Source of the DNA: an uncultured Gaiellales bacterium
GTDB lineage: Bacteria > Actinomycetota > Thermoleophilia > Gaiellales > Gaiellaceae
Assembly: GCA_964645445.1 (NCBI GenBank)
Contig: CAZXZX010000081.1
Coordinates: 1 to 54,987 of the forward strand
DNA: 54,987 bases
Direction of reading: 5' to 3'
Part shown: positions 1-54,987 of the stretch, in pieces
Position numbering within the stretch: position 1 is the first letter of the stretch
How the letters are laid out: every line of letters starts with the position of its first letter
Notes under the pieces: generated by a model
Told to the model about the DNA's origin: nothing
Database searches by the model: none
What the model saw: the letters and a program-made list of their open reading frames with translations, nothing else
Position numbers and translations under genes: made by a program

Positions 1-666
<666 letters not shown>

Positions 667-704
667 AGTCTCTCCTTGTACCTCGGATCCGGCTTTTCGT
701 CTAC

Positions 705-1304
705 CTACCGGTGGGCGACGACGTTGTCGACCAGCCCGTAGTCCTTGGCCTCGTCTGAAGTCATGTAGTAGTCGCGCTCCATGTCCTTCGAGACCTTGTC
801 GACCGGCTGATTCGCGTGCTGGGCGATGATCTCCTCCAGGCGCCGCTTGAGATTGATCGTCTCCCGCGCCTGAATCTCGATGTCGGTGCCCTGGCCCTGG
901 AATCCGCCGGAAACCTGGTGGATGAGGATCTTGGAATTCGGCAGCGCGGCCCGCTTTCCCTCTTGGCCGGCCGCGAGGAGCAGCGCGCCCATCGACATCG
1001 CGATGCCGACGCAGGTGGTCGCGACCTCGCAGCGGATGAACTGCATGGTGTCGTAGATCGCGAGGCCGGCGTACACGGAGCCGCCCGGAGAGTTGATGTA
1101 CAGCTGGATGTCCTTGTCGGGGTCCTCGGACTCGAGGTGGATCATCTGCGCGACGACGAGGTTCGCGACCACGTCGTCGATCGGCGTCCCGAGGAAGATG
1201 ATTCGCTCGTTCAGGAGCCGCGAGTAGATGTCGAAGAAACGCTCGCCACGCGAGGTCTGTTCGATGACGGACGGTATGACGAGATTCGACGGTGTCGTAT
1301 ACAT
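705..1304 (-). CDS. clpP: ATP-dependent Clp protease proteolytic subunit ClpP
   Basis: Internal ATG (1302-1304) of track ORF 705..1541. The product is 199 aa, [39 protein letters not shown]...[11 protein letters not shown]...HQ, a typical ClpP. The upstream 79 codons of the track ORF are Arg-rich and overlap tig. Confidence 0.95.
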
Positions 1305-1312
1305 GTGGCTCC

Positions 1313-2641
1313 TCAACTTCCCGGGGTCCAGAGTTTCGCTTCGGTCTTTGGCTGTTCCTTGTCGGGTGTCCAGATCGATTCTCGCGCAGCAGCGAGCTCG
1401 CGGGGGATCCGCTTGACCTCCGAGGCGATCCGGTCGAGCGTCTTGCGCATCTGCAGGCTCTCGCGGTCGCGCTCCCAGAGCTCGGTGCCCTTCATCTCGG
1501 CGATCGCGTCGTCGGCGTCCTCGAACCGCTCGTGGAGCCACGCTTCGAGCTCCTCGTCGGTCACCTCGATGCCGAGCTGCTCGGCGGCGGCCTCGAGGAC
1601 GAGCTCGCGCGCGACGGACCGCGTCGCCTCTTCCCGCAGACGCTCGAGCAGCTCGTCGGGCGACTGGCCCGTCATCGTCAAGTACGTCTCGACGCGCACG
1701 CCCCGCGACTCGACCTGGCGCGCGAGGGTGCGGAGGAGTTCTCGCGTACGCGCCTCGACGAGCGGTCCCGACGCGTCGACCTTCGACGCCTCGACGAGTG
1801 CGTCGGCGACGTCGGAGCGGAATTGCGTCTCGATCTCCTCCTCGATCTGCTCGCGCAGCCGCGACTCGACGTCGGCGCGCAGCTCGGCGAAGGTGTCGAA
1901 CTCGCTCGCGGCGCGCGCCAGCTCGTCGTCGAGCGGCGGCAGCACCTTCTCCTTGATCTCGTTCACCGTGATCGAGACCCCCTGCTTCGATCCGTCGGCG
2001 AGCTCGAACTCGACCTGCTTCATCTCACCGACGCTCATGCCGACGATGGCCTGCTCGATCTCGTCGACGACGGAGCCGCGGCCGAGCTCGACGACGTAGT
2101 CGCGCCGTGCCTCGCCCTGCGGCGACACCATGTCGACGACGACGGTGTCGTCGGGGCCGACGGGCCGCCCCTCCACGGGGACGAGCTCGGCGACGGTGCC
2201 GCGGACGGCGTCGAGCTCGCGCTCGACGAGCTCATCCGGGACCTCGGGCTCGTATGCGCCGACCTCGAGGGTCTTCCAGTCCGCGACCTCCGGCTTCGCC
2301 TGCACGGCCACCGTTGCGGTGAACTCCCAATCCTGGTCGTCCGAGTCCGGGAGCTCGAAGTCGTACTCCGGCTGCTCGACCGGGCGGACGCGCGACTTCG
2401 CGGCGGCGTTCCAGAACCAGCCGCCGATGTGGCTCTCGACCGCCTCGGTCATGAGCCGCTCGCGGCCGACGCGCTGCACGAGAACGTTACGCGGCACCTT
2501 GCCCTTGCGAAAGCCGGGGATCTTGGCACTCTTCGCGAGGTCGGTGGCGGCATGCTCGACTGCGTGGTGGACGTCGTGGGACGGCACCTGAACGGTGATC
2601 CGGACCCGGTTCTCGGGCAGCTCCTCGACCTGGGTCTGCAC
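1313..2641 (-). CDS. tig: Trigger factor
   Basis: GTG start at 2639-2641 gives [54 protein letters not shown], the canonical trigger-factor N-terminus. The product is 442 aa. The gene sits in the conserved tig-clpP-clpX order. The alternative ATG at 2695 would add 18 aa. Confidence 0.9.
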
Positions 2642-2681
2642 CCGGCCATTCAAGCAGAGGAGGTGTAGCCTGCCGCCCCAG

Positions 2682-3278
2682 TTGCGGCTGTTCATCCTCA
2701 CCCGGCACGCCCATTCCACGCTCAACGAGGAGGGCCGTGTGAACGGCGATCCGGCCGTCCCGGTGCCGCTCACGGCGGAGGGGAAGGCCGAGGCTGCCCG
2801 GCTCGGGCACCAGCTCGTCGCCCTGCGGATCGACCTCTGCGTCCATACGCGCTTCCAGCGGACGCGGGAAACGGCGGAGCTCATCCTCAAGGGCCGGTCG
2901 GTTCCCTTCCTCGAGGAGCCCGAGCTCGACGACGTCCGAATCGGAGAGCTCGAGGGCGAGCCGCTCGAGAATTACCGCGCGTGGAAGCGCGCGCACACGC
3001 GCGCTGACCCGTTTCCCGGCGGAGAGAGCCTCGACGACGCCGCTCGGCGGTACGCCCGCGCGTTCCGCCGACTGCTCGATCGCACCGAACCGGTGACGCT
3101 CGTCGTCTGCCACGAGATCCCGATCCGCTACGCGCTGAACGCGGCCGAGGGGTCGGACGACCTCGACGCGCCGGAGCACACGATCCCGAACGCGACGCCG
3201 TATCTGCTCGACGACACCAGCCTGGCCCGCGCTGCGGAGGGAATCGAGCGGCTCACGACGAATCCCACGCCACGATGA
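2682..3278 (+). CDS. Histidine phosphatase family protein (phosphoglycerate-mutase-like)
   Basis: LRLFILTRHAHSTLN (RHG-type motif) and a downstream VVCHEIPIRY second His motif. I chose the TTG start at 2682, downstream of GAGGAGG at 2657-2663. An in-frame CTG at 2670 is also possible, so the start is uncertain. Confidence 0.75.
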   Translation: MRLFILTRHAHSTLNEEGRVNGDPAVPVPLTAEGKAEAARLGHQLVALRIDLCVHTRFQRTRETAELILKGRSVPFLEEPELDDVRIGELEGEPLENYRAWKRAHTRADPFPGGESLDDAARRYARAFRRLLDRTEPVTLVVCHEIPIRYALNAAEGSDDLDAPEHTIPNATPYLLDDTSLARAAEGIERLTTNPTPR

Positions 3279-3376
3279 CCGCGCTGTCCTGGCTCCTCGT
3301 TGCCGTCGTGTCCCTCATCTGGGTCGCGATGTTCGGCGCGGTCGCGTGGCGCGCGCGCTACACGTCAGGACGTTGA
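3275..3376 (+). CDS. Candidate 33-aa single-pass membrane micropeptide (unannotated micro-ORF)
   Basis: ATG at 3275 overlaps the phosphatase stop (ATGA). The product is MTALSWLLVAVVSLIWVAMFGAVAWRARYTSGR. About 30 of 33 third positions are G/C. Its TGA (3374-3376) overlaps an in-frame TTG (3373-3375) of the downstream permease (TTGA). It is absent from the ORF track because of its length. Confidence 0.45.
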   Translation: MTALSWLLVAVVSLIWVAMFGAVAWRARYTSGR

Positions 3377-4554
3377 CGCACGTCCTCCACGAGCTGTGGC
3401 GAGCGCTGAGCTTCGCCTTCGGCATGACGTGGACGATCCTCTGGGCGCTCGTCCTCGGCTTCGCGCTCTCCGCCGCCGTGCAGGCGGTGGTCTCGAAACG
3501 AGAGATGCGCAAGCTGCTGCCGGACGCCTCGCCGCGCACACTCACCGTCGCAGCCGGCCTTGGCGCCGCGTCGTCGTCGTGCTCCTACGCGTCGGTGGCC
3601 CTCGCGCGCTCGCTCTTCCGCAAAGGAGCGAACTTCACCGCGGCGATGGCGTTCGAGATCGCGTCGACGAACCTCGTGATCGAGCTCGGCATCGTCATGG
3701 GGCTGCTGCTCGGATGGCAGTTCGTCGCAGGCGAGTTCGTCGGCGGCCCGCTGATGATCGTGCTCGTGGCGGTGCTCTTCCGCGCGTTCCTGCGACCGCG
3801 TCTCGTCGAGGAAGCCCGCGCTGAAGCCGACAAGGGCCGGCTCGGGTCGATGGAGGGGCACGCGGAGATGGATATGTCCATCGGCCCGGGGAAGCGTGTG
3901 CTGTCGCCGGAGGGATTCACGTCGACCGCGGATTACTTCGTCATGGACTGGGCGGCCGTCTGGCGCGACGTCTTCGGCGGGCTGCTCATCGCCGGAGCGC
4001 TGGCCGCCTGGGTGCCCGACTCGTTCTGGCGCGGACTCTTCCTCGAGCACCACGGGGCGCTGTCGAAGGTGTGGGGGCCGTTGATCGGGCCGGCGGTCGC
4101 AATGCTGAGCTTCGTCTGCTCCATCGGGAACGTGCCGCTCGCGGCCGTCCTGTGGAACGGCGGCATCAGCTTCGGCGGCGTCATCGCGTTCGTGTTCGCC
4201 GACCTGCTCATCCTCCCCATCCTCGACATCTACCGGCGCTACTACGGCAAGCGCATGGCCGCATTCATCCTCGTCACCTTCTACGCGTCGATGGCGGGAG
4301 CCGGCCTCGTCGTCGAGCTCCTCTTCCAGGCGCTCGGCATCGTGCCGACCGAGCGCAATGCGAAGGTCGTGACGGCGTCGGTGACGTGGAACTACACGAC
4401 GTTCCTGAACATCGTCTTCCTGCTCGTCGCCGGCACGCTCGTGTGGCGGTACTTCCGCCGCGGCGGCGGCTGGTCGATGCTGAAGATGATGGACACGCCG
4501 ATGGACGAGCACGCACACCACCACCACCCCGAGCACGCGCATCACCATGCGTGA
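3346..4554 (+). CDS. Predicted permease (UPF0718/ArsP-like multi-pass membrane protein) with His-rich C-terminal tail
   Basis: 402-aa hydrophobic protein with the two-repeat permease architecture: GLGAASSSCSYASVALARSLFRKGANF ... SFVCSIGNVPLAAVLW. The C-terminus is MDEHAHHHHPEHAHHHA. The start could be GTG 3346 or TTG 3373. Confidence 0.75.
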   Translation: MARALHVRTLTHVLHELWRALSFAFGMTWTILWALVLGFALSAAVQAVVSKREMRKLLPDASPRTLTVAAGLGAASSSCSYASVALARSLFRKGANFTAAMAFEIASTNLVIELGIVMGLLLGWQFVAGEFVGGPLMIVLVAVLFRAFLRPRLVEEARAEADKGRLGSMEGHAEMDMSIGPGKRVLSPEGFTSTADYFVMDWAAVWRDVFGGLLIAGALAAWVPDSFWRGLFLEHHGALSKVWGPLIGPAVAMLSFVCSIGNVPLAAVLWNGGISFGGVIAFVFADLLILPILDIYRRYYGKRMAAFILVTFYASMAGAGLVVELLFQALGIVPTERNAKVVTASVTWNYTTFLNIVFLLVAGTLVWRYFRRGGGWSMLKMMDTPMDEHAHHHHPEHAHHHA

Positions 4555-4555
4555 A

Positions 4556-4639
4556 TGCGGGCGGAGGGACTCGAACCCCCAAGAGCTTTCGCTCAATGGC
4601 TCCTAAGGCCATCGCGTTTACCAATTCCGCCACGCCCGC
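4556..4639 (-). tRNA. tRNA-Leu (anticodon UAG)
   Basis: Reverse complement is GCGGGCG-U-GGCGGAATTGGTAAACGC-G-ATGGC-CTTAGGA-GCCAT-(long variable arm TGAGCGAAAGCTCT)-TGGGGGTTCGAGTCCCTC-CGCCCGC-A. This is a class II cloverleaf with a canonical T-loop. Confidence 0.9.
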
Positions 4640-4649
4640 TTACGCGCGT

Positions 4650-4928
4650 CTAACGGTACTCGGCACGAACCGTGCCCATCAGCGTCCCGCCGTGGACGGG
4701 CGTCCCGTCACGATGGAGCACGTCCACCTCGAAGCCGGGATAGCGGAGCCGGAAGCGCCCCTCCCGCCACGCCGTGACGCTCGCCGCGTCGGGCATCGCA
4801 CGGCGGTACGGGTACGTCGGCATGTGCGTCCGGTCTCCGCGGACGTTCCGGCCGTCGAGGTGACGGATCGCGACGAGGAAGCCCTCGACGTTCCAGATCC
4901 GCCGCTCGACCGATTCGACCGTAGCCAC
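4650..4928 (-). CDS. Hypothetical protein (92 aa)
   Basis: ORF with GC-rich third positions that fills the gap between tRNA-Leu and the S9 peptidase gene. I recognise no family (MATVESVERRIWNVEGFLVAIRHLDGRNV...). Confidence 0.4.
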   Translation of the reverse strand: MATVESVERRIWNVEGFLVAIRHLDGRNVRGDRTHMPTYPYRRAMPDAASVTAWREGRFRLRYPGFEVDVLHRDGTPVHGGTLMGTVRAEYR

Positions 4929-4975
4929 GCGCCAATCGTCTCATGCCAACGTGGTCCGATCTATAGTCCCCGCCC

Positions 4976-6919
4976 GTGGCCGGGATGAGACCCGAGGACG
5001 TTTACGAGCTCACCGGCGTCGCCGATCCTCGCCTCTCTCCCGATCGGACACGGGTCGCGTACCAGGTCTGGTCGCTCGACAAGGACAAGAACGAGTACCG
5101 CGGCGCGATCTGGGTCGCGCCCGTCGACGGCTCCGACGAGCAGCGACAGTTCACGTCCGGCGAACGGCGCGACGGCATGCCGCGCTGGTCGCCCGACGGC
5201 AGGTGGCTGTCGTTCGCGTCGAACCGCGGCGAGGACAAGACACCGGCGAACCTCTACGTCATCCCCGCCGAGGGAGGCGAAGCACGCAAGCTCACCGATC
5301 TGAAGGAGAGCGTGGAAAGCGCGGAGTGGTCGCCGGATTCCTCGCGCATCGTCTTCACCGCACGCGACCGTGACGAGGCGTACGACGAGGAGGACGACCG
5401 CAAGCGCAGACCGCGCCGGTTCCGGCGCGTCTTCCACAAGCTCGACAGCGTCGGCTGGACGGGCGACCGGCGGAAGCACCTCTGGATCGTCGACCTCGAC
5501 GGCAACGTGCGACAGCTCACGGGCGGCGACTTCGAGGACGATACGCCGGCGTGGTCGTCGGACGGGAAACGCATCGTCTTCGCAGCGCTGCGCACGCCGG
5601 ACTGGGACGTCGAGCTGATCTCACGGCTCTATTCCGTCGACGCCGACGGCGGCGAGCCAGACCAGCTGACCGGGGGCGACGGCGCGTTCGGCTGGCCGGC
5701 CCTCTCGCCCGACGGGCGCCTTGCGCACGAGTGGACGATCGAGGACGGCACCGATCCGCACCACACGCAGATCGCAGTGGCGGAGAAGCCCGGCGCGCCG
5801 GCAACGGTCCTCACCGCGTCACTCGACCGGCAGTGCGGGCCGTATCCGCCGATCCGCGGCCCGGTCTGGAACGGGGAGCGCATCGTGTTCGCGGTCGAGG
5901 ACGGCGGCAACGTCCACCTCTACTCCGTCGCGGCCGACGGTGCGGGCAAACCGGAGCTGCTCGTCGGCGGGGAGCAGGTGATCAGCGGCTTCGACGTCGC
6001 CGCAGACGTGCTCGTCTACGTCGGCAGCACCCACACGACGATGCGCGAGCTCTACAACGGCGATGGGACGCAGCTCACGCACGTCGGAAAGGACTTCGTC
6101 GAGAGGCGCACGCTGAGCGAGCCCGAGCGCTTCACCGCGGTGTCGCAGGACGGCACCGAGGTCGACGCCTGGATCGTCCGCCCTCCGGACTTCGATCCGT
6201 CCAAGCGGTACCCGGTCATCCTCACGATCCACGGCGGCCCGTTCGCGCAGTACGGCACCGGCTTCTTCGACGAGGTGCAGGTAATGGCCGCCGGCGGCCA
6301 TGTCGTCCTGTTCTCGAACCCGCGCGGCGGATCGGGCCACTCGGAAGCCTGGGCTCGCGCGATCCGCGGGCCGGTCGGCGACGCCGGGCCGGGCTGGGGC
6401 AGCGTCGACTACGAGGACGTCATGGCCGTCGTCGACACCGCGCTCGAGACGTTCGACTTCCTCGACGGCGACCGCATGGGCGTGATCGGCGGCTCGTACG
6501 GCGGCTTCATGACCTCGTGGATCGTCGGGCACACGAATCGCTTCAGGGCGGCGATAACGGAGCGGAGTGTCAACAACCTCGTGAGCATGTTCGGGTCGAG
6601 CGACCTGTTCTGGGTGTTCGAGCGGCAGTTCGGCGGACCGATGTGGGACAACGTCGAGGCGCACCTCGAGAAGTCACCGTCGACGTACGCGAAGGACATC
6701 GAGACGCCGCTGCTGATCCTCCACTCGGAGAACGACCTGCGCTGTCCGGTCGAGCAGGGCGAGCATCTCTTCTCACTGCTGCGCCTGCTCGGCAAGGACG
6801 TCGAGATCGTGCGCTTCCCGGCCGAGAGCCACGAGCTCACGCGCAGCGGCTCCCCGATCCACCGCGTGGAGCGCTTCGAGATCGTCCTCGACTGGTTCGG
6901 CAAGTACCTGCAGCCGTAG
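4976..6919 (+). CDS. S9 family serine peptidase (acylaminoacyl-peptidase / prolyl oligopeptidase-like)
   Basis: N-terminal beta-propeller repeats (WSPDGRWLSF, WSPDSSRIVF, WSSDGKRIVF), then an alpha/beta hydrolase domain with the nucleophile elbow GVIGGSYGGFMTSW, and later D...H (ESHELTR). The start is GTG 4976 or ATG 4985. Confidence 0.9.
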   Translation: MAGMRPEDVYELTGVADPRLSPDRTRVAYQVWSLDKDKNEYRGAIWVAPVDGSDEQRQFTSGERRDGMPRWSPDGRWLSFASNRGEDKTPANLYVIPAEGGEARKLTDLKESVESAEWSPDSSRIVFTARDRDEAYDEEDDRKRRPRRFRRVFHKLDSVGWTGDRRKHLWIVDLDGNVRQLTGGDFEDDTPAWSSDGKRIVFAALRTPDWDVELISRLYSVDADGGEPDQLTGGDGAFGWPALSPDGRLAHEWTIEDGTDPHHTQIAVAEKPGAPATVLTASLDRQCGPYPPIRGPVWNGERIVFAVEDGGNVHLYSVAADGAGKPELLVGGEQVISGFDVAADVLVYVGSTHTTMRELYNGDGTQLTHVGKDFVERRTLSEPERFTAVSQDGTEVDAWIVRPPDFDPSKRYPVILTIHGGPFAQYGTGFFDEVQVMAAGGHVVLFSNPRGGSGHSEAWARAIRGPVGDAGPGWGSVDYEDVMAVVDTALETFDFLDGDRMGVIGGSYGGFMTSWIVGHTNRFRAAITERSVNNLVSMFGSSDLFWVFERQFGGPMWDNVEAHLEKSPSTYAKDIETPLLILHSENDLRCPVEQGEHLFSLLRLLGKDVEIVRFPAESHELTRSGSPIHRVERFEIVLDWFGKYLQP

Positions 6920-7037
6920 ACAGTTCGCCAAAGCCTCCGCCCCGCACGCGGAGATGGCACAGCCACCGCCGCGTGCGCGCAGAACAAGACCTGGAACGAG
7001 ACTCGTAGCCGCTAACCGGTGAAAGTGCGCAGCACGT

Positions 7038-7658
7038 TCACCAAGAATCCCAGTGGACCATCGAGTCGAGCGGCTTGCGCTTGCCCGGCTTGAAGTCCGT
7101 GCCGATCGTGTACGCGAGCGGGATGAGCGCGACCTGCGTCACCTCGTCGTACGGAATGCCCAGGATGTCGGCGGCCGCCCGCTCGTGCATGAGGTGGAAC
7201 GTCGTCCAGACCGTGCCGAGGCCGCGCGCGCGGGCGGCGAGCATGAACGACCACGACGCCGGGATGATCGACCCGAACATCGACGCGACGAGGGGGTTTG
7301 ACTTCCCCTCGTACCGGCCGACGACGCAGGGGATCACGTGGACGGGCACCTCGTGGATGTGGTCGGCGAGATGGACGACGGCGTCGCCGATGCGGGCCAT
7401 CTGCCCCTCGCGCGGGCCGCCGCCGCGCTGGAGGTACGGGAACGCGACCTCGCGCCAGAGCTCGCCGAGAGCGGCGCGCTTCTCCGGGTCGGTGACGACG
7501 ACGAAGTGCCAGTTCTGCGAGTAGCTCGCCGTGGGCGCCTGCTGCGCGAGTCGCAGGCACTCCTCGATCACCTCCCGCTCGACCGGCCGCGTCAGGTCGA
7601 GGCGCTTCCGGACGGCGCGGGTCGTCGAAAGGAGCTCGTCGGGGGTCAGCTCGAGCAC
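7038..7658 (-). CDS. Nitroreductase family protein
   Basis: 206 aa: LSTTRAVRKRLDLTRPVEREVIEECLRLAQQAPTASYSQNWHFVVVTDPEKRAAL, a typical nitroreductase-fold N-terminus. The GGGAGGTAGG SD upstream is embedded in a CCTCC-GAC-GGGAGG hairpin. Confidence 0.85.
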   Translation of the reverse strand: MLELTPDELLSTTRAVRKRLDLTRPVEREVIEECLRLAQQAPTASYSQNWHFVVVTDPEKRAALGELWREVAFPYLQRGGGPREGQMARIGDAVVHLADHIHEVPVHVIPCVVGRYEGKSNPLVASMFGSIIPASWSFMLAARARGLGTVWTTFHLMHERAAADILGIPYDEVTQVALIPLAYTIGTDFKPGKRKPLDSMVHWDSW

Positions 7659-8221
7659 GTGGGGAACCTACCTCCCGTCGGAGGTCACGTGAGCGGCAAT
7701 CGACCCCTCGGCCGCAAGCCCGGCCTTCGCGTCACGGCGGGCCTGGTGCCGAGCGCCGGATCCCTCGAAGGGGGCAAGCCGTCCCGGGAGGAAAGGACTG
7801 TTCAGGCGGCTGATGCATCGCGCGACCGGCCGAAGATGATGCTGTGTAGGCGGATGAACTGGATTACCGGAGCCCAACTGCTTGCCGACCGGATCGGCAC
7901 GAAGCCAGCCAGAGAGCCGAAGTACATTCCGGCCGACGCGCCTGCCCTCTGGCACTGGTGTGGAGTGAGTCCCGATCCTGCGCCCGTAGCTACCGGCAAC
8001 GACGTCGCGCCCTTGCCCAAACCTCAGCGGCCGGTGATCGTGTCTTCCCCCGCGCGCGCGCTCCGCATGTCCGCCCTCGCCGCTCGGCGAGCTTGACCCA
8101 CAAGCGCTCCCGGTTGCGGCGTCGACCGGCTCTCCGCGCAGCTTCCCCGTCCCGGTGCACGGCGTGACGGGACCTGACCGTCGCGGCGGATCCGCTCGAC
8201 CTTCCATGAGTTGGCCGCGCT

Positions 8222-8407
8222 GTGGACGAGAACGTGCCCGTCGAGGCTCGGATCGTGGCGGACACGGGGCTCGTCGAGCGACTCCTGGAGCGCAAGTACG
8301 GACTGTTCTACCGGCTCATCCACAGCTACGGCGTTGTCAACCGCCGGCTTCGACACAGGCCGGTCCCGGCGTCGGTGACGATCGAGATCGTCGCGCCGCC
8401 GCAGTAG
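8222..8407 (+). pseudogene. Possible C-terminal remnant of a PPOX/F420-type split-barrel flavoenzyme (or an orphan short ORF)
   Basis: 61-codon ORF bounded upstream by TGA (8207-8209). VPVEARIVADTGLVERLLERKYGLFYRLI...VTIEIV resembles the C-terminal end of pyridoxamine-5'-phosphate-oxidase-like proteins, from my recollection only. I found no matching N-terminal half in any frame upstream. Confidence 0.2.
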
Positions 8408-8523
8408 CAACGGCGACCCGGGATTTGCAAGACGCCGCCATCCGACGAGCCTCGAGTGCCGGCCGCCATGTCAGCCCTCGCACGGCTTCGAGAGCGGACT
8501 CCGGCCGGCTGGCCGGCTGGCGA

Positions 8524-8595
8524 TGGCCCCGGGAGGAATCGAACCTCCGCGCGCAGCTTCGAAGGCTGCCGCTCTATCCGCTGAGCTACGGGGCC
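8524..8595 (-). tRNA. tRNA-Arg (anticodon UCG)
   Basis: Reverse complement is GGCCCCG-TA-GCTC-AGCGGATA-GAGC-G-GCAGC-CTTCGAA-GCTGC-GCGC-GGAGG-TTCGATT-CCTCC-CGGGGCC-A. Confidence 0.9.
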
Positions 8596-8618
8596 GGACG
8601 GGAAGCGTAACTGGGCCT

Positions 8619-10109
8619 TCAGGCGGCGACGGGCGCGCCGTACTTGCGCTTCAGGTAGGCGAGGTACGGCTTGGGGTCGATCGTCGAGCCCGTCGCCCGT
8701 CGCAGCGTCTCCTGCGGCGTGAACTTGCGGCCGTACGCGTGCACGTTGTCCCCGAGCCATTCGCGGAGCGCCGTGAAGTCGCCGCGCTCGATCCGGTCGT
8801 CGAGATCGGGGATGTCCTCCCCGATCTTTTCCCAGATCTGCACGGACATCACGGTGCCGAGCAGGTATGTCGAGAAGTAGCCGATGAGGCCGGCGGCCCA
8901 GTGCATGTCCTGGAGGACGCCGTTTGCATCGTCGGGCACGTCGACGCCGAGGTACTCGTCCATCTTCTGCGCCCAGTGCTGCGGGAGGTCGCGCAGCTCG
9001 ATGCGGCCGTTGACGATGTCCTGCTCGAGCTCGAAGCGGAGGATGACATGCATGCCGTACGTGACCTCGTCCGCGCGGACGCGGATGAGCGATGGGCGGA
9101 CGCCGTTGACGGCCGCGTAGAAGCGCTCGAGCTCGACGCCGCGGAACTGCTCCGGGAACACCTCCTGGAGGCGCGGATAGAAGAACCGCCAGAACGGCAT
9201 GCTCCGGCCGACGAGGTTCTCCCACAGGCGGCTCTGCGACTCGTGCAGGCCGAGCGAGGCGCCCGTCCCGATCGGCAGGTTCGCGATGCGGCGAGGAATC
9301 TGATGCTCGTACAGCCCGTGCCCGTACTCGTGCATCGTGGAGAACAACGACTTGAGGCTGTCCTCGTAGTAGTGCGTCGTGATGCGTATGTCGTCGATGC
9401 CGGCGCCGGCCGCGAACGGGTGCTCGGTCGGATCGATGCGCCAGGTCTGGGGACGGTGCCCGAAGAGATCGACCACCTCGTGGTCGAGCGCGACCTGCCG
9501 GTCGAGCGGGAAGTGGCCGAAGAGGAACGAGTCGTCGACCTCCCGGTCGCGGAGGTCGGCGATCAGCGGCACGAGCTCGGCCTTGATCTCGTCGAAGATG
9601 CGCGTGACCTCTGCGGTGGCCATCTCCGGCTCGTAGTCGTCGAGAAGGACGTCGTACGGCTCGTCCTGCGGCCCGAAGCACTCGACGTAGCGTCGGCGCA
9701 GCTCGACGTTTCGCTCGAGCGGGCCGAGGAAGAGCTCGAAGTCCGAAGTCTCCTTCGCCTTCTCCCACACCGGCGTTGCCTCCGCCGAGGCGACCGCCAT
9801 CTCGCCGCGGAGCTCGATCGGGACACGGACGGCCTTGTCGTGCATCCGCCGCGCGAGGCGGAGCAGGCCTCCGTCGTCCGAATCGGGGTCGAACGAGGCG
9901 ACGGCGATCTCGTCGAGCAGACGGCCGACCTCGGGATCTCTCAGCTTCTCGTGCGCGAGCCGCTGCATGAGTGCGATGTGCTGCGCGCGCTGGCCGATCC
10001 CGGCCGGCGGCATCGTGGTCCGCTGGTCCCAGACGAGGAGGTAGGCGACATCCTGAAGACCATGCAGGTCGGTGAGGCGCGCCTTCAGCTGGCCCAGAGC
10101 GTCGGCCAC
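8619..10109 (-). CDS. M32 family carboxypeptidase (Taq-like thermostable carboxypeptidase)
   Basis: 496 aa carrying the M32 signature set: TEHPFAAG (HPF), MHEYGHGLYEH (HExxH), GLHESQSRLWEN (HESQS) and LIRVRADEVTYGMH (IRxxAD). Confidence 0.9.
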   Translation of the reverse strand: MADALGQLKARLTDLHGLQDVAYLLVWDQRTTMPPAGIGQRAQHIALMQRLAHEKLRDPEVGRLLDEIAVASFDPDSDDGGLLRLARRMHDKAVRVPIELRGEMAVASAEATPVWEKAKETSDFELFLGPLERNVELRRRYVECFGPQDEPYDVLLDDYEPEMATAEVTRIFDEIKAELVPLIADLRDREVDDSFLFGHFPLDRQVALDHEVVDLFGHRPQTWRIDPTEHPFAAGAGIDDIRITTHYYEDSLKSLFSTMHEYGHGLYEHQIPRRIANLPIGTGASLGLHESQSRLWENLVGRSMPFWRFFYPRLQEVFPEQFRGVELERFYAAVNGVRPSLIRVRADEVTYGMHVILRFELEQDIVNGRIELRDLPQHWAQKMDEYLGVDVPDDANGVLQDMHWAAGLIGYFSTYLLGTVMSVQIWEKIGEDIPDLDDRIERGDFTALREWLGDNVHAYGRKFTPQETLRRATGSTIDPKPYLAYLKRKYGAPVAA

Positions 10110-10138
10110 GACCCGGCACCCTACTAGAGTCCGTCGTC

Positions 10139-11143
10139 GTGGCGACGTATGCGCTGCGGCAGCTCGTGCTCACCGTCTCGGTCGTGGTCGCAGTCTCGTT
10201 CGCGGCCTTCGTCGGCTTCGGGCTCTCGCTCGATCCGAGCTATCCGCTCGCCTTCAAGCCGCGAGAGCAGGCGGTCGTGCGGGCCGCCTACCACCTCACC
10301 GACCCGATCCTCTGGCGGTACTGGCGCTGGGCTTCAGGCCTATTGCATCACGGCTTCGGGACGACGGTGTCGACGCAGGTCGGCGGCTCGCCGCCGAAGC
10401 TGCTCGCGCCCGGAACGCCGATCGGCCCCGAGCTGTTGCGCGCGACGGCTATCAGCGCGGTGCTCATCGCGCTCGCCCTCGTCTTCGTGGCGCTCGGGAG
10501 CGCCGCCGTCGGCGTCTTCGCGGCCCAGCGTCGACGCTTTCGCGCCGACCTCGGCACGCGTGCGCTCGCGTACCTCGGCGCGGCCGTCCCGACCTTCCTG
10601 CTCGCCGACCTGCTTCGTCGCGCGATCGCGCCGAACCCCAAGGCCGTCTTCAGCCACGGCCACTTCACCCTGACGGCGAATGCCGGGTGGTTCCTCCTCG
10701 GGCCGCCGACCGGCGGGCCGGTCGACTGGTTCCGGCACCTGTTCCTGCCGGCAGCGGTGCTCGCGCTCGGCCTCGTCGGCATCTACTCGCGCTACGTCCG
10801 CTCCTCGATGGTCGCCGAGCTCGGTCGCCCGTACGCGACCGTCGCGCGCGCGAAGGGCCTCAGCGAGCGGCGTGTCCTCATCCGCCATGCGCTGCGCAAC
10901 TCGCTCGTGCCGGTCACCGCGCTGCTCTCGCTCGAGATCGGTGGGATCGTCGGCGCGTCGCTCGCCGCCGACTGGGTCTTCGGCGCCGGCGGTCTCGCCT
11001 CGGTCTTCCTCGGCGCGCTCGGGCACGCGGATCCGTTCGAGCTGACTGCGATCGTCGTCTTGAGCGCCGTCGTCGTCTGCGGGTTCACGCTGGCCGGCGA
11101 TCTACTCGTCAGCCTCCTCGACCCGCGCGTCTCTAGGTCGTAG
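10139..11143 (+). CDS. ABC transporter permease, peptide/nickel (DppB/OppB-like) family
   Basis: 334 aa. N-terminal YALRQLVLTVSVVVAVSFAAF, plus the EAA-loop region YATVARAKGLSERRVLIRHALRNSLVPVTALLSLEIGGIVGASLAADWVFGAGGL, ending in LLDPRV. Confidence 0.85.
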   Translation: MATYALRQLVLTVSVVVAVSFAAFVGFGLSLDPSYPLAFKPREQAVVRAAYHLTDPILWRYWRWASGLLHHGFGTTVSTQVGGSPPKLLAPGTPIGPELLRATAISAVLIALALVFVALGSAAVGVFAAQRRRFRADLGTRALAYLGAAVPTFLLADLLRRAIAPNPKAVFSHGHFTLTANAGWFLLGPPTGGPVDWFRHLFLPAAVLALGLVGIYSRYVRSSMVAELGRPYATVARAKGLSERRVLIRHALRNSLVPVTALLSLEIGGIVGASLAADWVFGAGGLASVFLGALGHADPFELTAIVVLSAVVVCGFTLAGDLLVSLLDPRVSRS

Positions 11144-12023
11144 TCGGGTTCAGCGCGTCGTCGAGGGCGTCGCCCGCGAACGCGACTGCAAGCAGGACGA
11201 GCACGAGCAGCACGGCGGGGATGACGTACAGCCACCACACGGATGCGATCGACGGCGCGCCGGCCGCCGAGGTCGCGTTGGAGGCGTCGGCGAGAAGGCC
11301 GCCGAGCGTCGGCCGCTCCGGCTGGTTGTAGCCGTACCCGAGATAGTCGACGGTGGCGATGATCACAATCGACTGGCCGACGATCGACGTGGCCGCGACG
11401 ATGATCGGGCCGGTGGCGTTCGGGAGGACGTGTCGTACCAGAACGCGGAGTCCCGACGCGCCCGACGCCTCGGCCGCCTCGACGTACTCCCTGACGCGCA
11501 GCGATTCAACCGTCGCGCGCGTGACGCGCGCGACGGCCGTCCACAACAGCGCCATCAGCCAGAGACCGTCCGTCAGCGGCGTCAGCGGCAGCGTCGACCA
11601 GACCGCGAGCACGATGAGCACCGCGATAGCGGGGACGGCGACGACCACACGCGTCGCGAAGCCCACGACCTCGTCGAACCAGCCACCGTAGAAGCCGGCG
11701 AGGGCGCCGACGATGACACCGATGATCGTCGAGCCGCCGGCGCAGACAAGCGCCGACAGCGAGGTCTCACGGATTCCGTAGACGAGCTGCGTGAGGAAGT
11801 CCCGGCCGAGCGGATCCGTTCCGAGGAAGTGGTGCGGCGTCAGGGGCGGCTGCGGATGCGAGATGAGCTGGACGAACTCCTGGCCGGGGTAGTACGGCGC
11901 GAGCACCCCGGCGAGCGCGCCCGCTATCGCGAACACCATGAGCAGTACGAGCGCGGCGCCCCCGAGCGGCCGACGGCGGAAACGTGATGCCGCCTGCCGC
12001 CAAGGTCCGAGGCGCGGGTTCAC
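11133..12023 (-). CDS. ABC transporter permease, peptide/nickel (DppC/OppC-like) family
   Basis: HFLGTDPLGRDFLTQLVYGIRETSLSALVCAGGSTIIGVIVGALAGFYGGWFDEVV is the DppC hallmark. The upstream 15 codons of the track ORF (to 12068) are the tRNA-His gene. The only sensible in-frame start left is GTG at 12021-12023, 3 nt downstream of the tRNA 3' end, because the next ATG would cut TM1. Confidence 0.8.
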   Translation of the reverse strand: MNPRLGPWRQAASRFRRRPLGGAALVLLMVFAIAGALAGVLAPYYPGQEFVQLISHPQPPLTPHHFLGTDPLGRDFLTQLVYGIRETSLSALVCAGGSTIIGVIVGALAGFYGGWFDEVVGFATRVVVAVPAIAVLIVLAVWSTLPLTPLTDGLWLMALLWTAVARVTRATVESLRVREYVEAAEASGASGLRVLVRHVLPNATGPIIVAATSIVGQSIVIIATVDYLGYGYNQPERPTLGGLLADASNATSAAGAPSIASVWWLYVIPAVLLVLVLLAVAFAGDALDDALNPTTT

Positions 12024-12026
12024 GAG

Positions 12027-12100
12027 GGTGGCGGACGGGATTCGAACCCGCGACCACCGGGACCACAACCCGGGGCTCTACCAACTGAGCTACCGCCACC
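12027..12100 (-). tRNA. tRNA-His (anticodon GUG) with encoded G-1
   Basis: Reverse complement is G(-1)-GTGGCGG-TA-GCTC-AGTTGGTA-GAGC-C-CCGGG-TTGTGGT-CCCGG-TGGTC-GCGGG-TTCGAAT-CCCGT-CCGCCAC-C. The extra 5' G pairs with discriminator C73, as expected for bacterial tRNA-His. Confidence 0.9.
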
Positions 12101-12184
12101 GCGAAGCGGCTACAGGGTACCGCCTCGCGCACGTGCAGGTCCTTGCCCGAACACGTTCGAAGGCAGCTGTACCCTCTGCGGGAG

Positions 12185-12257
12185 GCGCCCGTAGCTCAGT
12201 GGACAGAGCGGCGGACTTCTAATCCGCGGGTCGGAGGTTCGAATCCTCCCGGGCGCG
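12185..12257 (+). tRNA. tRNA-Arg (anticodon UCU)
   Basis: GCGCCCG-TA-GCTC-AGTGGACA-GAGC-G-GCGGA-CTTCTAA-TCCGC-GGGTC-GGAGG-TTCGAAT-CCTCC-CGGGCGC-G. Confidence 0.9.
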
Positions 12258-12366
12258 TCACGAAGCTGCTGCCGAGACGACCTGCGGTTATTGCTGCTGG
12301 GAGCGTGAAAATCAGGCCGCGCGGCGTTGCAGGTAACCCACTTCGGAGTTAGGCTCGCGACGCGGC

Positions 12367-12588
12367 ATGGCGGACCAATCCGATGAAGGAGCGGCAGCTG
12401 CGGCTCATGGGCTGAGCGCCTTGCAGGAAGCACTCGGTGCGAGGGTCGAGACGTGCTGGGATCACCTCGACGATGTCGTGTCCGAACTCGTCTCGTTGCA
12501 CGAGGTGTCTCCGGAGTTCATCGTCGCGCGCGTGAGAAAGTCCGCCAGGGCCGAGGAAGCAGGCGCAGCTCCCCTGCGATCTCGCTGA
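12367..12588 (+). CDS. Hypothetical small acidic protein (73 aa), weak call
   Basis: This is the only sizeable ORF in the roughly 350-bp, somewhat lower-GC stretch downstream of tRNA-Arg(UCU). Third-position GC bias is weaker than in neighbouring genes, and I recognise no family. Confidence 0.25.
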   Translation: MADQSDEGAAAAAHGLSALQEALGARVETCWDHLDDVVSELVSLHEVSPEFIVARVRKSARAEEAGAAPLRSR

Positions 12589-12604
12589 CGCGCGCTTCAA
12601 CCCG

Positions 12605-13129
12605 CTACTTGCGGACGCCGAAGTCGGTCGTGACGATCGTGACCGCCAGACCGTGATAGACGCCCGGCGCGCGCAGGCTGTGCACCGCCGACACGCCGAT
12701 CTCGCGCCACTGCGGATCGAGCATGTTCTTGCGATGCTCGGGGCTCCCCTCCCACATCGTCAGTGCCTTCCGCGCATCGACGCCCGGCGACGACCAGAGG
12801 AGATTCTCGCCGACCGACCAGAAGCCGAAGCGGTTCGAGGGATAGAAGCCTTGGATGCGCTTCCAGAACGCCGTTCCGTCGACCGAGTTGTGCTCGAAGT
12901 ACCCGTCGGTCTCCATCTGCACCGAGTGGCTACGAGCGGCGGCGCTGAGCGACGCCGAGAGACGAAGCGGAGCGAGATGGTGCGCTGACCGGAACGCGTT
13001 GATGCCGGTGAGGACGCCCTGCTCGAGCGATGACAGTGCCACCGTTCGCCGGCTGTCTGCAGCCGACGCGGGCAGCGCTGCCGCAGCGGCGGCGAGAGCG
13101 ACGACGACGATGACGATCCCCCGACGCAT
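12605..13129 (-). CDS. Secreted CAP/SCP (YkwD-like) domain protein
   Basis: Signal peptide [23 protein letters not shown]. The CAP-domain core is [30 protein letters not shown]...YFEHNS...GENLLW...[13 protein letters not shown]...REIGV. Confidence 0.8.
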
Positions 13130-13223
13130 TGCCGCCAGAGTCGCGTCGGCCTCGGACGGCGTCCATGGGCCGTTCGGCCCCTTCTCGCGACCCGGAGGTC
13201 CTACCGTCGGGAAGAATGGCGGC

Positions 13224-13520
13224 GTGACGCTCCGAGCAGGACCACTCGAGCGCGACGCGACCCTGCCGGACGGGCGGGTCGTCCACGTGCGCGTCGGGCT
13301 GCCCGAAGACGGCTACATCACGCCGAAGGACCTGGAGACCGTCACGTTGGAGCTGTCGGGCAACGGCGAGCATTTGGCTGCGGTGACCACGATCCTCGAG
13401 CCTGCGCAGGTGGACGAGGCGCTCGTGCTGCTCCGCCGCGTCGTCGACGGCCTGGAGAGCGGGGAGCTTGCGCCCACCGCCCACGCGATCGAGCCGCTCG
13501 CGGATACGCTGCCGACGTGA
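13224..13520 (+). CDS. Hypothetical protein (98 aa), translationally coupled to the cyclophilin gene
   Basis: GTG start at 13224 inside track ORF 12855..13520. The upstream part of that ORF is antisense to the CAP gene. The stop overlaps the next start (GTGA at 13517-13520). Third-position GC is high, and I recognise no family. Confidence 0.45.
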
Positions 13521-13972
13521 GCGCCGCGACGCTGCAGACGAATCAGGGAGCGATCGCCGTCGAGCTCTTCGACGGCGATGCGCCGAAGACGGTCGACAAC
13601 TTCGTGGCGCTCGCGCGCAAGGGCTTCTACGACGGCGTCATCTTCCACCGCGTCATCCCGGACTTCATGGTCCAGGGCGGCGACCCGACGGGCACCGGCT
13701 CCGGCGGCCCCGGCTACACGTTCGAGGACGAGTTCAACGACCATCCGGTCGCGCGCGGCGCCCTCGCGATGGCGAACGCGGGGCCGAACACGAACGGCAG
13801 CCAGTTCTTCATCGTCACCGCCGATGCGTGTCCCTGGCTGGACGGCAAGCACACAGTGTTCGGCCGCGTCACCGACGGCATGGACGTCGTCGACGCGATC
13901 TCGGCGCTCGAGACTGATGCACGCGACCGCCCGCGCGACGACGTCGTCATCCAGCGCGTCGAGCTCGCCTGA
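13517..13972 (+). CDS. Peptidyl-prolyl cis-trans isomerase, cyclophilin type
   Basis: [31 protein letters not shown]...[18 protein letters not shown]...[12 protein letters not shown] is the canonical cyclophilin core. Confidence 0.95.
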
Positions 13973-14420
13973 CCTCCTGCAGCTTCGTCCTGAGGGCGGG
14001 GCCGTACCAGAGCGCAGCCACGACGACCGCGAAGCTCACGGCGGTCGCAACTCCGATCTTCCTGCCGAACAGGACGGACGTAACCGTCAGGAGCGCGGCG
14101 ATCATCGCGATCGCGAGCGCGAGGAACCCGACGATCGCGAACCGGTTGCCGTACACGATGATCCTCTCCTTGTCGTCGGCCCGGAACCGGAGCCGGTGCA
14201 GCGAAGGGGTCGCGACCAACAGTGCCGAGGAGACGGCCGTCGCGCACAGGGACACGAAGAACGAGACCTTTTCGAAATGGGTGATCTTGCGATACCCGCT
14301 GCTGAACGGAACCGCAAGGAGGAACGCGAACAGCACCTGCACGCCGGGCAGCGCGACGCGCAACTCGTTGAGGAGCTCGATCAGCTCGCGGTTGTGCCGC
14401 TCCTTGGGAGTCTCTTCCAC
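13947..14420 (-). CDS. DUF6328-like integral membrane protein
   Basis: 157 aa. The N-terminal [29 protein letters not shown] motif plus 3-4 TM helices match my recollection of the actinobacterial DUF6328 family. Confidence 0.65.
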
Positions 14421-14443
14421 ACGCGAAGGGTAGGCTCAACGCC

Positions 14444-14779
14444 GTGCTGACGTGGGATGACCTCGTCGAGTTGGCGCGCGAACTGCCGGAGACGGAGGAG
14501 TCCACCTCCTACGGCCGGCCTGCGCTGAAGGTGCGCGGCAAGTTCGTCGCGGCGATGCGCACGAATCCCGACGCCGTCGTCCTCCGCTGCGACCTGGACG
14601 AGAAGCCGCTCCTCCTCGAGGCCCGTCCGGAGATCCTGTTCGAGACGCCGCATTACCACGGCTGGGGCTATGTGTTGCTCCGGCTCGACGCCTCGCTCGA
14701 CGACGCGCGCGAGTTCCTCACCGACTCGTGGCTGCTCGCCGCGCCCAAGCGGCTGGCGGACACCATCAGCCTCGAGTAG
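14444..14779 (+). CDS. MmcQ/YjbR family DNA-binding protein
   Basis: 111 aa. LVELARELPETEESTSYGRPALKVRGKFVAAM...HYHGWGYVLLRLD is the typical YjbR fold signature. Confidence 0.75.
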   Translation: MLTWDDLVELARELPETEESTSYGRPALKVRGKFVAAMRTNPDAVVLRCDLDEKPLLLEARPEILFETPHYHGWGYVLLRLDASLDDAREFLTDSWLLAAPKRLADTISLE

Positions 14780-15462
14780 TCCGTCCCGCCCTGCTCCTCG
14801 CGGAGGAACCGGAGCAGGTAGTGCGTGAACACTACGAAGAACACGAGCGCTTCCTCGGCGGCCATTGTCACGCCGGCGATTTGCTGGTCGGATTCGGGCG
14901 ACGGGCCCCACGTGCGGGGCGCGTGTGCGTAGAACGAATAGATCGGGCGGGGGAAGAGCGCGAGCACGAGGCCGAGCGGCGACGCGAGGACGAATGCGGC
15001 GAAGAGATACGCCGCCTTCGCGCCGGAGGAGATGCGCCCGTGCACGACCGGCCACCACAGGCAGATGCCGGCGATGAGATACATCAGATGCTCGACATGC
15101 AGCAGCGAGTGTGGATGGCGCAGCGCGACGTCGTAGATCCAGGGCAGATGCCACACGTAGTACGTAGCGAGCCACAGCGGCAGTGCGACGAAAGGTTGGA
15201 AGAGCGGGAAACGCTGCGCGCGCTCGACGACGGCGCGCGGCAGCGCGAGCACGAGCAGCGCCGGCGCCCACTCGGCGAGGGCGACGTTCTGCAGCAGGTG
15301 CGCCCACAGGAACGTGTGGATCGCAAACGGCTGCAGCTTCGTCGCGAACGCGGCGAAGATCAGCGCGAGACCGGCGGCGGCCGGAAGCGGCCGCGCGCGG
15401 AGCGCGAAGCACGCGAGCGCGAGCAGCGGGACGAGGACGACGGCCTCCGCAGAGAAATACAT
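14668..15462 (-). CDS. Cytochrome c oxidase assembly factor CtaG-like membrane protein (caa3_CtaG family)
   Basis: Multi-pass membrane protein with LLQNVALAEWAPALLVLALP and HSLLHVEHLMYLIAGICLWWPVV motifs. The last 37 or so codons are low-complexity and overlap the convergent YjbR gene by 112 nt. Confidence 0.72.
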   Translation of the reverse strand: MYFSAEAVVLVPLLALACFALRARPLPAAAGLALIFAAFATKLQPFAIHTFLWAHLLQNVALAEWAPALLVLALPRAVVERAQRFPLFQPFVALPLWLATYYVWHLPWIYDVALRHPHSLLHVEHLMYLIAGICLWWPVVHGRISSGAKAAYLFAAFVLASPLGLVLALFPRPIYSFYAHAPRTWGPSPESDQQIAGVTMAAEEALVFFVVFTHYLLRFLREEQGGTDYSRLMVSASRLGAASSHESVRNSRASSSEASSRSNT

Positions 15463-15484
15463 GGCGCTACGCTAGTCGTCCCTA

Positions 15485-15555
15485 GCGGGCGTAGCTCAAC
15501 GGTAGAGCACCAGGTTTCCACCCTGGGTACGAGGGTCCGACTCCCTTCGCCCGCT
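15485..15555 (+). tRNA. tRNA-Gly (anticodon UCC), non-canonical T-loop
   Basis: GCGGGCG-TA-GCTC-AACGGTA-GAGC-A-CCAGG-TTTCCAC-CCTGG-GTAC-GAGGG-TCCGACT-CCCTT-CGCCCGC-T. The cloverleaf is intact, but the T-loop reads TCCGACT (C at position 55) instead of TTCGANT. Confidence 0.82.
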
Positions 15556-15626
15556 CTCATATCCGTCCGGGTGGACCCTCCATCCGGGAGTACGGCGGCT
15601 TCGACCGTCCCGAGTGACTCGACTGA

Positions 15627-17261
15627 TCAGAGCGCGACGCCGGCCGGCAGCCGCTGCGCGACGACATGCTCTGCGGAATCGCGACTGGGGGCGTGCCCTG
15701 TCACCGTCGCGATGAAGTCGTCGCGCTCGAGCGCGTACAGCCCGACGTCGTCGAGGGCGCGCACGGTCGCGGTGCGGGGCACGTCGCGCAGGAGCGCGAT
15801 CTCACCGAAGAAGTCCCCGGGACCGAGCGCGCGCGCCCCGCCGTCGGCCTCCACCGCGACGCGGCCGGACGCGATGACGTAGAAGCGGTCACCGCGCTCG
15901 CCGCGCGAGAAGAGCGTCGCCCCTCCCGGGAGCGCGACCGCCACCGCGGCAGCCGCGAGCCGTTCGAGCACCGGCGCAGGCAGGACGTCGAGAAACGGAA
16001 CACCGCGCATCAGGTCGAGGGCCTGGCCGGGGACGTCCGAGGCCGCATCGATCGCGCGCAACCTCGGTGCGAGCAGCAGCACGCAGGCCGGCAGCACGAG
16101 GCCTGCGACGACGAACGATGCGCGTATCCCGACCGCGGAGACGAGCGCGGGGGCGACCGCGGCGCCGACGGCGAGCGACGCGAGGATGAGGCTCTCGAGA
16201 ACGCCGAACACGCGGCCGAGCACGTCATCAGGCGCGCTCCGCTGCAGGAGCGTCATGCCCGCGACCTCCGAGAGCGTGTTCCCCACGCCGACGACGGCGA
16301 ACAGCACGAGCGCGAAGCCGAGGCTCGTCCACGCCGCCACGAGCGCCATCGGCACGCCCCAGAGGAGCACGCCGATGCCGAGGTCGGCCGCGAGCCGTTT
16401 CCGGCCGGCGAGCCCCGCGACCGCGAGGCCGCCGACGACGCCGCCCATGCCGAACGCGGCGTTGAGCCAGCCGACGCCGCTGTTGCCGGCATTCAGCAAC
16501 TGCAGGGCGAAGACGACGAGCAGCACCTCGAAGATGCCGATCACGACCTGCTGGGCGCCCGTCAGCGCGACGACGACGCGGAGCGCGGGCTGCGAGCGGA
16601 TCGCGCGGAAACCGCCGAGGAGCGCCGGCACGAGCGGCTCGGCCTCGCCCGCCGCAGGCCGCCTGTCGGCCGGGAGCCCGAATACGCACGCCGCCGACCA
16701 GGCGACCGTCGCGGCGGTGACCGCGAACACGGTCGACGGGCCGGTCGCGGCCAGCAGCACGCCGCCCAGCGCTGGGCCTGCGAGCGTGCCCACGCTCCCG
16801 ATCGTGCTCATGGCCACATTGGCGGAGGTCAGTTCCTCCGACGTCGACGCGAGAGCGGGAAGGAGCGCAGCCTGCGCCGGCTGGAATGCAGTCGCCACCA
16901 TCGACGCCGCGACGGCGAGCGCATACACCGCGAGCGCCGGCCCGTCCGCTGCAACGAGCGCCGCCATGCCCGCAACGAGCGCGACACGCGACAGGTTCGA
17001 CAGGAGCATCACGCGCCGCCGAGAGCCGCGGTCGGCGAGCAGCGCGAGCCATGGGGCGAGCGCCGCCGCCAGCCCCCAACGCGCGAACAGCAGCAGTCCG
17101 ACGGCGCGCGCACCGCCGGCGTGGTACGCATACACGGACAAGGCGACGCCGTACGCCCAGCTTCCGAGCGTCGAACCGATTCCCGCGAGCTGCAGCCGCC
17201 GGAGCTGCGGATTCGAGAAGGACGTGGAGAAGGCGCGCAGCGACTCCCGGACCCTGCCCAT
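15627..17261 (-). CDS. MFS transporter fused to a C-terminal cyclic-nucleotide-binding (cNMP) domain
   Basis: ATG at 17259-17261 (MGRVRESLRAFSTSFSNPQLRRLQLAG...). About 12 TM helices of MFS type are followed by FLDVLPAPVLERLAAAAVAVALPGGATLFSRGERGDRFYVIASGRVAV...GPGDFFGEIALLRDVPRTATVRA, the CAP/cNMP-binding fold signature. Confidence 0.85.
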   Translation of the reverse strand: MGRVRESLRAFSTSFSNPQLRRLQLAGIGSTLGSWAYGVALSVYAYHAGGARAVGLLLFARWGLAAALAPWLALLADRGSRRRVMLLSNLSRVALVAGMAALVAADGPALAVYALAVAASMVATAFQPAQAALLPALASTSEELTSANVAMSTIGSVGTLAGPALGGVLLAATGPSTVFAVTAATVAWSAACVFGLPADRRPAAGEAEPLVPALLGGFRAIRSQPALRVVVALTGAQQVVIGIFEVLLVVFALQLLNAGNSGVGWLNAAFGMGGVVGGLAVAGLAGRKRLAADLGIGVLLWGVPMALVAAWTSLGFALVLFAVVGVGNTLSEVAGMTLLQRSAPDDVLGRVFGVLESLILASLAVGAAVAPALVSAVGIRASFVVAGLVLPACVLLLAPRLRAIDAASDVPGQALDLMRGVPFLDVLPAPVLERLAAAAVAVALPGGATLFSRGERGDRFYVIASGRVAVEADGGARALGPGDFFGEIALLRDVPRTATVRALDDVGLYALERDDFIATVTGHAPSRDSAEHVVAQRLPAGVAL

Positions 17262-17381
17262 CGGGCCAGGATCGCAGGCCGCGTTGTGTTTTTGAAGGCG
17301 GAGTGGGAAGATTGCCGCCCGCACGACCGTCTAGAGGGGGACAGCGCGCGAGCGCGCAGGCTTCCGACAAGGAGGGATCCG

Positions 17382-17531
17382 ATGTCCGAAGACGAGGGCC
17401 GGAGGGTCGAGGCGCAAGACGACGACTCCGACGAGGTGGAGCTGCATGGACGTCGCGTCGAGGCCAACCAGGAGCCCGGCGACGACGGCGACGACGACGA
17501 GGTCGAGGCGCACACGCGCCGCGTCGAATAG
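17382..17531 (+). CDS. Candidate acidic repeat microprotein (49 aa)
   Basis: ATG preceded by AAGGAGGG (17369-17376) at 5-nt spacing. The product is MSEDEGRRVEAQDDDSDEVELHGRRVEANQEPGDDGDDDEVEAHTRRVE, with an internal repeat (RRVE three times, DEVE-x-H twice). It is followed 23 nt later by a 9-bp GC hairpin. It lies at the 3' tail of shadow ORF 15666..17531. Confidence 0.5.
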   Translation: MSEDEGRRVEAQDDDSDEVELHGRRVEANQEPGDDGDDDEVEAHTRRVE

Positions 17532-17554
17532 CTCGCTCTTCACGTGCGACTGAG

Positions 17555-17577
17555 GAAGCCCGGGACGACCGGGCTTC
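17555..17577. terminator. Bidirectional intrinsic-terminator-like hairpin between convergent genes
   Basis: GAAGCCCGG-GACGA-CCGGGCTTC (9 bp perfect stem), followed on the plus strand by TTCGTGG. It sits between the stop of the microprotein ORF (17531) and the stop of the GAF gene (17587). Confidence 0.5.
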
Positions 17578-17586
17578 TTCGTGGAC

Positions 17587-18222
17587 CTACTCGGGCTGCA
17601 GAAGCAACTCGAGCGCGCGGAGCAGGTCGAGCCCCGCGGCGCGCGCCTCCTCGCCTGCGTTCTCGATGCGCGCCGCCACGCGCGCGAGCGCACCAAGCTC
17701 CCCTTCGCCCGCGAGCGTGGCCCGCGCGCGCCGTGCACGCAGCAGCAGGTCGAGGGCGACGGCGGCCTGATTCGCGAACAGTCCGAGCAGGCTCATGTCC
17801 GCGAGCGAGAACGGCTGCTCGCTCGCGCGATCGAGGACCTCGAGCACGCCGAGCGCCCTGTCCTCGGCGAGCAGCGGCACGGCCATCAGCGCCTTCGGCA
17901 CGTATCCCGTCGACTCCGCCGCTTCCTGCGAGAAGCGCGTATCCGCGGTGAGGTCGTCGACGACGAGCGGCTGCCGGGTTACGAGCACCCACCCGGCGAC
18001 GCCCGTGCTCGACGGGAAGCGCTGGCCGACAAGCGTCTGCGCGCCCTCGCCCGCGACCGCCTCGAACACGAGCTCGTCGGTCTCGCTGTCGAGCAGGAAG
18101 ATCGACGACGCCTTCGCCTTGAAGATCGCGCGCGCGACCTCCGTCGTCGACTGCAGGAGCGCGCGGTGGCCTTCGTCGGCGCCGAGGACACCGGCCGCGA
18201 CGGCCGCCTCGAGCTCACTCAT
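17587..18222 (-). CDS. GAF domain-containing protein
   Basis: 211 aa. LLQSTTEVARAIFKAKASSIFLLDSETDELVFEAVAGEG...GVAGWVLVTRQPLVVDDL...MAVPLLAEDRALGVLEVLD is a single GAF domain, followed by a short helical tail. The start overlaps the S8 peptidase stop by 8 nt (ATGAGTGA). Confidence 0.8.
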   Translation of the reverse strand: MSELEAAVAAGVLGADEGHRALLQSTTEVARAIFKAKASSIFLLDSETDELVFEAVAGEGAQTLVGQRFPSSTGVAGWVLVTRQPLVVDDLTADTRFSQEAAESTGYVPKALMAVPLLAEDRALGVLEVLDRASEQPFSLADMSLLGLFANQAAVALDLLLRARRARATLAGEGELGALARVAARIENAGEEARAAGLDLLRALELLLQPE

Positions 18223-19051
18223 GGCCGACGTTCGACGCGGTCAGGTGCAGCACGCTCTTCAGCTCGTACGGCGTCAGATCCGGGTGCTTGCCCAGGATGA
18301 GGGCGCACAGGCCGGCGATGTGCGGCGTCGCGAAGCTGTTGCCGGTCGAGCGGAGCGTGCCGCCGCCGAGCCATGCCACGTCGATCTCGAGCCCGCGCGC
18401 GAAGAACTCCACGGGCGGCGACGGGTTCGAGTAGAACGTGAACGGATCCGCCTCTTCGTGGCTGCCGACGGAGATGACGCTCGCGAACCGCCACGGGAAG
18501 CTCTCCACCGGCATGTTGTGCGCAGACGCGACGAGCATGGTGCGCTTGAAGTACGCAGAGTCGGCGAGCTCGTGCAACCGGTCGACGTGGTCGCGCTTCG
18601 TCGTCGAGAGGCTCATGTTCACGACGTCGAAGCCCTGCTCGATCGCCCACTCGAGCCCACGCAGCATCACCTTGGCGCTACCCGTGTAGCCGGCGCCGAG
18701 CACGCGGACGCTCACGAGCTCGCAGTCGGGCGCGAGTGACCGGACGATTCCCGCGCACGCGGTGCCGTGGCCGCACAGGTCGCCCTCCTCGTCGTTCTCG
18801 CGAACGATCACACAGCCGTCTTCGCGAACGATCGCGACCGACCGGTCGACTCGACCGACGAGCGGGTGGCTGTGCTCGATCCCGCTGTCGAGCACGCACA
18901 CGCGCACGCCCTTCCCCCTCGAGCCGCCCCACGCCCACTCGCGCGTCACCGGTGCCGTCCAGGCGGTCGCGCGGCGGATGGAGGCGCCCGCGTCGGCGGG
19001 CAGGCTCCAGGCCGGCAGCTCCTCGTTCGACTCGTGCGCGAGAACGGACAC
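18215..19051 (-). CDS. S8 family (subtilisin-like) serine peptidase, no signal peptide or pro-domain
   Basis: Catalytic triad motifs are VCVLDSGIEHSHPLV (Asp), GHGTACAGIV (His) and GNSFATPHIAGL (Ser). I chose the GTG start at 19049-19051 because the track ORF start (19213) would overlap the divergent sigma-factor gene. A later GTG near 18950 is also possible. Confidence 0.82.
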   Translation of the reverse strand: MSVLAHESNEELPAWSLPADAGASIRRATAWTAPVTREWAWGGSRGKGVRVCVLDSGIEHSHPLVGRVDRSVAIVREDGCVIVRENDEEGDLCGHGTACAGIVRSLAPDCELVSVRVLGAGYTGSAKVMLRGLEWAIEQGFDVVNMSLSTTKRDHVDRLHELADSAYFKRTMLVASAHNMPVESFPWRFASVISVGSHEEADPFTFYSNPSPPVEFFARGLEIDVAWLGGGTLRSTGNSFATPHIAGLCALILGKHPDLTPYELKSVLHLTASNVGHE

Positions 19052-19078
19052 TCCCGCCGATCCTAGTAGGCTCGCCGC

Positions 19079-19612
19079 GTGGCGACATCGACCGACGCCC
19101 AAGTCGTCGCCCGCTGCCGCGCCGGCGACCCCGAGGCCTGGAACGAGCTCGTCGAACGGTTCTCGCGCTACGTGTACGCCATCTGCGCGCAGGCGTTCCG
19201 CCTGAGCCCACACGACGCCGAGGACGTGTTCCAGGACGTCTTCGCGCGCGTCTACGTCAACCTCGACAGCTTGCGCAGCGACGACGCCGTCCGACCGTGG
19301 ATCGCGCAGCTCACGCGCCGCCTCTGCATCGACCGCCTGCGCGCAGGCCGGCGCGAGTCGCCTGCCCCGGACGACGCGCTCGAGTCGGGGGAGGCGGACG
19401 AGACCCTGCGCGCGATCGACGAGGCGATTGCCGTCCGCGCCGGCCTCGATGCCGTCGGCGAACCGTGCCGCGAGATTCTCGACCGCTTCTTCTGCCGGGA
19501 CGAGAGCTACCGGGCGATCGCGGACGCGCTCGATCTTCCCGCCGGCACGGTCGCGAGCCGCATTTCCCGCTGCCTGACGAAGCTTCGCGGAGAGCTGGAG
19601 GGAAGATCCTGA
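19079..19612 (+). CDS. ECF-type RNA polymerase sigma-70 family factor
   Basis: Region 2 is PEAWNELVERFSRYVYAICAQAF...DAEDVFQDVFARVY. Region 4 is CREILDRFFCRDESYRAIADALDLPAGTVASRISRCLTKLR. Confidence 0.9.
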   Translation: MATSTDAQVVARCRAGDPEAWNELVERFSRYVYAICAQAFRLSPHDAEDVFQDVFARVYVNLDSLRSDDAVRPWIAQLTRRLCIDRLRAGRRESPAPDDALESGEADETLRAIDEAIAVRAGLDAVGEPCREILDRFFCRDESYRAIADALDLPAGTVASRISRCLTKLRGELEGRS

Positions 19613-19637
19613 GCCGCGCCACCGTCATGAGAACGAG

Positions 19638-19892
19638 ATGACCGGATACGACGAAGAGCGGATCGCGCACCTGCTCCGCCTGCTTCCGCCCCCGCCACGG
19701 GGCTGGGTGGAGGCGGCGCAGGAGCTTCCGCTCGCCCGGGCCGCGATCGAGTCGATCGTCGCACGCGCGGAGGCCGACGCAGCCTTCCGGGCCCGGCTCG
19801 TCGCGGATCTCGAGGCCGCCGTCCGGGAAGCGGGCTTCGAGGCGACTCCCTCCGTTCTCGCCTCGCTCAGGCTGCGCATCGACGCCGGCTGA
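19638..19892 (+). CDS. Hypothetical protein (84 aa) downstream of the ECF sigma factor
   Basis: The ORF is in the usual anti-sigma position, but it has no Cys/His zinc motif and no TM segment. It is helical and Ala/Arg-rich (…ARAEADAAFRARLVADLEAAVREAGFE…), and I recognise no family. Confidence 0.45.
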   Translation: MTGYDEERIAHLLRLLPPPPRGWVEAAQELPLARAAIESIVARAEADAAFRARLVADLEAAVREAGFEATPSVLASLRLRIDAG

Positions 19893-19927
19893 CGCCGCAC
19901 CCGGGGGCGTCGTGGGACAATCCTCCC

Positions 19928-20458
19928 ATGGCGTCCCCGGATCGCGCCGACGCGGAGCCCATCGCGGCAACCGCGCTTGCGGCGGCGGCGGCGGCCGCCA
20001 CCAGCGCGCTCGCCGCGGTCGCCCGCGCGTCCGACCGGGGGGCGATGGCGGCGCAGGCCGAGGTGCTGCGATTGCGGGTCGCCGGCGCCGCGCGGGTCAA
20101 TGCTCTGCGCTATCCGCGCGCGCTCGAATCGCAGGAGACAACCGCCGCGCTTCCGGAGGATCGCCGCGACTGGGAGATCGGCCAGGCTTATGCGCGCGCT
20201 GCGGAGCCGCCGCTCGAGCTCGTGCGCATCGCCGCGGACACCGCCGAGCTCGCAGCCGAGCTCGCCGGTGAGGCGCTCGCCGGGCTCCGCGCCGACGCGA
20301 CCGCCGTGGCGGCACTCGCCGCGGGGGTCGCGCGGGGCGCGGTCACGCTCGTCGAGATCAACCTGACCGCTGGGCCGAACGACGAGCGCGTTGCGGAGGC
20401 TCGACGGTGCTCGGAGACGGCCGAACGCGCAGCGGCTCGCGCTGCGAGAGCTCTCTGA
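19928..20458 (+). CDS. Cyclodeaminase/cyclohydrolase family protein (FTCD C-terminal-domain-like)
   Basis: All-helical, Ala-rich 176-aa protein whose motif layout resembles FTCD_C: …AAEPPLELVRIAADTAELAAELAG…RADATAVAALAAGVARGAVTLVEINL…. The call is from remembered family features only. Confidence 0.55.
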   Translation: MASPDRADAEPIAATALAAAAAAATSALAAVARASDRGAMAAQAEVLRLRVAGAARVNALRYPRALESQETTAALPEDRRDWEIGQAYARAAEPPLELVRIAADTAELAAELAGEALAGLRADATAVAALAAGVARGAVTLVEINLTAGPNDERVAEARRCSETAERAAARAARAL

Positions 20459-21254
20459 GCGCGTCGATCTCGGCACCGAGCAGAAGCGCGAGCGCAGTGA
20501 GCCACAACCACGTCAAGGTCACGATCACAGCCGACAACGATCCCCACGTCTTGTTGTACGAGCCGAACGCGCTCGAGTAGAGCGCGAAGGCTCCGGACGC
20601 CGCGATCCAGACTGCCGCAGAGACGAGGGGGCCTGGCGACTGCAGCCGCCAGGGTCGTCTCGGGACGTCAGGGCCGAGGTAGAGAAGCGTCTCGAACGCG
20701 GCGACGAGTCCGACGATCAGGATCGGCCATTGCGCGATCCACCACATCCACCCGATGACGCCGGAAGCCGCGCCGGCATGCGAGGCGATCAGCCGCTCGA
20801 CCGCGGGACCGAACATGAGCAGCACCGCGACGAGCAGGAACGCGACGCCGATGACGGCGACCATCGCCAGCGCCACGAGGCGCCTGCGAACGAAGCCACG
20901 GCTGTCGCTCTGCTCGTAGGCGAGGTTGATCGCGGTCATGTATCCCGTCATCGCTCCGGTCGTCGACCACAGCGCGAGCACGGAGCCGATGACGGTCGCG
21001 AGCACGCCCTGCGCCGGATGCGCGTCGAGACGCTCGAGACTCGAGCCGAGCAGCGACGTCGCCTGCGCCGGCATGACGTGTTGGAAGTGCTGCATGAGCG
21101 ACGTGATCGTCCCCGGTCCCGCGACGAGCGTGAAGACGCCGACCACGACGAGCAGGACGGACGGGATCGCGAAGAACGCACCGTAGGCGAGCGCGGACGC
21201 GAGCATCGTGCCGTTGTGTGCGAGGAGCCGCTTGCCGGCGCGGACGAGAGTCAT
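20358..21254 (-). CDS. YihY/BrkB (virulence factor BrkB / RNase BN-like) family membrane protein
   Basis: ATG at 21252-21254. MLASALAYGAFFAIPSVLLVVVGVF…ALWSTTGAMTGYMTAINLAYE…YNKTWGSLSAVIVTLTWLWLTALALLLGAEI is the YihY signature. The 3' end overlaps the convergent gene by 101 nt. Confidence 0.85.
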   Translation of the reverse strand: MTLVRAGKRLLAHNGTMLASALAYGAFFAIPSVLLVVVGVFTLVAGPGTITSLMQHFQHVMPAQATSLLGSSLERLDAHPAQGVLATVIGSVLALWSTTGAMTGYMTAINLAYEQSDSRGFVRRRLVALAMVAVIGVAFLLVAVLLMFGPAVERLIASHAGAASGVIGWMWWIAQWPILIVGLVAAFETLLYLGPDVPRRPWRLQSPGPLVSAAVWIAASGAFALYSSAFGSYNKTWGSLSAVIVTLTWLWLTALALLLGAEIDALRELSQREPLRVRPSPSTVEPPQRARRSAQRSG

Positions 21255-21285
21255 CGCCTCGTCAACGACGGCTCGGCCGGAGAAG

Positions 21286-22428
21286 GTGCGGCGAGGATGG
21301 TATGACCCAGCCGTGGAGCATCGCGAACTCGTCGTCATCGGTGCCGGCTCGGCGGGCCTCGCCACGGCCGCGCTTCTGCGCCGTGAGGGCCTGGAGCCCC
21401 TCGTCCTGGAAGCGGGCGCCGAGCCGGGTGCGGCGTGGCGCGAGCGATACGACCGGCTGCGGCTGCACACGCCGCGGCTCCTGTCCGGATTGCCTGGGCT
21501 CCGCATTCCACGGCAGTACGGGCGCTGGGTGAGACGCGACGACCTGATCGAGTACTTCCACGAGTACGCCTCGACGCACGGAATCGACGTGCGCACGGGG
21601 GTGCGCGTCGATCGGATCGATCCCGGCTGGGTGCTCACGACGTCGGCGGGGCCGATCGAGGCCGGCACGGTCATCGTCGCGACCGGCTACAACGGCGCGC
21701 CGTTCATCCCCGACTGGGCGGGCCGCGACGCGTTCGGCGGCGAGCTGATCCACTCGACGCAGTACCGGAACCCGGCGCCGTATCGCGGTCGCGATGTCGT
21801 CGTCGTCGGCGCCGGCAACTCCGGCGCGGAGATCGCCACCGACGTCGCCGACGGCGGAGCTTCGCGCAGCCGCCTATCGGTCCGCACGCCGCCGCAGATC
21901 GTGCGCCGGGCGACCGCGGGCATTCCCGCGCAGTTGATCGGCATCGGGATCCGCAAGCTCCCGCCGGGTTGGGTCGACCCATTCTCGATCGCGCAGCGGA
22001 AGCTCTCGATCCCCGATCTGTCCGCACAGGGGCTTCCGCGCCCCGAGCACGGCATCCGGACGTCGTTCCTCGCGACGGGCACGACGCCCATCCTCGACGT
22101 CGGCATCGTCGACGCTGTGCGCCGCGGGCGCGTCGAGGTCGTCGCCGCGGTCGAGCGCTTCGAGGGCAACGAGGTCGTCCTCGCCGACGGGTCGCGGATC
22201 GCGCCGGATGCGATCATCGCTGCGACGGGGTTCCGAGCCGGCCTCGAGCCGCTCGTCGGGCATCTCGACGTGCTCGGCCCGCGGGGATTGCCGGCGAAGA
22301 CCGACGGCGAGCCCGTGTTGCCCGGCCTGTGGTTCGTCGGCTTCATGCCGACGCTCGGCGGGCAGCTCCGTGAGGGAAGCATCGCCGCGCGCGAGGTGGC
22401 GGCTGCCGTCGCCGCGACGCTCACCTAG
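21286..22428 (+). CDS. Flavin-containing monooxygenase-like NAD(P)/FAD-dependent oxidoreductase
   Basis: ELVVIGAGSAGLATAALL (FAD GxGxxG), WRERYDRLRLHTP, and a second dinucleotide motif VVVVGAGNSGAEIA. The start is GTG 21286 or GTG 21313. Confidence 0.8.
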   Translation: MRRGWYDPAVEHRELVVIGAGSAGLATAALLRREGLEPLVLEAGAEPGAAWRERYDRLRLHTPRLLSGLPGLRIPRQYGRWVRRDDLIEYFHEYASTHGIDVRTGVRVDRIDPGWVLTTSAGPIEAGTVIVATGYNGAPFIPDWAGRDAFGGELIHSTQYRNPAPYRGRDVVVVGAGNSGAEIATDVADGGASRSRLSVRTPPQIVRRATAGIPAQLIGIGIRKLPPGWVDPFSIAQRKLSIPDLSAQGLPRPEHGIRTSFLATGTTPILDVGIVDAVRRGRVEVVAAVERFEGNEVVLADGSRIAPDAIIAATGFRAGLEPLVGHLDVLGPRGLPAKTDGEPVLPGLWFVGFMPTLGGQLREGSIAAREVAAAVAATLT

Positions 22429-22502
22429 TCGGGGCGGGCAGACTCGAACTGCCGACTTCTCGCTCCCAAAGCGAGTGCTCTACCAGGCTGAGCTACGCCC
22501 CG
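22429..22502 (-). tRNA. tRNA-Pro (anticodon UGG)
   Basis: Reverse complement is CGGGGCG-TA-GCTC-AGCCTGGTA-GAGC-A-CTCGC-TTTGGGA-GCGAG-AAGTC-GGCAG-TTCGAGT-CTGCC-CGCCCCG-A. It directly abuts the TAG stop of the convergent monooxygenase gene. Confidence 0.9.
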
Positions 22503-22528
22503 TCTGACCAGGAGGCTAGCGTGCCCGC

Positions 22529-23476
22529 GTGACCGAGCCGCTATTTGCGCCCCGGAAGCTTCCGAGCGACCGGCGGCCGGTCGTCGGCTACTTCATGGTC
22601 ATCGTCGCGGCCACGCTCTTCGGAGTGAACGGCGCCGTGTCGAAGGTTGCGCTCACGTCGGGCCTCTCCTCGCTCCGTCTGACCGAGGCTCGGTCGGCCG
22701 GAGCATGCATCGCGCTCACGCTCATTGCGCTCGCCCGCTCACCGTCGTCGCTTCGGGTCGAGCGGCGTGACCTCCCGCGCCTTGCGCTCTTCGGCGTCGT
22801 CGGGGTCGCCTTCGTGCAGCTCTTCTACTTCCTCGCGATCAACCGCCTTCCGGTCGGCATCGCACTCCTCATCCAGTACATCGGGCCTGTCCTCGTCGCG
22901 ATCTACGCGAGCACGGTCGGCCGCGAGCACGTGCGGCGCCGCATCTGGCTCGCGCTCGCGCTGTCGCTCGCGGGGCTTGCGCTGATGGTGCAGCTCTGGA
23001 GCGGCGTCACGCTCGACGGGCTCGGAGTCACGTTCGCGCTCGTCGCGGCCTGCGTCTTCGCGGTCTACCTCCTCCTCGCCGAGCGCGAGGTGCAGAAGCG
23101 TGACTCGATCCCGTTACTCGCCTGGGGCTTCTTCTTCGCCGTCGTCTTCTGGACGATCGTCCAGCCGTGGTGGAGCTTTCCAGCCTCGGCCGCGGCGCGC
23201 ACGGTGTCGCTGCAGGGCCACTTGAGCTCGCTCCACCTGCCGGTGTGGGCGCTCGTGCTCTGGGTGATCGTCCTCGGCGCGGCAGTGCCGTTCGCGCTGA
23301 TCGTCGGCGCGATGCGCCACATCACCGCGACGCAGGTCGGCGTCACGGCGATGCTCGAGCCCGTGGTCGCGACCGTCGCTGCGTGGCTCTGGCTCCGCGA
23401 GTCGCTCTCGGCGGCGCAGCTCGCCGGCGCGGCGGTTGTGCTGTGCGGCATCGCGCTCGCCCAGACGGCCCGCTAA
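22529..23476 (+). CDS. EamA/DMT family transporter
   Basis: 315 aa with 10 predicted TM helices in two EamA repeats (FGVNGAVSKVAL… / …AVPFALIVGAMRHITATQVGVTAMLEPVVA). Confidence 0.85.
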   Translation: MTEPLFAPRKLPSDRRPVVGYFMVIVAATLFGVNGAVSKVALTSGLSSLRLTEARSAGACIALTLIALARSPSSLRVERRDLPRLALFGVVGVAFVQLFYFLAINRLPVGIALLIQYIGPVLVAIYASTVGREHVRRRIWLALALSLAGLALMVQLWSGVTLDGLGVTFALVAACVFAVYLLLAEREVQKRDSIPLLAWGFFFAVVFWTIVQPWWSFPASAAARTVSLQGHLSSLHLPVWALVLWVIVLGAAVPFALIVGAMRHITATQVGVTAMLEPVVATVAAWLWLRESLSAAQLAGAAVVLCGIALAQTAR

Positions 23477-23559
23477 TTCACCCTGTTGAGGGAGGACGAC
23501 CGGCGAACCGCCTGCAACGCTGGGGGTAGGCCGAGGGCTGAACTTCATCGGGAGGGCAT

Positions 23560-23583
23560 GAGGGGCGCCGCGAGGCGCCCCTC
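23560..23583. terminator. GC-rich hairpin downstream of the kinase/regulator operon and of the EamA gene
   Basis: GAGGGGCGCC-GCGA-GGCGCCCCTC, a perfect 10-bp stem with a tetraloop. There is no U-tract on either strand, so it would be an I-shaped terminator type. Confidence 0.4.
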
Positions 23584-23599
23584 GCCCATTCGGGCGCTC

Positions 23600-24037
23600 C
23601 TACTCCGCCTGCATCAGAGACCGGAGCTCGGAAAGCTTCTCGCCGCGCAACTCGTCCCGCTCGCCGCGCTCGATCCGGTCCAGCAGCTCGCGCACGAGCG
23701 GGGCGAGATCGAGCGGGTTGAACGGCTTCGTGACGTAGTCGATGCCGCCGATGTCGAGACCGCGCGCCCGGTCGCGAAACTCGGCGCGCGCGGTCAGGAA
23801 GATGATCGGGATCTCGCTCGTGCGCGCGTCCTCGAGCAGCTCCTCGGCGACCCGCCAGCCGTCGAGCCGCGGCATCATCACGTCGAGGAGCACGACGTCG
23901 GGCCGCTGCTCGCGTGCGAGCTCGAGGCCGCTCGGGCCGTCGCCGGCCTCGATCACATCCATCCCCTCGGCCTCGAGGTTGACGCGGCACAGCAGCCGGA
24001 TCGGCGCTTCGTCGTCGATGACGAGAACGCGAATCAC
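23600..24037 (-). CDS. Response regulator, receiver domain only (CheY-like) with short C-terminal coiled tail
   Basis: MIRVLVIDDEAPIR…PDVVLLDVMMPRLDGW…IPIIFLTA…DYVTKPF. The conserved DD, D and K positions are present. No DNA-binding output domain is present. The start overlaps the kinase stop (ATGA). Confidence 0.9.
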   Translation of the reverse strand: MIRVLVIDDEAPIRLLCRVNLEAEGMDVIEAGDGPSGLELAREQRPDVVLLDVMMPRLDGWRVAEELLEDARTSEIPIIFLTARAEFRDRARGLDIGGIDYVTKPFNPLDLAPLVRELLDRIERGERDELRGEKLSELRSLMQAE

Positions 24038-27000
24038 GACGGTGTCCCTGCGAGCGGCAGTTCGATGGCGAACGTGGAACCTTCCCCTTCCCTCGAGCTG
24101 ACGGAGATCTTTCCACCCATTGCGGTCACCAAGCCCCTGGCGATGAAGAGGCCGAGCCCCGTGCCGCCGGCGCCGACTCGTGCATCGGCGCCCGTGCCGC
24201 GGTAGAACTTGCGGAAGATCTGGTCCTGGTCAGAGAGCGGGATGCCGATCCCCTCGTCCTCGACGACGAGCTCGACGGTGTCGTTCTTCCGCTCGGCGCC
24301 GACTCGCACCGTCCCGCCGGCCGGCGAATAGCGCACGGCGTTGTCGAGGAGTATGGCGAACACCTGGAGGAGCTTGTCCGGATCGGCCTGCGCCGCAACC
24401 GGCTCTTCGGGGAGGTCGACGACGAACGCGCGACCGTTCGACCCTCCCGCCTGGAGCACCGCCTCGCCGACCAGCTCGCGTACGTCCGTCGGAGCGATCC
24501 GAACCTGCAGGTCGCCGGTGTCGAGGCGCGCGACGTTCAGCAGCGCGTCGACGATCTGCGTGAGCCGCTTGGACTCGGACGCGATGTAGCCGAGAAACGT
24601 CGTTCGCTCCTCTTCACCGAAGAGCACGTCCTGGCGGAGCAGCGTCTCCGCGAAGCCGTAGATCGACGTCAGCGGCGTGCGCAACTCGTGCGATACGGTG
24701 GAGACGAAGTCGGACTTCATCTGCTCGACGAGCCTGTCGGCAGAGATGTCGCGGAACGCGAAGATACGTCCTGCCACGGCACCGACGGGGTCGCGCATCA
24801 CTGCCTCGCTGACGGAGAGCCATACCTCCTCGCGCCCGCGCATGATCGGCACGAGCCGGTCCGCCGGCGGAGTCCCGGGATCTGATTCGAGGTTCCGCTG
24901 CAAGACGTCGACGGGCGTCCGCCCGAGCGCGTCCGCGGCGGGCACACCGGTGAAGTTCTCCGCCGCGGCGTTCCAGAGGACGACGGTCCCTTCGCGGTCG
25001 ACGGCGACGATACCGTCGGCGATGTTGGCGAGAATCGCGACGCTGCGCTCGCGCTCGAGCGCGACGCGCTGGTAGAGCTCTGCGTTCGCAAGCGCGGCCG
25101 AGGTGCTGGCTGCGAGTGCGTGCAGTGCGTCGATCTCCTCGTCTCGCCAGACGCGCGGCTGCGCGCAGTACACGGAAAGGACACCGCGAGGCGACCGGTC
25201 GGCGCCGGCGAGCGGCACGCCGAGATATGCGGCGTTGCCGGCCGCAAGCATCGGGTCGAGCTCGCGCAGCCGCGGATCGGAGCCGGCGTCCTCGACGGCG
25301 ACCGGCGCGCGAGACTGTACGACGTCGCCGGAGAGCCACGCACGCGCGGAGCTGCGCGAGCCGAGGGCGGCTTGCGCACCCGAACCGCCGGCGGCGCTGA
25401 CACGCAGCTCGCCGTCGTCGAGGACGCGGATCGCGCACGCGTCTGCGCCGAGCAGGCTCTGTGCCTGCTCGACCACCTCGTCGAGCACCGCTTCCGGATC
25501 GAGCTCCGTGGTGAGCAGGCGCCCGGTGCGCGTGAGTTGCTGCGCGAGCGAACGGGCACCGCGCTCGGCCTCGTACAGCTCGCTGCGCTCGAGCGCGCCC
25601 CGCGCGGCACGGGCGAGATGCTGCGCCAGCTCGAGATCGTCCTCGCTGAACGGGTGCGCCTCCTCGAAGAAGACGGCGACGAGACCACCTGCGCCGTCGC
25701 GCGGGCTCACCACCGGCACCGACAGGAATGCCTTGAAGCCCGCCTCGGCGGCGGCTGCCCGCCAGTCCTTTGCGACGCGCTCGTCCTCGGCCAGCTTGGG
25801 TGACGCGACAACGCGGCCGCTCGCCGCCGAGCGAAGAACCGCGTCCGCACCGGACGGGGTCACAGAGACGAAGACCTCGGCGAGCTCGGGAGGCAGCTTG
25901 TGGGAGCCGCTCAGCGCCAGCCCCCCGCCGGCGGGCATGAGCGCGACAGCAGCTGCACCCCCGAGCGCCTCCGATGCCGCCTGGGCGATCGCGTCTAGCG
26001 TTGCGCTGCGTGACAACGACTCGCCGAGCACGGCGGCAATCCGATAGAAGCCGCGCTGCACGCGTGCCTGCCTCGTGCTGCGACTGAACGTCTCTGCGTT
26101 GCGGAGCGCAAGCGACGCGAGGCCGGCGAACGCCTCGAGCACGTCGCTGTCACGCTTCGAGTACGGCCTCGACGCTCGCCGCCCGACGCCGAGCACGCCG
26201 CGGATCTCATCGCTCCAGCGCATGGGCGCGACGATCGCGTCGCTGAATCCTGCGTAGAGGGGATGCGGTACCTCGTCGGCGACGCTGCCGTACTCGGTCG
26301 CGATCAGCGGTCGGCCCTCGCGGATCGCGAGACCGGACAGTCCGCGATCGGCCGCGAACTCGAACCCGACGAGGGACTCGTCGAGACCGTGCACCGCTGC
26401 GCACCGCAGCACGCCCCGGTCGCGGTCGTACAGATAGCAGTCCGACGCGTCGGCCTGGAGGAGCGCTGCGACCTCGTCGGCGAGCCGTTGCAGCACGGCC
26501 GTCAGCTCGAGCTCGCCGCTCACCACCTCGGCCGCGCGCATGAGCGCAGAGCGCTCGCCGAGGCGCTCGCGATTCTCGTCGATCAGGTGCGCCAGGCGAA
26601 GCGCGAGCCCGACCTCGACCGCGATCCCCTCCAGCAGCGCGAGATCGGCCTGCGTCCATACTCCCGGGTCCCCGCGGTGCGCCGTGAGCACGCCGAGCTG
26701 CGGGCCGTCGGCGCGGACAGGCGTCGACGCAGCCGACCTGACGCCGAGCGCTCGAAGGCTGCGGAGATCGTCTCCGGCGAGCTCGGGGGCATCGTCGAGA
26801 TCGGCGATCGCGACGGTGCGTTGCTCGGTCGCCGCGATGCTCGATACCGGGAGATGGTCATCGGCGGCGGACATCCGGCCCACGCCGTCCGCCGCCCACT
26901 CGGCGACAATCGGCCGCGACCGGTCTGCGTCGACTCGTACGAAGCAGCGATTCGCACCGAGGGCCCGAGCCGCCTCCGCGACGGCGGTTTGCAACGCACC

Positions 27001-27753
27001 CGCGAGATCGAGCTCGGTCCGGAGACGGCGTCCGATCGACATGACGAGGCGTTCGCGGTCGAGTGCGGCCGCGAGGGCGATCGCAGACCGCGCTCGCTCG
27101 AGCGCGATCGTCGCCTCGGAGGCGAGTGTTTGCATCAGTGTCAGCTCGTCTGGCGAAAACGCCCGCCTCTCGTTCGTCGTCGCGACGGAGATGACTGCGA
27201 TCACGCGGTCCGAGCTGATCAGCGGGATGTACGCGGCGCTCTTGGCACCTGTTGCCTCCGCGAGGCTCCGGCTGAGACGCGCGTCGGCGACGTCCTCGAC
27301 GGCGAACGCTCGCGTCTCCCGAGCGGCGGTCGCGATGCCGGACGGCTCGCGCTCCAGATCGACGTGCACGTGCCGCCACCACGCGACGTCCTCGCCGTCC
27401 GAGCGTGCGAGGTAGCCCGACGCCTCACGACCGTCTTCGGAGATGAAAGACAGCGCGGCGAAGTCCACTGCGAAGAGGCCGCCGATCTCGTCGAGAAGCG
27501 CACGCGCGACGCCCTCGATGTCCGGGGTTCGCGCGAGCTCGGCGGCGACGCGTCGAAGGCTTGCCCGTTCGCGCTCGCTCACCGCGATGACCGCTCGCTG
27601 GCGCCGCGCCGACCTGATCCGGAATGCGGTGCCGACGAGCAGCCCGATGAGCAGCGCACCGACGATCGCGGCGACGGTGTTCCACGCCACGCCGAGACCG
27701 AGAAGGCCAGTGACCTGCGAGTCGACTGTCGACATACCGGGCGGCGAGATCAT
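24034..27753 (-). CDS. Membrane-anchored multi-GAF / PAS sensor histidine kinase
   Basis: After one TM segment (GLLGLGVAWNTVAAIVGALLIGLLVG) I count five GAF-like repeats. These are followed by a PAS domain (ILANIADGIVAVDREGTVVLWNAAAENFTGV), HisKA (FVSTVSHELRTPLTSIYGF) and HATPase_c (LLDNAVRYSP…DEGIGIP…GTGLGLFI). The start is ATG 27753 or 27735. The track ORF start (27939) lies in lower-GC spacer. Confidence 0.9.
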   Translation of the reverse strand: MISPPGMSTVDSQVTGLLGLGVAWNTVAAIVGALLIGLLVGTAFRIRSARRQRAVIAVSERERASLRRVAAELARTPDIEGVARALLDEIGGLFAVDFAALSFISEDGREASGYLARSDGEDVAWWRHVHVDLEREPSGIATAARETRAFAVEDVADARLSRSLAEATGAKSAAYIPLISSDRVIAVISVATTNERRAFSPDELTLMQTLASEATIALERARSAIALAAALDRERLVMSIGRRLRTELDLAGALQTAVAEAARALGANRCFVRVDADRSRPIVAEWAADGVGRMSAADDHLPVSSIAATEQRTVAIADLDDAPELAGDDLRSLRALGVRSAASTPVRADGPQLGVLTAHRGDPGVWTQADLALLEGIAVEVGLALRLAHLIDENRERLGERSALMRAAEVVSGELELTAVLQRLADEVAALLQADASDCYLYDRDRGVLRCAAVHGLDESLVGFEFAADRGLSGLAIREGRPLIATEYGSVADEVPHPLYAGFSDAIVAPMRWSDEIRGVLGVGRRASRPYSKRDSDVLEAFAGLASLALRNAETFSRSTRQARVQRGFYRIAAVLGESLSRSATLDAIAQAASEALGGAAAVALMPAGGGLALSGSHKLPPELAEVFVSVTPSGADAVLRSAASGRVVASPKLAEDERVAKDWRAAAAEAGFKAFLSVPVVSPRDGAGGLVAVFFEEAHPFSEDDLELAQHLARAARGALERSELYEAERGARSLAQQLTRTGRLLTTELDPEAVLDEVVEQAQSLLGADACAIRVLDDGELRVSAAGGSGAQAALGSRSSARAWLSGDVVQSRAPVAVEDAGSDPRLRELDPMLAAGNAAYLGVPLAGADRSPRGVLSVYCAQPRVWRDEEIDALHALAASTSAALANAELYQRVALERERSVAILANIADGIVAVDREGTVVLWNAAAENFTGVPAADALGRTPVDVLQRNLESDPGTPPADRLVPIMRGREEVWLSVSEAVMRDPVGAVAGRIFAFRDISADRLVEQMKSDFVSTVSHELRTPLTSIYGFAETLLRQDVLFGEEERTTFLGYIASESKRLTQIVDALLNVARLDTGDLQVRIAPTDVRELVGEAVLQAGGSNGRAFVVDLPEEPVAAQADPDKLLQVFAILLDNAVRYSPAGGTVRVGAERKNDTVELVVEDEGIGIPLSDQDQIFRKFYRGTGADARVGAGGTGLGLFIARGLVTAMGGKISVSSREGEGSTFAIELPLAGTPS

Positions 27754-27926
27754 ACGGGTCGCTGAAACGGGGCGAAAGCCGTTTTCCGCCGAGAGAACAT
27801 GATCCTCATCCGTTGTAAAGATGGGCCGTCCGGCCCATTGTCGGGGCTTCGGCGCCCCAGTACGGTCACAGCACTGGGCGATGCACACTGCGGCGTGCGT
27901 TTGCAGTCGTGGTGGGCAACTTGGGA

Positions 27927-27971
27927 GAGCCCGCCGCACCGACCCCCCCGAGCGGCGGGCTCACCCTTTTT
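27927..27971 (+). terminator. Orphan intrinsic-terminator-like hairpin with C-rich loop and T5 tract
   Basis: GAGCCCGCCGC-ACCGACCCCCCCGA-GCGGCGGGCTC (11-bp perfect stem, 27927-27962), followed by ACCCTTTTT (T5 at 27967-27971). No CDS ends upstream of it on the plus strand. Confidence 0.4.
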
Positions 27972-28123
27972 CCGGGCGAACGTGCTGCGCGCTACCGCCC
28001 GTCGGAGGTTCCCGCTTCGCGGGAGCGGAGCCGGGGCCGATCCCGCCTTCCTCACTCGGGCACTCTCTCCCAGCTGTTCTTAACCCCACGCTCATCGACC
28101 CCGGCTACCCTCGTGATGCTTTG

Positions 28124-29065
28124 GTGAAGCGGGTCCTCCTGGCCTCTCCGCGGGGCTATTGCGCGGGTGTCGAGCGGGCGGTCGAGACGGTCGAGCGAGC
28201 CCTCGCCCTGTACGGGGCGCCCGTCTACGTGCGCAAGCAGATCGTCCACAATTCGCACGTCGTCCGCGAGCTCGAGGCAGGTGGCGCCGTCTTCGTCGAC
28301 TCCGTCACCGATGTGCCCGAAGGAGCCCCCCTCGTCTTCTCCGCGCACGGGGTCGCGCCGGCCGTCCGCCATGCGGCGGCGGAACGCGGACTGACGACGA
28401 TCGACGCCACGTGCCCGCTCGTCACGAAGGTGCACACACAGGCCCGCCGGTACGCGGAGCAGGGCTACCGGATCGTGCTCATCGGCCACGCAGGCCACGA
28501 GGAGGTCGAGGGCACGACCGGCGAGGCGCCCGACGCGACCACGCTCGTCGAGTCGGTCGAGGACGCCGAGCGCCTCGAGAGCGACGGCGCGCGGATGGCA
28601 TACATCACGCAGACCACGCTCTCGGTGGACGAGACGCGCGAGATCATCGAGGTGCTGCGCCGCCGGTTCCCCCACATCCAGGGACCCGCGCGCGAAGACA
28701 TCTGTTACGCGACGTCGAACCGGCAATGGGCGGTGAAGGAGCTACTCGGCGAGGTCGACCTGCTGCTCGTCGTCGGCTCTCGGAACTCGTCGAACTCGCT
28801 GCGGCTCGTCGAGGTCGCACGCGCGGCGGGCGTCGACGCGCATCTCGTCGACGACGCCTCGGAGATCGACGAGAGCTGGCTCGCCGGTGTCGAGGTCGTG
28901 GGCGTCACGTCGGGCGCGTCCGCGCCCGAGCGGCTCGTCCACGGCGTGTGCGATTGGTTCCGCGCACATGGCGTGCGCGACATCGGCGAGTTCCGGTCGG
29001 CGTTCGAGGACGTCACGTTCCGCCTGCCCGTCGAGCTCCGCCGTGCCGGGCGGTCCGCCGCGTAG
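28124..29065 (+). CDS. ispH: 4-hydroxy-3-methylbut-2-enyl diphosphate reductase
   Basis: GTG at 28124 gives VKRVLLASPRGYCAGVERAVETVERALALYGAPVYVRKQIVHNSHVV…IGHAGHEEVEGT…NSSNS…, the canonical IspH sequence. Confidence 0.92.
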   Translation: MKRVLLASPRGYCAGVERAVETVERALALYGAPVYVRKQIVHNSHVVRELEAGGAVFVDSVTDVPEGAPLVFSAHGVAPAVRHAAAERGLTTIDATCPLVTKVHTQARRYAEQGYRIVLIGHAGHEEVEGTTGEAPDATTLVESVEDAERLESDGARMAYITQTTLSVDETREIIEVLRRRFPHIQGPAREDICYATSNRQWAVKELLGEVDLLLVVGSRNSSNSLRLVEVARAAGVDAHLVDDASEIDESWLAGVEVVGVTSGASAPERLVHGVCDWFRAHGVRDIGEFRSAFEDVTFRLPVELRRAGRSAA

Positions 29066-29071
29066 CGGCCC

Positions 29072-32119
<3,048 letters not shown>

Positions 32120-32130
32120 CGGGAAGCGAA

Positions 32131-32159
32131 GTCTAGAGAGCGACGTTCTATCTCTAGAC
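32131..32159. promoter_or_regulatory. Perfect 9-bp inverted repeat (candidate operator) in the ileS/trxA divergent spacer
   Basis: GTCTAGAGA-(11 nt)-TCTCTAGAC. It is conspicuously AT-rich for this genome and is centred in the 64-bp gap between ileS (start 32119, minus strand) and trxA (start 32184, plus strand). Confidence 0.4.
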
Positions 32160-32183
32160 GGACCGAACACTGAAAGGACTGAA

Positions 32184-32495
32184 ATGGCTCATGACGTGAC
32201 CGACTCGACCTTCGAGAACGAGGTGCTCCAAAGCTCGGAGCCCGTGCTCGTCGACTTCTGGGCGGAGTGGTGCGGCCCCTGCCACGCCGTCTCCCCGGTG
32301 CTCGAGCGCATCTCGGAGGAGCGGAACCTCAAGCTCGTCAAGGTGAACATCGACGAGAACCAGAACCTCGCGATGCGGTACGGGATCCAGTCGATCCCGA
32401 ACATGATCCTCTTCGAGAACGGGCAGCCGAAGGCGAACGCCATCGGCGCCATGCCGAAGGGGATGCTCGAGAAGCAGCTGGGACTGGCCGAGTAG
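32184..32495 (+). CDS. trxA: Thioredoxin
   Basis: 103 aa with VLVDFWAEWCGPCHAVSPVLE (WCGPC) and IQSIPNMILF. Confidence 0.95.
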   Translation: MAHDVTDSTFENEVLQSSEPVLVDFWAEWCGPCHAVSPVLERISEERNLKLVKVNIDENQNLAMRYGIQSIPNMILFENGQPKANAIGAMPKGMLEKQLGLAE

Positions 32496-32502
32496 TCGCG
32501 GA

Positions 32503-32534
32503 GGGTGTCAGGCACCGGACGGTGTCTGACACCC
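32503..32534. terminator. Very stable bidirectional hairpin between trxA and the convergent small ORF
   Basis: GGGTGTCAGGCACC-GGAC-GGTGTCTGACACCC forms 14 continuous pairs including one G-U. It starts 8 nt after the trxA stop. Confidence 0.5.
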
Positions 32535-32538
32535 CGCG

Positions 32539-32724
32539 TCAGCTGTCGGCGTGACCCTCGAGGAAGCTGAGGAAGGCTGCGTGCTTGGAGAGGAAGTCCT
32601 CGATCTCGGCGACGCCCGCCCCGGCCCAATCCTCGAGCCAGGTCTCGGCGAGGTCGTCCTCGATGCGATGGAGGCCGCGTTCGCTCATGCGGGGATGATC
32701 GACCTGATGTCGGATGGCCGCCAT
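32539..32724 (-). CDS. Hypothetical small acidic protein (61 aa; start may be the internal ATG at 32688)
   Basis: Strong third-position GC bias. The product is MAAIRHQVDHPRMSERGLHRIEDDLAETWLEDWAGAGVAEIEDFLSKHAAFLSFLEGHADS. I recognise no family. Confidence 0.45.
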   Translation of the reverse strand: MAAIRHQVDHPRMSERGLHRIEDDLAETWLEDWAGAGVAEIEDFLSKHAAFLSFLEGHADS

Positions 32725-32777
32725 GGGCCGATCGGCTCAACTTCGCGGCCGCAGAGGCCCACGGGCACAATCGAGCG

Positions 32778-33146
32778 GTGCCCAGGTCCTCCGCCACCCA
32801 GCACGAGCTGAACCGCGTCGAGCTTCTGGCCGGCCTGCCGGGAGAGACGCTCGCGCGGCTGGCGAAGGGGATGGAGCGGGAAGAGGTCGCCCCCGGGACG
32901 GTGATCGTCCGCGAGGGCGAGCCCGGCGACCGCTTCTACGTCCTTTTCTCGGGGATGCTCTCGGTCAGCCAGGCGAGCCTGGGCAACCGCAACGTCCTCC
33001 GGCCCGGCGACTACTTCGGCGAGGTGGCGCTCGCGATGGGCATGCCGCGCACCGCGACGGTTGCCGCGATCACCCCGGCGGTGGTCGCGAGCTGCGACCG
33101 CGAGACGTTCGACGAGCTCCTACGCCCGCTGTTCGCGGAGGACTGA
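32778..33146 (+). CDS. Stand-alone cyclic-nucleotide-binding domain protein
   Basis: LLAGLPGETLARLAKGMEREEVAPGTVIVREGEPGDRFYVLFSGMLSV…GDYFGEVALAMGMPRTATVAA is a cNMP-binding fold with no attached effector domain. The start is GTG. Confidence 0.8.
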   Translation: MPRSSATQHELNRVELLAGLPGETLARLAKGMEREEVAPGTVIVREGEPGDRFYVLFSGMLSVSQASLGNRNVLRPGDYFGEVALAMGMPRTATVAAITPAVVASCDRETFDELLRPLFAED

Positions 33147-33929
33147 GTCGGAGAGCGCCGGCCAGGCGTCCTTCGCCCACTCGCCGAACTCCTTGTCGGT
33201 GAGGACGCCGAGCGCGAGGCCCGCGTCGGGATCGATCCACAGGAACGTCCCCGCCGCGCCGAAATGCCCGAAGGTCCGCGGCGACGCGAGCGCGCCCGTC
33301 CAGTGCGGCGTCTTCGCGTCGCGCAACTCGAATGCGAGGCCCCAGTCGTTGGGATCCATCCGGCCCCAGCCCGGCAGCACGCCGGCCAGGCCGGGAACCT
33401 GCACCGAGGTCGCCTCCGCGACCGTCTCGGGCGCGACGAGCGTCGGCGCGAGCAGCTCGCGCCCGAGTGCGAGCAGGTCGTTGAGCGGGCCGCGGTAACC
33501 CCAGGCGGGCGAGCCGTGCAACGCGCCTGCGAGGCCGAGCGGCGAGGCGACGGCATGGTCGAAGTACTGGGCGAACTCCATCCCCGCGCGCTCGGCGACG
33601 CGCGCGGCCGCGAGCTCGATCCCGTAGTTCGAATAGATACGCCGCTTGCCCGGCTGCATGAGCGGCGGCCCCTCCTCCGGCGGCAACCCCGACGCATGCG
33701 CGAGCAGATGGCGCAGGGTCGATCCCTCGGGGCCGGCGGGCTCGTCGAGCTCGACCGCCCCCTCCTCGACTGCGACGAGCGCCGCGAGCCCCGTCAGGAG
33801 CTTCGTCACCGATGCCCACCGGAGCTCCTCGTCACGCGGCCCGCGTACGACGTGCCCGCCGTCTGCGCGGACGACGCCGGCCGCCGCCGTCCGCGCGCCC
33901 CAGGAATCGACGGCCGCGAGCGCGTCCAC
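33120..33929 (-). CDS. Serine hydrolase, beta-lactamase/transpeptidase-like family
   Basis: RWASVTKLLTGLAAL (SxxK nucleophile motif) and YSNYG (YxN). The product is 269 aa. Confidence 0.85.
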   Translation of the reverse strand: MDALAAVDSWGARTAAAGVVRADGGHVVRGPRDEELRWASVTKLLTGLAALVAVEEGAVELDEPAGPEGSTLRHLLAHASGLPPEEGPPLMQPGKRRIYSNYGIELAAARVAERAGMEFAQYFDHAVASPLGLAGALHGSPAWGYRGPLNDLLALGRELLAPTLVAPETVAEATSVQVPGLAGVLPGWGRMDPNDWGLAFELRDAKTPHWTGALASPRTFGHFGAAGTFLWIDPDAGLALGVLTDKEFGEWAKDAWPALSDSVLREQRA

Positions 33930-33946
33930 GAAGCGATACTAGGTGG

Positions 33947-34318
33947 ATGGGCAGGCAGTTCGTCCCCGCCGTCTCGCCGCAGGCGGCAACGGTCGGCTAC
34001 TCCCGCGCGGTACGCGACGGCCGCCACGTCCATGTCGCAGGAACGGCGCCCATCGGGATCGACTCCGCCGATCCGTACGACCAGGGGAGGCGCTGCCTCG
34101 AGATCATCACCGACGCGCTCGCCGAGCTCGGCGCCGCGCCCGAGCACGTCGTGCGGACACGGGTCTACCTCATCGACGCCGCCGACTGGGAGGAGGTCGG
34201 GCGCGCCCACAGCGAGGTCTTCGGCGCGACCAAGCCCGTGACGGCGTTCGTCGTGGTCGCGGGCCTTCTCGACCCCGCCTGGCGCGTCGAGATCGAGGCC
34301 GAGGCGCTCTTGCCGTGA
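33947..34318 (+). CDS. RidA/YjgF/TdcF family reactive-intermediate deaminase-like protein
   Basis: ATG at 33947 after AGGTGG. YSRAVRDGRHVHVAGT…DQGRRCLEIITDALAELGAAPEHVVRTRVYL…AFVVVAGLLDPAWRVEIEAEA is the typical RidA fold signature. Confidence 0.85.
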   Translation: MGRQFVPAVSPQAATVGYSRAVRDGRHVHVAGTAPIGIDSADPYDQGRRCLEIITDALAELGAAPEHVVRTRVYLIDAADWEEVGRAHSEVFGATKPVTAFVVVAGLLDPAWRVEIEAEALLP

Positions 34319-35508
34319 CGCAGCTCATCCCTCCGAGCATCACCGGGAAGGGCAGCCGCTACGCCGAGGGCGGGAGCGTCCTCGACCACGCCTTCGGCAA
34401 GAGCGACCGGTACACGCTCGGCGTCGAGGAGGAGTACATGCTCCTCGACGGCGAGTCGTTCGACCTCGTGCAGCACATCGACACGGTGCTCGCCGACGTC
34501 GCCGGGCACGAGCTCGAGACGCGGATCAATGCGGAGCTCATGCAGTCGGTGCTCGAGGTGGCGACGCCCGTCTGCCACACCGCCGCTGACGTCACGGCGC
34601 AGCTGCGGACGCTGCGCGGCTACGTCGGTGAGGTCGCGCGCGAGCGCGGGATGCGCGTCGGATCGGCGGGGACGCACCCGTTCTCGCTCTTCGAGCGGCA
34701 GCGCATCACCGCGAAGGACCGGTATCGCGCGCTCGTCGACCAGCTGCAGTACATCGCGCGGCGTGAGCTCATCTTCGGGATGCACGTCCACGTAGCCGTC
34801 GACGATCCGGAAAAGGCGATCCAGGTGGTCAACGGCCTCATCGGGCACCTCGCGGAGCTGGTCGCGCTCTCGGCGAGCTCGCCGTTCTGGCGCGGCGAGG
34901 CAACCGGCCTGCATTCGTCGCGGCACATGGTCTTCGCCGCGTTTCCGCGCTCGGGACCTCCGCCGCGCTTCCGCGACTACGCCGACTACGCCGAGGTCGT
35001 CGGCCAGCTCGAACGCACCGGTTGCATCGCGGACTACACGCACATCTGGTGGGACATCCGGCTCCACCCCCGCCTCGGGACGATCGAGATCCGCATCTGC
35101 GACGCGGTGACGCGACTCGACGACGCGGTCGCCATCACCGCGTTCTGCCAGGCGCTCGTGAAGCACTACAGCGAGCGCTTCGACAGCGGCGAGGAGATCC
35201 CGTCGTTCCACCGGATCCTCACGACGGAGAACAAGTGGCTCGCAGCACGCTACGGGCTTGCCGCGCCGGTGATGGATCTGCATACAGGTCGCCGGAACCG
35301 TATGCCGGTGGCACAGGCGATCAGGCGCACGCTCAAGCTCATCGAGCCGCACGCGCGCGAGCTCGGTTCCGACCGCGAGCTTTTCGGCGTGGAGGACATC
35401 CTCCGACGCGGGTCGAGCGCCGACGCGCAGCTGCGAGTCTTCAATGCGAACCGCGACATCGTCGAAGTCGTCCGGGAGATCGCCGCGGCGACCGAGGACA
35501 TAAGCTGA
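34315..35508 (+). CDS. Carboxylate-amine ligase, glutamate--cysteine ligase family 2 (YbdK-like)
   Basis: GTG overlaps the ridA stop (GTGA). TLGVEEEYMLLD…ELMQSVLEVATPVC…GTHPF…GMHVHVAV…SSPFW…WWDIRLHPRLGTIEIRICD is the GCS2 signature. Confidence 0.9.
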   Translation: MTQLIPPSITGKGSRYAEGGSVLDHAFGKSDRYTLGVEEEYMLLDGESFDLVQHIDTVLADVAGHELETRINAELMQSVLEVATPVCHTAADVTAQLRTLRGYVGEVARERGMRVGSAGTHPFSLFERQRITAKDRYRALVDQLQYIARRELIFGMHVHVAVDDPEKAIQVVNGLIGHLAELVALSASSPFWRGEATGLHSSRHMVFAAFPRSGPPPRFRDYADYAEVVGQLERTGCIADYTHIWWDIRLHPRLGTIEIRICDAVTRLDDAVAITAFCQALVKHYSERFDSGEEIPSFHRILTTENKWLAARYGLAAPVMDLHTGRRNRMPVAQAIRRTLKLIEPHARELGSDRELFGVEDILRRGSSADAQLRVFNANRDIVEVVREIAAATEDIS

Positions 35509-35512
35509 CGCC

Positions 35513-35971
35513 GTGATCGACGTAGGCCGACACATTCCCGAGGCGACCGTCTGGACGACGCCACAGGAGAGCGCGACGCTCGAGCAGCTCGTCTCCGACG
35601 GCCCGATCCTCCTGCTCTTCTACTTGTTCGACTGGTCCTCGACCTGAACGAACGAGATGGAGCTCCTGCGTGACAGGAGCGACGAGTTCCGCGCGGCCGG
35701 CGTGCAGCCGTACGCGATCTCGCGCGACTCGCCGTGGACGCACGTCGCGTGGATGCAGGCGCTCGATCTCGACTTTCCGCTCCTCTCGGACTGGAACGGC
35801 GAGGCGACCCACGGCTTCGACGTTGCGATCGACCACCGTGGCCTGCGTGACGTGTCGGAGCGCTCGGCGTTCCTGATCGACCGCGACGGCACGATCAGGG
35901 GCGCGTGGCGCTATGGGACATCCGAAGTCCCCGACTTCGACGTGCTGCTCGCTGCCGCCCGGGCCTTGTAG
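35513..35971 (+). CDS. AhpE-like 1-Cys peroxiredoxin with in-frame TGA (35645-35647) at the peroxidatic Cys position; candidate selenoprotein, or alternatively a nonsense-disrupted gene
   Basis: From GTG 35513, 5 nt after the ybdK stop, the frame reads VIDVGRHIPEATVWTTPQESATLEQLVSDGPILLLFYLFDWSST-TGA-TNEMELLRDRSDEFRAAGVQPYAISRDSPWTHVAWMQALDLDFPLLSDW…RSAFLIDRDGTIRGAW…. This is the thioredoxin-fold Prx pattern (FYPxxWTxxCTxE). The track only calls the 3' piece from ATG 35657. A hairpin, GCTCCTG-CGTGA-CAGGAGC, lies at 35662-35680. Confidence 0.6.
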
Positions 35972-36002
35972 TCGTCCACCCGATCACCTATCAATCACTC
36001 GC

Positions 36003-36596
36003 ATGGACAATCCCATCGCCGTCGAGGCGCCGGCTGAACGCCGCTCCTCGGCTCGTATCACCGTGGGCATCGGACTCGCGATCGTGGCCGTCGGCCTCGT
36101 TTTCGCATTCGATGCAGCCGACGGTCCGCATTGGTTCGCATTCTTCAAGTGGATCCACGTCAGCGTCGCACTCTTCTGGGTCGGCGGCGGCGTCCTCCTC
36201 ACTGTCCTCGGCCTGAAGGCCGAGACCTCGAACGATCCCAACGAGATCGTCACCCTTGCTCGCTGGGCGGCCTGGGTGGGCGAGCGGCTCTTTGCGCCCG
36301 CCGGCGGCGTCGTGCTCGCGATGGGCATCGCAATGCTCATCCACGGCGGCGATCCCATCATCGCCTGGGGCAAGTTCTGGGTGATCGTCGGGCTCGTCGG
36401 CTACGCGATCACCATGACACTCGGCATCGGTGTGCTCTCGCCGCAGGCGAAGCGCATCGCCGAGCTTTCGGAGACGAAGGGCACGACCCATCCGGAGACG
36501 CTCGCGGCCATCCGCCGCATCCTTCTCATCTCCCGCTTCGACGTCGCCATCCTCCTGGTCGTCGTCGCGGACATGGTGACCAAGCCCTTCAGCTAG
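36003..36596 (+). CDS. Integral membrane protein (DUF2269-like)
   Basis: ATG at 36003. The 197-aa product has 4-5 TM helices (ITVGIGLAIVAVGLVFAF, WIHVSVALFWVGGGVLLTVLGL, …). The family assignment is tentative. Confidence 0.6.
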   Translation: MDNPIAVEAPAERRSSARITVGIGLAIVAVGLVFAFDAADGPHWFAFFKWIHVSVALFWVGGGVLLTVLGLKAETSNDPNEIVTLARWAAWVGERLFAPAGGVVLAMGIAMLIHGGDPIIAWGKFWVIVGLVGYAITMTLGIGVLSPQAKRIAELSETKGTTHPETLAAIRRILLISRFDVAILLVVVADMVTKPFS

Positions 36597-36635
36597 GCAG
36601 CTCTAGACGCTGCGAAGCGATGTCCGACCAAGGCC

Positions 36636-36698
36636 GTCGCGACCACGTTCGCGACGGCCGGACTCGCGTGCGGGGATGGCGTAGCCACCACCGCACGC
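36636..36698. terminator. Two hairpins between convergent DUF2269-like gene and fabI
   Basis: GTCGCGA-CCACGT-TCGCGAC at 36636-36655, and GCGTGCGG-(17 nt)-CCGCACGC at 36666-36698. There is no U-tract. Confidence 0.3.
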
Positions 36699-36740
36699 GC
36701 AGCGGAAGACCTTCACACAGACTCGTAAGAGAGGCGGAAC

Positions 36741-37520
36741 CTACATCCCCATCGCGTGGTAGCCGGAATCCACGTAAAGCGTCGTGCCCGTGACGTTCTT
36801 GGCGCCGTCGCCGAGCAGGTAGGCGGCGGCGACGCCGACGTCTTCGGCGGTCACGTGCCGGTGCAGCGGTGCTCGCTCCTCGACGATCGCCTCCATCGTC
36901 GGGAAGCCGGCGATGGAACGCGCGGCGAGCGTTCGCACCGGACCGGCCGAGATCGCGTTGACGCGGATGTTCTTCCGGCCGAGGTCCCACGCCAGGTACC
37001 GCATCGACGCGTCGAGCGTCGCTTTCGCCACGCCCATGACGTTGTAATGGGGCACGGCGCGCTCGCCACCGAGGTACGTCATCGTCACGATCGAGCCGCC
37101 CCCCGCCTTCTCCATCAACGGCTCCGCCGCGCGCGCACACGCGACGAGTGAGTACGCGCTCACGTCGATCGCCAGCCAGAAGCGATCGCGCGGGGTGTCG
37201 GTGAACCGGCCCTCGAGATCCTCCGCGGCCGCGAAGGCGACCGAGTGCACGAGATAGTCGAGCTCGCCCCCGAACGTATCGGCGACCTCGCCGAAGACCC
37301 GCGAGACATCGCCGTCCGATCGCACGTCGCATTCGGTCACGAGCGCGGCGTCGACGCCCGCCGCGAGATCGCGAACGCTCTGCTCGATCCGCTCACCCTG
37401 GTACGTGAACGCGAGCTTGGCGCCGCCGGCGGCGAGCTCCTGCGCGATCGCCCAGGCGATCGAGCGCTTGTTCGCGACGCCGAGCACGAGTGCGCGCTTG
37501 CCTGCGAAGCCGTCTGCCAT
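36741..37520 (-). CDS. fabI: Enoyl-[acyl-carrier-protein] reductase (NADH), FabI
   Basis: ATG at 37518-37520. MADGFAGKRALVLGVANKRSIAWAIAQELAAGGAKLAFTYQGER…YNVMGVAKATLDASMRYLAWDLG…IRVNAISAGPVRTLAA is the FabI Tyr/Lys signature. Confidence 0.92.
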   Translation of the reverse strand: MADGFAGKRALVLGVANKRSIAWAIAQELAAGGAKLAFTYQGERIEQSVRDLAAGVDAALVTECDVRSDGDVSRVFGEVADTFGGELDYLVHSVAFAAAEDLEGRFTDTPRDRFWLAIDVSAYSLVACARAAEPLMEKAGGGSIVTMTYLGGERAVPHYNVMGVAKATLDASMRYLAWDLGRKNIRVNAISAGPVRTLAARSIAGFPTMEAIVEERAPLHRHVTAEDVGVAAAYLLGDGAKNVTGTTLYVDSGYHAMGM

Positions 37521-37690
37521 TCGCGGCGATCCTAATGAGCGTCGGGGCCGAGGACTCGTCGAACCCGACCCGCAGGGCTGGATCTCCGCCCCGAGCGAGG
37601 ATTCCGCCTCCCCCGGTTGGGTGTTGCAGACTCGTTCGTAGGACGATAGACAAAAGGCAAGGTACTGCGGTAATCGATACGGGGGAACAA

Positions 37691-38299
37691 ATGATGATGG
37701 ACGTCGAGGACGTGCGGCTTCTCGGCCGTGACGCGCTCTACCGGCTCGTGGTCGTCGTCGAGCGGCGAAGCGGCGACTTTGGCAGTCACAGCAAGCGAAC
37801 GGCGAAGCTCGTCGACGCCGTCGGCAGCCGACTCGGCCTCTCCGAGACCAGCGTCGGCCTACTGGCGCAGGCGAGCCTGTTCCACGACATCGGCAAGGTC
37901 GCTGTCCCGCACGGCATTCTCTCCAGAACGGGGCCGTTGACGGCCGAGGAGCGGGCCGTCGTGGAGACACACTCGGAGATCGGCTCGTGGCTGCTCGCCG
38001 AGCGCCGCTGCCCGGTGCTCGACCTCGCCGCCGAGATCGCGCTCCAGCACCACGAGAACATCGACGGCAGCGGGTATCCACACGCCCTCGCAGGCGAGGA
38101 GATCACCCTCGAGGCGCGCATCGTTCACCTCTGCGACGTCTTCGACGCGCTGACCAGCGACCGGACCTACCGGCCCGCCTTCACCGTCACCGAAGCGCTT
38201 CGCATGATCGTGGCGGACACCGGCGGCGCGTTCGACCCCGACGTCGTCGATGCGCTCACCACCGTGATCCCGGAATGGGAGCGACTCTGCGCCGCCTGA
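37691..38299 (+). CDS. HD-GYP domain phosphohydrolase (putative c-di-GMP phosphodiesterase), no sensor domain
   Basis: ATG at 37691 after GGGGGAA. SLFHDIGKVAVP (HD) and HHENIDGSGYPHAL (HHExxDGxGYP). Confidence 0.85.
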   Translation: MMMDVEDVRLLGRDALYRLVVVVERRSGDFGSHSKRTAKLVDAVGSRLGLSETSVGLLAQASLFHDIGKVAVPHGILSRTGPLTAEERAVVETHSEIGSWLLAERRCPVLDLAAEIALQHHENIDGSGYPHALAGEEITLEARIVHLCDVFDALTSDRTYRPAFTVTEALRMIVADTGGAFDPDVVDALTTVIPEWERLCAA

Positions 38300-38341
38300 T
38301 CGCAAGCTAGTCACCTCCCGATCGGCGTAGGGTGACCCCGG

Positions 38342-39091
38342 ATGGAAAGGGTCGCCGTCATCACCGGCGCGTCGTCGGGCATCGGAGCCGAGATCGCACG
38401 CGGGCTCGCACGCCGGGCCTGGCTCTGCGTGCTGCTCGCGCGCAGAGAGGACCGTCTGCGTGCATTGGCCGGCGAGATCGGCGCCGAGGTCGAGGTGTGC
38501 GACGTCGGCGACCGCGCGGCGGTGGAGGCCACGGCCGTGCGCGTGCTCGAGCGCCATCCGCGCATCGGCGTCCTCGTCAACAACGCCGGCATCTCGGCAC
38601 GGGCCGGCTTTCTCGACGGCACCCCGGAGGCGATCGAGGCGGTGATCCGGATCAACTACCTCGGAGGCGTCTGGTGCCTGCGGGCCTTCCTGCCCGGGCT
38701 CGAGGCCGCTGCGCCGTCCGACGTCGTCAACATCGTCTCCGTCGCGGGCGAAGTCGCGTTCCCACCGTCCGGCCCGTACTCGGCGTCCAAGCATGCACAG
38801 CTCGCGTTCTCGCGGGCGACGGCCGCGCAGCTCCGCCCGCGCGGCATCAGGGTGCACACGATCAAGCCGGGCTTCGTCGAGACGGAGGGCTTCCCCCAGG
38901 CCTGGCTTCCAGCGCCGGTGCAGCGCCTCGTCATCGGTCCCGAGGCGGTGGCCGACCACGTGCTCGCCTCGCTCGAGCACGGGCGAGGCGAGACGAGCGT
39001 GCCGCGCTACTACGGCCTCGCCGGCAGGCTCCAGGCATTCATACCGAATACATTCGCGCGCGTTCTCGGATTCTCACGACGCGATGCATAG
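38342..39091 (+). CDS. SDR family oxidoreductase
   Basis: VAVITGASSGIGAEIA (TGxxxGxG), VLVNNAGI (NNAG) and YSASKHAQLAF (YxxxK). Confidence 0.9.
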   Translation: MERVAVITGASSGIGAEIARGLARRAWLCVLLARREDRLRALAGEIGAEVEVCDVGDRAAVEATAVRVLERHPRIGVLVNNAGISARAGFLDGTPEAIEAVIRINYLGGVWCLRAFLPGLEAAAPSDVVNIVSVAGEVAFPPSGPYSASKHAQLAFSRATAAQLRPRGIRVHTIKPGFVETEGFPQAWLPAPVQRLVIGPEAVADHVLASLEHGRGETSVPRYYGLAGRLQAFIPNTFARVLGFSRRDA

Positions 39092-39100
39092 GATCGAACG

Positions 39101-39514
39101 ATGAGCTCCACCGGTTACGGGATCGACGACGTCATCGCAGTCGCCGACTTCCGCGCGGCGCTGCGCTCCTTCCTGCGGCAGAGCGAGCGCGTCGCACGCC
39201 AGTCCGGCCTCACTCCACAGCGTTATCTCCTGCTCCTGATGATCAAAGGGGCGCCCGACGGGAGCGCGCAATCGACCGTGACCGAGCTCGCGCGCCGACT
39301 TCAGCTCGCGCAGAGCACCGTCACCGAGCTCGTCAGCCGCGCCGAGGAGACCGGGCTCATCGAGCGCAAACAGTCCGGCCGCGACGGGCGGGTCGCATAT
39401 CTGCGGCTGACGGAAGAAGGCGAGCGCCGCCTGCACCTGTCGTTCACGGGGCTCGACATCGAACGGCAGCAACTGCGCGACGCAGTCGACCACCTCCGTC
39501 CGCTGACCGGCTAG
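39101..39514 (+). CDS. MarR family transcriptional regulator
   Basis: 137 aa. LTPQRYLLLLMIKGAPDGSAQSTVTELARRLQLAQSTVTELVSRAEETGLIERKQSGRDGRVAYLRLTEEG is a winged-HTH MarR core. Confidence 0.85.
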   Translation: MSSTGYGIDDVIAVADFRAALRSFLRQSERVARQSGLTPQRYLLLLMIKGAPDGSAQSTVTELARRLQLAQSTVTELVSRAEETGLIERKQSGRDGRVAYLRLTEEGERRLHLSFTGLDIERQQLRDAVDHLRPLTG

Positions 39515-40203
39515 CGCCGGTCGAGCAGATACCAGGCGAGCGTCGCGGTGTACGCGTCGCGGCCCTCCGGCGCGAGCGAGAGCGCGCGCTCTCGCTCCTC
39601 GCCTTCGCACGCAGCCAGGTCGAGGTAGGCATCGAGCTGCCGCCGCTCGACCTGGCGGCGGTCGCGCACGAGCACGAGCCCGTTCGCCTCGAAGAGCTGT
39701 CGCAGGTCGATGTCCGGGAGCAGCCGGGTGTGATCGGGGTCGCGCGCACGCTCGAACCGGTCGACCGCAAGCGCCTCCAGCGGATCGACGGGCGCGATCT
39801 GGTCGACGACGAGGACGCGGCCGCCCCGGCGCGTCACCCGGACGAGCTCGGCGAGAACGAGCTCCGGCCGTGGCACATGGTGGAGCGTTCGCAGCGTTCC
39901 CGCGAGGTCGAAGGCCCGGTTGTCGAAGGGCAGGCGCTCGGCATCTCCCTCCACGAACGTGACGTTCGCGGGGGCGCGCTCGCGCGCAAGCTTCAGCAGC
40001 TCGGAGACGCGATCGACGCCGACGACCTCGCGCACGAGCGGTGCGAGCGCGAATGCGAGCGCTCCCGCGCCGGCGCCCACATCGAGGGCGCGCTCGTCAC
40101 CGCGCGCGAGCACGAACGTCCGGACGGCTTCGGCGAGCGCGGCGGCGCGCTCGTCCTGGCGCGCCGCCATCTGGTCCGCCGTGTGTGCGAAGCGATCACG
40201 CAT
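39511..40203 (-). CDS. Class I SAM-dependent methyltransferase
   Basis: ATG at 40201-40203. ALDVGAGAGALAFALA (motif I), VVGVDRVSELL and FDLAGTLRTLHHV. The start overlaps the alr stop by 8 nt. Confidence 0.85.
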   Translation of the reverse strand: MRDRFAHTADQMAARQDERAAALAEAVRTFVLARGDERALDVGAGAGALAFALAPLVREVVGVDRVSELLKLARERAPANVTFVEGDAERLPFDNRAFDLAGTLRTLHHVPRPELVLAELVRVTRRGGRVLVVDQIAPVDPLEALAVDRFERARDPDHTRLLPDIDLRQLFEANGLVLVRDRRQVERRQLDAYLDLAACEGEERERALSLAPEGRDAYTATLAWYLLDRR

Positions 40204-41215
40204 CGATGACGGTGCGGCGTGCACGCGTGGGGCTGCTGTTGATGCCGCATGCGAAATCGTGCGGGATGGTTCCCGCGACGCGCGCGTGCTCCTCGATGAG
40301 CACACCGTGGCCGACGACGACCACGGGCGTCCCGATCGGGACTTCGACCTCGAGCTCGACGGCGAACGCGTCCATCGAGACGGCCCCGACGACTCGACGA
40401 GGATCGCCGCCGACGCGCACCGTCGTCCCGGTGAGGTCGCGTCGGAATCCGTCGGCATAGCCGATCGGGACGATGCCGATCCACGTGTCGCGCTCCGCGA
40501 CGAAGCGCCTCCCGTACCCCGTGCTCCCGCCCGCGGGGAGCAGCCTGCACAGAGCGACGTGACTCGTCCAGCGAAGGACGGGCTGCAGGCCGTCCTCGGA
40601 CGGGTCGGTCCCGAATGGCGACAGGCCGAGCACGGCGATTCCGCAGCGAGCCGCGTCGAACGCGGCGGAGGGATAGCGGAGTGCGCCGGCGCTGTTCGCG
40701 ATGTGCCGCTCGAGATGCGTGTACGGAGCAGTGGCCGCGCGGAAGCGCTCGATCTGCCACTCCGCGTACGCGGCGTCGGTGTCCGCGGTGGCGAGATGAC
40801 TCATGAGCCCGACCACCTCGAGCGCAGGCGACGTCAGCTCGGACAAGCCCCACCGCCCCATCCCCGTGTCGAGCTTCACGTGCACCGACACGCCCGGCGG
40901 GACGTCGTCGGAGGAGACGACGAGCTCGATCCGCGCATCGCGCGCCTGGCCGACCTCGCGATTCTGCGTCGGCCCCATGACGATGATGCGCGCGGTGGGG
41001 AACTCGCGCCGGAGCGCGAGCCCCTCCGGCACGGTTGCGACGCACAGCGCCGACGCGCCCGCGCCGAGTGCTGCGCCCGCGATGTCGGCCGCGCCGTGAC
41101 CGTAGGCATTCGCCTTCACAACGGCCCACAGCTGCGAGCCGCGCAGCGCCTCGAGCAGCACCCCCACGTTCCGGCGGACGGCGCCGAGGTCGATGGTGAT
41201 CTCGCTCCGGTGCAT
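40196..41215 (-). CDS. alr: Alanine racemase
   Basis: LWAVVKANAYGHGAADIA (PLP-lysine motif), and later VGYGR-type and YADG motifs (GYGRRF…IGYADGF). Confidence 0.9.
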   Translation of the reverse strand: MHRSEITIDLGAVRRNVGVLLEALRGSQLWAVVKANAYGHGAADIAGAALGAGASALCVATVPEGLALRREFPTARIIVMGPTQNREVGQARDARIELVVSSDDVPPGVSVHVKLDTGMGRWGLSELTSPALEVVGLMSHLATADTDAAYAEWQIERFRAATAPYTHLERHIANSAGALRYPSAAFDAARCGIAVLGLSPFGTDPSEDGLQPVLRWTSHVALCRLLPAGGSTGYGRRFVAERDTWIGIVPIGYADGFRRDLTGTTVRVGGDPRRVVGAVSMDAFAVELEVEVPIGTPVVVVGHGVLIEEHARVAGTIPHDFACGINSSPTRARRTVIDA

Positions 41216-42571
41216 CTATCGCAAGACGCGCGGAAGCGCGTCGATCAGGTCGCTCGCGACGAGGCCGGCACGCTGCGGCGCCTCGACGGACGCGCGCTGC
41301 TGCGCGACGGAAGCCGCGGCGGCGGCGAGCTGCGCGTCCATCCCCTTCGCGAGGAAGGCGCCGACGATGCCTGTGAGGACGTCGCCCGTGCCTGCGGTCG
41401 CGAGCGACGACAAGCCGAGCGAGGAGACCAGGAGGCCACGGCCGGGAGCCGCGACGAGCGTGTCCGGTCCCTTGAGGAGCACGACACAGCCGAAGCGCTC
41501 CGCCGCCTCGCGGACGGATGCGATGCGGTGCGCCGCGACCTCACTCGAGTCGCGGCCGAGCAGACGCCCGAGCTCGCCCTCGTGCGGGGTCAGGACGCGC
41601 GGTGCCGGCCACTCGTCCGGCTCGAGCCCGAACAGCGCGTCGGCGTCGACCACCGCCGGAAGACGAAGCTCTGCGAGCGTGCGCCGCACGAGAGCATGCG
41701 CGCCGTCGCTGCGCCCGAGCCCCGGGCCGATCGCGAGCGCCGACGCCTTCGCCGCCAGCTCGGCGAGGTCGTCGGAGAGCGGGCGCTTGACCACTTCGAG
41801 CAGCCGCTGCTCGAAGACGGGCAGCGTCGACTCGGGAGCGGCGAGCGTGACGTAGCCGGCATCAGCGCGCAACGCCGCCATCGCCGTCAGCGACGGCGCG
41901 CCCGTCAATCCCGGGGAGCCGCCGACGACGAGCACGTGCCCCGCCGTGTATTTGTTGTCGCGCTCGCCGCGGCGCGGGACGGCGCGGAGGATGCCGAGGC
42001 CGGCGAGCCGAATGTCCGTCTCGGTCGCGTCCAGCCCGATGTCCGCGACGCGCACGGTGCCGGCGTGGAAGCGTCCGGGCGCGACGACGAGCCCGACCTT
42101 GCGCCCGTGGAATGTGACCGTGGCCTCCGCGTCGACGACGGCGCCGGCGACCTCGCCGGTCGAGGCGTCGACGCCCGACGGGAGGTCGACCGAGAGCACG
42201 TGCGCAGGCGACGCGTTCATCTGCTCGATCAGCGCCGCCGCATCGGGGCGCGGCTCGCCGACGAACCCGGTGCCGAAGAGCGCGTCGACGATCACCTCCG
42301 GCTCGCCGAGCTCGCTCTCGCCGGCCTTGGCGTCGGTCACATGGACGTCACGACCGGCCCGCTCGAGCTCCCGCGCGGCGATGCGGCCGTCGCCGCCGTT
42401 CGCGCCACCTCCGCACACCACCGTCCAGCGCGAGGCGCGGGGATACAGCTCGAGACCGACGCGCGCAACGGCGGCGCCCGCGCGCTCCATCAGCTCCTCG
42501 ACGGTTCCGTGATAGCGCTCCTCTGCGGTGCGCATCTCCGCCGACGTGTACAGCGGCTCGAACTCAGTCAT
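41216..42571 (-). CDS. nnr: Bifunctional NAD(P)H-hydrate epimerase / ADP-dependent NAD(P)H-hydrate dehydratase
   Basis: N-terminal YjeF_N (VVCGGGANGGDG) plus a C-terminal carbohydrate-kinase-like domain (KYTAGHVLVVGGSPGLTGAPSL…ATAGTGDVLTG). Confidence 0.9.
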   Translation of the reverse strand: MTEFEPLYTSAEMRTAEERYHGTVEELMERAGAAVARVGLELYPRASRWTVVCGGGANGGDGRIAARELERAGRDVHVTDAKAGESELGEPEVIVDALFGTGFVGEPRPDAAALIEQMNASPAHVLSVDLPSGVDASTGEVAGAVVDAEATVTFHGRKVGLVVAPGRFHAGTVRVADIGLDATETDIRLAGLGILRAVPRRGERDNKYTAGHVLVVGGSPGLTGAPSLTAMAALRADAGYVTLAAPESTLPVFEQRLLEVVKRPLSDDLAELAAKASALAIGPGLGRSDGAHALVRRTLAELRLPAVVDADALFGLEPDEWPAPRVLTPHEGELGRLLGRDSSEVAAHRIASVREAAERFGCVVLLKGPDTLVAAPGRGLLVSSLGLSSLATAGTGDVLTGIVGAFLAKGMDAQLAAAAASVAQQRASVEAPQRAGLVASDLIDALPRVLR

Positions 42572-42920
42572 CGACGACCGCCACAGCCTGCGCGAGCTCG
42601 CGCGAGTGCGTCATGGAGAGATCGATCGCCCCCGCGCCGACCTGCTCTGCCCAGGCTGCGACGCGACCGGACAGGCGCACCGCAGGCTTCGGCCGGCCGA
42701 CGATCTCGATGTCCTTCCACGCGAACGCGCGGGCGACGCCGAAGCCGAGCGCCTTCCCGACCGCTTCCTTGCCCGCGAAGCGCCCTGCGTAGCTCTGCGC
42801 CGGGTTCGACCTCGAGTCGCAGTACGCCTGCTCCGCTGCCGTGAAGCAACGATCGCGGAAGCGCTCGTACCGCTCGAGTGCCCGTCGTACGCGCTCGATC
42901 TCGATGAGATCCGTGCCCAC
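42564..42920 (-). CDS. acpS: Holo-[acyl-carrier-protein] synthase
   Basis: GTG at 42918-42920 gives VGTDLIEIERVRRALERYERFRDRCFTAAEQAY…FAGKEAVGKALG. The stop overlaps the nnr start by 8 nt. A TTG four codons upstream is an alternative start. Confidence 0.85.
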   Translation of the reverse strand: MGTDLIEIERVRRALERYERFRDRCFTAAEQAYCDSRSNPAQSYAGRFAGKEAVGKALGFGVARAFAWKDIEIVGRPKPAVRLSGRVAAWAEQVGAGAIDLSMTHSRELAQAVAVVDD

Positions 42921-42954
42921 GCGAGTGCTCAAGCGGGTTCCTCGGCGGCGCGGC

Positions 42955-43731
42955 TCAAAGGTGAGCCTCGAGCCAGTCGGGGAGCTGACCGATCGACGAC
43001 ACGATGCCGTCCGGCCGCACGCGCGACGCCTCGACGGTGTCCGGGCGGAACTTCCCGGTGCGCACGAGCACGGTGTTGATCCCGAGCGCCTGCGCACCCG
43101 CTATGTCGCTGTCGAGATCGTCGCCGACCATCCATGCCCGATCCGGATCGGTGTCGAGCGCCTCGAGTGCCGCCCTGAAGTAGGAGGGGCTCGGCTTGCC
43201 GATGACGACGGCCTCGACGTCGGCCGCGTACTCGAGGCCGGCGACGAACGCACCGGCGTCGAGGAGCGGGCCGCGCGCCGTTTGCCACCATCTGTTCTTG
43301 TGCAGGCAGAAGAGCTGGGCGCCGAGCTCGAGCTCGGCAAACGCGCGCGCGAGGTTCATGTACGAAAACACGAGGTTGGTCTCGGGGGTCTCGTCGGCGC
43401 CTCCGATGAGCACGGCGTCGGCGCTCTCGCCGACGAGCTCGATCCCCTCGAGGTCGCCGACGAGCGCGTGCATGACGAGCGCGAGCACGCGCCGGCCGCG
43501 AAGGGTGGTCACAGCGGCATCGGCCGTCGTCTGCACCTCGGCGTCCTCGACCTCGATCCCGGCCGAACGCAGGTCCTCCGCCAGGCGCGCCCGCGAGCGC
43601 GTAGTGGTGTTCGTCACGAAGCGGAGGCGATGGCCGGCAGCCCGGAGGCGGCGCACTGCCTCCGCGGCGCCGGGGATCGGCTGCCCGGAGACGTGCAACA
43701 CACCGTCGACGTCGAGGAGAATCGCAGCCAT
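42955..43731 (-). CDS. HAD-IIA family hydrolase (NagD-like phosphatase)
   Basis: ATG at 43729-43731. MAAILLDVDGVLHVSGQPIPGAAEAV…RFVTNTT…GKPSP…MVGDDLDSDIAGA. Confidence 0.85.
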   Translation of the reverse strand: MAAILLDVDGVLHVSGQPIPGAAEAVRRLRAAGHRLRFVTNTTTRSRARLAEDLRSAGIEVEDAEVQTTADAAVTTLRGRRVLALVMHALVGDLEGIELVGESADAVLIGGADETPETNLVFSYMNLARAFAELELGAQLFCLHKNRWWQTARGPLLDAGAFVAGLEYAADVEAVVIGKPSPSYFRAALEALDTDPDRAWMVGDDLDSDIAGAQALGINTVLVRTGKFRPDTVEASRVRPDGIVSSIGQLPDWLEAHL

Positions 43732-44143
43732 GGACGGCGAGTCTATTCGCGTCACCCGCTCGGTCGTTCTCCCCCTGCGCGAGATCGACCTACGCACGTC
43801 GCGGTCGAGCGGCCCGGGCGGACAGCACGCGCAGAAGTCGGAGACGCGCGTCGAGGCGATCTTCGACGTCGAAGCGTCGAGCGCGCTCACGGCGGCGCAG
43901 AAGCGGCGCGTCGTCGCGAAGGCCGGTCCGGTGCTGCGCGCAGTCGCGCAGGACGAACGCAGTCAGCTGCGCAACCGCGAGCTCGCGACCGAGCGCCTCG
44001 TTGGTGCGCTGCGGGAAGCGCTGCACGTGCAGCGCCGGCGAACGCCTACGAAGCCGACCGCGGCATCACGTGAGCGGAAGAGAGAGGACAAGCGGCGGCG
44101 CGCCGAGACGAAGCGCCTCCGCCGGCCCCCTACTCCACAGTGA
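43730..44143 (+). CDS. arfB: Alternative ribosome-rescue factor ArfB (peptidyl-tRNA hydrolase, GGQ domain)
   Basis: MDGESIRVTRSVVLPLREIDLRTSRSSGPGGQHAQKSETRVEAIFDV… followed by a basic C-terminal tail (RRRTPTKPTAASRERKREDKRRRAETKRLRR). The layout matches E. coli YaeJ/ArfB. Confidence 0.85.
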   Translation: MDGESIRVTRSVVLPLREIDLRTSRSSGPGGQHAQKSETRVEAIFDVEASSALTAAQKRRVVAKAGPVLRAVAQDERSQLRNRELATERLVGALREALHVQRRRTPTKPTAASRERKREDKRRRAETKRLRRPPTPQ

Positions 44144-45965
44144 CGGTCTTCGCCAGATTGCGCGGCTGGTCGACGTTGAGGCCGCGGAGCCGGGCTATGC
44201 GGTAGGCGAGCAGCTGGAGCGGGACGACCGCGAGCACGGCCTGGAGGAACGCAGGCGTTCGCGGGACGAAGATGACGTCGTCGGCGTGGTGTTGGATGTC
44301 CTCGTTGCCCTCGGTGGCGATCGCGATCACGTGCGCGCCGCGGGCACGGGTCTCCTGGATGTTGGAGACGATCTTGTCGTACACGTGGATGTTCGTCGCG
44401 ACGACGACGACGGGTGTGCCCTCGTCGAGCAGCGCGATCGGCCCGTGTTTCATCTCGCCTGCCGAATACGCGTCAGTAGGGATGTACGAGATCTCCTTCA
44501 GCTTGAGCGCGCCTTCGAGCGCGACCGGCAGCCCGATGTGGCGGCCGAGGTAGAGGAAGAACGGCTTCTCGTAGAACCGCTGCGCGATGGCGTCGATCTG
44601 ATGGCGGCCGCCGTCGACGTCGTCGAGGAACGTCTGGATCTTGTCCGGCAGCTCGTGCAGGCGGTCGAGGATGAACTCGACCTCGTCCGCAGGCAACGTC
44701 TTGCGGATCTGCGCCAGCTTCAACGCGATCAGACATAGCAGCGCAACCTGCGCGGTGAACGTCTTGGACGCCGCGACGCCGACCTCGAGCCCGCAGCGCG
44801 TGTAGATCGACGACTCCGCCTCGCGCGTGATCTGCGTCCCCATCAGGTTCGTGATCGCGAGCGTGCGCGCACCCGACTCGCGCGCGAGCTTGACGGCGTT
44901 CACCGTGTCGCGCGTCTCGCCCGACTGCGAAATGCCGATGACGAGCGTGTCCTTCGACAGCACCGGGTTGCGGTAGATCCACTCACTCGCGATGTCCGGC
45001 TCGACGGGGACGCGCGCCCACTCTTCGATGACATAGCGGCCGACGACGCCGGCGTGGTACGCCGTGCCGCAGGCGACGAGAACGACGCGGCGCAGGTTCT
45101 GGATCTCGAGCTCGGTCATCCCGAGCGCCTCGAGGACGAGGCTGTGACCGCGGACCCGGTCGCCGATCGTCTCGCCTACGGCCTCGGGTTGCTCGTAGAT
45201 CTCCTTCAGCATGAAGGTCTCGTAGCCGCCCTTCTCGGCGACCTCCTGGTCCCACGAGATCTCCTCCGCCGTGCGCTCGACCTCGGCGCCGTCCACGAAG
45301 AAACGGGCGCCGGCCGGGGTTATCTCGACGATCTCTCCGTCGAGTGGGAAGTACGCGCGCCGTGTCTCGCTCAGGAAGGCCGCCACCGACGACGCGATGA
45401 ACATCTCGCCCTCGCCCATGCCGATCACGAGCGGCGTCTGGTGCCGTACGCCGGCCAGCAAGTCGGGATGGTCGTGATGGATCGCAACGATCGAGAAGTG
45501 GCCCTCGAGCTGTGGGTACACCCGCATAAGTGCGTCCGTGAGGTCGCCGTCGTACTCGCGCTCGAGAAGGTGCACGACCACCTCGGCGTCCGTCTCGGAT
45601 GTGAACCGGTGTCCGTCCGCCTCGAGCTGCCCCTTCAGCTCGCGGTAGTTCTCGACGATGCCGTTGAGGACGATCGCGAGCTTGGCCGCATCGCACCCCA
45701 CGAGCGGATGCGCGTTGCGCTCGGTGACACCGCCATGCGTCGCCCAGCGTGTGTGCCCGAGCCCGTGCCGCGACCTCGAGCCGTTGGGGCCGACCGCTTC
45801 GACGAGGTTCTGGAGATTGCCGACCGCGCGCACGTACTCGATGCGCTTCTCCTCGCGCAGCGCAATGCCCGCGGAGTCGTAGCCCCGGTACTCCAGGCGC
45901 TGAAGGCCCTGCAGCAACAGGGGCTTCGCCTCACGCTGTCCGACGTATCCGATGATTCCGCACAT
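44130..45965 (-). CDS. glmS: Glutamine--fructose-6-phosphate aminotransferase (isomerizing)
   Basis: MCGIIGYVG N-terminal nucleophile, two SIS domains, and a C-terminal …NLAKTVTVE. Confidence 0.96.
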   Translation of the reverse strand: MCGIIGYVGQREAKPLLLQGLQRLEYRGYDSAGIALREEKRIEYVRAVGNLQNLVEAVGPNGSRSRHGLGHTRWATHGGVTERNAHPLVGCDAAKLAIVLNGIVENYRELKGQLEADGHRFTSETDAEVVVHLLEREYDGDLTDALMRVYPQLEGHFSIVAIHHDHPDLLAGVRHQTPLVIGMGEGEMFIASSVAAFLSETRRAYFPLDGEIVEITPAGARFFVDGAEVERTAEEISWDQEVAEKGGYETFMLKEIYEQPEAVGETIGDRVRGHSLVLEALGMTELEIQNLRRVVLVACGTAYHAGVVGRYVIEEWARVPVEPDIASEWIYRNPVLSKDTLVIGISQSGETRDTVNAVKLARESGARTLAITNLMGTQITREAESSIYTRCGLEVGVAASKTFTAQVALLCLIALKLAQIRKTLPADEVEFILDRLHELPDKIQTFLDDVDGGRHQIDAIAQRFYEKPFFLYLGRHIGLPVALEGALKLKEISYIPTDAYSAGEMKHGPIALLDEGTPVVVVATNIHVYDKIVSNIQETRARGAHVIAIATEGNEDIQHHADDVIFVPRTPAFLQAVLAVVPLQLLAYRIARLRGLNVDQPRNLAKTVTVE

Positions 45966-46025
45966 ATCGCCTCAGAAAATGGAACGAGCCCGGCATCCAG
46001 ACCGGCCCGCGGCGTCGCGGAACGG

Positions 46026-47315
46026 TCAGCCGAGCTCTTCTCGAACGAGTTCGACGATCCTACCACAGAGGGCTTCCGACTCCGCCCTCGTCGCCGCCTC
46101 AGCGAGCACGCGCACGACGGGCTCAGTGCCCGACGGCCGCACGAGCACGCGCCCGTCGCCGTCGAGCTGGGCGTTCACGCGGTCGACCGCGTCGAGCAGC
46201 GATTGCGGTAGCGGCCCGCGGCCGGCGCGTGGCAGGTTCTTCTTCACCTGGGGATAGCGCGTCATGACGGACGCTGCTTCCGCCAGCGTCGTGCCGCGCA
46301 CTGCTTCGCACAGGAGCAGCGCGGCCGCGAGGCCGTCGCCGGTGACGTGCTCGCGTAACACGATGATGTGCCCCGACTGCTCGCCACCGAGCATTCCGCC
46401 CTCGCGGTAGAGCGCCTCGAGCACGTAGCGGTCACCGACGTCGGTCGTGACGACGCGGATGCCGCGCTCTTCCATCAGGCGGTGGAAACCGAGGTTGGCC
46501 ATCGTCGTCACCGCGACGAGGCCGACGCCGAGATGCAGAGCCAGGAGCGCGACGATCTGATCGCCGTCGACGATCTCGCCGGTCGCGTCGACCGCCAGCA
46601 TGCGGTCGCCGTCACCGTCGAACGCGACACCGAGGTCGAAGTCGCCGCTTGCGACGAGTCGTTGCAATTGAGCGAGATCAGTGGCGCCGCAGCCGACGTT
46701 GATGTTGTTGCCATCAGGCGCGTCGCAAATCGCCGTCACCGCCGCGCCGAGCTGCTCGAATGCACGCGGAGCGATTCCCGAGTACGCACCGTTCGCGCAG
46801 TCGACGGCGATGCGCATGCCGGAGAGGTCGCTTCCGAATCGCTCGAGCACGTGCTCGAGATAGCTGTCGACCGCGACGCCGACGCGATCGATCTCACCGC
46901 CGCCCGGCGCGCCCGCGTCGAGCAGCGCCTCGATCTCCTCTTCGACCGCGTCGCTCAGCTTGCGGCCGTCGCGGTCGAAGAACTTCACGCCGTTGTACTC
47001 GGGCGGGTTGTGCGAGGCGGAGATGACAACACCGAGGTCGAGGCGTAGCAGCGCGACGGCCGGCGTCGGGACGACGCCGGCGAGGACGGCGACGCCGCCG
47101 GCCGACGCGACGCCTCGCGCGAACGCTTCCTCGAGATCCTCGCCCGACGCGCGCGTGTCGCGGCCGATGAAGACGCGGCCGCGGCCCGACCAGAGTGCCG
47201 ACGCCTTGCCGAGTCGCTCCACGAGGTCGGTGGTGATGTACTCCCCCACGATCCCGCGCACTCCATCCGTGCCGAAAAGCTCCCGCGCCACGGCGGGTGA
47301 CTCTAGCGGTGCCAT
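46026..47315 (-). CDS. glmM: Phosphoglucosamine mutase
   Basis: ATG at 47313-47315. LFGTDGVRGIVGE and the active-site VVISASHNPPEYNGVKFF. Confidence 0.95.
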   Translation of the reverse strand: MAPLESPAVARELFGTDGVRGIVGEYITTDLVERLGKASALWSGRGRVFIGRDTRASGEDLEEAFARGVASAGGVAVLAGVVPTPAVALLRLDLGVVISASHNPPEYNGVKFFDRDGRKLSDAVEEEIEALLDAGAPGGGEIDRVGVAVDSYLEHVLERFGSDLSGMRIAVDCANGAYSGIAPRAFEQLGAAVTAICDAPDGNNINVGCGATDLAQLQRLVASGDFDLGVAFDGDGDRMLAVDATGEIVDGDQIVALLALHLGVGLVAVTTMANLGFHRLMEERGIRVVTTDVGDRYVLEALYREGGMLGGEQSGHIIVLREHVTGDGLAAALLLCEAVRGTTLAEAASVMTRYPQVKKNLPRAGRGPLPQSLLDAVDRVNAQLDGDGRVLVRPSGTEPVVRVLAEAATRAESEALCGRIVELVREELG

Positions 47316-47353
47316 GTGCAGCCTCCGATGACCGCCCCGAGGCGGGGCGAAAC

Positions 47354-47749
47354 CTAGCGCTTCGAGAACTGGGGCGCCTTGCGCGCCTTGTGCAGCCCGG
47401 CCTTCTTCCGCTCGACCTGGCGTGCATCGCGCGTGAGGTAACCCTCGCGCTTGAGGGGGACGCGAAGCTCCGGGTTGAGCTCGACGAGCGCACGAGCGAC
47501 CCCGTGGCGAACGGCGCCGGCCTGACCGGTGAGCCCGCCGCCGTGCACGCGCACGCGCAGGTCGTACTGGCCCTCGAGCCCGGCCGTGCGCAGCGGTGCA
47601 GTGGCGAGCGAGCGCCACACCGAGCGCGGGAAGTACTCGTCCAGCGTGCGGCCGTTCACCCAGGTGGCGCCGTCGCCGGGCCGGAGGATGACGCGCGCGA
47701 CCGAGGTCTTGCGCTTACCGGTGCCGCGGTACTGAGCGATCTGGCTCAA
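47354..47749 (-). CDS. rpsI: 30S ribosomal protein S9
   Basis: TTG start at 47747-47749 with GGAG 8 nt upstream. [14 protein letters not shown]…[19 protein letters not shown]… ending in KAPQFSKR. Confidence 0.95.
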
Positions 47750-47750
47750 C

Positions 47751-48185
47751 TCAATTCTCCAATTCCAGAGGCTTGGGGTTCTGCGGGCCGTGCGGATGCT
47801 CGGGCCCTGCATAGATCTTCAGCTTCGTGATCTGCTGGCGGGCAAGTCGGTTCTTCGGCAGCATCCCCTTGACCGCGGTGCGCAGCACCTCCGTCGGCCG
47901 GCGGTCGAGCTGCTCGCGCAGCGTGCGCTCCTTCAGCCCGCCGGGATAGCCGGAGTGGCGGTAGTACTTCTTCTGGTCGAGCTTGTTGCCGGTCACATGG
48001 ATCTTCTCGGCGTTGACGACGACGACGAAGTCTCCGGTGTCGATGTGCGGCGCGAACTGCGGCTTCCGCTTGCCGCGGAGGGTGTCGGCGATCTGCGTGG
48101 CGAGCCGGCCCAGGGTCTTGCCCTGTGCGTCGACGAGATACCACTCGCGCGTGATCTCTCCGGGCTTGGGTGAGTACGTCTTCAT
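47751..48185 (-). CDS. rplM: 50S ribosomal protein L13
   Basis: [47 protein letters not shown]…[14 protein letters not shown]. Confidence 0.95.
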
Positions 48186-48730
48186 AGGAAAACGGCGCGG
48201 CTGGCGCGCCGGGGCGGGATTGTAGCGAAATACGACCGCAATCCCTCTGCAAATGGGCCTGCCCCACCGTGAGACGGGTGCCGGACATATGGAGCATCGA
48301 GAACCGCCGCCGCCAGGCGACCGATCGCCACGACGCGCCTCCCCTGCGTGACGGACCGGAGGAAGGGGCGCGCGTCCTCCACCTCGGTCCGCGTCGGGGG
48401 CCGGTTCGAGGTCTCGGTGCCCGGATGGGTCGGGACGACGTTCCAGAGCAGCACCGTCTCGCCCAGGCAGAGCTCGGCGAGCACACGGTGGACGATCGTT
48501 GCGCTCGCCTCTGCCGGCCCGCAGCCGGTCAGCTGCCGCTCCGACGTGAAGGCGAGCCCGCTCACCCGCGCACCGCGATAGCCTGCCGCCTCCCCGACGA
48601 GGACGGTGTCGGCGCCGCCCCGCCCGTCGAGATAGGCGCGGAGCCGCTCGCGGCGAAGCTCCGAGCCGGCGTACTGGTTGTAGGTGAGCCCGATGCGCGC
48701 GGCAGCGAGCCGGTCTACCAGGTGTTCCAC
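48182..48730 (-). CDS. Uracil-DNA glycosylase superfamily protein
   Basis: [22 protein letters not shown] (motif A-like GEAxG…SGxxFT), LWNVVPTHP and VRHPSHGG (motif B-like). The GTG start at 48728-48730 overlaps the upstream gene by 16 nt. The stop overlaps the rplM start (ATGA). Confidence 0.72.
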
Positions 48731-49314
48731 CGCACCAGCTCGTCGAGCGCGCGGCGTCGCTGCGTCGCACGACTCGTCTTGCCGCTCCAGCCCGGGTCCG
48801 GCGCGCCGCGACCGATGGTGACACCTGCGACGATCCGCACGTCGTTGGGGATGCCGAGCAGTGCGCGCCACGCCGGATCCTGCTCCACCGGGACGCCGTA
48901 GACGCCGGCGGAGAGGCCTTCGTCCACCGCAGTGAGGAGGACGAGCATCAGCATCGCGCCCGCGTCGACGTACCAGAACGGGACGGGCCACTCGATCTCC
49001 TCGCCGTCCTGGAGCTTGTCGTCGCTCCGATAGCGCTCGTGGTAGTCGGCCTCGCGCGTGAGCACGAGCACGTGTGCGGGCGCGCTCGGGAACCACGGCT
49101 CCAGCTCGGGGTCGTCCGGGCGGCCGGCGAGGGCGGCCAGGTCCGCGAGGAGCCCGGGATCGTCGACGACGAGCAACCGCTGTCCCTGGCTGAAGCCGGC
49201 GCTCGGCGCGCGCTGCACCGTCGCCACGATGCGCTCGAGCGTCTCGCGTGGGATGGCCTCGCCCGTGTAGTGCCGAACCATGCGCCGCCGCTTGAGGATG
49301 TCCCTGAGGTCCAT
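48715..49314 (-). CDS. Nitroreductase family protein
   Basis: ATG at 49312-49314. [45 protein letters not shown]… is a nitroreductase fold. Confidence 0.8.
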
Positions 49315-49700
49315 CAGGAATAGGAAATCAGCTCGAGGAGCGTTCCGTCCGGATCGCGGAAGTAGACGCTCGTGCCGTTCCCGCTTCCGCCGTTGCGCTT
49401 GGCAGGCCCGAGCTCGATCTCGACCCCGTGGGCGATGAGGTGCTTGACCGCCTCCTCCGCCGTCCCCTCCCATACGAAACAGAGGTCGCTGTTGCCGGGC
49501 CGCACCGGGTCGGCGGCGCGCGGAACCGGGCTGGAGCCGGGCCCGTGGACGTTCAGCTGCTGCCCGTTCTCGAGCCGGTACGCGTACCGTCCGCGCGGGA
49601 TCTCGACGACATCGACACCGAGCACGTCCGCGTAGAACCGGTTCGACCGCTCGTAGTCGGTGACCGCGATCACGACGTGATCGAGGCGCCCTACTCCCAT
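49314..49700 (-). CDS. VOC (glyoxalase/bleomycin-resistance/dioxygenase) family protein
   Basis: ATG at 49698-49700. [24 protein letters not shown]…[17 protein letters not shown]. The start overlaps the guaA 3' end by 10 nt, and the stop overlaps the next start by 1 nt (TGATG). Confidence 0.8.
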
Positions 49701-51244
49701 TCGATCGTGGCTGGGGGCTTCGAGGTGACGTCGAGCACGACGCGGTTCACGCCGGGGATCTCGTTGACGATGCGGCTCGAGATCGCCTCGATCAGCTCGT
49801 AGGGAAGGCGGGCCCAATCGGCAGTCATCGCGTCGTCGCTCGTCACCGCGCGCAACACGATCGGATACCCGTACGTCCGCTCGTCCCCCTGCACGCCGAC
49901 CGAGCGGATCGCCGGCAGCACCGCGAACGACTGCCACAGGTCGCGGTACATCCCTGCGCGGCGCACTTCCTCTTGGAGGATCGCGTCCGCCTCGCGCAGG
50001 ATCTCGAGCCGCTCGGCGGTGACGTCGCCGATGATGCGGATCGCAAGGCCGGGCCCCGGGAACGGCTGCCGCCAGACCATGCGCTCCGGCATCCCGAGCT
50101 CCTCGCCGACGCGCCGCACCTCGTCCTTGAACAGCAGCCGTAGCGGCTCGACGAGCTTCATCTTCATGTCGTCGGGCAACCCTCCGACGTTGTGGTGCGA
50201 CTTGATGGTCGCCGCGACGCCCTCCGTGCCGCCCGACTCGATCACGTCGCTGTACAGCGTCCCCTGCACGAGCCACTTCACGTCGCCCGACTTCCGCGCT
50301 TCCTCCTCGAAGACGCGGATGAACTCGCGCCCGATGATCTTGCGCTTCTGCTCGGGATCCTCGACGGCGGCAAGCAGCTCGAGGAACCGTTCCTGTGCCT
50401 CGACGTGCACGAGGGGAACGTGGAAGTGCTCGTCGAACGTCTCCACCACCTGAGCTGCCTCGTCCTTCCGCAGCAGCCCGTGATCGACGAATACACAGGT
50501 GAGCTGGTCGCCGACGGCCTTGTGCACGAGCAGCGCGGCGACGGCGGAGTCGACGCCACCCGACAGCGCGCAGAGCACGCGGTCGTCGCCGACCTGCCTG
50601 CGGATTCGCTCGACCTGCTCTTCGATGACGGCGGCGGGCGTCCACGTCGCGCGCGCGCGAGCGACTACGAGCAGGAAATTCTTGAGCATCTCCATCCCGT
50701 GCTCGGTGTGCACGACTTCAGGATGGAATTGCACGCCGTAGAGCCCGCGCTCCGTGTCCTCGAACGCCGCCACCGGCGTTGAGCCGGAGCTCGCCGTCAC
50801 CGAAGCTCCTCCGGGGGCGGCCACGATCGTGTCTCGGTGGCTCATCCAGACGGCCTGTTCTTCCGGAAGGTCTCCGAATAGAGAACTACGCTCCACGCGG
50901 AGCGCGGTTCTCCCGAACTCGGAGACGCCGGTGCGGTCGACGCGTCCACCGAGGTCGAGCGCGAGCAGCTGCGCGCCGTAGCAGATGCCGAGCGTCGGGA
51001 TGCCGAGCTCGAACACCCGCGGGTCGACGTGCGGCGCCCCGTCCGCGTACACGGACGCGGGCCCGCCGCTGAGGATGAGTGCGTACGGGTTACGCGCGCG
51101 CACGGCCTCGGGCGAGATCGTGTGACCGACGAGCTCGGAGTACACGCGGCACTCGCGCACACGTCGCGCGATCAGCTGCGAGTACTGCCCGCCGAGGTCG
51201 ATGACCAGCACCGGCCGGTCCTCGGCGGCCGGAAACTGGATCAC
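49691..51244 (-). CDS. guaA: GMP synthase (glutamine-hydrolyzing)
   Basis: GATase domain ([10 protein letters not shown]), ATP-PPase P-loop ([12 protein letters not shown]) and the C-terminal …KPPATIEWE. Confidence 0.96.
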
Positions 51245-51254
51245 CTGCGACGGC

Positions 51255-52796
<1,542 letters not shown>

Positions 52797-52827
52797 TCAA
52801 ACACCCTCCTAACACCGGCGCGTTACC

Positions 52828-53964
52828 GTGCGATCGATGCGCATGCTGCTCGGCGCGATCGCTCTTGCGGCCTCGATCGTCCATCCGGCGGCGCGAACGG
52901 GACAGGTGCAGACGATCTTCACCGGTCCCGCGCACCGCACCATCGCCGCGTTCGCACAGGACGGCGGCCTCGTCGCCTGGTTCGCGCCGGGCTCGCGGCC
53001 GTGCAACGACGTGTGGCTCTGGCAGCTCGGGAGCGGCCAGGTGCACCTTCCGGCCGAGGGCTCGAAGTTCCGCAACGTCACCTGCGGCTGGCAGGTGCCT
53101 CCGGGATCACCCGTCGGCCTCGCCGTCGCGTCGAACGGAGGATCGCCGGCGCTGCTGTGGACGCTGCACGAGTCGGCCGCACAATCGCTTCGGTTCGACT
53201 ACGTGCTCGGAGCCACCGTGGCGGATCAGCGGGAGCGCCGCTTCCAGCAGGTCGCGCACGCGAGCCACGGTGCCGGCCTCTGGCTCGGCGGCGTCGCCGG
53301 CAACGGCACGACGCTCGTCTACGCCGTCGCACAGGTCGCATACAGGAACCAGGTCGACTGCCTGTCGACGCCGAAGGCGCCGGGCGCGTGCGACTTGAAG
53401 ATCGTCGGCGGCGGCATCTACCGCATCGTCGGGCGCAGGACCCCGGTGCCGGTCAGGGGCGCACGCGCAGCCGTCGCGGTGGCCGCGTCGGGCAGCAATG
53501 TCGCGTTCGTGCCTGCGGTTGGCACCTCGACGACGGATGGACATCCGCTCGCATCCCCGAACGTCCCGGTCGAGGTTCGCAATGTCCTCACCGGGTCACT
53601 CGTCGTGAGCGTCTCGCCGAGCGGAATGCCGGTCGCGATCGCCCTCTCGGGCGGCACGCTCGCGCTCCTCGGCCGTTCGGCCGGAAAGCTCGTCCTCAGC
53701 TGGTACGAGTTGCCGGCGGGGAGGCAGATCGGCACCCTGAAGTTGCCGCCTACGACCGCGCCGACCCTCTCGGTCGGCGATCGAACGATCGTGTTCCGCG
53801 TCGGCCGGTCGATCCGCGCGGTCGACGTGAAGACCAAGCGCGTCCGCACGATCGCGAGGGCCGCCGCCACGCCGGTCGGTCTGTCCATCGCCGGCAGGCG
53901 AGTGGCGTGGGCGGAGAACGTCGCCGGCCGCGCGCGGATCCGAGCGATCACGCTCGCACGGTGA
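52828..53964 (+). CDS. Secreted hypothetical protein, probable beta-propeller; ends at TGA 53962-53964
   Basis: Signal-like N-terminus MRSMRMLLGAIALAASIVHPAA, followed by repetitive beta-rich sequence with recurring …VAW/VAF… blades. I recognise no specific family. Confidence 0.6.
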   Translation: MRSMRMLLGAIALAASIVHPAARTGQVQTIFTGPAHRTIAAFAQDGGLVAWFAPGSRPCNDVWLWQLGSGQVHLPAEGSKFRNVTCGWQVPPGSPVGLAVASNGGSPALLWTLHESAAQSLRFDYVLGATVADQRERRFQQVAHASHGAGLWLGGVAGNGTTLVYAVAQVAYRNQVDCLSTPKAPGACDLKIVGGGIYRIVGRRTPVPVRGARAAVAVAASGSNVAFVPAVGTSTTDGHPLASPNVPVEVRNVLTGSLVVSVSPSGMPVAIALSGGTLALLGRSAGKLVLSWYELPAGRQIGTLKLPPTTAPTLSVGDRTIVFRVGRSIRAVDVKTKRVRTIARAAATPVGLSIAGRRVAWAENVAGRARIRAITLAR

Positions 53965-54162
53965 GGGCGCCCGTCGCGGCGCCTGCCTCTGTGGCGGCCC
54001 TCGGAGGCGGGAACGACGACCGTCCGCGTCGACGGCACCGGCCTGCGCCGGCTGCAGGCGAAGGACGCGTGGACGTTCGACCTCTACACGGTCCGCACGG
54101 ACGGCAGCGGCGTCAGACGCCTGACGTCGAACCTGGACGTCTCAAGCGCTGACTGGCGCTAG
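53965..54162 (+). other. Startless, coding-like in-frame continuation of the preceding ORF (PD40/TolB-like blade)
   Basis: It is in the same frame as 52828..53964, directly after its TGA. It spans 65 codons with GC-rich third positions and contains no in-frame ATG, GTG or TTG. The translation …TVRVDGTGLRRLQAKDAWTFDLYTVRTDGSGVRRLTSNLDVSSADWR resembles a PD40 repeat. Confidence 0.3.
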
Positions 54163-54987
54163 CTCTTCGAGCTTTACGTCAGCGGCGAGGCGGCTCGCCT
54201 CGCGCGGGTTGAACCGCCCTGCCCCCACCTCGAGCACGGACGCCGCGGCGCACCCGACCGCACTGCGCAGCGCGTCGTCGACCGGCTGGTCGTTGAATCG
54301 TGCGGCGAGGAAGCCGGCGAGCAAGACGTCACCGGCTCCGACCGACGCGACGGGCTCGATGCGTTCGATCGACGCCCGGAACCTGCGAACCGTCCGCTCC
54401 TCGCGCACGAGCGCGAAGCACGACGTCTCCTGTGTGATGAGCACATTGCGTGCGCCGAGATCGGCGATCGTGTCGAGCGCCATGAGGAAGTCCGCGTCGT
54501 CGGAGAACTCTTGGCCGACGAGGCTCTCAGCCTCACGCTGGTTCGGCGACACGAGGAACGGCTCGGCCTCGACGCCGTACCGCAGAGGCTCCCCCTCGCA
54601 GTCGACGACGGACGGCACGCCGCGCCGGTTGAGCTCGCGAATCGCCTCGGCATAGAAATCGTCGTCGACGTCGCGCGGCAGCGAGCCGGAGAAGACGACG
54701 AACGACGCGACACGCGACAGGTAGCGCAGCTTGTCGAGCAACATCTCCAGCTCTTCAGCGCGCACAGCGGGGCCCCACTCGTAGATCTCCGTCAGCGATC
54801 CGCCGGTCGGGTCGACGACCGCCGTCGACGTTCGCGACTCGTCGGAGATGCGGACGAAGTCGTTGAGGATCGCCTCGAGCGCAAGCTCCTCGACGATGCG
54901 CTCGCCGGTGCGACCGCCTGCGAGCCCCGTTGCGATCACCGGTGTCTCGAGCGATTTCAACGCGCGCGCGACGTTGACGCCTTTACC
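54142..54987 (-). CDS. PfkB family carbohydrate kinase, 1-phosphofructokinase/tagatose-6-P kinase-like (N-terminus beyond window end)
   Basis: The frame is open to the window end and begins GKGVNVARALKSLETPVIATGLAGG…. The C-terminal motif is VASVGAGDVLLAGFLAA (the GAGD anion hole of the PfkB family). Confidence 0.85.
   Translation of the reverse strand, partial: GKGVNVARALKSLETPVIATGLAGGRTGERIVEELALEAILNDFVRISDESRTSTAVVDPTGGSLTEIYEWGPAVRAEELEMLLDKLRYLSRVASFVVFSGSLPRDVDDDFYAEAIRELNRRGVPSVVDCEGEPLRYGVEAEPFLVSPNQREAESLVGQEFSDDADFLMALDTIADLGARNVLITQETSCFALVREERTVRRFRASIERIEPVASVGAGDVLLAGFLAARFNDQPVDDALRSAVGCAAASVLEVGAGRFNPREASRLAADVKLEELAPVSA

Follow-up and report, generated by a model that had tools for sequence, protein, structure and literature searches.

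Can a peroxiredoxin (Prx) gene be functional when the codon for its catalytic cysteine is a stop codon? This question is raised by a locus in a 54,987-nucleotide stretch of DNA (contig CAZXZX010000081.1, assembly GCA_964645445.1) from an uncultured Gaiellales bacterium. The whole of this stretch is referred to here as the window, and all coordinates are those of its forward strand.

An in-frame TGA at the catalytic codon of a peroxiredoxin gene

At the Prx locus, the mechanical ORF list contains only the plus-strand ORF 35657–35971, which corresponds to the 104-aa product of gene callers. Translation showed that the same frame extends upstream to a GTG at 35513, located 4 nt past the TGA stop (35506–35508) of the preceding GCS2 gene, and that it runs to a TAG at 35969–35971 with a TGA at 35645–35647 as its sole interruption. 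The Prx coding sequence (35513–35971, plus strand) comprises 152 sense codons including UGA-45, and we regard the 104-aa ORF as an annotation artefact. The GTG, the TGA at codon 45, the shortened ORF and the hairpin considered below lie in the sequence and the ORF list exactly where the initial annotation had placed them.

With the TGA read as Cys, the product matched the Pfam family AhpC-TSA (PF00578) at 88.5 bits (cutoff 26; E-value 4.3e-25) over residues 4–129, a match that spans the TGA. HMMER alignments to solved Prx structures placed the TGA at the peroxidatic Cys of the S/T-x-x-C-T-x-E motif, and 18 of 18 aligned full-length homologues carry an invariant Cys45 at this point, bearing out the earlier proposal that the stop stands in place of the catalytic Cys. 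The TGA is the predicted selenocysteine (Sec) codon within S-x-x-U-T-x-E. Among the Prx motif residues, S42-x-x-U45 and the invariant R117 are present; the Pro of the canonical PxxxTxxC motif is replaced by Leu38 in the whole Sec clade and in the nearest Cys-forms, while Pro is found in more distant Cys-forms. The predicted product contains no Cys throughout, such that Sec would be its sole redox residue.

The fold was tested on P0005, a syntenic Cys-orthologue that is 79% identical to the window protein. Its model (pLDDT 93.5) has a thioredoxin-type Prx fold, with TM values of 0.81–0.91 to solved Prx structures; residues 1–44 form three strands and one helix, and the catalytic residue is located at the N-terminus of the helix spanning residues 43–61.

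A scan of both strands of the 55-kb window identified the Prx TGA as the only one that lies between two coding-like stretches of the same frame. Genome-wide reassignment of TGA was rejected, since TGA serves as an ordinary stop in the window, where it ends 23 of 43 crude gene calls, among them that of the gene 4 nt upstream of Prx.

Conservation of the TGA and selection on both sides of it

Among species-representative genomes, 79 of 80 loci carry TGA at codon 45 and the remaining one carries TGC, the TGA being kept down to ∼64% protein identity. Nearly all of these 80 loci are labelled Gaiellaceae, Thermoleophilia or uncultured Actinomycetes metagenome-assembled genomes (MAGs), from soil. The metagenome scan was seeded on purpose with Cys-forms and TGA still predominated (77/80 loci, with TGC in 3/80). 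Taken together, the two scans gave TGA at 156 of 160 loci and TGC at four, in each case at exactly codon 45. The start codon of the orthologues lies at the same place, 44 codons ahead of the TGA. A protein search returned full-length relatives of 152–160 residues (57–80% identity) along with 104-residue products (86–100% identity) that fall into dozens of distinct clusters at 90% identity, the number of such clusters indicating that the same truncated call has been made repeatedly.

The order thioredoxin, cNMP-binding protein, beta-lactamase-fold protein, RidA, GCS2 and Prx was common to all three Cys-forms for which the neighbourhood was fetched, with DUF2269 following Prx in one of the three. 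Shared synteny makes the TGA- and TGC-forms orthologues. For several Cys-forms the nearest sequence is a TGA-form, not another Cys-form, implying that the clade has switched repeatedly between Sec and Cys.

Selection was assessed on 98 distinct ungapped TGA-form genes. Codons 2–44, upstream of the TGA, gave a dN/dS of 0.41 (pS 0.40), and codons 57–152 gave a dN/dS of 0.28 (pS 0.43). Such ratios at a pS of ∼0.4 argue that both halves of the Prx are translated and constrained, and that the stretch 5' of the TGA evolves as protein. One metagenome copy (L154), in which the hairpin is destroyed and a second in-frame stop is present, looks decayed.

A frozen hairpin downstream of the TGA

The UGA is followed by a predicted bacterial SECIS core at 35662–35680 (plus strand, codons 50–56), consisting of a 7-bp stem, GCUCCUG (35662–35668) paired with CAGGAGC (35674–35680), and a 5-nt apical loop, CGUGA (35669–35673). 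The hairpin begins 14 nt and its loop 21 nt past the UGA. It lies within the coding sequence, and codons 50–56 encode part of helix alpha2. The published bSECIS consensus specifies a loop of 3–9 nt, a stem of 4–16 bp, a G among the first two loop nucleotides (usually G followed by G/U), a UGA-to-loop distance of 16–37 nt and a minimum free energy of −7.5 kcal/mol or lower (PMC13188914). The hairpin agrees with this consensus on all four counts (PMC13188914 Fig. 2A): its loop is 5 nt and its stem 7 bp long, G then U occupy loop positions 2–3, the loop starts 21 nt past the UGA, and the energy is −12.2 kcal/mol. The folding energy of a 56-nt fold was unremarkable for GC-rich sequence when compared with shuffles (z = −0.89), and no SECIS model in Rfam matched the hairpin, permissive thresholds yielding chance matches alone. 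Fit to the consensus is by itself weak evidence, and the significance of the hairpin comes from comparative data, not from thermodynamics.

As for these comparative data, each of codons 50–55 (GAG CUC CUG CGU GAC AGG) is represented by one codon in all 82 distinct genome coding sequences, compared with three to six codons, and a major codon at 39–88%, at other invariant Leu, Arg, Ser or Gly sites of the same gene. In the 98 distinct genes, pS over codons 50–56 fell to 0.013 versus ∼0.4 in the flanks. Third-position entropy was 0.06 bits in the hairpin, 0.35 bits in codons 43–49 and ∼1.0 elsewhere. The spacer between UGA and hairpin (35648–35661, plus strand; codons 46–49 plus 2 nt) is also unusually constrained in codon usage (ACG 99%, GAG 98%).

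Across 110 distinct sequences, 99.2% of 770 stem cells were paired, versus 30–57% when the partners were slid, and variation in the stem was limited to 17 G.U wobbles and six mismatches, the latter confined to two of the three outer pairs. A single compensatory change, U-A to C-G, was detected (L157), at the cost of two amino-acid changes. With the stem so conserved, true covariation is limited to this single sequence; it is minimal and not significant, since shuffles reached the observed counts in 46 of 500 trials. The case for selection at the RNA level rests on conservation, not covariation.

The cleanest test of the hairpin is the contrast between Sec-forms and Cys-forms. All six distinct Cys-forms lack the loop U, and five of them have stem changes too. 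Cys-forms, several of them with an identical ELLRDRS peptide, vary at the very sites that are frozen in the Sec-forms (CUC to CUG, CGU to CGC or CGG, and AGG to AGA, AAG or CGG). The sixth Cys-form (L096/L176) retains a relic stem, and relic SECIS stems have been described for Sec-to-Cys conversions (PMC1794560). These comparisons point to a hairpin that is under RNA-level selection and is most likely a canonical bacterial SECIS, in agreement with the fit to the SECIS consensus that the initial annotation had put forward for checking.

Searches for the selenocysteine machinery

No tRNA-Sec was detected in the window (ARAGORN, Rfam) or in the related loci (ARAGORN), and tblastn with E. coli queries found no SelA, SelB or SelD in the window and ∼1.8 Mb of related loci. 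The same result had been reported for the window at the outset. As the related loci are all syntenic flanks, absence of the machinery there was to be expected and is uninformative.

A SelA seed from an Arthrobacter plasmid returned Micrococcaceae alone. A search among 50%-identity representatives gave 150 SelA proteins, which ranking by amino-acid composition did not discriminate. The candidates that we placed were Micrococcaceae, Pseudonocardiales-like (among them P0244), Gemmatimonadota or unplaced; P0257, for example, comes from a bulk-metagenome contig that is actinobacterial but unplaced and does not resemble the Gaiellaceae loci. When all loci were scanned for a coding frame on both sides of a TGA, no second selenoprotein gene emerged in the flanks: the 18 candidates were adjacent same-frame genes or junk, among them an apparent UxxC site in L053, which falls in a non-coding frame rich in Arg. 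None of the literature searched reports that Gaiellales or Thermoleophilia use Sec.

Gene neighbourhood and mis-annotation

In the window, Prx is preceded on the plus strand by genes for RidA (33947–34318) and a GCS2-family glutamate-cysteine ligase-like enzyme (34315–35508), both assigned by Pfam and likely to be in an operon with it, and is followed by a gene for a DUF2269 integral membrane protein (36003–36596, plus strand; Pfam), which is conserved next to Prx. The RidA and GCS2 genes overlap by 4 nt, GCS2 ends 4 nt ahead of the Prx start, and a thioredoxin gene is located 3 kb upstream of the Prx locus. The order thioredoxin ... RidA-GCS2-Prx-DUF2269 is conserved among relatives. The initial annotation had seen in RidA and the GCS2 enzyme a thiol/redox cluster; as a conserved gene order this cluster is confirmed, an operon with a thiol-redox theme is a reasonable inference, and its genes may be functionally linked.

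Annotation pipelines routinely split or truncate selenoprotein genes. On every related contig inspected, gene callers reported two consecutive ORFs, one of 44 aa and one of 104 aa, set among the same neighbouring genes. The public records examined show either this split, or the 104-aa product alone as 'peroxiredoxin' or 'redoxin domain-containing protein', or a full-length protein with an active-site Trp. Eight database 'homologues' are of the last kind, and the one that was checked (P0003, L180) has TGA and the hairpin in its DNA; all eight very probably represent this gene read under genetic code 4. The window Prx falls short of the cutoff of every NCBIfam model, which explains the systematic mis-annotation.

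A recoded UGA and its alternatives

Considering the comparative evidence from these sequences, the Prx gene is very probably a genuine selenoprotein gene, encoding a small enzyme of the BCP/AhpE type that has one redox residue and in which Sec is predicted to replace the peroxidatic Cys. The ribosome would reach UGA-45 and, in place of termination, Sec would be inserted to give the full 152-residue enzyme. In the reaction with a peroxide, its selenolate would be the attacking group and would end up as a selenenic acid, to be recycled by an external thiol. The Prx has no resolving Cys, and its conserved neighbours include thioredoxin and the glutamate-cysteine-ligase-family enzyme. Cys and UGA are paired at one and the same codon, the UGA has been conserved over the long term, and selection acts on both sides of it and, at the RNA level, on the SECIS. 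We infer that the residue inserted is Sec and that SelA, SelB, SelC and SelD exist in the Prx-bearing genomes.

The alternative that survives best is that the UGA is recoded to something other than Sec. Cys might be inserted by a SelB-dependent non-canonical tRNA, as has reportedly been described for tRNA-ReC systems, or the hairpin might stimulate read-through by a near-cognate tRNA in the absence of a full Sec pathway. We hold this to be improbable. The conserved UGA, the two-sided selection and the frozen hairpin do show recoding without identifying the residue inserted, and the Sec machinery was not located in the window, in the flanks or with the SelA seeds, Sec use by Gaiellaceae being unreported in the literature searched; however, the element fits the SelB-type bSECIS consensus exactly, and it serves a catalytic Cys site, where Sec or Cys alone would work. 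Read-through with Trp or Gly would inactivate the enzyme, in conflict with the purifying selection, and insertion of Cys would offer no gain over a one-step change from TGA to TGC, which occurs but rarely (4/160 loci). Moreover, Sec-containing Prx proteins form a common and well-documented family (PMC1794560). It is equally improbable, in our estimation, that Gaiellaceae lack selA and selD or the whole pathway and decode the UGA outside the canonical Sec system, with the hairpin directing a non-standard mechanism to place Cys or some other residue there. If true, this would amount to a new kind of recoding signal, widespread across an entire lineage that is among the commonest groups of soil bacteria. 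In a milder version, the canonical pathway is present, but Prx, rather than FdhA or SelD, may be responsible for keeping the Sec trait in a soil lineage that is aerobic.

Considerably less probable still is the possibility that the locus makes two products, a short peptide of 44 residues that stops at the TGA and, with its own start at ATG 35657, a separate protein of 104 residues. This is what gene callers report on every related contig, and the 104-aa form still matches Pfam AhpC-TSA. However, the internal ATG at codon 49 is not a start codon in 50 of 110 distinct TGA-forms, which have CTG, CTC, GTC or ATC instead, and the 104-aa fragment is without strands beta1–beta3 and the catalytic residue; going by the P0005 model, it could have no enzymatic function. 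Pfam assigns no family to the 44-codon part by itself, yet it is conserved as the N-terminus of a Prx, so the relatives do not show the arrangement that the initial annotation had named as contrary to its proposal, namely a start at the internal ATG behind unrelated upstream sequence. Two separate products would also leave the frozen synonymous sites unexplained.

Finally, a pseudogene, or an ordinary Cys-peroxiredoxin gene misread in sequencing or assembly, is the least probable reading of all and is refuted by the comparative data, for even if a single window cannot tell a lesion from recoding and one metagenome copy (L154) looks decayed, the same TGA recurs in ∼166 independent contigs that differ in assembly, sequencing technology and species, the spread of TGA-forms (64–100%) excludes a single contaminating sequence as its source, and there are no frameshifts or further stops, with dN/dS well below 1 on both sides. 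The initial annotation had preferred a selenoprotein mis-annotated as a truncated gene to a nonsense mutation, and the presence of TGA at 156/160 loci, purifying selection on either side of it and the frozen hairpin support that preference.

Implications

The mechanism proposed for the Prx is textbook, and the value of the locus is practical and ecological. Mis-annotation affects this Prx family across the Gaiellaceae/Thermoleophilia MAGs recovered, and there is no NCBIfam model that would rescue the gene. In soil assemblies, the TGA-form is very much commoner than the Cys-form (156/160 loci). We take the Gaiellaceae/Thermoleophilia lineage to be aerobic, as it is generally regarded. According to one review, aerobic bacteria rarely retain selenoproteins (PMC13188914), a statement with which the prevalence of the TGA-form in a presumably aerobic lineage sits awkwardly. 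In addition, the natural and repeated Sec-to-Cys switches between orthologues, some of them with a relic SECIS, provide a clean system in which to ask what Sec buys a peroxiredoxin.

Comparison with known systems

Among Prx enzymes of known structure, the best matches by sequence and structure are of the BCP/PrxQ type (Aeropyrum pernix BCP, 2CX3; Sulfolobus Bcp4, 3HJP; M. tuberculosis BcpB, 5EPF), which resemble the window Prx in their similar length and monomer-type architecture; they differ from it in using Cys, and identity is just 27–31%. Many BCPs also have a resolving Cys five residues past the peroxidatic Cys, which is missing in the window Prx. M. tuberculosis AhpE (1XXU, 4X0X) is, like the window Prx, actinobacterial, ∼153 residues long and endowed with one redox residue at about position 45, and it has the same fold (28% identity), but it uses Cys where the window Prx is predicted to use Sec. 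In sequence comparisons with structures, archaeal proteins of the BCP/PrxQ type scored 63.6, 57.1 and 50.8 bits, against 48.4 bits for AhpE. By fold, the P0005 model gave TM values of 0.91/0.87 with Sulfolobus Bcp4, 0.86/0.85 with AhpE and 0.86/0.84 with BcpB. Membership of the AhpE subfamily is not established, BCP-type matches being higher by sequence and at least equal by fold. The label 'AhpE-like' given in the initial annotation fits the size and chemistry of the protein, and its 1-Cys character holds, position 45 being the only conserved Cys among the homologues and a resolving Cys being absent; an affiliation with AhpE itself has no specific support (63.6 versus 48.4 bits; TM 0.91 versus 0.86).

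The arrangement of UGA and hairpin is comparable to that of the SECIS-SelB system of E. coli fdhF and fdnG, in which a stem-loop also lies directly 3' of the UGA inside the ORF and has a small apical loop, spaced as in the consensus, that contains G-U (PMC13188914). The primary sequence of the window hairpin is unrelated to these elements, and no bulged U is evident in it.

Prx proteins with a TxxU site are an established family of bacterial selenoproteins, recognised since 2001–2006 (PMC1794560; PMC13188914), the prototype of which is PrxU of Eubacterium acidaminophilum (Sohling et al. 2001, as cited in PMC13188914). Members of this 'Prx, TxxU' family share with the window Prx the AhpC/TSA fold, Sec in place of the peroxidatic Cys (a prediction for the window Prx), the T/S-x-x-U motif, a UGA followed by an in-frame bacterial SECIS hairpin and the existence of Cys-orthologues. 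The window Prx is not an orthologue of PrxU: it scores 39.8 bits with the PrxU model NF040737 (cutoff 270), is a 152-residue protein of the BCP/AhpE type with no resolving Cys, has Leu for the motif Pro, and belongs to a soil Gaiellaceae host, not to a strict anaerobe. The Sec-Prx (TxxU) family is already known, and the window Prx adds a member to it.

Conservation and decay of the hairpin

Among the 110 distinct peroxiredoxin genes compared that carry TGA at codon 45 (TGA-forms), the first four bases of the loop of the putative SECIS hairpin (window 35662-35680, codons 50-56), C-G-U-G, are invariant (110/110). The fifth loop position (window equivalent 35673) varies in three loci (L103, L123 and L125), giving CGUGG or CGUGC and entailing replacement of Asp by Gly or Ala. 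A single compensatory change in the stem was found, in locus L157, where CTC to TCC at codon 51 is accompanied by AGC to GGC at codon 56, converting a U-A pair to C-G. Because this exchange costs two amino-acid substitutions (Leu to Ser and Ser to Gly), it suggests that RNA pairing prevailed over protein sequence in L157. In one further TGA-form (L154, Ga0066675_10280665, gene at 319-750), the hairpin is destroyed (CTC CTC CTG GAC versus CTC CTG CGT GAC) and a second in-frame stop lies downstream. This gene looks like a decaying copy, though its defects may also reflect sequencing error in the 1.2-kb contig.

Relatives with cysteine or tryptophan at the catalytic position

At codon 38 (window 35624-35626), Leu replaces the Pro of the canonical peroxiredoxin PxxxT/SxxC motif. 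This Leu is common to the entire Sec clade and the nearest Cys-forms (TGC at codon 45), and Pro is retained in more distant Cys-forms (YPFDWS). The Cys-form P0009 (loci L096, L176 and L177) retains the full 7-bp stem over codons 50-56, differing solely by a U to C change in the loop, and the rare AGG codon is also kept in most Cys-forms. These features look like relic SECIS elements left after recent Sec-to-Cys conversions.

Eight full-length database 'peroxiredoxins' (P0003, P0012, P0024, P0033, P0036, P0065, P0068 and P0120) carry Trp in place of the catalytic residue. In the DNA encoding P0003, the one inspected at this level (L180:55-513, JGI Ga0604936_0935829), both the TGA and the SECIS hairpin are present, and therefore genetic code 4 was applied to this short contig by the gene caller.

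Sec machinery

The six tRNA genes of the window, spread across 18 kb (4556-22502), are Leu-tag, Arg-tcg, His-gtg, Arg-tct, Gly-tcc and Pro-tgg; tRNA-Sec is not among them. Sec genes are present in other actinobacterial sequences. A selA-selB pair (10001-13281) lies on a high-GC contig from soil, actinobacterial but otherwise unplaced (WNGR01001039.1, with two further records), and is accompanied by genes for WhiB, an MDMPI-type protein and a PIG-L-family protein, with neither selD nor tRNA-Sec within 10 kb of the pair. In a Pseudonocardiales-like soil MAG of 71% GC (ENA ERZ25039476 contig_4799, 1.28 Mb; region 355-13264), selD-selA-selB are followed directly by tRNA-Sec and adjoined by the glycine-reductase genes grdA (CFVU) and grdB, both broken up at their TGA codons by gene callers. 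Finally, fdh, selD, selA and selB lie beside a Tn3-family transposase on the conjugative plasmid pYA7-1a of Arthrobacter sp. YA7-1 (NZ_CP110115.1, region 2181-15245), in which the entire Sec-decoding trait appears to be plasmid-borne and mobile.
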